From: Squalus acanthias
Lineage: Eukaryota
NCBI GenBank assembly: GCA_030390025.1
Contig: CM059432.1
Location: 64,916,001 to 64,980,000, forward strand
Length of the DNA stretch: 64,000 nt
Direction of reading: 5' to 3'
The position numbers and the translations under genes are program-made. Below the pieces are notes generated by a model. The model was not told where the DNA came from. It did no database searches and saw nothing but the letters and a program-made list of their open reading frames with translations. Positions 1-64,000 of the stretch are shown piece after piece. The first letter of the stretch is position 1; each line of letters opens with the position of its first letter.

Positions 1-1260
1 CAATGGAGTCATGAGCCAGGTGGTCAGCAGATAGCTCTTGTTGCCCTGTAGCCACCCTCTGGTTTGTCGTGGTAGCTCAAATGCTGATGGTAGAGCAGAC
101 TGATGCAGAATGAAGACATCATTGCTACTGTCAGGATAGCGAGCATTGACTTGCATGATGCCCTTAGTATGGCCACACACCAGCTGGACATTGAGGGAGT
201 GGAATCCCTTCCGGTTGTGGTACATCTCCGAATTGAGATGTGGCGCCCGCAAAGCGACGTGTGTGCAGTCAATGGCACCCTGCACTATGGGGAAGTCAAC
301 TTTCCTTGTGAAGCCGTGTGCTCGCACCACCTGCTGCACTCTGGCAAGAGAGAATGAAATGTATTCAGCTCTTTGCATACAGAGCCTCACTCACCTCCCT
401 TATACAGGAGTGGACGGCGAACTGCGAGATTTTACAGATGTTGGAAGGAGCCCGATGTGTAGAAGTTCAAGGCCACGGTCACCTTTACAACCACTGGCAA
501 TGCCGTTCTCACCCTGGACTGAGGTTGCAGGTCTGCCTGCAGCAAGTGGCTGGTTTCAGTGATCACCTCCTTAGTAAAACTGAGACGTCTAATGCACTGT
601 TCCTTGCCGAGGTTGCGGTAGCAGAATCGCTCCCTGAAGACCCTGGGTGGATATGGCCTCCTGCTGAGAGCCTTTCTCCCCCTCCTCCTCCTGCCTCTTC
701 TAGCAGCTTGTCCTGCTCTGTGTTGCCTCTGCTCATTCTTCCTGTCATGCTGCAGGCCAAGGGGGATACAAACTACTACACCCATGTCTGGGAGCAACTG
801 GTCTGAGCAGACCCCTTGCAAGTCCTTGAGCACGTGCCACACCACTCCTTGTAGACTTTAGGCAACTTTAAAGAAGTCTAGAAAGCACCAAACACTTCTA
901 CAAACTAAGCAACAGTTAGTTGAAATCAATCAGCAACCAACCTGTAAGTAGGTGATGATCCCTTTAAATAGCGCTGGTGGGGGCTCCTCCCTGCTGCTGA
1001 ATGCATGTTCAGCTGTGTGAGGTTAAGAGAGGGCATTAGCTCCAGTGTTGTGGTCCAAAATGGCAGCGCTGGCATCAAATCAGCGTTACTCCGCATACTT
1101 ACGGCGCACACTCCCAGTGCCGACGCATTCGCCCACACCAAATGGCGTCTGGCGCGGCCCACACCAGAAGTGTGCACGTGCTGCTCAGACACCATTTTCA
1201 AGCCAAATCGGCACCCGTAGTGCCCAAAAAATGGGCGCTACACAACTGAATTTTTGGCTC
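1..1260 (-). mobile_element. PIF/Harbinger transposon, transposase-side end (runs off window start); degraded transposase ~1..785
   Basis: Minus-strand frames give RRPYPPRVFRE...VKVTVALNFYTSGSFQ; homologous to the other Harbinger copies here; TIR-like GAATTTTTGGCTC ends at 1260. Confidence 0.85.
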
Positions 1261-1287
1261 GTATGTTCACCTATCCAGGAAACATAG

Positions 1288-1915
1288 TGGCCCGGATTTT
1301 CCGGGGCCAATGGGTGCGTGCGTGGTGCGTACGTGCCTGTAAGGGCCCCGCATGTTCTGGGTTTTCATGCGCAAAGCGGGCGGAGAGTTGGGCAATTTGC
1401 CTGCTTATACCAGCATAAGAATCTAACTGAACATAAAAATAATTTATTTTAAATTATTTAAACATAAAAGAACCTGTAAAATAAGTTCAGGTTATTTTTA
1501 GCCCCTTTAAAGCATTTAAATTTACTTTCAAAAAATAGATTTTTGGTTTAAATATTTAATTAAATGGTATTTTAATTAATTTTAAATATGTAATTTTTTT
1601 TTGATTTATTTGGTATGTACATGTGTTTTTTATGTGATCCCCATTCGTGCTTATAGGGATTCAGTACGAAAATGGAATCCCCATAAGCATGAATGGGGAT
1701 CCCCCTTCTTTTATTGGTTGGGCCGGCCCACGTGATCCCAGGGGCGTTTGCAAACCGCCTGCATCCCTGGGATGCGTGGGCCTTTACACATGTCTACGTG
1801 TAGAGGCCCAGGAGCGCGAGTCTCCGTGGCTCCCGAGGCAGAAGTTGGGCGCAGACTTTATTTGCGGATCGGAGGCATTTCCCCGCGGGAAACCTCCGAC
1901 CGCAAATTCAGGCCC
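1288..1915. mobile_element. Non-autonomous Harbinger-type MITE with AT-rich core and internal hairpin
   Basis: Imperfect TIRs (TGGCCCGGATTTT / AAATTCAGGCCC); second copy at 39434..41236. Confidence 0.7.
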
Positions 1916-2399
1916 AATAATTCCAACTTAGATCTGGAGCAATGGGGAACAGTGGAGAGTTTATTGTACTAAATGAAAAAGGCACGAATTGCATTAAGAG
2001 CCATTAATAACTGTGCTCTTTGTGTACAGACGTATTGCAGCACTTTACATGGTGGTAGACAGTGACTGGACACTGAGCAGGTGGGAGAAAGCGTTGGGCT
2101 AGGGCAGTTCAAGAGAAGGGTCTTTACGAAGCAGGGAGAGAAATCATTGGCAGCAAGTGCATGAATTTCTAAAATGAGCTGCCAGTTGGCAATACTCATC
2201 GCTGGATGTACGAGCTTGGAACATTACCCCTATAGCCTGCATTATTCTTTGTAAAGAGTTTGAGCTCTGTGTACAAACTGGATGTTGTGTTCACCCATGA
2301 GGGAAAACAGAGAGAAAAAATATTCTTTCTAGTGAAACCATTCTGCCATGAATCTTCCCCCATTGTGTAATCTGCAAGGCTTTGCTCTGAACCACATCC

Positions 2400-3300
2400 T
2401 TAGTTCTTTGACTAGAGGAGGCAACAATGAAACTTTAAGAATGAAAGTGATTTGCAGCATCACACAAATCCACAGAATCAAATAGTTCTGACTTATGCTG
2501 CTTACTGAATGCTGGAAATCTTGAACCCGTACCTTGCTAAGGCCCTCTCAAGTGCTAATTCATGATCTGGAAGCTCTTTTGGTTGCTGTGTTATATCTTG
2601 CCATGAGACAGTAGATGTCATCTATATGGAATCTTGAAGAGGTCAGTCCTGAGAGACAGGAGACTCAGGATTTCCACAGACAGTAGGGGGTTATAAGGGT
2701 AGTCATTGTTTCCCCTGACCAAATGGGAAAATAGACTTTGCATTCTAGATCCATAGACATTGACTGCAAATGCTCTGCTTATCTGGATTCTGCAGCAAAA
2801 TCTCAGTAACCTGTTACTCTGGAAGGTCGCATGAGGTTTCCTCAGTCAAAGACTTAAGCACTCTGAACTGCTGTCAAAAGACACAGAACCAAATACAGAA
2901 TCCAAAGGCTGTTCAAGCATTGACTAACATTAAAGAAGCTTTTGTGAGTCTCAGAGTATCATTGCATCTTTTCCTACCAAGTACAAATTGGCATAGAGTA
3001 CTGTTTGGAACCTTTCATGAGTGTTCCTCAGAATACTTCCAGCTTATTTTATTTCCTCATCTGGCATGGAACTAGGAATGGCAGAACCTGAACCTAAGAT
3101 TTCTCCACATTTAAAATGTAGCATGGACATCCTAGTAGGTAGCATCACCGTCCAGTAAACTAGATGGTCATGTTGAGCCTGCTTCCTGAATTTGGAGTAG
3201 GTCTCACATCCTGTAAATCATGTTATATCAAGAAACTGCATGAGCAGGTAGTATAGGGATTGAATATTGGGAAAGATCAATGACATTCAACAAATTTTAA
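2400..3300 (-). pseudogene. Possible very old Harbinger transposase remnant
   Basis: Only faint GDxGYP-like and RFxxL-like motifs on the minus strand; boundaries approximate. Confidence 0.3.
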
Positions 3301-3588
3301 AGCTGGGAATAGCATCAATTTGAGGGCAAGGTTGAAATGACCAGGCCTGTCTGATATAGGCATTAGTGGGCCAGTCATGAGACATAATGAGTATTAGGCA
3401 AGAAAAGGCTGTTCTTCACTATGTGCAAGTAAATCTTCCAAAAACTTTTGAAAAGTAGTTTACAAGACAGTTACATAACTATTTACTACCAAAATACATT
3501 GATCTCCAGTGCAGAAAAACATTATTTTTTCTTGTGTGTGGACAGTACGATTAGTGCCCATGACGGCAGAAAGACGGTAATGCCAACA

Positions 3589-3742
3589 GTCATTGCTGTT
3601 TGTGGAAACTTGGTGTGTGCAAATTGGCTGTTGCATTTCCTACATTACAACAGTGACTACACTTTAATAGTACTTAATTTGCTATAAAGCACTTTGAGAT
3701 GTCCTGAGGTTGTGAAAGTCACAAGTATTTATTTCTTTCTTT
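3589..3742 (+). mobile_element. SINE 3' part (Deu-domain, L2-tail type)
   Basis: CATTGCTGTTTGTGG...CAAATTGGCTG...CCTACATTACAACAGTGACTACACTT...TAAAGCACTTTGAGATGTCCTGAGG; reverse copy at ~7780-7895. Confidence 0.6.
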
Positions 3743-4736
3743 AATGGCATTATTCCGAATGAGGCTTTATATAGCACATATTGGGGGAAACCGACTGACA
3801 AAAAATCCTTGCTAAGAAGTGAATTACTGAAGTGACATTGTCCCTATGTAATTTCTTCTCCTATGGGATGTTGGCAACAATCTATTTTTGTATGAAGGCT
3901 GAATCAATAAGCCAAAAGACTTTCATGTATCTTACACCTTGTTTCCCAGTGTACACAATTCAGTCAGAATGAATTATGTCCCAAAGACTTTTCAATTATA
4001 TAAGGCTATATTTTCCTCTCTTCGCAACTTCAGTAAAAAAGATGTTCATGTAAAGCTGAGAGCATCATTTTATACTCACATCAATTTTTCTTGTTAAAAA
4101 TAACAAATGTAGGAAAATATACTTAAAGAGATTAGATTGACTGATGTCTAGGCGATTTATTTTAAACTTAAATTAAGAATAAAAGGACAGATTAATTAAA
4201 ATAGGGTACATTTGTTAGAAAGAAAAATGAAAGTAAAGTTCAAAAATAAAAATAGGAGAAAAGTGAGAAATAGAGAAAGAAAATGAGAAAAAGTTAAGGT
4301 TGAATTTGAGGTCATATTCAGCTTTTATCTTACATTGTTTTTAAAAGCTTATTGTTGTAATATAAGAAGAATGCTACAGCAGCATTGCTATTCTTGACAT
4401 CTCAGAAGCTGTATTACTATTATATTAAAAATTTGTTCTCACTTCAGTGGGTAAATTTTATTTTTAAGAATGGCCAACACAAAGAGATTAAATTTTCTCA
4501 GATCTGTCAGCAGTTTTGGGTTAAGAGATTCATGGAGATATACTTGAACTTGTCATCAATATATAAAGACTCTGAAGTCTGAACAGATCTTGAAGAGATT
4601 ATTAATATATAAATTAAATAGTAATAATCATACCAAAGAACTCTGATAGACTCAGTCAGGGATTTTAAGCAAAGATCTGCTGAGATTGAATGATTAGATC
4701 ATTTTACTGGTGTTGTTCAAATGCTAACTTGACCAT

Positions 4737-6842
4737 GGCCGCAAAATTCGTTATGGTCGGTTTTGTTGAAAAAATGGTGGCCACCTTGCTTCCGGTGCAG
4801 AAAACGGCGGCTGACATTTTGGCGAGGTCGCCAGCGCTGCCGTTGCCTGCGCTTGCCTCTCCATGTAAATATGCAGATCGTGATGTCAATTGGCGTGCAA
4901 AGCCTGAATTGACGCGTAACTGCGATTTTGGATGCCGCCGCTCTCTCCTAACTACGCATGGAAGAACATGCGTGCAGCAGTTCTACAGAGACGCTGTCAG
5001 CGCTTCTTAAAGGGACACACGCATCTTTCAAGTAAGTTTCGATTTCAGCTTTTGGAGTGCTTTTTTTAAATTATATTGGAGTAGCGGCTTGGTGCAGTAC
5101 ATTTAAAAAGTTGTTAAAGTGTGCAGGCAGTGCAGGGAGTGTGGCTGGACGCTTTCAAGGCGTTTGGATGTTAAAGGAAGGCTTCTGAGAAGACCACTTG
5201 CTCCCAGTCCTGGGCGCTCTACTTGCAGTCATCCTTGGGCTACAACATCACATGGAGATGAAGCAGAGGCAGCAAAGGGGACAAGCTGCTCGCAGAGGGA
5301 GGAGGAAGAAGCAGAAGGAGTGAAGCAACCCAGACAGCCCCTTTCTGGCTGGGATATCAGGGATGGAATCGTCCCCTTTCAACATTTGTCCCACACCTTA
5401 CCTTTCCTCTGTTACTGACCATCACTGCATCCTCTTGGCCACAATGCTAAAATAAAAGCCACCACAAAGCAAACTTTACAATCCAACTTTATCCATATAT
5501 GCATCCAATATTACATCAAAAAATCAACTAATCACCCTTGTGCATTCCCTTAGTGAGTGTCTTGTGTGTGCCTTTGCCTATCCTAGTGATGTTACAGTGC
5601 TACCCCAGTGGCTGCAGCATGGCTGGTGGAAGGCTGCTGACTTTCAGTGGGGGACATTGGAGATGTCCTTGCAGGAAGATCTTGAGGAGCTGGTGGCTGG
5701 GAGTGTGAAATTGAGTGACGGTGTTTCTTCTTCTTCTTCACTCTCCTCTCCCTCTTCTTGGTCAACCACTGGCTGGGCAGGCTGCATTTCTTGGGTGTCT
5801 GAAATGAGGAAGGCACAAGGATAGGGTTGTGCAAGGGGAGGACGGAAAACAAGAGGTGCATGCTTACACTATGTGCAGCTTGTAAATCAGAAGAGATTGT
5901 GGGATGAGCAGAAAGTGGGATATGAGAAGGAGGATAACGTATGAGGATGCCAGCATCTTGTATTCTTTCAGCCCCACCGCTGGCCACAGGCTCAGCCATG
6001 CCCCTGCCAATAATGGCCACACCGTCTCCTCCAAGGAGGTGAGGTGAAGCTAGGAATGTGAGGTGTGCCTCGTGTTTGGTACAGATTGTTGGTGAGTGAT
6101 GGGGGGATGTTGTGCATTGAGCAGTGTGTGAAGCTAGTGGTGCAGTTGGTAGGAGACAGCTTTTGAAAATGCATTTACTGACCTTGACCACTCATTTGAG
6201 GTCATGAAATTTCTTTGGGCACTGGAGCCAGGTCCTGGGGTGACACTACTGGCACTGATGGCCTCGCCAATTTGGTCCCACATTCTTCTTTCTGGAGGGC
6301 TCCCTGGCGATAGAGGACCTCACTTCCAGTGTTGACCCCCTGCACAAAGCTGGAGTGCTACATCTGAGACATTGGGTGCCCTTACCCTGGCCAGTTGAGC
6401 CATTTGTGTTAGTGCTGAAGCACTTTTACCATTTTTTTATGAGCAGAAGGCAGTTCAGCTTTAAGAGCTGCAGACTACCTAGTTTGGAATGATTTTTACT
6501 GATTTTTCAGAAGGCAGTTCAGCTTTAAGGGCTAGAAACTGCCTATTTTTGAATGCTTTTTAATTTTTTTTTCAGAAGGCTGTTCACCTTTAAGGGCTCG
6601 AGACTGCTTTCAAAACTGACAACCTTGCTTTAAGAAAATGCAGCATCACTACAGTGACGCGACATTGGGCCTCCTGTGCACAGCCTGAAGCAGCGCGATA
6701 GTCGCTTGGCTGTGCACTAAAATCAGTTAAATTAGCAGGCAGCAACAAATGAATGTGCTGCCTGAGCTTTCTAAACGGGCGCAAGCAAATCTCGCCCCAC
6801 GTTGCCCCCGCCCGTTTTCGGGCCTTATCGAATTTCACCCCC
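4737..6842. mobile_element. Internally deleted Harbinger element (transposase 5' stub on +, Myb/SANT-like gene remnants on -)
   Basis: Ends GGCCGCAAAATTCG / CGAATTTCACCCCC, flanked by CAT TSD; homologous to 17252..21271. Confidence 0.75.
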
Positions 6843-6964
6843 CATGTGTGTTACATTGTAGTGGGGCTAGATTTATTGCCAAATCAGTCACTGGGCAAAA
6901 TCTAGCTATACTTTAAATAGGATTTCTGCTACTGAATTTGTAATTAATATTTTATATTGATAAC

Positions 6965-7076
6965 TGCAGTGGTTCAAGAAGGTGGATCACCAGCACCTTC
7001 TCAAGAGAAACTAGGGATGGGTAATAAATGCTGGCCTTGCCAGAGATGGCCAAATTCCAAGAATGGCTAACAAAAA
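6965..7076 (+). mobile_element. 3' tail fragment of the LINE family seen at 22451..23318
   Basis: CACCTTCTCAAG...GGGATGGGTAATAAATGCTGGCCTTGCCAG; similar tails at ~32248-32312 and ~61650-61725. Confidence 0.6.
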
Positions 7077-7779
7077 AGCTGTATGATTGAGAAATGCTCC
7101 AAAAATGTAACTTTCATCCTGGCACTGTTTCTACAGAAGTCTGCCTTGATGATATATCAACTCTATTTACAGGGAACAAGCCTACACCTCACAATCATGC
7201 AGTGTAGGCACAAGTTCAGGTACATCCACCACAGGGGCTTTGACGTCAGGATGAAGAGGGGACATAAGGTGAAGCACTGAGCACGAATGAGGAGGTGCAA
7301 GTAAAGGTAGCAACAACAGTAGAATAGGAACCAAATGGCCAGAGAGACAGGTCAAAACCTTGCTCAGCTGCTGAGACCAGGAATTGGTATCGCTCAGGCC
7401 CTGCATATAAAGGAAGGCATGAATAAGAGCATGAATGCTTCATATAACCACTTCAGAATGTGCAAAGCATGACTACCTTAAAGAACTATGGACGATCATA
7501 GAGCATGTGACAACTAGATGGCCATTTGCAGCCGGATTCCTGGTGACAGAGGGCATGAGTCCAGTCACAGTTTTTTTCTTGATTGCTATGATTGAGTCTA
7601 TTGTGAGCGTAAGCTCCAATGTGTAGCAGTTGCTCAATCCAGATTCAAAATGCTAGGGATTGGATTGAGAGAAAGCTAATGCAAGGCTTCACACACAACT
7701 CAGTGCTGGCCAACAGTCTGTTACCACACATATCACTGGATATGTGGCGGGAGTACTCAGCAGCTAAGGCATGGCAGAA

Positions 7780-7895
7780 ATAAAGAAAGAGAAACATTTC
7801 CTTTACATTGCACCTTTTTCATCCTCAGGATATCACAAAGTGTTTCACAGCCACTGAGTTACATTTTTGAAGTGTACTTGTTGTTTTGTAGGAAT
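7780..7895 (-). mobile_element. SINE 3' tail fragment
   Basis: Reverse-complement match to 3640-3742. Confidence 0.5.
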
Positions 7896-8013
7896 GGTGA
7901 AGCCACATCCATCCCACACAGCTGATCCTCTCAAATGACAAAAGATATGCCAGTTAGTGTGCAGGACCAGGAAACCACAGCAGTATTAGGTGTGCAACCA
8001 GCAATTGCAAGAC

Positions 8014-8620
8014 TGAAAGGGTTAAAAGAGCTAAAATATAAAGAGTGGTTATGAACAAGTTTAAAAGAGGGAAGTATGATGTAACATGGTCAAGACTACA
8101 CACTACAAATCACTAATTGAGTAAAATATTAGAAATAACCTTGGAGTCCCGGTTGCTATGGTGAAATCTTTCAAAGCGGTTTTAATTGGATTTACTTGAA
8201 TTTAACCTTGGAGTTGCCAGATTAATGTGCACACGAACTGCAAGAAGTTGCACCCGAGACCAACTATTTTTCACCCAAGACCAACTATTTTGCACCCGAA
8301 ACCAACTATTTTGCACCCAAAACCAACTATTGTGCACCCGAAACCACCTGGGGGATGCAAGAAATGTATATATGTAATGTCAATAATTGTGGGACAATAG
8401 CCACGACTTAGAACAGAAACTGTATATAAGGTAGAGGAGTTTTAACAATCGGGGAGCATTCGTCCCTGGATGAGTGACTCCCCTGTCGGCTTGTAATAAA
8501 GTTGATTTACTGAACGAACCTCCGGACTCCGAGCGATTGATTGGGAATAAGGCGGACGTCGACGCTTTATATCAGAGGGTTCATCTTGGGGAGAAGAAAC
8601 TCTCCCGGTTTACCCTTACA
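8014..8620 (+). repeat. 5' LTR (607 bp)
   Basis: TGAAAGGGTTAA...TTACCCTTACA terminal inverted repeat; TATATAA 8423-8429; AATAAA 8495-8500. Confidence 0.95.
8250..8346 (+). repeat. 21-bp tandem repeat in U3, 4 full units plus a partial
   Basis: Unit GCACCCGAGACCAACTATTTT. Confidence 0.95.
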
Positions 8621-8623
8621 ACT

Positions 8624-8641
8624 TGGCATGGTCGGCAGGAT
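8624..8641 (+). promoter_or_regulatory. Primer-binding site, tRNA-Ser type
   Basis: TGGCATGGTCGGCAGGAT 3 nt after the LTR; 16/18 match to the complement of the vertebrate tRNA-Ser 3' end as recalled (TGGCGTAGTCGGCAGGAT). Confidence 0.85.
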
Positions 8642-8963
8642 CTACCGGACGGGCTGAGTAGAGACATTGTCTCCTCGCATCGAAGCCCAAGGCCGGAGAT
8701 CCAACGAATCTGAGGCGGAGTCCGGATACGTGAGTAAAACAACTTAGGTGCGCGTTAGGACATAGTAAAAATGAAAATGTCTGAATAAGTTGAGAAGCTC
8801 GGGTTATATAGGATTGGATATGGGAAAGTCCAGTCAAGGCAGAGTTAAAACCGCGTGAGCAGGGAAAAGTCCCTGAGGTCCGGGGAAGTCCCGGAGGTAA
8901 CAAGAGGAGGAACTAGCAACTCCACCTCAAAAATGGCGAATAAAAATGACGCCTAAAGATCTA

Positions 8964-9846
8964 GGGGGAAAAATTCAGTTGGTTGTGCCTCCCGTTAGCG
9001 CCTTAAGAGGGCGCTTTTGAGGCGCAAAGCAACTAGCGCCCGGGTGCGGCGATGTTTGCGCCACTCACAAAATTAACTAGACATTTTGCGGTGGCGCTAA
9101 ACAATACCGCCACGATCTCCTGCGCCTGCAGATCGTGACGTCAGTCGAGTGCGCAACGCCCCGGTAGCACCCCAGAGTGGATATTGAGTGGCGCCCCCTG
9201 CCTTACCGCCTGCCGCTAGCAACGACAGGTTGAGGGGAGCGTTTTGCAGTCAGGAAGGGACTGGGGGAGCGCTATTTAAAGGCGACCGCTTCCTGCCTTT
9301 TTTTGTTGGCGACATTTTTGAACCACGCATTCTGAGAGAGAGAGAGAGAGACTTCTGGAGAGATTCAACACTGTGTGAAGGAGTTTTGGAAATGGAGCAG
9401 CACTTTGCATGTTCATTTTGATTTGCCCTACCTTGTATCGATTTAGAAGAGACTGTAGGGGCTGCACTCTGAGCTCTTTCCCTGGGCCTCTCCATTGTTC
9501 TTTCCAGCAGATTTGATGTACAGGCCGAGATTCAAGGCTGCAATGAGCAGGATGTGGATAGAAAGCAAGATCAACCCTTCCCTTTAAGAACTGGCCGGGG
9601 CCATTGTGTCTGTGTTCCATTGCTGACTGACATCACATGAGCTTCGCCAGCGCTCTGAGTTAGCGCCTCGCTCCTCGGCCTTTGCGCCTTAAGACAGATG
9701 TGTAGCACCTGATTTAGCGCTCCAATCACCTCCAGGGGCGATAAAAGTCAAGTTTGCAGTCGGAGGCGATAATTAGCGCCAGGCGCTAATCTTTGCACCC
9801 GGCCGATAATTGCGCCCCAAATGGGGCGATAGTGAATTTTTCCCCC
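8964..9846. mobile_element. Harbinger MITE (~890-bp family) copy 1, inserted at the start of the ERV gag region
   Basis: TIR GGGGGAAAAATTCA / TGAATTTTTCCCCC; near-identical to 27379..28271 and 50002..50894; TSD imperfect. Confidence 0.92.
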
Positions 9847-9847
9847 C

Positions 9848-11305
9848 ATAACTCCCGTACGAGTTTGTACGAGACAAATATGAAAAGGTTAAGGGGAAGA
9901 TGATTAAGAAAGGGTATGAGTCAGGAAACAAACCGAAATGGAGAAATGACTAGTGGATGGAACAAAAGGGCAGTAAAGGAGATGAGGCCATAGTTGTGTG
10001 TGTGGATAATGAACAGACTTATGCCCAGGGAAAAAACAAATGGAAGGTTAGGTGCAAGCAGACACAGAAAGACTTATCAAACAAACCGCTCTAGTAACAC
10101 AGTGTAGACAAGAGCAAGGGCAACAAAGGAAGCTAATAGAATAGTTAAGGGAAGGATTAAAACGAGCAAAGGAGGAAATAAAAAACTTAACGGAGGAAAA
10201 TGATGGTCGAAAACAGATGCTGGCATCTGCTTGCCAGTTACTCCAAAAACACAGAGAGAAAAAGAAAGTCAGTAAAAATGATGATGAGGAAAGTGAAGAG
10301 GAAGACATAGATGATGAACAAAAATGGGCAGTAAACCATAACCCAGATTTGTATCCACCGGGGTACAAGCCCATATACTCCGGTCTGGAGGGGTTAGAGT
10401 TAGGACCAGAGGAGAAAGCGGCAAAAATGGCCCCAATCACTGTAAAATATGTATCAGATGGGAAGGATGATAGGGGAAATGATAAACCCCGAAGGAGAAC
10501 TGAATGCCAGAAACCTTTCAGCCCGCTAGAAAAGCAAGCCATATTACAAGAACTTCCCCAATTAAAACCAGCAAATGGAAACCCCGAATTTTGGTCAAAG
10601 TTAGAAGGAATGATTGAGGTACATAATATGCATGAAAAGGATGTACATGCCCTGGTAAAAGCCCGATGCCCACGAAGTACATGGGAAGGATTAAGATTAG
10701 GAATTAAGGATGGAAGCTGGACAAAACCGAGTGACGATGACAGAGAAGATAAGATACGGGAATTCATTAACGAGATTAAGAAAGAACTTGGGGCAGGGCA
10801 GAGCAATTGGGGAACCATAATGAATGTGCAACAAGGAAAAGACGAGGTGGTAACAGACTATGCTGAGCGAAAATATAGTAGTTACCAACAATACTTGGGG
10901 ATCCCAGATCCCCGGCGGAACGATCCGGTGTTTTTAAAGATGTTAAAGTAAGGGATGAGCCCACAACATCAGGAGGTCCTGAAGCTCGGGATCTCGGTAG
11001 GTCAAAATTATGGACAAATAATGTCCTGGGCAGGGGAAATAGATGCCCGACGAATTTCGGATAGGGAAACTAAGGGAAAAACAAAGGCAGCGGCCCTGGA
11101 ATACATAGCAGCAATAGCAACCAACCAGGGAACAGGACAGGGAAAATGTTATGGGTGTGGCTCACCTCACCACCAGTGGAAAAATTGCCCTAGCAAAGGT
11201 ACAGGGGCCCGGACCAAAACAGGACAGCGAGACTTAATGACTTGCTATAACTGTCAGAAGCCCGGACACACCAAGAGCCAGTGCTGGGCAAAAGGGGGCC
11301 AGTGA
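9848..11305 (+). pseudogene. gag: Retroviral gag, disrupted by stops
   Basis: N-terminal coiled-coil-like stretch, MHR-like QGKDEVVTDYAER, two CX2CX4HX4C knuckles (CYGCGSPHHQWKNC, CYNCQKPGHTKSQC); in-frame stops at 10142 and 10949. Confidence 0.88.
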
Positions 11306-12023
11306 AGTAATACCCAGATGGGGAGTCCCACTCCAAATTGACTCTGATAATGGTACGCATTTTACTGGAAAAATAATGAAGGAAACTTGTAAGCTGTTAA
11401 ATGTAACACAAAAATACCACGTACCATATCATCCCCAGAGCTCGGGGATGGTAGAAAGAATGAATAGGACACTGAAAAACGCTCTGACAAAAGCCATCCA
11501 AGAAACAGGGAAGGGATGGTCGGAATTACTACCCAGCATATTAATGAGGCTGCGAGCCACCCCAGGACGCATGACCGGACTGACCCCTTATGAATTAATG
11601 ACAGGACGAGCTATGAGACTGCCAGAGGGTCTGGCAGGAGGGGTGGGAGAACCAGGACCAGTACAAGATAGATTAAGACGATATTTAGTGCAACTAAACC
11701 AGGAGGTACAAGCACTAAATACAGAAGTAAGGAACCAGCAACAGATTAAAAATCTAGAGAGACAAAATACTGGACTTAAACCAGAGGAGTTGCCCAAAAT
11801 AGGCCAACAGGTAATGACGCAAGTTATTGGAAGAAAGGGAATGGAACCTCGTTGGATGGGGCCATATACTGTATTAATGACAAGTGATATATGTGTTTGT
11901 CTACAGGAACCGACGGGCATGCGATGGAAGCACTGGACCCAGGTGAAACCATTTAACACTAAAGATCCCCATTCTACCCTCTCCTCGAGGGAAAAGAGCT
12001 CGGAATACGGCGGACTAAGATAA
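11304..12023 (+). pseudogene. pol: pol remnant: integrase core C-half and C-terminal domain only
   Basis: EVIPRWGVPLQIDSDNGTHF...YHPQSSGMVERMNRTLK...GLTPYELMTGR...PRWMGPY; no protease, RT or RNase H motifs between gag and this. Confidence 0.92.
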
Positions 12024-12030
12024 CCGTACC

Positions 12031-14471
12031 ATGAAGTTGCTGTGGATAATACTAACCATAGCCAGATGGCCAGGTAAGTCGGTACACCAGGGGGCACAGA
12101 TGACGTGGAGGAACCTTGCTGCATCCCCACAATGGTATTAGATCAAACGACAATGGGCTGGGGACCAGTTGGGGGTGTAGATAGCATGCGATGTTGTGGA
12201 TGGCCAGAAGGAGAGGAGTGCGTAACAATACAGGGAAAAGAGGGAGAAACGAGGTGTTATAACTTGGGACAAATGGGGAACAGACCACAGGCCAGGCTTA
12301 GAAGGGGCACGATAAACAGAGGGTGCACTAAATCTAAACCTGGTATGATTGTAGAAGGGAATTACATAACTACTAGCACCCAGCTTATAGATGGAAACCC
12401 CTATTACGGCCAATTTCCGGCGCCCAATCAAGAGTCCCCATATACGAAATGGGTTGAATGTGGTAAGGTTGTAACAATAAATACGATCAATGCATTCCCA
12501 GATGAGCAGGTATGCATCACGTGTCCAACCTCATACCCAAACCTCCTGAGTGTGGAGGAATCGAGAAATGGCACAGTCTGGATGACAGAGCCTGGAACTT
12601 GGATATTGAGTGAAGGTACAAAGGACAGGAAACGATGCGTGATCCTGAAAGGAAAAGTAATAACTAAATATGGATGTGCCAAGTCAATAACCGCGGACTA
12701 CACCAACTATAACATACCCACGGTCGAATGTACAGAAACCTTATTGAGGGTCCAATGGGGTGGACCACTGAAACTGACACCGACGCCCCCACCGGCTCAA
12801 CCCGCTATCATGACTTCCAATACACAGAAAGAAGAGACGAGCGAACCAACGATGTTACAATGCCCAATTATGACACCTGGACCCATGAATGGACTAATAT
12901 TATTTACCGAGGGAGAACAATTGTATGATAACATAAGACACAAAATTGTACCGGTACTGATGAACTTAACCACGTTACAATGGCCAGGATATTGTGAAAG
13001 GTTCACTAAAACTAGAGAATTGTATGCATATATGATAAAGAATGTAATTAACCAAGCTGCTGATGCGACAGGGGCCACTAGTTTCAGGGGACATTCTGCA
13101 TTCCACCAAAGGATTAAGAGGAGCTTAGGAACCGATGTATTTACGGGAATAAACACGGGGACATCATTCGTTAATGCCCTAGATATACAAGGAGTCCAAA
13201 GTAGTGTGGAACGAATACAAAGGGTAATACAACAGATTTTAGAGAAGGAAACTGGTTTAGTTCAACAAGGATCGAAGTTGGGAGAACATACAATAAGGAA
13301 ATTACTCGAAGGAGTTAAGGTTATAGAGGACCATGCTAGCATCATCAACAAACTAAACCATAGGGATGAGGAACAGGCAAAAGACGGGGTAGGGAGAGGC
13401 TTGTGCCATGCCTATGGCCAATGGATCACCGGACAGTTAAAACACAATCTGGCACAGATACAGCGAGGTGAGGTACCAGACTGGATTAACAGCACACAGC
13501 TCTATGGCCTGAGCCAGAATCCAGGCCCTCTGAGTGCTTGTACCCTCAAAGGGATGACCAGAGTATATCCAGTGATACAAAAATGTAAAGCAGAAGTGAC
13601 AGCAATGATAGGCATGGTACTCCTGATACCGGTGGTGGGACTAGACACGACTCCATACCCACAGTACCAGGTAGCAAACATAGGCATAGTGAGCGGTGGG
13701 ACATACCTCCAATACTATCCAATTGATACCTATGCCATCAGGAAGAATGGTACTATGAGAGGAGTTTCCCTAAACGGATGCCATGGGAAAGGTACGCTTA
13801 CGATATGCCCACATCCAGCAGGAGAAGGTCCTAAGGATGAGTGCAGCTATAATAAGACAGAGGGGTGTATGTTGGAATTATCACATGTTGATCACCATCA
13901 CACCCGCTCGGGATATAGAGGCAAAGGGGAGTATTGTATAGCCACCACAGAGACTGAGTACCAATATAGTAACCTTGTATGTGTAATCACAATGCCTAAC
14001 TTCTGCTTTACGCCAAAGATCCCCGTGACAATTGGACACACCAGATTGGTGTATGTACATTCAAGGGAGGAGATAAAACTAACTGTGCTAGATAGTTTAA
14101 GGGACGAGTTGATCAAGTATGAAGATCCGGCAGGGGCCTCAATACCCCACCTGCAAGAGGATCTGCAAGAAATGAAAGAGGGTTTAAGTAAAATGGTGAA
14201 ACAATACGTAGTGTTGCAAAGGAACCTTGGGGAACTAGAAAGGGACATAGAAGTAGAACTACAGGAAGTCTCATGGTATTAGAAGCTGTAGGATTGGGGG
14301 ATGAATGTCAACATACACCCATGGATCCGCATTATTTCTCACATACTAGTTATAGTACAATTGGTTATGGCGATAGGATTGGGAATAGCAGCATGCGCCG
14401 CCTGTAAAAAACAAAGAGAACAAGAAAGGAAGAGGGAAATGGAAGAAATGTACATGACATTGATAAAGTAA
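12031..14471 (+). pseudogene. env: env, class I fusion glycoprotein of F-like type; 725-codon open frame 12105..14282, anchor separated by two TAG stops
   Basis: Signal-like MKLLWIILTIA at 12031 (other frame); furin site RIKR 13110-13121 followed by a fusion-peptide-like segment and heptads; Cys-rich region; HR2; in-frame hydrophobic IISHILVIVQLVMAIGLGIAACAAC and tail to TAA 14469-14471. Confidence 0.88.
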
Positions 14472-14798
14472 TAATGCATATTGTCCGGTGGTAATTGTTG
14501 CAGAAACATCCTGGGCAGATTCCCATCGAGCAGACGGAATATTACTATGAACAGGAGAAGGCTTGGGAGAAAGACCTGCTTAACGGATGTATAGTACTAA
14601 CAACATTAATGTTCATAACCTATGTAATTGGGTGGATAATATGTCGATGAAAAGGATGTAGGGGGCATAGAAATCAGGATAATATGATTATATAAATTGG
14701 GTGACCCAATGGGTTGGATTTGATCACCACCCCGGCCGGACACCATAATAGGAGAAATAATCAGGTTGGTCAATGATTAAAAGAGATTAATCAGGACC

Positions 14799-14871
14799 AA
14801 AAGGGGGGACTGAGAGGGTTAAAAGAGCTAAAATATAAAGCGTGGTTATGAACAAGTTTAAAAGGGGGGAC
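14799..14871 (+). promoter_or_regulatory. Polypurine tract, duplicated together with the first ~49 bp of U3
   Basis: AAAAGGGGGGAC at 14799-14810 and 14860-14871, each followed by TGA(G/A)AGGGTTAAA. Confidence 0.9.
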
Positions 14872-15521
14872 TGAAAGGGTTAAACGAGCTAAAATATAAA
14901 AAGAGTGGTTATGAACAAGTTTAAAAGAGGGAAGTATGATGCAACGTTGTCAAGACTACACACTACAAATCACTAATTGAGTAAAATATTAGAAATAACC
15001 TTGTAGTCCCAGTTGCTATAGTGAAATCTTACAAAGCAGTTTTAATTGGATTTACTTGAATGTAACCTTGGAGTTGCCAGATTAATGTGCACACGAACTG
15101 CAAGAAGTTGCACCCGAGACCAACTATTTTGCACCCGAGACCAACTATTTTACACCCGAGACCAACTATTTTGCACCCGAGACCAACTATTTTGCACCCG
15201 AGACCAACTATTTTGCACCCGAGACCAACTATTTTGCACCCGAAACCACCTGGGGTTGCAAGAAATGTATATATGTAATGTAAATAATTGTGGGACAATA
15301 GCTACGACTTAGAACAGAAACTGTATATAAGGTAGAGGAGTTTTAACGATCGGGGAGCATTCGTCCCTGGATGAGTGACTCCCCTGTCGGCTTGTAATAA
15401 AGTTGATTTACTGAACGAACCTCCGGACTCCGAGTGATTGATTGGGGATAAGGAGAAAGTCGACCCATTATATCAGAGGGTCCATCTCAGGGAGAAGAAG
15501 CTCTCCTGGTTTACCCTTACA
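14872..15521 (+). repeat. 3' LTR (650 bp)
   Basis: Direct repeat of 8014..8620; TATATAA 15324-15330; AATAAA 15396-15401. Confidence 0.95.
15110..15248 (+). repeat. 21-bp tandem repeat in 3' LTR U3, 6 full units plus a partial
   Basis: Same unit as 8250..8346, more homogeneous. Confidence 0.95.
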
Positions 15522-15904
15522 AAGACCATCTCATGATCCAACACAAAGAAGTTAGAGGGTCAACTTCATCTCAAGAAGCACCCACAGAGAACCAGCAGCC
15601 AGTCAGTAGACTTATTCCAAGCACTGGGGAAGCACCAGAAGGAGCACTAGATTGGACTGTCGAAGACACACACCTTATAGTGTCACTAGGGGAAATCACC
15701 AAGGTAAAAATCATTAGTGCCACATGTACTGCTCATTCATTGGACAATAAAAGGGTTGCACTTCATTTTTACACCGTATCGCGGCAGTGACTCTGGCGGT
15801 AAGTGGGCCAATTTCTAGGCCAAAGCATCTTAACTGCCGCCAAAGTATTGGATATTGAATTGCATTGTTAAATACCCATAATCACAGACATCGATTAGAC
15901 AAAG

Positions 15905-17102
15905 CCTCTTTTCCTCTCCAAAGTCCTTGAACATGTTTTCATCGCCCAAGTCTGTGCCCAACTTCCCTGCAACTCCATGTATGAACCTCTCCCATCAGGT
16001 TTCTGCCCCTGCCACAGCACTGACATGGCCCCAATCAAAGTCATAAATGACATCCTTTGTTACTGTATCCCTCCTCATACTTCTCAATCTGTCTGCAGCC
16101 TTTAACAAGGTTGACCACATCATCCTCCTCCAACACCGCTCCTCCATTGTCCATTTGAGTAAGGCTGCCCTCGCTTGGTTCCACTCTTACCTATCCAATC
16201 GTAGCTAGAGAATCTCTTGCAATGGCTTCTCTTCCCACTCCCGCACCATTACTTCTGGAGTCCCCCAAGGATCTATCCTTGGCCCCCTCCTATTTCTCAT
16301 CTACATGCTGCCACTCGGTGACGTACCCAAAAACACATCAGATTTCACATGTACGCTGACGACATCCAGCTCTACCTCTCTCTATCTTTGCCTTTACTGC
16401 CTCTGCATCGTCAAACTGCTTGTCCGACATCTAGTCATGGATGAGCCGCAATTTCCTCCAATGAAACATTGGGAAGACTGAAGCCATTGTCTTCGGTCCC
16501 TGCCAAAAAAATCTGCTCCCTAGCCATTGATTCCATCACCCTCCCTGGCCACTGTCTCGGGGTGAATCAGACTGTTCACAACCTCGGCGTCCTATTTGAC
16601 CCTGAGCTGAGCTTCCGAACACATATCCTTTCCATCACAAAGAATGTCTAATTCCACCTCTGTAATATTGCCCATCTCCGTCCCTGTCTCAGCCCATCTG
16701 CTGCTCAAGCCCTCATCCATGCTTTTGTTACATCCATGCTAGACTATTCCAATGCTCTTCTGGCTGTCCTCCACTCTTCCACCCTTCATAAACTTAAACA
16801 CATCCAAAGCTCTGCTGCCCATATCCTAACTTGCAGCAAATCCCATTCACCCATCACCCCTGTGCTCCTGTGCTTGCTGACCTACATTGGCTCGTGGTCC
16901 AACAACTTTTATTTTAAAATTTTAAAATTCTCATCCTCTTGTTCAAATCCCTCTAAGGCCTCGCTCCTCCCTATCTCTGTAACTTCCTCCAGCCCTACAA
17001 TCCTCCGAGAACTCTGCATTCCTCCAACTCAGGCCTCTTGTGCATCTCCTACATCCTTTGCCCCACCACTGGCGGCTGTGCCTTCAGCCATCTAGCCCCT
17101 AC
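15905..17102 (+). mobile_element. L2-clade LINE, degraded RT fragment
   Basis: [54 protein letters not shown]-rich sense strand. Confidence 0.85.
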
Positions 17103-17568
17103 AGTTTGTAGTAACGACCTGACTGGCCACATGCGTGTCATCTATAATGCCCTACACTTCAGGAAAATCGGTTTGTTGGTAAAAATGCTATTTTCTCATG
17201 TGTTGCTGGTCATGGGGAACCTTTCCATGGGGAAACTGATAAAAAGATCTTGGGGGCTAAATTCGATAAGGCCCAAATACCGGTGTGGGAATCGCAATGT
17301 GCAATCTGCTCACGCCCGTTGAAAGTAATGCAGGCAGCACGCAAAATTCATGCTCCCTGCTAATTAACATGATTGAAGCGCTGAGCCCAGCGCTGAAAGC
17401 GCTGCTGGTTGGCTCACCACTCAGCAGGGGGCCCAATATCATGGGAAGTCTGATCTGTATTTAAAGGTTGCCTGCAGAGTGAAACGCTGTCTGCACTTCT
17501 TGAAGGGGAGGTGCTTTCAGAAAGAAGGACATCATTCTGAGTGGAGCTAAGGAAAGGGGAAGTTACCA

Positions 17569-19460
17569 ATGTCACAACAGAGCAGAGAATGGGCACCTCA
17601 GTTCTCAGACACAGCAATGGTGGCCTTAGTGCAGCAGGTCAATAGGAGAAGACAGGTCCTCTACCCGCAGAGGGCCAAAAGGCCTTCCAGACAGACTGTA
17701 TGAAGGCAGTGGGAGCAGATTGCTGAAGCGGTCAGTGCCACCAGTCTTTACCCCAGTACCTGGTTCCAGAGCCGGAAGAAGTTTAATGAACACACACGAG
17801 TGGTCAAGGTCAGTGAATGCATCTTCAAATGCCATATCGCACCAACTGCACCACTAGCCTCACACACTGCTCAATGCACCACACCCCCAGCACTCACCTA
17901 CCAACAATCTCTAGCAATCACAACTCATACCTCACAATCATAGCTTCACCTCACCCTCACACACATACCACTGTTGCAAGCCTCACACCCACATCTCACA
18001 GCTTGCACACAATGCCAGCTATTCAACCATGACAGGCACATCACCCAAACACATTGTACCACACTCACTGACACACTTCGCTTTCCCTTGCAGGCCAAGG
18101 TGGCGCATAACCGGTGCCAGCAGGAGCTAACAGGCGGGGGCAAGCATGGCTGCAGAAACTCAGATTCTGCAGCCATGCTGGAGGAGACGGTTCTGGATAT
18201 AATTGGAAGGGCCGTCACTGAGGCCGTGACGATCGGCGAGGCTGAAAGCATTGATGATAACGGTATGCTCATACCTAATCCTTCTTCTCACATCCCCCTC
18301 ATCCCACAATCCCTTCTCACTTACAAGCTGCTGATGGTGTAAGCATGCACATCTTGCTTCCCCACCTCCACCCTCACCACAACTCGATCCTTGTGCCTTT
18401 CTTTCAGATACCCAAGTATTGCAACCAACCCAGCCTGTACATGAATAAGTAGAGGAGAGTGATAGAAAAGAAGAGACACCATCACTCGGTCTGACACTCC
18501 CAGGCACCAGCTCAGAAAATGGCACTGCGCGGACTTTAGAGGGTAGTATAGAGGCAGGATCTGCACATGGTGAGTCACCGGGCAAGTGAGTGGGGAAGCA
18601 AGTGGGCTCCAGCTAGCGCACAGGGAAAGCAAAGCGCAGGTGCCAGCTCCCCAGAGGGCGAGATCGCACGCAAGTTCTGCTGCAGAAAACTCAGATGATG
18701 ACCTCGATGGGGCAACCTTCAGAAGAAGGGTGATGGGAATGCACACAGAAATGCTTGGTGCAATGGCAAGCCTGCCAGATAGCCTCTTGTCACTGTCAAG
18801 CAGCAGGGAGGAGTCCGGCTCCAACCTTGCACAGGGCTTCGCACAGAGCTTGGAGCCCATGATTTCCAGGATGTAAGTGATGGCCACCCCATTAGAGCAC
18901 TGTTGGACCCAACCATGATGCTGGGTGTGATGGGCGATGTTGCAGCTTCCATTGCAGCACTAGTGGAAGTGACCCAATGTCTGTGTGCTGCAGTGGAAGC
19001 TGACTTCTGTAATGCAGGCTCAGCTTGCTGCCACGCAAGCTCAGACTGCTGCCATCGTGGCTAGGTTTACGAATGTGGCAAGGTGCTTGCAGGGTGTCAC
19101 AGCAGTCCAGCAATCTGTCCCTCAACAGATGGCTAGGAATGTTGAGGCGCCGCAGAGCTCAAACCTGCTGTTCTCTCTCAGGATGACAGCAATCGTACTT
19201 CCACCACTGCCACTCCACAAGTGCCCTTGATGTTGTCTGTCTATCAGCCAGCACAGACTGCTGCCACCATGGCGAGGTGGTGCAGTCTATAGCCAAGCCT
19301 TCTAGGCACAAAGTTGCTCATGGTCGTCCTGCAAGGCCATCTGCAGTCTCACCCACAGAACGTCAGCAGCCTTCCACCAGCTATGCTGCAGCTACTGGGG
19401 TAGCACTTTGTAGGAGTACTAGATTAGGCAAAGGCACACAAAAGACAGACACAACAGTGA
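17569..19460 (+). pseudogene. Harbinger Myb/SANT-like gene, 3 exons (~17569-17808, 18094-18262, 18408-~19460), degraded
   Basis: GT-AG junctions at positions equivalent to other copies; AKVAHNR..QELTGGG exon 2. Confidence 0.7.
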
Positions 19461-19632
19461 TTAGTTGACTTTGTAATGTAGCTTTGAAATTAATCACATA
19501 AATTATATTCGGAATGTTTTGTTTTGTGGTGGCTTTCATTTCAGCATTGTGGCCAAGAGAACGCTGTGATGTTGCATGACAGAAGGATGGTAAGGTGGGG
19601 AGGTGTTGAGGAATGGGGATCTGGGGTTTCAG

Positions 19633-20769
19633 TCAAGGGAACTGGAGTCTGATGATGTGCTCAACGACAGCCCGTCCAGAACGAAGATTTGCAGGCTGTC
19701 TCCTCCCTCCCTCCTCCTCCTCTTCCTCCTCCTCCCCCTCTTCTTCCTCATCCTCCTCCTCCTGAGGTAGGCATGGAACCTGTGGTGGCAAGGGCTGCAC
19801 CCTCATGATGGCCAAGTTGTGGAGGATGCAGCAGACCACCACGAATTGGAACACCCACTCTGGTGAGTACTGGAGAGCTCCAGGTTAAAGAAGCACACCT
19901 GTTGCTTGAGCACCCCAATGGTCTGCTCGATGACATTCCTCGTGGCAGCATGGCTCTCATTATATGATTGCTGGCCACGAGTGTTGAGGTTGCGGAGGGT
20001 TGTCATCAGCCAGATTGCCCTTCTCGCTGAGCAGCCACCCTCGGGTTTGATGTGGTGGCTGGAAGATTGCTGGCACAGCGGACTGGCGCAGGATGAAAGT
20101 ATCATGACTTCTGCCAGGATACTGGGCTTTCACCATCATGATGTGCTGGGCGTGGTCACACACCAACTGCACATTAAATGATTGGCACACTTTGCAGTTA
20201 CGGTACATCTCATCATTGAAATGCGGCACCTGAAAAGCCAGATGTATGCAGTCGATGGCGCCCTGCACCATGTGGAAGCCCGATATCCTGGCAAAGCCAC
20301 GTGCGCGCTCCTCCTGCTTCTCTCTGATTAGAGTGAAGATAATGTAGTCCCTTCGCCTAGTGTACAGAGACTCTGTGACCTCCCAGCTGCAGCGATGGAC
20401 AGTGAACTGCAAGATGTTTGCTATGTCACCTGTTCCAGCCTGGAAGGATCTGCTGGCAACAAAATCCAGGCCCACTATCACCTTGAGGGCTGCTGGCAGA
20501 GCCCTGCCCTGAGGCTGCAGGTCTGGGTCCACGGGGTGGCAGAGTTCTGTGACCACCACCTTGGTGCAATGAAGCTGCCAAACACACTGCTCCTGGCTTA
20601 GGTGTAGGTAGCAGAAGTGTTCCCTGAAAATCCTAGATGGGCAAGGCCTCCTGCTGAGAGCCCTCCTCCCCCTCCTCCTCCTCCCTCTGCGAGCAGTTTG
20701 TCTTTGCTGCCTCTGCTCCATCTCTCTGACATGCTGTAGTGCAAGGGGGACTGCAAGTAGAGCCCCCAT
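19633..20769 (-). pseudogene. HARBI1-like DDE transposase, frameshifted
   Basis: VQGAIDCIH, NVQLVCDH, YPGRSHDTFIL, RNVIEQTIGVLKQ, CCILHNLA, acidic tail. Confidence 0.9.
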
Positions 20770-21790
20770 GACTGGGAGTCAGTGGTGTACTCAGAGGCCT
20801 TCAAGTAGCAGCCAACACCTTCCCAGCGTCCAGCAGCACTCACTGCACACTTTAACAACTTTATAAATGTCTTCCACCAAGACAGTATTTACATAAACTC
20901 TACAAGAACCAGTACAAGAGAAATAATCAACTTACCTGCAAGTTGGATGTATCCCTTTAAAAGCGCTGGTGGCAGGTCCCTCATGCAGCTGAACGCACGT
21001 TCAGGTGTGCGTGTTTAGGAGAGGGCGTTGAATGGAGCAGCGAGGTGGAATTTGGCAGGTCGTGCGTCAAATCAACGTTATACGTTGACTGACGTCACGA
21101 TCTGCCTACCCTGCATACTGCTGGCACACGCACATTTCACCTATGCTATCACCCTCACCAAGATGGCGAACAGCACGGGCCGCACTGGAAGTGAGCGGAA
21201 GCAAGGCGACCGACTTTTCTTTCTCCAAACCGGCCTTAACCGCCAGTGCTAAGGTATTGAATTTCATGGTCCTTATTTAATAGCTGGCCTAGAAATTGGA
21301 GGTGTTAGCGCTGGCTGTTAAGGCCTGTTTTGGCAAAAAAAATGGTGGCTGCCTCATTTCCACCATTTGCCAGCGGGTCCCACGGCAGCCGCCATTTTCA
21401 GCTGAGCAGCAGCGCTACCGATGTCCACGCTCGCTGGGGATATGTAGATTATGCAGATCGCGACGTCAGTGAGTGTGCACTGCTCACCTGAAGCCCGATC
21501 TGCCATTTTCGAGTTTGCAGCTTCACTTACTGGCTTGTGTTAATTGCGACCAGCTGACCAAGTGTTCACAAGCAGGAAGGAGCCTCCAGCAGCAGTATTT
21601 AAAGGGTTCATCAGCAACAACTTGCAGCTGACATGTTTGTTCAGTTTGACTGGCTCTGTGTAACTTTCTGCAACTCTTGCAGCTTTATTAACTTCTTACA
21701 AGTTCCTAAGGTGACCAGGAGTGTTGGCGCAAATGGAGAACGCCTTCAATCTTATTTAAAGGCTTCTGCTCAGAACACTTGCTCACAGTC

Positions 21791-23800
21791 ATGGGGGCTC
21801 TACTTGCAGCCCCCCTCGCGCTCGAGTATCTTCGGGAGAGGGGGTGGAGTCAGCGAAGAAGATGAGAAGATGCACGCAGAGCGGGGAGGAGCAGGGCCAG
21901 GAGGGTTCTCAACAGGAGGCCTTCCCCACCTAGGGTCTTCAGAGAGCACTTCTCTTATATCCAGTTAAGCGAGGAGCAGTGTATTAGGAGGCTCCGCGTC
22001 AGCGAAGAGGTGGTCACAGAAATCTGCTGCCTCCTACAACCAGACCTGCAGGCTGAGAGCAGGGCAATCACGGCTCTCCTAGTAGCCCTCAAGGTCACCG
22101 TGGCCCTCAATTTCTTCACCAGCGGATTTTTCCAGTCTGCAGCAGGAGACATAGCTAACATCTTCCAGTTTGCTGTCCATTGCTGCAGCCGGGAGGTCAC
22201 TGAGGCACTCTACACCAGGAGAAGGGATTACGTTGTCTTCTCTCAGAACAGAGAGAAGCAGGAGGAGCGCACATGTGGCTTTGCCAGAATAGCGGGCTTC
22301 CCCATGGTGCAGGGCGCCATCGACAGCAATCACGTGGCTTTGCGGATGCCGCATAACAATCCTCCGTAACCACAAAGGCTACCACTCTCATGCCAATGCC
22401 CACTATCCTGGCAGCAGTCATGATGCCTTCATCCTGCACCAGTCCGGTGTTTTTAAAAAAAAAAATTAATTGTTTTTTATGGGATGTGGGCGTCGCTCGC
22501 AAGGCTAGCATTTATTGCCCATCCCTAATTGCCCTTGAGAAGGTGGTGGTGAGCTGCAATCTTGAACCGCTGCAGTCCATGTGGTGAAGGTACTCCCACA
22601 GTGCTATTTGGTAGGGAGTTCCAGGATTTTGACCCAGCAACGATGAAGGATCGGCGATATACTTCTAAGTCAGGATGATGTGTGACTTGGAGGGGAACTT
22701 GGAGGTGGTGGTGTTCCCATGCGCCTGCTGCCCTTGTCCTTCTAGGTGGTAGAGGTCAATGGGTTTGGGAAGTGCTGCAGAAGAAGCCTTGGCAAGTTGC
22801 TGCAGTGCATCTTGTAGATGGTACACACTGCAGCCATGGTACGCCACTGGTGGAGGGAATGAATGTTTAAGATGGTAGATGGGGTGTCAATCAAGCGGGC
22901 TGCTTTGTCCTGGATGGTGTCAAGCTTCTTGAGTGTTTTTAGAGCTGCACTCATCCAGGCAAGTGGAGAGTATTCCATCACATTCCTTACTTGTGCCTTG
23001 TAGATGGTGGGAAGGCTTTGGGGAGTCAGGAGGTGAGACACTCGCCGCAGAATACCTAGCCTCTGACCTGCTCTTGTTGCCACAGTATTTATGTTATCCA
23101 GTTAAATTTCTGGTCAATGGTGACCCCCAGGATGTTGATGGTGGGGGATTTGGTGATGGTAATGCTATTGAATGTCAAGGGGTGGTGGTTAGACTCTCAC
23201 TTGTTGGAGATAATCATTGCCTGGCACTTCTGTGGCGCGAATGTTACCTGCCACTTATCAGCCCAAGCCTGAACGTCGTCCAGGTCTTGTTGCATGCGCG
23301 CATGGACTGCTTCATTATCTGTGCCAGCAATCTTCCAGCCATTACATCAAACCCGAGGGTGGCTGCTCAGAGACAAGGGCTATCTGCTCTGCACTTGGCT
23401 GATGACTCCCCTCCACAACCCCAACACTCCTACTGAGCACTCATATAATGAGAGCCATGCTGCCGCCAGGAACATCATCGAGCAGAACATCAGGCTACTG
23501 AAGCAATGTTTCCGCTGCCTTGACTGCTCGGGAGGAGCCCTCCAGTACTCTATGGAGTGGTTGTCCCATTTCGTGGTGATCTGTTGCATGCTTCACAAAT
23601 TGGCCAGCATGAGGGTGTAGCCCTTGCCACCAGGGATTGCGGTACTACCTCAGGAAGAGGATGAGGGAGAGGAGGAGGAGGAGGAGGAAGAGGAAGAGGA
23701 GCAAGAGAAAGAGGACGAGGAGGAAGGGAGGAGGCAGGCAGCAAATCCCCCTACTGCATGGGCTGTCCGTGAACGCCTCATCAGACTCCAATTCGAGTGA
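21791..23800 (+). pseudogene. HARBI1-like transposase split by the 22451..23318 insertion
   Basis: [48 protein letters not shown]. Confidence 0.88.
22451..23318 (-). mobile_element. 5'-truncated non-LTR retrotransposon (CR1/L2-group RT C-terminus and 3' UTR)
   Basis: AGQRLGILRRVSHLL...IYKAQVRNVMEYSPLAW; AATAAA and A-rich tail; flanks rejoin as transposase ILHQS/VPAIFQP. Confidence 0.85.
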
Positions 23801-23989
23801 ATGAAATCCCAGAACCCCGTTGCTCACCACATTTCCATCAACCACATCCCCATCATACCATCCCTCTGTCACTGAATATCACAGCGTTCTCCTGGGCACA
23901 AAGCTGAAATGAGAGCCACCAAAAAACAAACGTTCCAAACAAAATTAATACATTTTTATAAATATTCAATTTACATTACAATATCAACT

Positions 23990-25310
23990 AATCACCCTTG
24001 TGCAATCCCTTAGTGCCTGCTGTTCATGTGCCCTTTCCTACTCTGGTGCTCCTACGCAGTGCTCCCCCAGTGGCTGCAGCATGGCTGCTGGAAGGCTGCT
24101 GAGTTTCCGTGGGGAGACTACAGATGGCCTTGCAGGACGACCTCGACCAGCTGTGGACCTAGAAGGCCCGGCTGTAGACTGCACCACCTCGACATGGACA
24201 GTAGCAGTCTGGGCTGGCTGGCTGACAGGCAGCGGCAAGGGCAATGATGGAATGGCAGTGGTGGGAACAGGAATGCTGTCATCCTGAGAGAGGATAGCAG
24301 GTTCCTGCTCCACAGACTCACTGCCACTACCCTGGGGAGGTGCCTCAGCATTCCTAGCCATCTGTTGGAGGCCAGATTGCTGGCCAGCTGCGACACCCTA
24401 CAAGCCCCTTTCGAGACTCATAAACCTAGCCATGATACAGCAGTGAGACATTGGGTCACTTCCGCCTATGCTGCATGGAAGCTGCAACATCGCCCATCAC
24501 ACGCAGCATCATGGCAGGGGTGACAACGTCTCTCTTTTCCAGCCTGGAATTCATGGGCTCCAAGCTCTGCGCAAAACCCCGTCCAATGTTGGAGCCAGAC
24601 TCTTCCATGCTCCTTGACACTGACATGAGGCTCTCTGACAGGCTTGCCACGGCACCTAAGATTTCCATGTGCATGCCCATCACTCTTCATCTGAAAGCCG
24701 CCCCATCAAGGTCCTCATCAGAGTTGTGTGCAGCAGAACTCATGCGCGAACTCGCCCTCCAGGGAGCTGGCCCCCGAGCTACCCTTTCCCATGGCTTTGC
24801 TGCAGCCCATTCGTGCCCGATAATTCACCATGTGCAGATCATGCATCGAAACCAACCTCTAAATTCCGCTCAGTGCCAGTTTCTGAGCTGGCGTCTGCGA
24901 GTGTCAGATGCAGTGATGGTCTGCCTTCTTCTTCATCTCCACTCTCCTCCGTGACTTTGGGGACGGGCTGTGCTGGTGGTAGTCCTTGGTCATCTGAAAG
25001 CAGAAAGGCATAAGAGTCGGGTTATGGTGAAGGGAGGGGCGGGAAAGCAAGATATCCATGCATACAGCATTAGCATCTCGTAAGTGAGAAGAGATTGTGG
25101 GGTGAGGGGGAAGTGGGATGTGAGAAGGAGGATTAGGAATGACCATACCGTTGTTGTCCCCTAGTACTTCAACTTCGCCCATTGCCACGGCCTCAGTGAC
25201 TTCCCCTCCAATGATGTCGAGCACTGTCTCCAGTTGGCTCAAGGCCTCTAAAGTGACTTGGCCGCCTCCCATCTGCCGCTGCTCGCGGCAGTTGTGAGCC
25301 ACCTTGGCCT
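23990..25310 (-). pseudogene. Harbinger Myb-like gene exons 2-3, degraded
   Basis: AKVAHNCREQRQMGGG; MGMHMEILGAVASLSESL matches 18733-18870. Confidence 0.7.
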
Positions 25311-26950
25311 GCAAGAGAAAGGGAAGTGTGTCAGTGAGTGTGTTTGGGTGATGTGCTTGCCATAGTTGAATAGCTGTCAGTCTGTGCAAGGTGTGAGTGT
25401 GAATGTTGCAGTAGTGATAAGGTTGTGAGGGTGAAGTGAAGCTATGATTGTGAGGTCTGCGTGGTGAAAGGTAGAGATTGTTGTAGGTGAGTGATGGGGG
25501 TGCGGTGCATTGAACAATGTGTGTGGTCTCTTTGCTGTTGCTGAGCCAACTCCAATTCCAATGACAATGAGGTGCTCCTGCATCAAAGCACCTCTCCTTT
25601 AAGTAGTGGAAAAAGACTAGCCATTAGACTGCACCCAATATTGGCCCACCTGTTGAGCGGTAAGCCAACCAGCAGCGTGTTTAGGGCTGAGATCAACACT
25701 CCAATCATACAAATGAGCAGGCAGTACAAATTTTGCTTGCTGCCTGGACCACTTTGAACGGGCGCAGCCAAATAGTGCTGGGCCATGACACCGCCCGTTT
25801 TCGGGCCATATCCAATTTCTAGGCCATAGAATCTTACAGCACAGAAGAAGGCCATTTGGCCCATCGTGCCTGTGCCAGCACTTTGAAAGTGTTATCCAAG
25901 TAATTCCAATGCCCTGCTCATGCCCCTGGCAGAGCTGTCTCTCGGAGCAATGTTGTCTGAAGGTCCACCTTCAGGAAACAGCATAACTCAATGATTGGCT
26001 CCCTCATGAAGAATAGGTGATAAAGGCAGGTCTTCTCTCGCATAACCAGGTAGATCTGTCTGGGTCTATAAACCCAGTTCCCAGGTAAGAGCAGGTGAAC
26101 ACCTCCAGTGTGATTAGACCCATCAATGAGAAAGGGCTAATCAATAATCTTGTGGTAAAGGGGCCTTTAGGGACAAGTGACCATAATATGATTGAATTTT
26201 ACATTAAGTTTGAGAGTGATGTAGTCCAATCTGAAACTAAGGTCTTCAATCTAAACAATAGAAACTACAAGGGTATGAGGGACAAGTTGGCCATGGTAGA
26301 TTGGGAGACTACACTAAAAGATATGAAGGTGGACATACATTCAAGGAAATAATGCATAATTTGCAACAAACATATATTCCTCTAGGACATAAAAACCCAA
26401 AAGGAAAAGTGATCCAACCATGGCTAACAAAAGAAATTAAAGCTAGTATTAAGTCAAAGGAGGAAGCTTATAAAGTTGCCAGTAAAAGCGGTCAGCCTGA
26501 GGATTGGGATCTTTTTAGAAATCAGCAAAGGGGGAACCAAGAAATTGATAAAGAAAGGGAAAATGGAATATCAGCACAAACTAGCAAAAAATATAAACCG
26601 GATTTATAAAAGCTTCTATAGGTATGTGAAAAGGAAAAGACTGGCAAAGGTAAATGTAGGTCCTTTACAGTCAGAGACAGGAGAATTTATAATGGGGAAT
26701 GAGGAAATGGCAGAGAAATTAAATAAATACTTTGTTTCTGTCTTCACGGAGGAAGACACAAAAAAACTCCCAGAAATACAAGAAAACCAAGGGTGTGACG
26801 AGAATGAGGAACTTAAAGAGATTATTATTAGTAAAAAAGCAGTACTAGCAAAATTAATGGGACTAAAAGTTGATAAATCCCAAGGAACAAATGACCTACA
26901 TCCTAGGGTTTTGAAAGAGGTGGCCATTGGGATAGTGGATGCATTGGTTG

Positions 26951-29173
26951 TGCAGGCTTCGCAAAATCCCCCAAAAACTCGAACAGAACCCTAAAGGGAG
27001 TGATTTTTGGACCTTTCATACAAACTTGGGATGATGGGACCTAAGTGAAGTGATTTGAGGTAAAAACCTCAGTTTTGGACATTTTAAAGATCAGGGAAGA
27101 AAAACCCTGAGGAAAATGACTTTTGAATCTTACTGTTGGGAAAGACACCTTTCACAGATACAGACAGGCTGTGGAGGGGCGTGGCCAGGCAGTGGACAGC
27201 TTTGGGTATGGGGGCCCAATCAAGCTGTCTGGGAATTGTTTACACTGCATTCCTACCAAGGAAGAAGAGACAAACCCAAAGCCTCACACACACATAGAAA
27301 TATGAATAATCCAAGATCCCATTTTGAAATTCCAAGCCCAAACAGGATACCAGAAGCCTGAAATCAATAAAACATTTAGGGGTAGAAATTAGGTCGCGCC
27401 CCATTTGGGGCGCAAATATCGTCTGGACGCAAATATTAGCGCCTGGCGCTAATTATCGGCACTGACTGGAAACTTCACTTTTACCGCCCCGGGAGGTGAG
27501 TGGAGCGCTAAAGCAGGCGCTGCACACCTGTCTTAAGGCGCAAAGGCCGAGGAGTGAGGCGCTAACTCAGAGCGCTGGCGAAGCTCATGTAATGTCAGTC
27601 AGCAATGGAACACACACACAATGGCACGGGCCAGTTCTTAAAGGGGATGGTTAATCTTGCTTTCCATCCACATCCTGTTCATTGCAGCCTTGAATCTCGG
27701 CCTGGAGAGACTTGCACATCAAATGTGCTGGAAAGAACAATGGAGAGTACCAGGCTAAGAGCTCAGAGTGCAGCTCCCACAGTCTCTGCTAAATCGATAC
27801 AAGGAATGGCAAACCAAAATGAACCTGCAAAGTGCTGCTCAGTACCCAAAACTCCTTCACACAACGTTGAATCTCTCCAGAAGTCTCTCCCTCTCTCTCT
27901 CAGAATGCGTAGTTCAAAAATGCCACTAACAATAAAAGACAGGAAGAGGCCCCCTTTAAATAGCGCCCCCCCCAGCCCCACAGCGATTGATAGCGTTCCA
28001 GTCTTCTGGTCGTTGGATGCGCCAGGCGGTAAGGCAGGGGGCGCCACTCAATTTCCGCTCCGGGGCGCCACAAGGGCGTTGCACCATGGAATGACGTCAC
28101 AACCTGCGCGCGCAGGTGGTCGCAGCGGTAAGTTTTAGCACCGCCGCACAATGTCAAGTTAAGTTCCCGAGCGGCGCAAACATCGCTGCGCCCGGGCGTT
28201 AGCGGCTTTGCGCCCCATTAGCGCCCTCTTAAGGCGCTAACGGGAGGCGCAACCAACTGAATTTTTACCCCTTAGCACCCCGATTACTTCATCTAAAACC
28301 AATCAACCAGGTATCCACAGGGACAGATTTATAAGCCCGCCGAAAACCTAGGACAATAGGGACAAGATTTGATGCGCAGATAAAGGCCCTGCCTAAATGG
28401 GCAATATCGGAAGCCATCAGGACATGTTTAACACCAAGTTAAAGCCATCAAAACTGACAAGCCCGCCAAAACTAAGACAATGGAATATACAGGGCTCATT
28501 TGAAATCTAAAGGAAACCGATTTAGTAAGCGGTTTTGGGCGCTGAAAGGACAAAGGGGCTGAACAGTATAATTGGGGGCCTAATCCCCCAAGACAGTCTC
28601 TCTCTCTCTCTCTGGACTCTCTGACAACGCTCGCACAGCTCTCTCTCAGCTCTGTTCCAGCAAGACACCACAAGCCATGAGCAGGAGGAGGAAAGAAGGC
28701 CAGCAACTTCACAAGCAGACCAACACGCAAGAAGAAACCAGAGCGACTGCCTCAGTGACCATCAGACACCTCGCGGCAACAAGGGCCTTACGAATCCTTT
28801 TACTCAAAAGACTCTAAACCCTAACACTCAACTGTCAAGGATTCGTTTGGTGAGCATTATCCCTGATCTACTGAAACCAAAACCTAGCTAGATAGTGGGA
28901 TTTTTGGGAGGGATAAGTTTTTTTTTGTATATTGTCTATCTCCCTCGCCTGTACCGTATGTTTCCCAACCTGTGTTTAAGTATTAAGTGTGTTTTAAGTT
29001 TGTTACCTTTTTCTTTAAATAAAGTCAAAATTCTTTCAACAGATCCTGTTGTCTACTGCATCTTTGTTCACAACCCCTAAATAAGTCCAAAGTCTAGAAC
29101 CAGGGAAGTGGGAGCGATTCGAACCGCTCACTGAGTCAGAGGTGAAGGCTGACCGCACATAGCACCCCCTACA
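26951..29173 (+). mobile_element. Solo LTR (~1.33 kb once the nested MITE is removed)
   Basis: TGCAGG...CCTACA termini; 4-bp TSD GTTG (26947-26950, 29174-29177); TATAA 28567; AATAAA 29018; the sister CR1 at ~62935 has a single GTTG. Confidence 0.85.
27379..28271. mobile_element. Harbinger MITE (~890-bp family) copy 2, opposite orientation
   Basis: TIR GGGGTAGAAATT / AATTTTTACCCC; TTA TSD. Confidence 0.93.
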
Positions 29174-31140
29174 GTTGTCATCTTCCAAAATTCTATAGAT
29201 TCTGGAATGGTTCCTGCAGATTGGAGGATAGCAAATGTAACCCTGCGATTTAAGAAAGGAGGGAGAGAGAAAACAGGGAACTACAGACCTGTTAGCCTCA
29301 CATCAATAGTTGGGAAAATGCTGGAATCTATTATGAAGGATGCAATAACTGGGCACTTAGAAACTAATAGTAAGATTGGGCAGAGTCAACATGGATTTAT
29401 GAAAGGGAAATCCTGTTTGACAAACCTATTGGAGTTCTTTGAGGATGTAACTAGTGGAGTAGACAAAGGGGAACCGGTAGATGTGGTGTATCTGGATTTT
29501 CAGAAGGCCTTCGATAAGGTCCCACACAAGAGGTTGGTGAACAAAATTAGGGCACATGGAATTGAGGGTAATATACTAGCATGGATTGAGAATTGGTTAA
29601 CAGACAGAAAACAAAGAGTAGGGACAAACGGGTCTTTTTCAGGATGGCAGGCTGTGACTAGTGGGGTACCACAAGGATCGGTGCTTGGGCCCCAGCTATT
29701 CACAATCTATATCAATGATTTGGATGAGGGGACTAAATGTAACATTTCCAAATTTGCTGATGATACAAAGCTAGGTGGCAGTGTCAGTTGTGAAGAGGAT
29801 GTGAAGAGGCTTCAGGGGGATCTCGACAGGCTCAGGTGAGTGGGCGAGAACATGGCAGATGGAATATAACGTGGATAAATCTGAAGTTATCCACTTTGGT
29901 AGAAAAAACAGAAAGGCAGAGTATTTCCTAAATGGTGAAAGATTGGGGAATGCAGATGCTCAAAGGGACCTGGGTGTCCTTGTACATGAGTCACTGAAAG
30001 TGAATGTGCAGGTGCAACAAGCCATTAGGAAGGCAAATGGTATGCTGGCCTTCATTACAAGAGGATTTGAGTACAGGAGTAAAGAAGTCTTACTCCAATT
30101 ATATAGGGTCTTGGTGAGACCACACCTGGAGTACTGTGTACAATTTTGATCTCCTTACCTAAGGAATGATATACTTGCCATAGAGGGAGTGCAACGAAGG
30201 TTCACGAGATTGATTCCTGGGATGGCGGGACTGCCGTATGTGAAGAGATTGAGTAAACTCGGCCTGTATTCTCTTGAATTCAGAAGAATGGGAGGGGATC
30301 TCATTGAAGCATACAAAATTATTACAGGACTTGATGGGGTGGATGTTGGGAGAATGTTTCCCTTGGCTGGGGAGTCTAGAACCAGGGGCCACAGCCTCAG
30401 GATAAAGGGTAGGCCATTCAGGACTGAGATGAGAAGAAATTTCTTCACACAGAGGGTGGTGAATCTTTGGAATTCTCTACCCCAGAGGGCTGTGGAGGCT
30501 CAGTCATTGGGTATATTCAAAACAGAAGTCGATAGATTTCTGACTAGTAAGGGCATCAAGGGATATGGCGATAGGGCCGGTGAATGGAGTTGAGGCAGAA
30601 GATCAGCCATGATCTCATTGAATGGCGGAGCAGGCTCGAAGGGCCAAATAGCCTACTCCTGCTCCTATTTCTTATGTTCTTATGTTCTTATCACTGATCC
30701 TTTCACAGAAAGTCATCTTCCTCCACCAAATCTCTTGAGTGCAAGAGGAATACCTCAGATATTTGGTTGCTGCAAATAAAATAGTAGCTGGCAGCAATAC
30801 TGTGGTTGGAAAAGCATAAGGGAATAAAAGGGGAAAAAAATCAAAAAGAACTAAACACAAAGTAATACCATAGCAAAAATGTAGCAAAAAGAATCCAAAA
30901 AAGTGGTCCTAAACAAACTTCCAACTCCAACAGTAAACAACACAACTCTCCTTTAAGAATCCAATTCTCAAAAACCAGAAAGAGCCTTCTCTCCGGCATC
31001 TATTTTACATGGGCGTGCAAAGCTCTCACAAATTCCTGGTAAAAAAGCGTAAGAAATCACAGTTACAACTGCAACATTAACTTATCGGCTTGGTGACGCA
31101 GCGTTCTCCATTCAGATTTCTTCTGTCATCTGGACTTATG

Positions 31141-32130
31141 GGGGGCGATTTTCGTTGGCTCATTCAGGTGGTAAAGAGCCTGTGAGGTGGCAAAGGTGGG
31201 GTCTTGAGCTGAAACGCGTTTAACGTAAGATACCATCTTGGTAAAGGAGTTGAAGCTTGCGCTAGGAATGGCCGCCCAGTGCATTGTTAAGCAGCTGATT
31301 GCCACTTAAATTGCCTGCTAGCGCTCATTAAGGAGGTTGCATAGCATTTTGGTGGCTAGCGCTTGACCTCATGCCCTCTCCTAACAGTGACCAGCTGATT
31401 GGGAGTAAACTAGTCGTTGCTGAGGATTTTGAGCGCTACTTAAAGGTATATCAACTTTTACTGTTCACTTGCTGCTGGAGGTTTGAAGAGGACTTTTGAA
31501 ACACATCGGGAGACTTCACCAACACTCTATCAATATTTATTCTGAAAATTCTCTGAGGACTTCACCTAAAAAGAGTGAGTGCTGTGTGACTCTACCTTAT
31601 AGGAGTCATCAGGAGAAAGGAAGTGCTTGGTCATGGGCATCTTGCTAGGGGTCTCCCTTGGTCTGCAGGAGGAGGAGGACTTGAGGCCAGGCAGAGCAAC
31701 ACCAGCTGCTGCAAGAGAGAGGGACAGGAGTGATAGAAGGGCGAGGTGGACTCCTTCCCCACTGTGGGAACAGGACCTCCCTCCTCCACTGGACTTCCTC
31801 CACCAGGACCTCCAATGCCACGTCCGGGAACCTGTGTGCCCTCTTCCACAGTTGCTGAGCCATCCTGAAACGTGCTGCTGTGTGTCAGCCAGCAGACTCC
31901 ACACCTTCAGTGGAAGTGGGTGCGTGGAGCCTACATATACTGCTCCACGAAAACTGCGTCTAATCAGCGCTTGAGTGCTAAACCTGCAGGTGTCTGTTTA
32001 GCTCCTCCAGGCAAGTTCAAATGATGGTTATCAGCAATTAGGACCAAAACCAGACTTTCAAACAGGTGTGTCTTATTAGCACAGTACCCATTCAGCGCCT
32101 GTTTTCACCCTTTCACCAAAATAACCCCCC
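31141..32130. mobile_element. Harbinger internal-deletion derivative (5' stubs of both genes abutting)
   Basis: TIR GGGGGCGATTTT / AAAATAACCCCCC; ATG TSD; minus-strand MAQQLWKRAHRFPDVALEVLVEEV (Myb exon 1). Confidence 0.8.
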
Positions 32131-34881
32131 ATGGACTTAAAAAAGTAGATAATGGTGTAGCAAAACTATGAACTGGGAAAGAGAACATTTTTTCTTCCCT
32201 TCTTTAAAATACCTTCTCCATTCTTTATTCATCAGTTTCAGTTTATAGCGATGGGCAATAAATGCTGCCCTTGTCAGCAATGGCCACATCCCATGAATGA
32301 ATATATAAAAAAAAGCTTGTGAACTTTATTTCCATTTTATGGTTTATTTCTCTCTTCATCCTTATGATAATTGTACAATTAGGGTCTGTACAAGCCTATG
32401 GGTGAATTTAAATATAAGCCAAATTATTATATTTTAAAATATCTCTCAGAGGTGACAGTGCTACCACTGATTCAAGTTGAGATCATCATGAGGAAGACCA
32501 CAAATCAGATGGTACCATAGAGATGCTGGAAATGCAGAGTGATATAGAAGTAGAAGAAGCGAGGGAGAGAACATAAGACCAGAGTAAATTGAAAGCTGCT
32601 TGGAAGATCTCATTCTAGCTTCCAATAGCGAGAAGCGAAGTCAAGTAGTCAAATACCTTTGCATTTATTCCCCTATGCTAGGTCCTAGTCAAGTACACAT
32701 TCTTAATGTCTAAGCATTTTTTTCTCTACAGTTTGTTTCTTCCATCTCATGGTCTTGAAGGGCTTCAGTAACAACTGCTCACCTCAGCAACCAATTTACT
32801 TAGGCGTGATGCAGATTTGCAATCCCTCAAGTATCTCTCCAGTCTCCCTGAGAGATGCACAAGCTGGAACCCAGAACAAAAGTAGTTGAACTGCTGCCAG
32901 GCCTCCATAATGGCAGTCCAAGACAGCCATCAGCAGATGCATGATACCTCCCTGGACACAACTCATCCTCTGACTTTCTTCACCCTGCAAAGAAGTGCCT
33001 GCCTTTTGTTCAGTACCTCGTTATGGTAGGACAACTAAGGTTAGGAACTCAATCACACAGGAGACTGAACCAGCATTTTTCACTCCAATGGTACTGTGTG
33101 CTGATGCTACTTTGCACTGTGCCACCAACAGCACCCATAACACAGCTATTTATTAAGAAAAAAAGCAAGTTACAATATATGCATCATAAAAAATGAATTG
33201 GAAGAATATTTACAATGGTGGATGTGGGCTCTCGTGGGCTTGGGCTTGTTTGTGGTGTGCATTATTGTCCGAATCAATTCAGAGCTCCATGCAAAGTGTA
33301 AATTTGGGCAGTCATGTGAAATTAATGTTATATTCAGCTGCACATCCTCAAGGTAAATTTAAAGAAGAACAGAAATGCTATCACAATGGTTCTGTGTAAT
33401 TGAAAGCTTCACAATTCCTACCTGTAGGCCTTTCTTTTGTAGTTCTTTTCTTAGCATGTGCACCAGATGTATATCAACAGGGTCATAAATCAAGTATACA
33501 GTGTCTGACTGAAAGCGAACTTTCCGTGCTCGAATATGCCAGCTCTCCTAGAGACGGATAATTAATTTTAAACAAAATGTATTTTAAAGTGCTGTCACAT
33601 AGTCACATACAGAATAATGTTCACAAGTGAAATGACAATGGCCTTACCCTAAAATAGCGATAAAAAGAAAAAGAATGCAAATGCCAAAAACAAGAACTGA
33701 ACTGTAATAATACATAACAGGTCTGTCCGCATCAGAAAAGATGATAACATTTTTGGTAAAGACTTCATTGGAGCTTTATTCTAAAAGATCAAGGAATTCT
33801 ACTTAAAAGATTGCTTCAAACAATCTTTTCACTCCACAGAATTCAAATACCACTATTCATTACCCTGTCACCCATCGATTCCTTTATTAATAGGAAAGAT
33901 AGGGAAGGAAAAAAAAGGACGGGATGTGGCTGTATTGATGAAATAAACTATTATAGCACTGGAGAGCGATGATGTATGTGAGGTGTCAAAGACAGGAGCT
34001 ATTACGCTACTGGGATTATACTATAGACCACCAAATAGTGAGAAGGAGATAGAGAAGCAAATTTGCAGGAAAATTACAGGAAGCTGCAAGAACTACAGAG
34101 TAGTGATAATAGGGGACTACAATGATTCTAATATAGACTGGGATAGAAAAAGTGTAAAGGGCAAAGAGGGGGAGAAATTCCTGAAATGTGTACAAGAGAA
34201 CTTTCTTGATCAGTGTGTTTCCAGCCCAATGAGGAAGGAAACAGTGCTGGATCTAGTTTTGGGGAATGAAGTGAGGAAAGGGGAGCATGTTTCAGTGGAG
34301 AAGCATTTGGGGAACAGTGACCATAATATCATCAGGTTTAGAATAGTTATGGAAAAGGACAAGGGACAATCAAGCGTTAAAATACTTAACTGGCGGAGGG
34401 CTAACTGCAGTGAGTTGAACAGGGATCTGGCCCAGGTGGATTGTAATCAAAAATTGGTAGGCAGAACAGTAATTGAACAATGGGAGGCTTTCAAAGAGGA
34501 GATGGTTCAGGTAAAGAATGGACACATTCCCACAAGGGGAAAAGGAATGGCATCCAAAGCTAGAGCTCCCTGGATGACAAAAGATATAGGCCAGAATTTT
34601 CTGTACCTGGGCGGATCCGGTGCTGGCAGCCACCATGGCAAGTCACAACCCCGTTGCTGGCTCCATCCCGCTCCACAGAATGACTTTCTAATAATGGAAC
34701 CTATTAAGCCTGCCCTGTGCATTACCCGGCCCAATTAAATGGTGCGGGTCTGGTGATGTCATCGATGACGTGCTTTCAGCTGGGATATTTAAAGGGGCCA
34801 TGACCACATTGCATTTGAAGGTTCATCTAGGAGTGTGCAGGCAGCACACTGGAGGATTTCATTACTCCAAACAGTTGGCAA

Positions 34882-36760
34882 GGTGGCTGCACAGAGCCAG
34901 AAGGCTGCACCCAGGTTCTCCGATGACTCCCTCCATATGCTTGTGGAGGGAGTCAGAGGATTCAGGGAGGGACTCTTCGCAGCTGAAGAGACATCCCCAA
35001 TAGACAAAATGAACCTGGCTTCAAATAGCAGAGGAGGTTAATAGCAGCGATGTCGTCAGGAGGACCTGGGTGCAGTGCCGCAAACACTTTAATTATCTCA
35101 TTAGATCAGGAAAGGTGAGTACAAACCACACTCACCTTCATCCTGCCGTGCCTCTCATTACATCCCCATCATTCTGCCTTCCCAACCCTACTCCTGCAAT
35201 CCTTACACACACCAACATACCCACCCATCCCTCTCTCTCTATCTACATTATCACATCCCCATCTTACTAACCACCCGTCACACTCACCTCATCCTCATGC
35301 AATCATACCAACTAACAACACACAAGGAGGCCACTTGGAATTACCACCCCACTCCATCATAGTCACTCTCTACAGATGTAACCCATCCATTCCTTACACT
35401 CATTCCATCACTCTCACTCAACCTTCTCTTTCCATTCTTGCAGGAAAAGAGAGCGCACAATAAGAGGGAGAGGGAGAGAACTGGAGGTAGACCCACATCA
35501 ATGGCCACCCTGACCACAGCAGAGGAGGCTGCGCTAGAGCTGGCAGGAGTCACCAAGCACCTGGAGGTGGGAGATGGAGAGAGGGGGACATCTCAATAAC
35601 CTGGTGACAGAATTACATATCATACAGCTACATGGCATACATCAATCACTCATATGGGGGTTGATGTCAGCAGCCATTGAATGGTTATTATGTGCATAAT
35701 GGTTTCTGTACCCAATCTACATATGACATATCTAACTCATCTCTTTACTCTCCCACAGGTCCATCAAGAGCCCCCACCACTGTCCAGGTACAAGAGGAAG
35801 ACGACTCCTCAGCAGAGCCTTCAGCCTCTGCGGGCGTACCGTCACCAGACAGAAGCACACCCAGCACCAGTGCAGATACTCACACCTTGGTGGGTCCCTC
35901 ACAAGATAGAGTAGTGTTGTCACCTGGTGTGTCACAAATCACAACCGATCAACAGCAGATGGTGGAGACAGGGACAGCAGTGGAGAGTCCTTGTCGGAGG
36001 GCGCAGGACTCTCCCAGCTCTGCTCAGCTGCATGCAGATGCTGAGCTTCAGGGGCCATCCAGAAAGAGGGCGATCCTGGAGCTGCAGGAACAAGTGCAGG
36101 AAGCTCTGATAGATTTTGCGAGTGTGATGACTGCCAGTGTTCAGAGAATGGAGGAGTCCATCTCCAACATGAGCACCACCGTGTTGCAGGCGATGGCGAC
36201 TGCAGGCTCTTCCATGGAAAGGATGGCCACCTGCATGGAACAGTTAATGCGCAACTCAGAGGAGCACATGCTATCTATGGAGAATAGATGGCTACCTATG
36301 GAGGATAGATGGCTATCTATGGAGAATAGATGGCAGAGGCTCATAGACATCATCTCTAGGAGGGATGTCAGTATAGACGTGGGTCATCATGGCCCTGTTA
36401 AGGTGCAGCAAGGTGCTCTCCAGCTCCTTGCTAGCAGGGAAGTGCGGATGGCCCATGAGAGGGATGATGGTGAGAGGGGACATGGAAGTGGGGGCTCCTC
36501 TCAAAGCACTCACACTTCTCCCCCATTGCCACCCCCTCAGTCAGAGCCCCAGATGCCTCCCTAGACAGCGATGGCTGAGTCTGCCCCTGCACAGTTGCAG
36601 GAGGAGCAGTCTTTGGCGGAGCCCTCACAGGCTCCAAAACTCAGAGAACAACCGCCAAAAGTGTCTAAGCAGTCACAGCAGGAATGTGAGGTGGCTGCCT
36701 TGACCTCTGCTGAAGCCACAGGGGTAGCACCTCGTAGAAGCGCACGTCAGGCATATCTTT
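34882..36760 (+). pseudogene. Myb/SANT-like gene, 3 exons (~34882-35114, 35444-35603, 35759-~36760)
   Basis: KAAPRFSDDSLHMLVEGV...QCRKHFNYLIRSGK|gtgagt; ttgcag|EKRAHNKRE; cccacag acceptor. Confidence 0.8.
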
Positions 36761-36878
36761 ACCTCCACCAATGGTGGTCACTGTGAATTGGTCATTGTAG
36801 GGATGCTTAATAGTGTGGCTGTGGGGTGTTGCCAACCTGGCAACGCATGTGGCAGCCATATGGGTGGACTACATAAAG

Positions 36879-38115
36879 TTAAGTAAATCTGGCAATGAAG
36901 TGGCCATCCCTGGCCTCCCGGGCAGCAATGTGCTCGAGTGCTGGTGCCACCTGCAACGCAGATTCCTCCAGCTCCTGCTCCTCCTCGTCTTCCAGCTGTT
37001 GCTCCTCCTCCTCTAAAGAGGCTGTGCGCTCAGAGCCTTGCTCTTCATGCAGCGCTACTCCTCGCTGCTGCACTATGTTGTGCAGGGCGCAGCAGATGAC
37101 GATGATTCTGGAGACCCTGGCTGGTGGGTACTGAAGGGCTCCTCCAGATCTGTCAAGGCATCTGAATCGCATTTTTAGTATGCCTATTGTCTGCTCTATG
37201 ATACATCTGGTGGAGATATGGCTTTCATTATATCTCCCTTTGGCCTCAGTACTTGGCCTCCTTAAGAGTGTCATGACCCATGTCTTCAGTGGATAGCCCT
37301 TGTCTCCAAGTAGCTAGCCGGAAAGTATGTCTGGAGATGCAAAGAGCTGAGGGAGGGTGGAATGGCACAGGACGAAAGAGTCATGGCAGCTGCCAGGGAT
37401 TTTGGCACGCACATGCATGATGATCTTCCTATAGTTGCAGACCAGCTGCACATTGAGGGAGTGGAAGCCCTTGCGGTTGACAAACACTCCTGGGTGATGA
37501 TGGGGTGCCCTGATGGCCACATGTGTGCAGTTGATGATGCCCTGCACCCGTGGGAAGCCTGCCAGAGTGACAAAGCCGAGTGCCCGCTCTGTAACACTCG
37601 CTTCATCAGTGGCAAAGTTGATATAATTGGCTGACTTGTTAAAGACGGCATCGGTGACCTGCATGATGCATCTGGGGGCAGCTGACTGTGAGATGCTGCA
37701 AATGTCTGCTGCAGATCCCCGGAAGGAGCCTGAGGTGAAGAAGTTGAGGGCTCTGGTGACTTTTGACAGCCACTGGTAAGGCGTGTCCACCCACTCCTCT
37801 GGGCTGCAGGTCTTCCTCCAGCAATGTGCAAATGTCTGCAATGACCTGGCACGATAACCTGAGCCTCCTTTGGCAATGCTGCTCAGTCATGTTGAGGAAG
37901 CTCATCCACTGCCTTTATACCCTGTGTTAGGGATACCGCCTCCGGTGCGGTGCAGTCCTGCATTGATGCGCTCTGTCCTGTAGAGCATCAGGGCGTTGAG
38001 GAGAAGGTTGGTGGTGTTATTGTTGGTGCTGCTGGTGTGCCTGGTGCTGCTGGTCTTGGAGCTCATCGTGGTTAGATTCTGAGGACCAAGGTGAGACAGA
38101 ATAAATGGCATCCCT
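36879..38115 (-). pseudogene. HARBI1-like transposase, frameshifted
   Basis: [50 protein letters not shown]. Confidence 0.9.
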
Positions 38116-39433
38116 GCTGATAGAATAGATGGCAGGTCAAATAGAGTTGACAGAAGCAATCTGTCAATGGTGAGAGAGGTTCTTCCAATGAGGTAACACT
38201 GGATGGAGACTTTGCTGGAAAAACTTGCAGCCTGCAGAAAGCTCAATCTGTGTTGGGAATGTAGTCAGCAACAGCTTCTGCCTGAGGAAAGTGATCAGCT
38301 GTCAGATGGTAGTTTTTAAACTACATTTTATGCTGTCAAGTAATCCGCTGGAGCAATGGCCACTCAACTCCTGCCTCCGGTTGACAGACATGGTTCTGAG
38401 TTGTGTGAATCCCGTGGCCATGCAGGGAAATTTAAAATGTTGGGGGGAAAAGGCTCTTAAGTGCCTGTAAACTACCTGCTAATGATTTCAATTAGGTCGT
38501 CCGCCTCTGCCAGTCGGGTCGCTGCCGCACCGGCAAACGCGCCCATGGGAAAGATACGTGGGGGCGGGATGACGGCGGGTATCCGACCATCTCTCAATTT
38601 TTTTCCAATTTGCCACCTGACCCACCTCCATTCCTGCCCGTTACCACCCCAGAAAATTCTGGCCATAAAGATTAAGATAAGACAGTAAAAGGGATTAAGA
38701 GGGGCAAAGAGAGAGTACGAGAATAGATTAGTGGTTAACATAAAAGGGATGCCAAAAGATTTTCTAAACATATAAATAGTAAAAGGGTAGTCAAAGGAAG
38801 GGTGGGGCCGATTAGGGACTAAAAAGGAGATATTCTTGTGGAGGCAGAGGACATGGCTGAGCTACTAAAATGATTTTTTGCATCTGTTTTCAGTAGAGAA
38901 GAGGATGCTACCAAAGTAACAGTAAAAGAGGAGGTAGTAGCAATATTAAAAGGGTAAAAATTGATAGAGAGGAACTACTTAAATGGTTGGCAGTCTTCAA
39001 GGTAGAAAGGTCACCAGGTCTGGATGGGATGCATGCTAGGTTACTGAGAAAAGTAAGGGTGGAAATTGCAGAGGCTCTGGCCATAATCTTCCAATCCTCC
39101 TTAGAAATGGGGATGGTGCCAGTGGACTGGAGGATTGCAAATGTTACACCCCTGTTTAAAAAATGGGAGAGGGATAAACTTGACAACTACAGGCAAGTCA
39201 GTTTAACATTGTTATTGGGGAAGCTTTTAGGGACAATAATCCGGGACAAAATTGGCATTTGAAAAAGTATGGGCTAATAAAATGAAAGTCAGCACGTATC
39301 TGTTAAAGGCAAATTGTGCTTGACTAACTAGATTGAGTTCTTTGATGAAGTAATGGAGAGGGTTGATGAGAGTAATGCGGTTGATGTTGTGTATATGGAC
39401 TTTCAAAAGGTGCCTGACAAAGTACCACATAAT

Positions 39434-41236
39434 GGGCTGTATTTTGCGACCCCTACTGGTGCGTACAAGATGTGCACGCGCCTGTAGGGGCCGTGCAAGT
39501 TCCGCGTTTAGGCATGCGAAGTGCATGCGCTGAAACCCGGCACTTGCGATCTGTCAAGAATCTTCTGCCCAATAAGGTAAGGTATAATATATTTAATTAA
39601 ATGCCATTTTAATTAATTGTATATATGTAATGTTCTTTTTTTATTTATTTCATGTGGTAGTGTATATTTTAAGTCATCCCCATTCATACTTATGACAGAA
39701 ATCATGCTTGACAAATTTGCTCGAATTCTTTGAGGACGTTACAAACAGGGTGGATAAAGGAGAACCAGTGGATGTGGTGTATTTGGACTTCCAAAAGGCA
39801 TTTGATAAGGTGCCACACAAAAGATTACTGCACAAGATAAAAAATCCCGGGATTGGGGGTAATATACTGGCATGGGTGGAAGATTGGCTATCTAACAGAA
39901 AACAGAGAGTTGGGATAAATGGTTCATTCTCGCGTTGGCAGTCAGTAACTAGTGGTGTTCCGCAAGGGTCAGTGCTGGGACCCCAACTCTTTACAATCTA
40001 TATTAACGATTTGGAGGAGGGGACCAAGTGCAACGTATCCAAGTTTGCTGACGATACAAAGATGGGAGGAAAAGCAATGAGTGAGGAGGACATAAAAAAC
40101 CTGCAAAAGGACATAGACAGGCTAAGTGAGTGGGCGGAAATTTGGCAGATGGAATATAATGTTGGAAAGTGTGAGGTTATGCACTTTGGCAGAAAAAATC
40201 AAAGAGCAAGTTATTATCTAAATGGAAAGAAACTGCAAAGTGCTACAGTACAAAGGGATCTGGGGGTCCTGGTGCATGAAACACAGAAGGTTAGTATGCA
40301 GGTACAGCAAGTGATCAGGAAGGCCAATGGAATCTTGGCTTTTATTGCAAGGGGGATGGAGTATAAAAGCAGGGAAGTCTTGCTTCAGTTATACAAGGTA
40401 CTGGTGAGGCCACACCTGGAATACTGCGTGCAGTTTTGGTTTCCATATTTAAGAAAAGATATACTTGCTCTTGAGGCAGTTCAGAGAAGGTTCACTCGGT
40501 TGATTCCGGAGATGAGGGGGTTGACTTATGAGGAAAGGTTGAGTAGGTTGGGCCTCTACTCATTGGAATTCAGAAGAATGAGAGGCGATCTTATCGAAAC
40601 ATATAAGATTGTGAGGGGGCTTGATCGGGTGGAGGCGGGGAGGATGTTTCCACTGATGGGTGAGACTAGAACTAGGGGGCATAATCTTAGAATAAGGGGC
40701 TGCCGTTTCAAAACTGAGATGAGGAGAAACTTCTTCACTCAGAGGGTAGTAAATCTATGGAATTTGCTACCTCAGAGAGCTGTGGAAGCTGCGACATTAA
40801 ATAAATTTAAAACGGAGATAGACAGTTTCCTAGCTGATAAGGGAATTAAGGGTTATGGGGAGCGGGCAGGGAAGTGGACGTGAGTCTAGGTTCGGATCAG
40901 CCATGATCCTATTGAATGGCGGAGCAGGCCCGAGGGGCCATATGGCCTACTCCTGCTCCTACTTCTTATGTTCTTATGTTCTAGTTCCGTACATATGGAA
41001 TCCCCATAAGTATAAAGGGGATTCCCTTCTTTCATTGGTTGGGCTGGCCCACGTGATCCCAGGGGTGCTTGCAAACCACATGTGCCCCTGGGGTACGTGG
41101 GTCTCTAAGCATTTCTACCAGGAGAGGCCCAGGATCGCAAGCCTCCATATCTCCCGGACCACCAGGTAAATGCGTAGATTTTTTGATGATCGGAGGCATC
41201 CGCCCGCGGGAAGTCTCCAATCGCAAATTCAGCCCC
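39434..41236. mobile_element. Harbinger-type MITE (same family as 1288..1915) interrupted by a CR1
   Basis: TIR GGGCTGTATTTTGCGA / TCGCAAATTCAGCCCC; AAT TSD. Confidence 0.85.
39695..40982 (+). mobile_element. Young 5'-truncated CR1; uninterrupted 391-codon RT/C-terminal frame 39708..40883
   Basis: [28 protein letters not shown], no stops; (TTCTTATG)n tail. Confidence 0.95.
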
Positions 41237-42718
41237 AATAGACTTGTTAGCAAAATTGAAGCTCATGGTATGAAAGGGACAGTGGCAGTGTGGATACAAA
41301 ATTGGCTAAGGTACAGACAGCAGAGAATAGTGGTGAATGGTTGTTTTTCTGACTGGAGGGAAGTATACAGTGGTGTTCCCCAGCATTTGATATTAGGACA
41401 ACTGCTCTATTTGATATATATGAATGACTTGGGTATACAGGGCGTAATTTCAAAGTTTGCAAATGACAGGAAACTCAAAAATGTATTAAACAACGAGGAG
41501 GATGGTAACAGACTTCATGAGGACATAGACAGGCTGGTGGAATGGGCGGATATGTGGCAGATGCAATTTAACGCAGAAATGTGCGAAGTGATACATTTTG
41601 GTAGGAAGAATGAGGAGAGGCAATATAAACTAAAGGGTACAATTTTAAAGGGGATGCATGAACAGAGAGACCTGGGGGTAAATGTGCACAAATCATTGAA
41701 GGTGGCAGGGCATGTTGAGAAAGTGGTTAAAAAGCATATGGGATCTTCGGCTTTATTAATGAAGGAATAGAGTACAAAAGCAAAGAAGTTACGCTAAATC
41801 TTTATAAAACACTGGTTAAGCCTCAACTGGAGTATTATGTTCAATTCTGGGATCCACACTTTAGGAAGGATGTCAAAGCCTTAGAAAAGGTGCAGAAGAG
41901 ATTTCCTAGAATGTTACCGGAGATGAGGGTCTTCAGTTATGTGAAGAGACTGGAGAAGCTGGGGTTGTTCTCTTTGGAGCAGAGAAGGTTAAGAGATTTG
42001 ATAGAGTTATTCAAAATCAAGAACAGTTTTAATAGAGTAAATAAGGAGAAACTGTTTCCAGTGGCAGAAGGGTCGGTAACCAGAGGACACAGATTTAAGG
42101 TGATTGGTTAAAGAACCAGAGGCGACATGAGGAAACATTTTTTTACACAGCGAGTTGTTATGATCTGAAATCTGAAAGGTGGTGGAAGCAGGTTCAATAG
42201 GAATTTTCAAAAAGGCATTGATAACTAATTGAAGGGAAAACATTTGCAGGGCTATGGGGAAAGGGCGGGGGAGTGGGACTAGTTTGATAGCTCTACCAAA
42301 GAGCCGGCACAGGTATAATGTGCCAAATGGCCTCCTTCTATGCTGTATCATTCTATGATTAAAGGTGAAACTGCTCCAAAACATCACAGTATAATTCTTA
42401 TTATTTTGACACACTTAGACCATTCTATTTGGAAAAGCTGGAAAGATTATTTTGGCAAGTCATTAAGTTCGAAATTGTAATAAAAAAGTGCTGTTTGATT
42501 ATATATTCTAGCAGTTGACTTCCCATAGTGTTGCTTGCAGACAAAAATATTCCATCTGTGCTTCTTTATGCTTTCTTCTATCTGTGTTTTTATTTTACTT
42601 TTTCCTTCTCTCTCTGTATGGTTCTTACACACATTTGTTTTTATCTCATTTGTTTGTGACTTTTTCCTTACTTTCTTTAATATTGTCCTTTCTTCTGTCT
42701 CTCCCTTTTGACTCCCAG

Positions 42719-43160
42719 GCCAGAATTTTAATCTGGAGGTGGGTCGGGAGCAGGGGGTGGGGGTGGGGGGTGGTGGGGAGGATGGGGGCGGGCTAGAAAG
42801 CGGTCGTGATACCCTGGAAAAAGGTTTTCCTGCAGGCCCTGCTGAATTTAACGGCAGGGCCTATGTAGCAATTGAAAGTTCTGTTTCCCGCCAGCAGCCA
42901 GCCAGATGGAGAGGCTGGCTGGCAGCGGGCAGGTAGGCCTGTGGCACTAGGCCACAGAGAGGAGGGAGGGAGAACTCAGGGGAGGAGGGTGGTCGGAAGC
43001 CGAAGGAGCATCATGGGGGGGGGGCGGGTGGTCAGGACTCGGGAGCTGGAGGAGCTGAAGGAGCATCGGGGGCCAGAGGTGCATCGGGCCTGAAGGGGGG
43101 AGGCCGGGAAGGCGATCAGGGGCCAGCGGGAGGATCGGAGGCCTCGAGGGGCAGTCTCAT
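42719..43160. mobile_element. GC-rich probable Harbinger/MITE end fragment
   Basis: Begins near GGCCAGAATTTT, like the TIR at 34589; no partner TIR found. Confidence 0.45.
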
Positions 43161-43869
43161 ACCAATGCATAATAATTCTTTACTACAATACTCTTAAATG
43201 CTGAAATTCATTTCGTAAAATTTAAGAATAGAGATTAATTCATTCAACTTCATCTTTCATGTAGATGTACCCTCAGATTTGAGGGATGGCAACACTCAAG
43301 AAAACTTGAGTTCTCCAAAATTGACCCAGTGACAACATCTAATCCCAGGTGAGACGTAGCACAGGTCCAATAGATTGCAAACATTTGTTTATCAATATGA
43401 CTAAATCGCAACCATAGAAAGGCACCTGCAGTGCTTAGTGTAATAATATCATTTCTTGGACTTCATATCCGTATGGTTTCTTATCACCAAATTACAGACT
43501 GCTGTGCAAAATAGTAAGGCAGTTTTTTTTGCTGTGGTTCAAAATCCACTGAAAACTGCACTGAAGTAGCAAAACTTCTTTTCCAAGGATAATAAAACTT
43601 AAATGGTAGGTTAACTTCAATTTAGGTAAAGTACCAAGGTCATGTGTCATGAATTTTCTGTTCATTTTCACTACTAAGTTTCAAGTAATCCTACAGTGCT
43701 CATCACCCATGATTCAGTCACTGTACAAAAGCCAAAATTATATATGGCTTCATAATCCCATATGTTGCTTATGTTGGTGTATGGCCATAAAAGAAATGAA
43801 CAAGAGGCAAAGAAAAGAGAAGTACAAATAGATACAGGAATATAGGAGAAGAGCTAGCACGAATGTATT

Positions 43870-44239
43870 GGCCCAGAATTTGCTGCAATGGAGATATTGG
43901 CAATGAATGCCTTGAGTTAGGGTATTGTGCTCCCCAATCCTTCAGTGGCAAATTTACGCCACAATTTGCTGTGTAAGGAATTAGAATATGCCGCAGTAAG
44001 CATAGCGCCAGATCAGGAGCAGCGCAGTCAATGGCCAAAGTAAAATCCCATTGTGATGTGATGCTACTCTGGCCCAGTAGTGTTTAAAATTCGCACAGGT
44101 ATGATGGACTGAATGACCTCCTTCTGTGCTGTATGATTCTATGATTTTATGAATTTATGTTTGAAGCTTAAAGCCTGTGAAAACTTTGCGGCAGCTGTCA
44201 GCGCGCCGTTCCTTCGCTGCTGACCACAAAGTCCGGGCC
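43870..44239. mobile_element. Small Harbinger-type MITE containing a CR1 tail fragment (~44092-44155)
   Basis: TIR GGCCCAGAATTTG / CAAAGTCCGGGCC; ATT TSD. Confidence 0.65.
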
Positions 44240-44784
44240 ATTACATTGTCTTTTCTCTCCACAGATGCAACTACCTGTTGAGTGTTTCCAGCATTTTCTG
44301 TTTTTGTTCCAGTATTTCATTTAATTATTTTTTTACTGCAGGCAAGCCCTGGATAGATAATTTCATAGATTTATCCACATTAATCCTGGGCTCTAAACAA
44401 ATAAAATCAGAGCAAATAAAGAACTACACGGCAACCAGATTCAAAAGGAATTAGGGGGGAGAAATTCGGTATCGCCCCGTTTAGCGCCTGGCGCTAATTA
44501 TCGCCTCCAACTGCAAACTTGGCTTTTATCGCCTCTGGAGGTGATTGGAGCGCTAAATCAGGAGCTACACACCTGTCTTAAGGCGCAAAGGCCGAGGAGC
44601 GAGGCGCTAATTCAGAGCGCGGGCGAAGCTCAGGTGATGTCAGTTAGCAATGGAACACAGACACAATGGCCCCGGCCAGTTCTTAAAGGGGAGGATCGAT
44701 CTTGCTCTCCAGCCACACCCTGCTCATTGCAGCCTTGAATCTCAGCCTGGAGAGACCTGTGCATCGAATCTGCAGCAAAGGATT

Positions 44785-46510
44785 ATGGAGAGGGCCAGGG
44801 AGCGAGCTCAGCACTTCAGTGACCGGGCCTTGGTGGCTCTGGTTGGCGAAGTGGAGCGCCGAAAAGCAATACTGTACCCAGAGTGGCAGGAGGCCATTGC
44901 CACGCGACTACAGAAGAGTGTGGAGGGAGGTGGCTCAGCACGTCTCCTCCAGGAGCATGGTGCCCAGGACCCATATGCAATGTCGGAAAAAGTTCAACAA
45001 CCTCACTCGGGTCGTCAGGGTGAGTGACTGCTTTTCAATACCTCTCCATCCCTCCATCTCAACCTCACTTTATGGCCAGAGGGTGTAAAAACCCCAATGC
45101 CCAACACTCATCCAAGACCTATGGCCATTTCATAAAACACACACGCACATTCCACGCCTTGCATACATTAAGGGCTGTTCAACCTTGGGAGGCACATCAG
45201 GCAAGCACATGGCTGTATATTTACTCAGACGCCGTCCTTTTTCTTGCAGGCCAAGCTCTCTCATAATAGGCGGCAGCAGCAACGGACGGGTGGAGGACCT
45301 CCTCAGCTGCAAACCCTCAGCGATCTGGAGGCGCGCGTCCAGAGGATCGTCGCAAGCCAGGTGATCGGTCCTGTCGCAGCTGGAGAGGTCGACCCCGTTC
45401 GGGACAGCAATGGTAAGGTCATCAGCTTTCTCTCCTCTCATTCTACTTGTCCCTCACAACACCAGCCTTTTACACTTTCAATTCTACTTACTAAATTGCT
45501 CCAGTCCTTCCTCCCTTACTGCCCCCCTATCCTGACGCTAAAGCCACTCTTGTACCTCCCTGCTTTCAAATGGTGAATCAGCAGCTGAGGAGACGGGCCC
45601 TCAAGCTGCCAGTGGGAGCGAAGCTGCAGGCGAGGAGGAAGAGGAAACCGGAGGATCAGTGCCACCCTCTCCCGAGGGAGCCCATGCCCACACTGGGGAC
45701 ACTCTTCCCTGGAGGGGAGCGGGGTGGGGTGGGGCGGCGGGGGGAAGGGTCTGATGAGGGTGAAGCTCCGGGGCCCAGCGGGCTGCAGCAATGCGATGGG
45801 GGTAGGGAAGCTCGGGGGCCATTTCCCCGGAGGGAGAGTAGGTCAGCGAGTCCTGCTGCACTGGACACAGAGGAGGAGCGCTCATCGCAGAAATGAACAC
45901 CCAGGCAGTGAACATGCACACTCAGCTCATGGGTGCAATGGGAAGGGTGCCCAAAAGCATTGATGGACTGGCAAGGTGTGTGGAGCACTTCGCTGCAGCA
46001 CAGGCGGACGCAACGCAACTGCTTAGAGCTGCAATTCAGTCACTGGCTGCCGTGATCCAATCTCAGACTGCTCTCATGCAGTCTCAGATTGAGGTCACGC
46101 AAGCACTGACTGCTGCCATCGTCGCTGGTCCGGCCACATTGCCCCGGGGCTCTCACGGCGCCGCAGCAGGCCAGCAATCTGGCTCATCAGGCTGCAGCAG
46201 ATTGCTCCGGATGCTGAGGTGCTGCCCCGTGGGAGTGCCAGTGTGTCGGTCGAGCACGGAGGTGCTGTCCTCTCTCAAGATGACAGCATTCCTGCTCCCA
46301 CCACTGTCACTTCCCCATTGCACTTGCCACTGCCTGTAGCCCAGACTGCTGCCGCCCATGCATAGTTGGTGTAGTCTGCAGCCGGGGCTTCCAGGCCTAG
46401 AGCTGGTCGAGGGTGTCCTTCAAGGGCATATGTAGTCTCAGCATCTGACATTCAGCAGCCTTCCACCAGCCTTGCTGCAGCCACTGGGGCACCATTACAG
46501 AGGAGCAGTA
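44785..46510 (+). pseudogene. Myb/SANT-like gene, 3 exons (44785-45019, 45250-45412, ~45570-~46510), frameshifted
   Basis: MERARERAQHFSDRALVALV...WREVAQHV...QCRKKFNNLTRVVR|gtgagt; ttgcag|AKLSHNRRQQQRTGGG. Confidence 0.82.
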
Positions 46511-46881
46511 GGGTGGGAAGGGGGGAAGTGCGCAAGGGTTGGAGATCACCCTCGAAGGGAAAAAAGTAGGAGGTCTCAAAAAATGTTGGGAATGTCTTTA
46601 TTAAAGGGCGAGGTTCGTCTGATAACTTTTGTTTAGTGTTTTGGCCATTATCTCCAGGTTGTGAGAACCAGTTATGTTAATTTATGATTTGCTGTGTTTT
46701 CTTCTATTACTTTGTCATGAATAAATGACACACACACAGTTTGTAAAATAAAAAAGTTGTTGTTTTCAAAATGTACATGTTTGGCCTTTGGAATCATTGC
46801 TGCCTTGGCCGGCCATAGGTGTTGCGGGTTGCTTTCCATCATGTTGTTCTCCATGTCAGAAGCCATCTTCTGAGTAGGGGC

Positions 46882-47940
46882 CTAGAAGCGGCTTGTTATC
46901 AGCCGTTGACGGACGGCCCTTGCAGTTTCAACATTGTGCCTTTGGTGCTGCTGCTGATCATCCTCCTCCTCTTCCTCCTCCTCCTCCGGTGGTGCTCCAA
47001 AGCCTGGTGGCATTGGCTGGGTCCTGAGGATTGCAAGGTTATGAAGAATGCAGCAAACAACTATGAAGAGGGAGACTCGCTCAGGAGAGTACTGCAGGGC
47101 TCCTCCTGAGTGGTCCAGACAGCGGAACCGTTGCTTGAGCACGCCGATCGTCTGCTCAATTATGTTCCTGGTGGCAATATGGCTCTCATTGTACCGCAGC
47201 TCGGCAGGGGTGTTGGGGTTATGGAGCAGTTTCATCAGCCAGGTGCAGAGTGGATAACCCTTGTCCCTGAGGAGCCAACCACTTGGCTGATGCGGTGCCT
47301 GGAAAAGTTCTGGCACATCAGTCTGGCGCAGGATGAAAGCATCGTGGCTGCTGCCAGGATAGTGGGCATTGATGGCGAGTATCAGTTGGTCACAGACCAA
47401 CTGCACATTTAAGGAGTGGAACCCCTTGCGGTTTCGGAAAACCTCTGCATTCTCATGTGGTGCCCGCAATGCCACATGCATGCAGTCAATGGCACCCTGC
47501 ACCATGGGGAAGCCCACTATCCTCGCAAAGCCCAATGCGCGTTCATGCTGTTTGGCCCGGGTCATCGGGAAAGAGATGTACTGGCGTCTCCTTTTATACA
47601 GGGCATTTGTCACCTCCCGGGTACAGCAACGGACCGCGAACTGGGAGATATTGGCGATGTCCCCAGTAGCTGCTTGAAAGGAGCTGGTGGCATAAAAATT
47701 CAGAGCCACTGTGACCTTCACTGCCACCGACAGAGACGTCCTGGTCCTCAGTTGAGGCTGCAGATCTGGCTGCAGCAGGTGGCAGAGCTCAGTGACCACC
47801 TCCTTGCTGAAGCGCAGCCTGTGGAAACATTGCTCCTCAGACAAATTAATGTAGGAGAATTGTTCCCGGAATACCCTGGGAGGGTAAGGTCTCCTGTGCA
47901 GAGGCTTGTTGGCCCTCCTCCCTCTGGCCATGATTGACAC
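46882..47940 (-). CDS. HARBI1-like DDE transposase, uninterrupted 352-codon frame (N-terminus appears shortened; function uncertain)
   Basis: GAIDCMHV, HDAFIL, RDKGYP, RNIIEQTIGVLKQRFRCLD, CCILHNL. Confidence 0.75.
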   Translation of the reverse strand: MSIMARGRRANKPLHRRPYPPRVFREQFSYINLSEEQCFHRLRFSKEVVTELCHLLQPDLQPQLRTRTSLSVAVKVTVALNFYATSSFQAATGDIANISQFAVRCCTREVTNALYKRRRQYISFPMTRAKQHERALGFARIVGFPMVQGAIDCMHVALRAPHENAEVFRNRKGFHSLNVQLVCDQLILAINAHYPGSSHDAFILRQTDVPELFQAPHQPSGWLLRDKGYPLCTWLMKLLHNPNTPAELRYNESHIATRNIIEQTIGVLKQRFRCLDHSGGALQYSPERVSLFIVVCCILHNLAILRTQPMPPGFGAPPEEEEEEEEDDQQQHQRHNVETARAVRQRLITSRF

Positions 47941-50001
47941 TCTCTCTCTGCATCTGATGCCTCCAAATCTGCAGGTGCAGGACGACGCCCCGAATCAGTG
48001 CAGCCCCCAAAGTCTCTTGACAATCGAAGCAATGAAGGTCAAATCCAAAAGAACCTGCAAAGTGATGCTCAGTAGCCAAAACTACTTCACACAGCATTGA
48101 CTCTCTGCAGAAGGCTCTCTCTCTCTTCTCAGAATCTCTCTCTGTCAGAATGAGTGGTGCAAAAATGTCTCCCACAAAAAAAGGCAGGAAGAGGGCTTTA
48201 AATAGCACTCCCCCAGCCCCTTGCCGACTGCAAAACGTTCCACTCTCCCTGTCGTTGCTTGCGGCAGGCGGAAAGGAAGGGGGCGCCATTCAATATCTGG
48301 TCCGGGGCACCACCAGGGCATTGCACGCGCGACTGACGTCACAATCTGCGGGCGCAGGAGATCGTGCCAGAAGTTTAGCACCGCCGCAAAAACTCTGGTC
48401 AATTTCACGAGCGGCGCAAATATCGCCGCACCCGGGCGCTAGTTGCTTTGTGCCCCATCAGCGCCCTCTTAGGGTGCTAACGGGAGGCGCAAAGCAACTG
48501 AATTTTTCCCCCTAGATCTTTTAGGTAACTAAGCCAACGTTGGCAAATTAAACATAAAATAGCAAGGAACCAAAAGAAGCAGTATGTGCTAAATGGTATA
48601 GTTAACCAGGTTGCTGTCCATAAAATATTAAAGACAAATAAGAACATAAGAACATAGAAATAGGAGCAGGAGTAGGCCATATGGCCCCTCGAGCCTGCTC
48701 CACCATTCAATAAGATCATGGCTGATCTTCGACCTCAACTCCACTTTCCCGCTCGATCTCCATATCCCTTGATTCCTCCAGAGTCCAAAAATCTATCTAT
48801 CTCAGCCTTAATATACTCAAAGACTGAGCATTCACAGCCCTTTAGGGTAGAGAATGCCAAAGATTCACAATTCTCTGAGTGAAGAAATTCCTCTTCATCT
48901 CAATCTTAAATGGTCGACCCCTTATCCTGAGACTATGCCCCCTAATTCTAGACTCTCCAGCCAGTGGAATCAACCTCTCAACATCTACCCTTTCAATCCT
49001 CCTCAGAATATTATATGTTTCAATGAGATCACCTCTCATTCTTCTAAACTCCAGAGAGTATAGGCCCAATCTACACAATCTCTCCTCATAGGACAACCCT
49101 CTCATCACAGGGTTCAATCTAGTGAACCTTTGTCGTTCCGCCTCCAAGGCAAGTATGTTCTTCCTCAGGTAAGGAGACCAAAACTGTGCACAGTACTCCA
49201 GGTGTGGTCTCACCAAAGCCCTGTACAATTGTAGCAAGACTTCCTTACTCTTGTACTCCAACCCCCTTGCAATAAAGACCAACATGCCATTTGCCTTCCT
49301 AATTGCTTGCTGTACCTGCATGCTAACTTTCTGTGTTTCCTGTACGAGGACACCAAAATCTCTCGGAACACCAACATTTAAAGGTTTCGCACCATTTAAA
49401 AATATTGGGGGCAAAATCCCCCTCGTTTGCGCCTCCAGTGGGAGGTGCTAGCGGGGCGCAAATGGCTTTTCGCCCTCCCGAGGTGATAGCCGCACCTCCC
49501 GCAAATTTCCGCGGTAGGTTAGCAGCAGCCCTACCTGGCATCGCCCTGATCTTCTGCGCCCGGAGATCATGACGTCATTTCCGGGTACAGCGCCCCGGTA
49601 GGGCCTCGGGAGATAAATTCCCCCTGGCGCCCCACACTGCAGCCAGGCTGCAGTGGCGCAAACCTTTCAATGATCTCAGTAGATCGGGTTCGCGAACTGT
49701 GAGGCCGGCTGCTTGTGGGGTGCCATTTAAAGGCGCGAGGGCCGGCCAACATAAAAAAAAAATCGGCGAATTAAAAGAAATTTTTTTTATGAGCACCAGA
49801 CACGGGCTGAGTGCCGCGATCGGTCAGCCTGCCACTCAGCCAAAAAAAATGCAGAGCTTGCAGCGGGGAGCCCTTCCCTTTAACTGAGGGATGAGCCCCT
49901 GCAATGTGGCAGTGCCACGTGTGGCCACTTGTGGCGCTGCTGAGCACATCATCCCGGATCGGGACATTCCCCGCCTCTTGCGCTCCAAGAGGCAAGTCAT
50001 A

Positions 50002-50894
50002 GGGGGAAAAATTCAGTTGGTTGCGCCTCCCGTTAGCGCCTTAAGAGGGCGCTAATGGGGCGCAAAGCAGCTAGCGCCCGGGCGCGGCAAAGTTTGCGCC
50101 GCTCGCGAAATTAACCAGACATTTTGCGGCGGCGCTAAACACTACCGCCACGATCTCCTGCGCCGGCAGATCGTGACGTCAGACGAGTGTGCAACGCCCC
50201 GGTATCGCCCCGGAGCGGATATTGAGTGGCGCCCCCTGCCTTACCGCCTGACGCTAGCAACGACAGGTTGATAGGAGCGTTCTTCTGTCATGAAGGGAAA
50301 GGGGGAGCACTATTTAAAGGTGACCGCTTCCTGCCTTTTATTGTTGGTGCCATTTTTGAACTACGCATTCTGAGAGAGAGTGAGAGAGACTTCTGGAGAG
50401 ATTCAACGTTGTGTGAAGGAGTTTTGGGTACTGAGCAGCACTTTGCAGGTTCATTTTGATTTGCCATTCCTTGTATCGATTTAGAAGAGACTGTGGGGGC
50501 TGCACTCTGAGCTCTTTGCCTGGTACTCTCCATTGTTCTTTCCAGCAGATTTGATGTGCAGGTCTCTCCAGGCCGAGATTCAAGGCTGCAATGAGCAGGA
50601 TGTGGATGGAAAGCAAGATCAACCATCCCCTTTAAGAACTGGCCCATGCCATTGTGTGTGTGTTCCATTGCTGACTGACATTACATGAGCTTCGCCAGCG
50701 CTCTGAGTTAGCGCCTCACTCCTCGGCCTTTGCGCCTTAAGACAGGTGTGCAGCGCCTGATTTAGCGCTCCAATCACCTCCCGGGGCGTTAAAAGTGAAG
50801 TTTCCAGTCAGTGGCGATAATTAGCGCCAGGCGCTAATCTTTGCGCCCGGACGATATTTGAGCCCCAAACGGGGCGCGACTGAATTTTTCCCCC
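50002..50894. mobile_element. Harbinger MITE (~890-bp family) copy 3
   Basis: Perfect TIR GGGGGAAAAATTCAGT; ATA TSD. Confidence 0.95.
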
Positions 50895-51188
50895 ATAGAG
50901 TCATAGGGCTGGATTTTTTCATTGGTGGCGGGTTGGGGGCGGATCAGGTGGCCGGCAGGTCCCACTCCCGCCTCCGATGTCAGGTGGGATAATTTAGCGA
51001 TTTTGCCCCAATTGGGCAATTGATTCCCAGCGTGTGCGCACCCCTGGCCCAATGAGTCTTTTGGCCCTGAAACTCGCCTCTGATGACGTCATTTATGCAG
51101 CTGCATTTAAGGGCTGCAAGCAGCCTTGGTTCATTTTCTGCCTTAGAACTTTTCTTAGCGATTCTTCTAACGGTTTTGTGCTGCTGAT

Positions 51189-53138
51189 ATGTCAACTTCA
51201 AGGTCTAAGGCCGCACCCCGGTTTGATGAGGACTCTCTCCATGCTCTGGTGGAGGGAGCCAGAGCTCAGAAGGAGGTGTTGTTTCCTTCCTCTGGGAGGA
51301 AAAAACCTCCCCAGCAGACCAAAGCTGTGTGGCTGCAAGTGGCACAGGAGGTCAGTTCACGATCAATGTGCAGCAGAACCTGGCAGCAGTGCCGAAAGAG
51401 GTTTAATGACCTTGTCCGCACAGGAAAAGTGAGTATGACATCATCATTACCCTCAATCTGCTCCCCATCACCTCTCATCACCAGCACTCTACATTGTCAA
51501 CCTCCTCCTCCACATTCCACTTTACCCTTACATCCCTTGCACCCTTAACCATCCCTCTCTCTCTATGTACACATTCACTTCACTCTTCGACTGTGCAGCC
51601 CTCACACTCCCTATCACTGTTATGCTATGACAACAACTAACAACACACAGGGAGGGCCCTTAGTATTGGCACCTCACTCCATCTTTGTGTCCTTCTAAGC
51701 ATCTATGTGATGGATTCTCTACACTCACTCCATCATTCTCACTCAAACTCCACTTGTGTCCCTCATTGCAGGAAAAGAGAGCCCACAATAAGAGGGAAAG
51801 GGCGAAGACAGGAGGAGGGCCACCCTCAATAGCTCATCTCACCAGCGCTGAGGAGGCAGCCCTTGAGATCGTGGGAGCCGAGGAGGATGTGCAAGTGGGG
51901 GACGGACAGACGGGCGCATCAGAGCAAGCTGGTGACAGAATAGTTTTGCATCTCTCTCATTGACATTGCATGAGTGACTGATATGGCTTCTGATGCTCAA
52001 ACAGATTGACTTATGATCATCTGCACAATTCCGTTTGCATGCAACGTTTATATCACATGTCTAAATCATTTCTTTACTCACCCACAGGACCATCGACAGC
52101 CCCCCTCCCCACTGTCCAGGAGCAAGAACCAGAGGATTCCTCAGGTGAAGCTGCAACCTCTGAGGGCGCAGCGTCGGCAGAATTAAGCGCACCCAGCACC
52201 AGCGCAGACACTCACACCTCGGTGGGACCTTCAGGACATAGAGTAGTGTTAGTGTTGTCACCTGGTGTATCACAGCTCACAAGTGATGGAGACAGGGACA
52301 GCAGTGGAGAGTCCTCGTCGGAGGCCGCAGGGCGCTCCCAGCTCGGCTCAGCTGCATGTCGAGCCTGTACCTCCGGGTCCATCCAGAAGGAGAGCGGTGA
52401 TGGAACTCCAGGAACAGGTACAGGAGTCTCTAGCAGATTTTGTCTCCAGGTTCGCTGCGAGTGTGGAGAGGATGGAGGAGTCCATCGCTAACATGAGCAG
52501 AGCATTTGTGGAGGCATTGGCGCATGAACGCATTACCACGGAAAGGATGGCAACCTCCGTGGAAAGGATGGCTACGGTAGAGGAGAGGATGGCTATGGCC
52601 ATGGAGGAGCTAAGTCGCCAGAGTGTTGAAAACATGGTGATTGTTCAGAATAGACTGACATCTCTGGAGGAGCAATGGACAGCTATTGAGCAGAGAAACC
52701 AGAGCTTCATGGAAGTCCTCTGGAGTAGGACTGCCAGTGCAGAAACGGGTCCTCATGGCCCCCCTGAAGTGCAGCAAGGTGCTGTCAAGCCACTTGCTAG
52801 CTCTGAAGTGGGGCTGACCCATGAGAGGGATGTTGGTGGCAGACAACAAGGAAGTGGGGGCTCCTCTCCAAGCGCTCACACTCCATGCCACTGCGGAGCC
52901 ATCTGTCAGAGCCCCACCAGAGTCCTCACCCAACTGAGATGGGCGTCTCATCCCCTGCACAGCCGAAGGAGCAGCAGACTGTTGGCGAGCCCGCACAGGC
53001 TCGCAACCCCAGAGGACGACGCCAAAGGTGTCGAGGCAGGAGCAGCAAGAAAGTGAGCAAGGGGCCTCCACATCTGCTGAAGCCACAGGGGAAGCACCAC
53101 GTAGGAGCACGCGTAAGAGGAAGATAAAGCACAAGTAG
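51189..53138 (+). pseudogene. Myb/SANT-like gene, 3 exons (51189-51428, 51772-51931, 52088-~53138); exons 1-2 intact, exon 3 frameshifted
   Basis: MSTSRSKAAPRFDEDSLHALVEG...W..VA..V...RTWQQCRKRFNDL; canonical GT-AG sites in frame. Confidence 0.85.
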
Positions 53139-53396
53139 TCACAAGGATAGTCACTTGGGTGTTCTCTGTTGTGTTTAATTGTGAAATGCCATCCTTTAGT
53201 GAATGTTATAAAATGAAGTGATGTCAAACTGTTGAAGTTCTGGGCTGTTTCATTTCACAAATAGAAGTTCCACATTGAGGGCTCAGGGTGACTTGGATTT
53301 GTCATGATGGTGGTCAGTGATAGGAAGCCGCAGGTTCTTGTCCATTGTCTATGGTGTGGTAAGAAAGTGCGAGCCAAATGTGTTTGATTGGGCAAC

Positions 53397-54655
53397 TTAA
53401 GCAAATCTGGCCAAGATGAGTGCATCCCTTGCATCCTGGGCAGCAATGTTCTCGTGTGCTGCTGCCGCTGGTTGATGCGCCGCCGCAAGGTCTTTGTTCT
53501 CGCTCTCCTCCTCCTTGTCCTCATCCTCCAGCTCCTCCTCATCCTCATCCTCATCTGAGGAGGCTATGCGCTGAGCCACTTGTCCCTCAGGCAGCTGCAA
53601 GCCACGATGCTGTGCGAGGTTGTGAATTGCACAGCAGACCACGGCGATTCTGGAGACCCTAGCTGCTGAGTACTGCAGGGCTCCACCTGATCTATCAAGG
53701 TATCTGAATCTTATTTTCAGCAAGCCGATGGTTTGCTCGATAATGGTTCTGGTGGAAATGTGGCTGGAGTTGTAGCACTCCTCAGCTTCGTTGGATGGCC
53801 TCCTGAATGGCGTCATTAGCCACGTCTTCAGGGGATAGCCCTTGTCTCCAAGTAGCCATCCGCAAAGTTGGTTTGGCGGACTGAAGAGCGGAGGCACACT
53901 AGACTGCCGCAGGATGAATGAGTCTTGGCAACTGCCAGGGTACTTGGCGCAAACATGCAAAATTTCTTTCTTGTGGTTACACACCAGCTGCACATTGAGG
54001 GAGTGGAAGCCCTTGCGGTTGACAAAAAAGAGCTGGATTGTGATGGGGTGCCTTAAGGCCACATGTGTGCAGTCTACCATGCCCTGCACCCTTGGAAAGC
54101 CTGCCAGATTTGCAAATCCAACCGCACGTGCGGTTATACTTGCTTGGTCCTTGGAGAAGTTGATGTAATTGTGGGCCTTTGCAAAGAGGGCATCGGTTAC
54201 CTGCATGATGCAAGTGTGTGCGGCTGCTGATGTCTGCTGATGATCCCTGGAATGAGCCTGAAGCAAAAAAGTTGAGAGCGGTGGTGACTTTTATGGCCAC
54301 TGGTAAGGAGTATCCACCCGCTCCTCTGGGGCTCCAGGTCTTGGTGCAGCATTGCGCAGATGTCACCCACTACCTCTCGCGAAAGTCTCAGCCTCATTTG
54401 GCACTGCTGCTCAGCCATGTTGAGGTAGATCATCATCTGTCTGTAAACCCTGTTTTGGGGGTATCTCCTGCGGCGACGTGCTTCCCTGCGCTGGCGCCTT
54501 CTTTCCTGTGCAGCTTCAGGTGGGTGAGCAGCAGGTTGGTGCTCCTGTTGTTGCTGCTACTGTTGGTGCTGCTGCTGTTCCGAGTTCTGCTGCTGCAACG
54601 GCTGGTCTTCGTCCGAATCGGAGGTCCAGGAGGAAAGGAAATAAATGGTTCCCAT
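53397..54655 (-). pseudogene. HARBI1-like transposase, frameshifted in the 5' half
   Basis: [36 protein letters not shown], acidic tail. Confidence 0.9.
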
Positions 54656-55831
54656 GCTGCTGGTATATACCTCAGTTGAGAAAGCGCTCAGTCAAGGTGG
54701 GGAGAGGGTTTTCCCAGGAGGCCACAGTGGAGATGGATCTCTGCTTCACCACTTCCAAAATCAGTAGACCTGCAAAAAGTTCTCCAAAACCTGAAAAAAC
54801 AAAGTTCTGCCACCTGCAAATGATCCTTGTTGAAAACTCTGTTTTTATGGTGGAGCTGCAGCTGTTAGGAAGGCAACCACTTGTGAACCCGACAGGATTA
54901 GCTGGCGTGTTTCAGGGGAGACGTGCAGCACGCTGGAAATGTGGCAAACTTTGAAAGTCCTCTCAAAATGGGATTATAGAGGTCGTTAAGTAGCAGTTAA
55001 GTGCCTTAAGGGCCTATCCCACCGCTAAGAGGCCGGACCGAAACGGAGTCTGCAAACCCACATTTTGGAAAGTTGCGCAGAGGCGGCTTGAAGGCGGGAT
55101 CGGAACCCGGCACCATTTTTTGCTACTTTACCACCTGACCCGCCTTCAAACCTGCCTCCTTGGGGCTGGCAAAATCCAGCCCATAGAGTCATAACGGCAC
55201 AGAAGGAGGCCATTCGGCCCATCGAGTCCGTGCCGGCTCTCTGTAGAGCAATCCAGTCAGTCCCATTCCCCCAGTCTATCCCCGTAGCCCTGCAAGTTTA
55301 TTTCCTTCAAGTGCCTATCCAGTCTCCACTTCCACCACTTCCGTCAGCAGCAAGTTCCAGGTCCTCACCACTCGCTACATAAAAATTCTTTTCCTCACAT
55401 CCCCCCTGTATCTCTTGCCCAAAAACTTAAATTTGTGTCCCCTAGTCCTTGTACCATCAACTAGTGGGAACAGCCTTTCCCCGTCTAGCCCATCCAAACC
55501 CATCATAATCTTGTACAACTCTGTCAAATCACCCCTCAACCTCCTTTGCTCTAATGAAAACAAATCCAGCTTCTCCAACCTGTCTTTGTAGCTAAGATCC
55601 CCCATCCCCGGAACCATTCTGGTAAACCTCCTCTGCACCCTCTGAAGGGCCTTCACATCCTTCCTAAAGTGTGGTTACCAGAACTGTGGCCTAACTAGCG
55701 CTTTATAAAGGTTCAACATAACTTCTCTACTTTTGTACTCAATACCTCTATTTATGAAGCCCAAGATCCCATATGCTTTGCTAACCACTCTCTCAATATG
55801 TCCTGCCACCTTCAGGGACCTATGCACATTA

Positions 55832-56662
55832 ACCTCAGGCTACAGGACGATATAGACGGGTTGGTTAGATGGGAAGAACAGTGGCAAATGGAATTTAACC
55901 CTGAAAAGTGTGAGGTGATGCATTTTGGGAGGACTAACAAGGCAAGGGAATACACAATGAATGGTAGGACCCTAGGAAGGACAGAGGATCAGAGGTACCT
56001 TGGTGTGCATGTACATAGATCCCTGAAGGCAGCAGGACAGGTAGATAAGGTGGTTAAGAAGGCATATGGGATACTTGCCTTCATTAGCCGAGGCATAGAA
56101 TATAAGAGCAGGGAGGTTATGATGGAGCTGTACAAAATGCTAGTTATGCCACAGCTGGAATACTGTGTGCAGTTCTGTTCGCCACACTACAGGAAGGATG
56201 TGATTGCATTGGAGAGGGTGCAGAGGAGATTCACCAGGATGTTACCTGGGCTGGAGCACTTCAGCTATGAAGAGAGACTGGACAGGCTGGGGTTGTTTTC
56301 CTTAGAGCAGAGAAGGCTGAGGGGGACCTGATTGAGGTGTACAAAATTATGAGGGGCGTAGATAGAAAGGAACTTTTCCCCTTAGTAGAGGGGTCAATAA
56401 CCAGGGGGAATAGTTTCAAGGTAAGGGGCAGGAGGTTTAGAGGGGATTTGAGGAAAAACCTTTTCACCCAGAGGGTGGTTGGAATCTGGAATTCACTGCC
56501 TGAAAGGATGGTAGAGGCAGGAACCCTCACAACATTCAAGAAGCATTTAGATGAGCACTTGAAATGCCATAGCATACAAGGCTACGGACCAAGTGCTGGA
56601 AAATGGGATTAGAATAGATAGGGCTTGATGGGCCTCTTTCTGTGCTGTATAACTCTATGACT
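55832..56662 (+). mobile_element. 5'-truncated CR1 inside the opposite-strand CR1
   Basis: WQMEFNPEKCEVMHFG, QLEYCVQF, QRVVGIWNSLP; tail ATAACTCTATGACTCT. Confidence 0.9.
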
Positions 56663-57475
56663 CTAGCTCTTGCATATCTCTGCGATTTCCCTGCAGATTT
56701 GCTCCTCTACCTCCCTCTCACTATTTGGAGGCCTATAGAATACCCCAAGAGTGATCATACCCTTTTTGCTCCTCAACTCTAACCAAATGGATTCTGTCCT
56801 TGTTCCCTCAAGAACATCCTCCCTTTCCAACACTACAATGCCTTCCTTAATCAGCACTGCCACCCCACCTCCCTTTTTTCCTTCCCTATCTTTTCTGAAC
56901 AGCTTGTACCCTTGAAAATTAAGTGCCCAATCCTCACCGTTTTTAAGCCACGTTTCCGTTATTGCCACAACATCATATTGCTACACGGCTAATTGTGTTT
57001 GTAGCTCACCAACCTTATTCACCACAATTCGTGCATTTACACACATGCATTCAAACCCATTTTTGAAATTTTCATAGTCTTTCTTACTCTGCTCCTATCT
57101 AATGTGGTACTACTACCGCCTCCAGTACTACTTTCTTCTCTAGTACTTTATGCACCTTCTTCCTCTTTTCTACTCCTATATGCTGGTGCCCATCCCCCTG
57201 CCAAGCAAGTGGCGCACTTGATTTAGAGCTCCACTTTCCTCTTTGAGCAAAATATGGGAATTTCTGAAATGTTTGAAAAGGTTAGCGCCTGGCGCTAATT
57301 TTTCAAACATATTTGATTTAGCGTCCAAAATGGTCCTCTAGGGGAATTTCTCCCCCATTCTTTTTCTCTATTCTTCCTACTAAAGTGAATAACCTCACAT
57401 TTCCCCACATTATACTCCATCTGCCACCTTATTGCCCACTCACTTAACCTGTCTATATCCCTTTGCAGAATCTAT

Positions 57476-59252
57476 GGCCACGATTTCGCCAGCGGAGGTG
57501 GGAGAGGTAGTTGACGGGTTCTGGTCTCGCTCCCGGCAGCAGCCCCTCTGTGAAATGGATTTCCTGTTAATAGGGCTTGTTAAGCCCGCCCTGCAGGGTT
57601 CCCGGCCAATTAAAAGGAAGCGGGTCTGATGATGTGATTTGATGACGCGTCATCAGCCGGTTTCCTTAAAGGGACCATGGCCGCATTCATTTTGACAGTT
57701 GTGCTGTCAGTGTTCTGCTGCATTGAGGTGCTGCAAATACTAACAAGCACTGCACAAATGTGCACGGCTGCACCCAGGCTCTCACATGACTCCCTCCATA
57801 TGCTTATGGCGTTAGTCACAGCATGCAGGGAGGTTCTCTTCCCTTCCAAGGGCAGAAGAGACCTCCCCAGGACACCAACGCAGCCTGGTTGCACATTGCA
57901 CAGGAGTGCAAAAGCAGGGATGTCATCAGGAGTACCTGGCTGCAGTGGTGCAAACCGTTCAATGATCTCAGTAGATCACGAAACGTTACTGCAAAGCCAC
58001 ACTCAACCTCATCCTGCTGTGCCACTCATCACATCCACATCACGCTGCCTTCCCTACCCTACTCTTGCACATCCTTACTCACACCAACTTACCTTGAACC
58101 GCCACCCATCCCTCTCTATCTACACTATCACTTCCCCATCTCACTAGCCACCCCTCAGACTCACCCTCATCTTAGTGCAATCATACCAACTAACAGCACA
58201 CAAGGGTAGGCACTTGGGTGTTTTATGCTATGTTTATGTAAATTTTCTGTTAATTTGTTGTCAAACATTGAAATCTTTATTTTCAACACTTTGCCTTATT
58301 GTGCAGATCTGTGCTCACCTTTGGAAGTGTCTTAGTGAGTTGCAGTGAATGGTGAGACATAATGGTATCCCCCGCAATGGTGATGAGTGTGAAAGGAATG
58401 GTTTGGTCATTGTAGCAATGCTTTATGGTGCTGGTGTGGGGTGGTGCCAACCTGGCACATCATGTGGCAGCCAGGGTGTACAGCATCAAGTGAAGTAAAT
58501 CTGGCCATGGTGATGCCATCGCTGGCCTCCTAGGCAGCAATGTTGTCGGGTGCTGATGCCCTGTGTCCTGTGCAGCATCAGGTGATTGCGGAGAAGGTTG
58601 GTGTTGTTGTTGGTGCTGCTGGTGTGTCCGGCGATGTTGGTGTTGGAACTGATCGTGGAGGGATTCAGAGGACCAAGGTGAGATTTTTTTCAAGGGCACC
58701 ATTGTTGCTGGAATAGATGGCAGCTGAAGTTGAGATGACAGAAGTGCTCTGTCAGTGGTGAGAGAGCTTGCTCCAAGGAGGTGACAGTGGATAGACAGTT
58801 TACTCCAAACAATTTCAAACTACATACAGCTCAAAAGTGTCTTCCAAGTCCTGAAGGCTCAAGCTTCTGACATTGGAAAGTGACCAGCTGTGAAATGGTA
58901 GCTTTCAGACCACTTTTGCAGCTGTCACCTATTCACAGCAATGGGGAGACATAGAGAACCCGACCTACTTACCTGACGTGATCTCCGAATGATGTGAACC
59001 CCGTTAAAAATGTGGTAAAATAGTAAAAGGCTGGCAAAATAGTAGTTAACAAGCACTTAACATGCATTTAAGTATCTTCAATGCCTCCCCGCCGCTTGCT
59101 GTCGGGTCTGTTCTGAAATCGCAGACCCGATACATTGGAAAATTAAATGGAGGCGGGTTTGCAGCCCGTTCCCAACCCGCTGTCAATCATTTTGATTTTG
59201 ATAGCGGACCTACCTCCAAACCCGCACTCTGAGCGACGGCAAAATTCTGCCC
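57476..59252. mobile_element. Internally deleted Harbinger related to 34589..38664
   Basis: Imperfect TIR GGCCACGATTTCGCC / GGCAAAATTCTGCCC; Myb exon 1 (AAPRLSHDSLHMLM); transposase start joined to its end. Confidence 0.82.
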
Positions 59253-62059
59253 TTTGTGTCCTCCTCACAGCTTACTTTCCCACCTAGCTTTGTATTGTCA
59301 GCAAACTTGGATACATTGCACTTGGTCCCTTCATCTAAGTCATTAATATAGATTGTAAATAGCTAAGGCCCATGTACTGATCGTTGCGGCACTCCACTAG
59401 TTACAGCCTGCCAACCGGAAAATGACCCCTTTATCCTTACTTTCTTTTTTCTGTCCGTTAACCAATCCTCTATCAATGCTAATATATTACCCCCAACCCC
59501 ATGAGCCCCTATCTTGCATAGCAAACTTTTATGTGGCATCTTAGCGAATGCCTTTTGGAAATCCAAAATACTACATCCGCTGGTTCCCCTTTATCTACCC
59601 TGCTAGTTACATCCTCAATAAACTCTAATAAAGTTGTTAAACACGATTTCTCTTTCATAAAACCATGTTGACTCTGTCTAATCATATTATGATTTTCTAA
59701 GTGCCCTGTTCCCACTTCCTTAATAATGGATTCCAGCATTTTCCTGACGGCTGATATCAGGCTAACCGGCCTATAATTCCCGGTTTTCTCTCTCCTTCCT
59801 TTCTTGGACAATGGGCTTATATTTGCTACCGTTTAATCTGCTGGGACCATTCTAGAATCTAGGGAATTTTGGAAGATCACAACCAATGCATCCACTATCT
59901 CTGCAGCCACCTCTTTTAGAACCCTCAGATGTAGGCCATCAGGTACAGGGAATTTGTCAGCTTTTAGTCCCATTAGCTTCTCAAGTACTTTTTCTCTACT
60001 GATATTAATTACTTTAAGTTCCTCACTCTCATTAGTCCTTTGGTTCCCCATTATTTTTGGTATGCTTTTCGTGTCTTCTACTGTGAAGACAGATACAAAA
60101 TATTTGTTTAAAGTCTCTGCCATTTCCTTATTCCCCATTATAATTTCTCCTGCATTGGCCTCTAAGGGATCAAAGCTTACTTTTGCTACTCTCTTCCTTT
60201 TTACATACTTGTAGAAGCTCTTACAATCTGTTTTTATATTTCTTGCTAGTTTACTCGCATATTCTATTTTTTCCCTTTTTATCGATTTTTTGGTCATCCT
60301 TTGTTGGTTTCTAAAGCACTCCCAATCCACAGACTTACTACTATTCTTCACAACATTATAAGCCTTGTCTTTGAATTTAATACTATCCTTAACTTCTTTA
60401 GATAGCCATGGATGGATCACTTTTCCTGTGGAGTTTTTATTTCTCAATGGAATATATATTCGTTGAGAATTTTTGATTTTTTTTTAATGTTTGCCACTGC
60501 TTATCTACCGTTATACCTTTTAATCTAATTTCCCAATCTACCTTAGCCAACTTGCCCCTCATACCTATGTAATTGACTTTATTTAAGTTTAAGAATCTCG
60601 TTTCAGACTTAAGTATTTCACTCTCAAACCCAGTGTGAAATACTATCATATTATGATCACTCTTCCCCAGAGGATCCTTTACTATGAGATTACTAATTAA
60701 TCCTGTCTCATTACACAATGCAAGATCTTCAAAAGACTGAACTCAGTGTTCAACTGGAATAAAAAAGCCAAATAAAATACTGGGTTGCATTAGCAGAGGC
60801 TTAGTGTAAAATGAAGCAAGTCGCTGTCAACAAGCATCCCTCTGCCTAATGTAAACAACTGTGCAACTACATATGATCATCACTGCATGTACCAGCAAGT
60901 ACTGTGAAACCTATATTATAGCATGTACTCTGTAACCATCCATGCCCTGAGAAAGTGTTTAAACTTCTGTACAGAACAAAATTATAAACAAAATATAAAG
61001 CAAAAGAAGTTGTATTGCAGCTATATAAACAGCCCAACTGGCAATTCAAACTCCCTGAGCTCTTCAGGGAAGAAAATCATGTCAACAGATGGCATCTAAC
61101 TGCAGTCAAAAAATCAAACTGTATTCCAAAAAGTAATTGCAGTACTTTGCATAATTTGACGAACCTCACTGCATCTCTATGGAAGGTTAAGATTATAAAC
61201 AAAGTAGAAACAGTTGGGCAACATTTAAGAATATGAGATAAATAATAAAATTCATGCAAATCTGCAAGCCAGTTACAGATTCATATTTACCCTCTGTAAG
61301 ATTTTTAACCTCAGTCATCTCACACTTCTGCAGGATCTAACCTCAATTATAAATCTTCATAGAGGTCAACATCATTCAGTCTAATTTAAATCTCAGCACA
61401 TTTGGATTTTGAAAATTATTCCTTAAAGCCATAAAACTGTATTTGATTCTGTATTCAGATACCATAACTGCACTGTTAGTACAGTCCGAAGCTACAAAAA
61501 TGGAACAAACCACACTTGAAACACTCTCTCATATCTGCAAAGATTGCATTTGTATTTAATTTCCAGGGACTGACTTTTGGCTTCATTATGCCCCAAAAAT
61601 GAGCACGTATGCATTGAAACAGAGGGATAAATTAGGTGGGAACCATTTTTTTAAATTGGTCCTGGGATGTGGGCAACACTGACAAGGCAATAGTTATTGT
61701 CCATCCCTGGTTGCCCGAAGGACATTGAGTCAACCGTATACATCAGGACTGAAGCCACAGTGACAAACAGGCCTGTTTCAAGTCACACAGATATCTGCTC
61801 ATATATTGCACTCAGCAAGCCTTTTAGAACTCATTGAGAAGAAGCTTATTCTATAATGCTAAGGATCATTCAGAATCCTGTAGATTGTGATGAACTTTTA
61901 TGAAAAGGATGGAAAACCTTGTGACTTCATAATCAAATGAGCATAGATTAATGTTCAAACTGAGTAATAACTGCAAGATTTATCCACTGGAACTGACATT
62001 CACAATGTACTGATGGCTCTAGGCACTCAAAATATTAATTGAGTTACTAAAGTCAAATA

Positions 62060-63452
62060 ATAAGAACATAAGAACATAAGAAATAGGAGCAGGAGTAGGC
62101 CATTCGAGCCTGCTCCGCCAATCAATGAGATCATGGCTGATCTTCTGCCTTAACTCCATTCCGCAGCCCTATCGCCATATCCCTTGATGCCTTTACTAGT
62201 CAGAAATCTATCGACTTCTGTTTTGAATATACCCAATGACTGAGCCTCCACAGCCCTCTGGGGTAGAGAATTCCAAAGATTCACCACCCTCTGTGTGAAG
62301 AAATTTCTTCTCATCTCAGTCCTGAATGGCCTACCCTTTATCCTGAGGCTGTGGCCCCTGGTTCTAGACTCCCCAGCCAAGGGAAACATTCTCCCAAAAT
62401 CAACCCTATGAAGCCCTGTAATAATAGCTGGGGCCCAAGCACCGATCCTTGCGGTACCCCACTAGTCACAGCCTGCCATCCTGAATAAGACCCGTTTGTC
62501 CCTACTCTTTGTTTTCTGTATGTTAACCAAGTCTCAATTCATGCTAGTATATTACCCCCAATTCCATGTGTCCCATTTTGTTCACCAAAATCTTGTGTGG
62601 GACCTTATCGAAGGCCTTCTGAAAATCCAAATACACTACATCTACCGGTTCCCCTTTGTCTACTCCACTAGTTACATCCTCAAAGAACTCCAATAGGTTT
62701 GCCAAACAGGATTTCCCTTTCATAAATCCATGTTGACTCTGCCCAATCTTACTATTAGTTTCTAAGTGCCCAGTTATTGCATCCTTTATAATAGATTCCA
62801 GCATTTTCCCAACTACTGATGTGAGGCTAACAGGTCTGTAGTTCCCCATTTTCTCTCTCCCTCCTTTCTTAAATAGCGGGGTTACATTTGCTATCCTCCA
62901 ATCTGCAGGAACTGTTCCAGAAATTTTGGAAGATGACAACCAATGCGTCCACTATCCCAATGGCCACCTCTTTCAAAACCCTAGGATGTAGGTCATTCGG
63001 TCCTTGGGATTTATCGACTTTTAGTCCCATTAATTTTGCTAGTACTGTTTTTTTACTAATAATAATTTCTTTAAGTTCCTCATTCTCACCACACCCTTGG
63101 TTTTCTCATATTTCTGGGAGGATTTTTGTGTCTTCCTACATGAAGACAGAAACAAAGTATTTATTTAATTTCACAGCCATTTCCTCATTCCCCATTATAA
63201 ATTCTCCCGTCTCTGACTGTAAAGGACCTACATTTACCTTCGCCAGTCTTTTCCTTTTCACATACCTATAGAAGCTTTTACAATCCGTTTTTATATTTTT
63301 CGCTATTTTGTGCTCATATTCCATTTTCCCTTTCTTTATCAATTTCTTGGTCCCCCTTTGCTGATTTCTAAAAAGATCCCAATCCTCAGGCCGACTACTT
63401 TTTCTGGCAACTTTATAAGCTTCCTCCTTTGACTTTGATTCAATAGAAGCTT
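62060..63452 (-). mobile_element. CR1 LINE, same subfamily as 26123..30690, with internal deletion at ~62425
   Basis: Nearly identical peptides ([35 protein letters not shown]); (ATAAGAAC)n tail. Confidence 0.93.
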
Positions 63453-64000
63453 GAATACCTAAACTGATCATGCAGAGGTTCTGATTGTGATAGTGGCCCA
63501 CAGGGTAAAAACTCGGTCACCTTTTTATTATGGGAATCACTAGAGTTCCCACTACCTACAGTATGCACAGGTGACACTGCGGGCCATTAGCAGTGGGAGC
63601 AGGGCCTGTCTGATGTGTAAGCCACCAGATTCAAGAGCAGCTGAGCAGGCAGGGCAGAAGGGGGCAAGCACCGACAGTCAGCATGAACGCTGGCTGTTGG
63701 CATGTAGATGCTTTTTTAAATTGTTTGAATGAAGCATTTAAAACCTGTGTTTTGTGGCATGTTGCATTGGTCAGCACTGCAGAATAAATGCTTATTGTTT
63801 CATTTTCAGTGAGCTTTTGCACAATCATCAGAACTATGCCACAGCAGCAGGGAGCAAGTAAAGGAACTTTACATGCAAATTATCCATCTGGCCCCTAATG
63901 ACAAGTGAGGGGAAGAAAGAAAGTTCTTCAACAATAGGAAGATCATTTGCAACCTTTGCTCAAAGACGGCGAGTAACCGCTACCCTTGGTTGGCGATTGC

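Follow-up and report, generated by a model that had tools for sequence, protein, structure and literature searches.

The window, that is, the whole 64,000-nucleotide stretch of DNA that was analysed, carries a provirus at 8014..15521. This span, given in an earlier note on the DNA, is exact: TG..CA LTRs and an AAGAC duplication bound it on both sides (Table 1), and the empty site is preserved in a contig of run X12 (another organism) that joins position 8008 directly to 15522. Target-site duplications of 5 bp also occur in four sibling copies. The two LTRs diverge by a K2P distance of 0.062 over 607 columns. This 6% fits poorly with the flanks, in which 19 of 488 bases (~4%) differ at the empty site; the provirus may therefore be younger than its LTRs suggest. 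The provirus is one member of a multi-copy endogenous retrovirus family: with the window included, 40 of the 40 scored DNA matches (from 199 candidates) belong to it at 93-99% identity, as do 150 of 150 scored protein matches. Comparison of the sibling copies reveals recombination within the family, and the tRNA-Ser(AGA) primer site is exact in 4 of 19 sibling loci. None of the runs is recorded as RNA; contigs of the family were also present in two that were guessed to be RNA, which has no bearing on expression.

Table 1. Features of the provirus and its borders (window coordinates).
Feature	Position	Strand	Remarks
Left target-site duplication	8009..8013	+	AAGAC; right copy 15522-15526
5' LTR	8014..8620	+	TG..CA, with 21-bp tandem array
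Primer-binding site	8624..8641	+	tRNA-Ser(AGA) type, two mismatches
Non-autonomous TIR element in leader	8964..9849	.	Unrelated; ~14-bp TIRs, TA-like site
End of leader and gag	9850..11299	+	Capsid region; CCHC knuckles at 11147 and 11243; stops 10142 and 10949; 5' start not fixed
Deletion junction	11298..11304	+	~3.0 kb lost; sibling copies compared
Integrase, C-terminal half	11304..12023	+	Pfam rve, MLVIN_C; IN tree
env	12031..14471	+	Frameshifted signal peptide (12031-12078), variable N-terminal domain (~12078-12780), Pro/Thr hinge
env, F2-like segment	~12860-13121	+	Ends in RIKR (13110-13121)
env, F1-like subunit	13122-14468	+	Two in-frame TAG stops (14280, 14289)
env, TM	~14331-14402	+	Short tail
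Short frame behind env	14489..14710	+	Hydrophobic segment; possible accessory exon
Polypurine tract	14799..14871	+	With 61-nt tandem duplication of PPT and LTR start
3' LTR	14872..15521	+	

The window copy is dead, with stops in gag and env and ~3 kb of pol deleted. Lost at ~11300 are the end of gag, the TAG readthrough site, PR, RT, the tether, RNase H, and the N-terminal half of IN. Both CCHC knuckles noticed earlier in gag are present (Pfam zf-CCHC E 2.5e-6), and the integrase is indeed of retroviral type by its rve and MLVIN_C domains, albeit as a C-terminal half only, the loss of its N-terminus having gone unstated. The TIR element in the leader (0.9 kb) is covered at very high depth in each of the four runs examined. 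Downstream of RIKR, env continues for 449 codons to a TAA (14469-14471), in line with the ~450 aa described for this subunit, and contains neither CX6CC nor an LQNR-type immunosuppressive motif, which bears out the reported absence of CKS-17/CX6CC. The N-terminal domain of env gave no usable Pfam or Atlas match. No selection signal was detected in the short frame behind env.

The core of env is predicted to adopt the fold of paramyxo/pneumovirus F ('class Ib'), as in RSV and measles-type viruses, which is what the earlier note had proposed from its layout. Neither Pfam nor a single-sequence PDB search matched the env sequence, and AF2 models of it had pLDDT values of 34 (the first, of low confidence) and 73. 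In Foldseek, the listed PDB matches were all paramyxo/pneumovirus F (best E 4.5e-11); foamy Env was not among them, an absence that excludes nothing. VIA comparison gave Z up to 13.2, several chains superposing over ~280 residues at 4.4-5 A, and TM-scores to F were only 0.3-0.47. ESM Atlas returned Baculo_F (0.95) and Fusion_gly (0.93), with a recognition value below the Atlas reliability mark. The aligned part of the monomer model starts, against F chains, at residue 15, which lies ahead of the cleavage site, and extends to 410-470; both subunits take part in its predicted F core.

The pol genes were placed with RT taken from sibling copies, and with IN, of which the window half is 96% identical to one sibling IN. 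The trees were built without ERV-L, ERV-S, Ovex1, ERV4, CmiERV, or fish foamy-like ERVs, lokiretroviruses (loki) being represented by two to three metagenome-derived copies. The RT tree was rooted on L081, an outgroup called Gypsy-like solely on the basis of 26% identity and its place in the tree. Loki then branches off as the sister group of all others (91/88), among which the element is found. The element falls outside class I+II (95/96; also 100/99) and outside the foamy clade (100/100), its deep placement being a polytomy, and its lineage groups with ERVs of Mustelus, Heterodontus, and a minnow. The host is likely a shark, as suggested earlier, since the nearest named relatives of env and pol are all from sharks; a single RT used as query had no match among phages or viral contigs. 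From these data the locus is very probably a defunct provirus with an internal deletion. It would belong to a multi-copy ERV family, likely of a shark, that branches among the basal retroviruses outside classes I and II and encodes an Env predicted to be F-type ('class Ib').

A sub-case of this explanation, membership of the SnRV clade in the strict sense, like the elephant-shark CmiERV lineage I, is a tentative possibility. By RT score, no named virus is nearer than SnRV (RT core 219 bits at 40%, against 164-169 bits for loki), and the element resembles the SnRV clade (Huo / class III grade) in having its RT outside class I+II, foamy, and loki. Both have CCHC in Gag and an in-frame gag-pol junction separated by TAG, and their Envs are colinear, with 288 aligned columns in which the cleavage sites coincide. 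Cartilaginous fish commonly harbor SnRV-like or class III ERVs, and SnRV-like ones are reported in C. milii (PMC4422223). In the AU test, an exclusive clade of the family with SnRV was not rejected for IN (p 0.053), but it was for RT (p 0.013; wider group p 0.0175), and no tree joined the two. For the tether and RNase H, gamma/epsilon give the higher scores; pairwise RNase H scores were 72-98 bits for epsilon, 82-83 for gamma, 73 for SnRV, 46-47 for loki, and 26-35 for foamy. SnRV also differs in its Env of ~1130 codons with a long tail, against ~810 aa with a short tail here, and in its single knuckle against two; a clear long 3' ORF is lacking here.

The relationships of env depend on the profile used. 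The shark-only profile A1 matched F only at E about 1 and had no significant match to loki, foamy, WDSV, or SnRV Env, and phmmer with the window env gave WDSV as best match at E 0.048; the links to these four groups appear only with the broader profile A2. The env has homologues in the frogs Pelodytes, Mantella, and Xenopus as well. The family profile gives alignments of about equal quality with loki, WDSV (epsilon), SnRV, and foamy Env; gamma and beta Env do not align with it (0.4% for gamma Env in hhalign). Among the single profile scores the best was that of loki Env (51.5 bits; hhalign 97.6% over 352 columns), two to five times the bits of foamy, WDSV, or SnRV Env. This score, together with the frequency of env swaps among anamniote ERVs stated in the available text of one preprint (10.1101/2021.11.23.469661), would favor a chimera in which the gag-pol of a basal retrovirus acquired a captured lokiretrovirus env. 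We consider such a capture unlikely. By percent identity, the window env is as close to WDSV (16%), SnRV (18%), and foamy (16-17%) as it is to loki (16-18%); in the env tree the position of loki and the deep branches are left without resolution; and the C-terminal cysteines agree with WDSV, not with loki. Moreover, the extra N-terminal domain is found as in SnRV and WDSV Env, whereas loki Env begins at the F2-like segment. The likeness to the walleye viruses extends to an Env alignment of 356 columns (95.6%), to Foldseek matches at E 2e-11 (WEHV-1) and 4e-7 (WDSV), and to a similar RNase H. The element differs from WDSV and WEHV-1 in its RT outside class I, in its shorter Env, and in that no cyclin-type accessory genes were seen in it.

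That the provirus is itself a lokiretrovirus, the first from cartilaginous fish, is very improbable, and this reading of the earlier note is already largely refuted. In its favor are the F-like env with its RXKR site, homologous over 352 columns to that described for loki (Wang and Han, PMC7947760), a dual RNase H, and the window IN half, which scores best with loki (137 bits, against 131 for gamma). Nevertheless RT, RNase H, and IN all speak against it. The AU test rejects a grouping of the family with loki for RT (p 1e-6, 0.0025, 0.020), the siblings' RT lying inside the ordinary retroviruses, and rejects an exclusive clade for IN (p 0.00024), although element and loki share one polytomy in the IN tree (CGIN1 not in tree). 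The RNase H is of another group, not the loki group I with foamy. The tether and second RNase H present in the siblings (Pfam RT_RNaseH_2, RNase_H) are common to all retroviruses and thus not diagnostic. An smc gene is optional in loki; the window copy showed no extra long ORF. The RT motif reads LPQGFHNSP, against CPFGY.NSP.EF in the loki rows, a motif with 0 matches in this genome; Gag carries two CCHC knuckles, which were absent from the single loki Gag inspected; and the extra N-terminal Env domain and tRNA-Ser primer site of the present family are further differences. None of the 6 chondrichthyan genomes surveyed by Wang and Han yielded loki, which agrees with the remark that cartilaginous fish were not among the reported hosts, and C. 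punctatum, which has the same env family, was scored loki-negative. As RT, RNase H, and IN are not those of loki, the host range of lokiretroviruses is not extended.

Spumaretrovirinae have a Gag without CCHC and a separate pol frame. A foamy-like ERV of cartilaginous fish, to which foamy Env as best PDB sequence match of the env profile (E 5.5e-4) and PFV integrase as best PDB match of IN might point, is the least probable reading, given that foamy RTs form their own clade (mammalian foamy references only), that the tether and RNase H match foamy poorly, that gag encodes CCHC knuckles and is followed by pol in the same frame, and that the env signal peptide is short with just 138 columns aligning (fish foamy-like ERVs compared by eye). 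An ordinary class I (gamma/epsilon) ERV was rejected because the class I+II clade excludes the RT and env has neither ISD nor CX6CC.

For this family, the sequence features suggest the following course. Reverse transcription of the parent virus was primed by tRNA-Ser, as the primer site shows, and Gag-Pol was probably made by readthrough of the in-frame TAG, as in SnRV, to judge from the junction in four siblings; integration produced the 5-bp duplication. Cleavage of Env at RIKR would yield two parts. The N-terminal one comprises a swappable putative receptor-binding domain and an F2-like strand and helix that would be retained in the fusion core; the other, an F1-like subunit, may by its predicted fold refold into a postfusion hairpin. 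The window copy later lost ~3 kb of pol, gained its stops, and took up the TIR element. Variants shared among copies show purifying selection in env and pol, so reinfection likely accounts for at least part of the spread of the family. Shared non-CpG variants lie at third codon positions in 42 of 91 cases for env (p 0.0075) and 53 of 84 for RH-IN, an excess absent in singletons and in three non-coding controls. For the F core alone (19 of 47) it is not significant (p 0.19), and when the test was based on pN/pS, non-coding controls gave a like trend.

The similar distance of env to loki, foamy, WDSV/WEHV, and SnRV means that an F-like env is not diagnostic of loki; it is no lokiretrovirus hallmark and may be ancestral in retroviruses. 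Judged from the env family, some ordinary fish retroviruses likely use the same F-type fusion fold. We give an even chance to an ancestral F-type fusogen that loki, foamy, SnRV, the epsilonretroviruses of walleye, and the shark/frog/fish lineage have all retained, with gamma/beta-type Env as a later replacement. No earlier statement of this was found in the literature searched. Orthoretroviral Env has been placed in a class separate from F (PMC11468914), epsilon Env is called neither gamma- nor beta-type in the available text of 10.1101/2021.11.23.469661, modelling of the epsilon SU failed (10.1101/2021.11.05.467493), and WDSV was scored without an F-like match (Viro3D supplement). With foamy Env and paramyxo/pneumovirus F ('class Ib', PMC11468914) the element shares the predicted fold and an N-terminal subunit that is part of the fusion core; it differs in an identity of 10-17%, in being a non-foamy provirus, and in lacking a leader-peptide membrane anchor.

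As a locus this is an ordinary dead ERV; what gives it value is the env family. If true, the shark-frog env family would be the bridge that reveals an ancestral F-type env, and the long-unclassified Envs of WDSV and SnRV would gain a fold. If these two Envs are F-type, an F-like env would no longer mark a lokiretrovirus, and the origin of retroviral env would become testable with structures of existing fish viruses.

The provirus lies where the earlier note placed it, and the empty site was recovered in a contig from another organism (run X12), where 8008 is joined straight to 15522. The primer-binding site matches the 3' end of tRNA-Ser(AGA); its pattern has 77 genome matches, and the three loci examined were all tRNA-Ser genes. 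The two CCHC knuckles reported in gag, the long env subunit after RIKR (449 codons) and the absence of CX6CC from env were confirmed; an LQNR-type motif was likewise not found in env. The provirus is real but dead: gag and env carry two stops each, env has a frameshift in the signal-peptide region, and compared with 20 fetched loci the copy lacks protease, RT, tether, RNase H and half of integrase (IN). Its leader holds a TIR element, a non-autonomous, very high copy type with GGGG-type ends, also found in or beside siblings L001, L009, L010 and L017. Behind env lies a short frame that encodes a hydrophobic helix and that, in four siblings, forms an ORF of 53-66 codons beginning with ATG; a selection signal was looked for in this frame and none was found.

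Features of the provirus and of the remaining window (window positions)
Feature	Position	Remarks
5' LTR	8014-8620	TG..CA ends, AAGAC flank
Primer-binding site	8624-8641	
TIR element	8964-9849	0.9 kb
gag stops	10142, 10949	
Deletion	~11300	~3.0 kb
RIKR	13110-13121	
env stops	14280, 14289	
Short frame	14489-14710	
3' LTR	14872-15521	TG..CA ends, AAGAC flank
TIR element, inverted copy	27379-28272	
LINE-like RT/endonuclease fragments	15900-17100, 29153-29836, 33947-34735, 39696-40880	presumed
Repeated Harbinger-like ORFs	19963-20778, 46885-47994	presumed

The env was modelled from a broad alignment (A2: the window core, 13 first matches, 30 of 46 new profile matches and one cluster member, with short or chimeric sequences left out; pLDDT 73, pTM 0.56). 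The predicted fold bears out the proposal of an env resembling the paramyxo-/pneumovirus fusion protein, F. All PDB matches listed by Foldseek were such F proteins (best E 4.5e-11, TM 0.27-0.44), and VIA-align against F chains gave Z up to 13.2, several chains aligning over 275-286 residues at 4.4-5 A. The 50 best BFVD matches listed include lispivirus, baculovirus and paramyxovirus glycoproteins, together with the Envs of WEHV-1 (rank 8, E 2.2e-11), WDSV (rank 29) and feline foamy virus (rank 42); the ESM Atlas indications, Baculo_F and Fusion_gly, fell under its reliability mark. The model thus supports an F-type env. Its order is signal peptide, variable N-terminal domain, Pro/Thr hinge, F2-like segment, RIKR and F1-like subunit, the F2-like segment being placed ahead of RIKR because the F match begins upstream of the cleavage site. 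No match was found for the N-terminal domain, which differs in Mustelus and in a second family of the same genome, and which we infer to be a putative swappable receptor-binding part. Ig-like domains apparently occupy this slot in the relatives P0071 (by source name), P0089 (weak V-set match), P0080 and the L021 env (both by eye).

Counting the window, an env DNA probe finds at least 40 copies of the family, and a protein probe gives at least 150 matches. The 601-bp DNA probe matched 40/40 scored of 199 candidates (93-99% identity apart from the window itself), and the protein probe 150/150 scored, among them the second family at 53-56%. That family (L079-L085) carries a related pol (~45-65% identical) and a similar env core (~50%) with a different env N-terminus. 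LTR divergence is 0.062 in the window copy and 0.036-0.051 in the four siblings with both LTRs recovered. Among non-CpG variants present in at least two of 20 copies, third codon positions account for 42/91 in env (p 0.0075), 22/33 in IN, 26/44 in RT-RH and 53/84 in RH-IN; the excess is absent for singletons and for three non-coding controls, is not significant in the F core taken alone (19/47), and is less clean in a pN/pS version of the test. This is moderate evidence, drawn from sequence comparison, that env was in use while the family spread. In 9/19 siblings (L002, L003, L004, L005, L008, L011, L012, L017, L018) a common segment of ~900 nt, matching no Gag or Pol query tried, replaces gag and protease; these represent a replicated gag-less derivative that retained env. 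L001, L003 and L005, with part of RT 84-89% identical to the second family (L079, L084), are recombinants between the two families.

The relatives of the env are found mostly in sharks: among 13 homologues, all 12 with a named source come from Mustelus, Chiloscyllium, Pristiophorus and Heterodontus (39-49% identity), and the nearest Pol cluster contains a Mustelus protein. A profile search gave 51 matches, and 10 looked up included six sharks and three frogs. These relatives point to a shark as the probable host. The frog homologues, annotated as uncharacterised, are from Mantella (P0095 cluster, 16 members, mostly 677 aa), Pelodytes and Xenopus tropicalis (P0087, P0100/P0124). Predicted proteins P0078, P0094, P0097, P0099 and P0103 join env pieces to Niban, F-box, caspase, Calx-beta and cadherin domains, and are probably gene-model artefacts.

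For placement, the RT was taken from sibling copies. Reference loci were named by comparison with entries in the supplement of Wang and Han (PMC7947760, accessible portion), and comprised SnRV (L021, whose length equals the 10,688 nt given in the accessible part of PMC12193657), WDSV (L063), Xen-1, gamma, class II, foamy and three loki-type elements, one with an Env matching PF00523 (E 0.002); the set did not extend to ERV-L/S, Ovex1, ERV4, CmiERV or fish foamy-like ERVs. Four hand-thinned RT trees of 32-62 rows each were concordant. With a Gypsy-like outgroup, lokiretroviruses are sister to all others (91/88), and the family falls inside the remainder, outside class I+II and foamy, beside Mustelus, Heterodontus and Pimephales proteins. 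Membership in the lokiretroviruses, as the earlier note proposed, is not supported: the half IN of the window copy reaches its highest score with them, by a small margin, but AU tests reject the grouping for RT (p 1e-6, 0.0025, 0.020) and for IN (p 0.00024), and by score the RNase H goes with epsilon, gamma and SnRV rather than with loki or foamy. SnRV is the best RT match, and gag-pol in frame across a TAG, seen in four siblings sharing the window gag type, is a further likeness to it; AU tests nevertheless reject an exclusive clade with SnRV for RT (p 0.013, 0.0175), the IN result being borderline (p 0.053). On these sequences we therefore place the family no more precisely than as a basal lineage of SnRV grade. 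The accessible part of PMC7947760 reports lokiretroviruses in 0/6 chondrichthyan genomes, including C. punctatum, which carries this env family, and that of PMC4422223 reports SnRV-like ERVs in elephant shark. Near-complete loki-type proviruses occur in metagenome contigs (L045-L047) that are probably host DNA.

The A2 profile was run against 218 reference ORFs and 400 shuffled ORFs (maximum 2.0 bits). It matched Envs of lokiretroviruses (51.5, 47.9 bits), foamy viruses (4-22), WDSV (16.4 plus 15.2, colinear) and SnRV (10.4), and the remaining Envs at <=7.5 bits near TM only; a shark-only profile did not detect the links to the four named groups. Profile-profile alignment covered 352 columns for loki (97.6%), 356 for WDSV (95.6%), 288 for SnRV (93.2%) and 138 for foamy (80.8%), whereas gamma and beta Env reached 0.4%, and these references do not align mutually without the env-family bridge. 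An F-type env is therefore not specific to lokiretroviruses, and it likely extends into Orthoretrovirinae. Window env identity is 16-18% to each of the four, and their env tree gave no resolution. No statement of an F-like epsilon or SnRV Env was found in literature listings or in the accessible portions of PMC11468914, PMC12583693, PMC12193657, PMC6001957, PMC4299795, PMC13709493, PMC11521997 and PMC11089739, or of the preprints 2024.03.17.585361, 2023.10.26.564294, 2021.11.05.467493 and 2021.11.23.469661; this search reached neither preprint supplements nor subscription papers nor Calcraft et al. 2024, so it is weak evidence that the observation is new to the literature. The provirus matters mostly for the light that its env family may shed on how retroviral Env arose.
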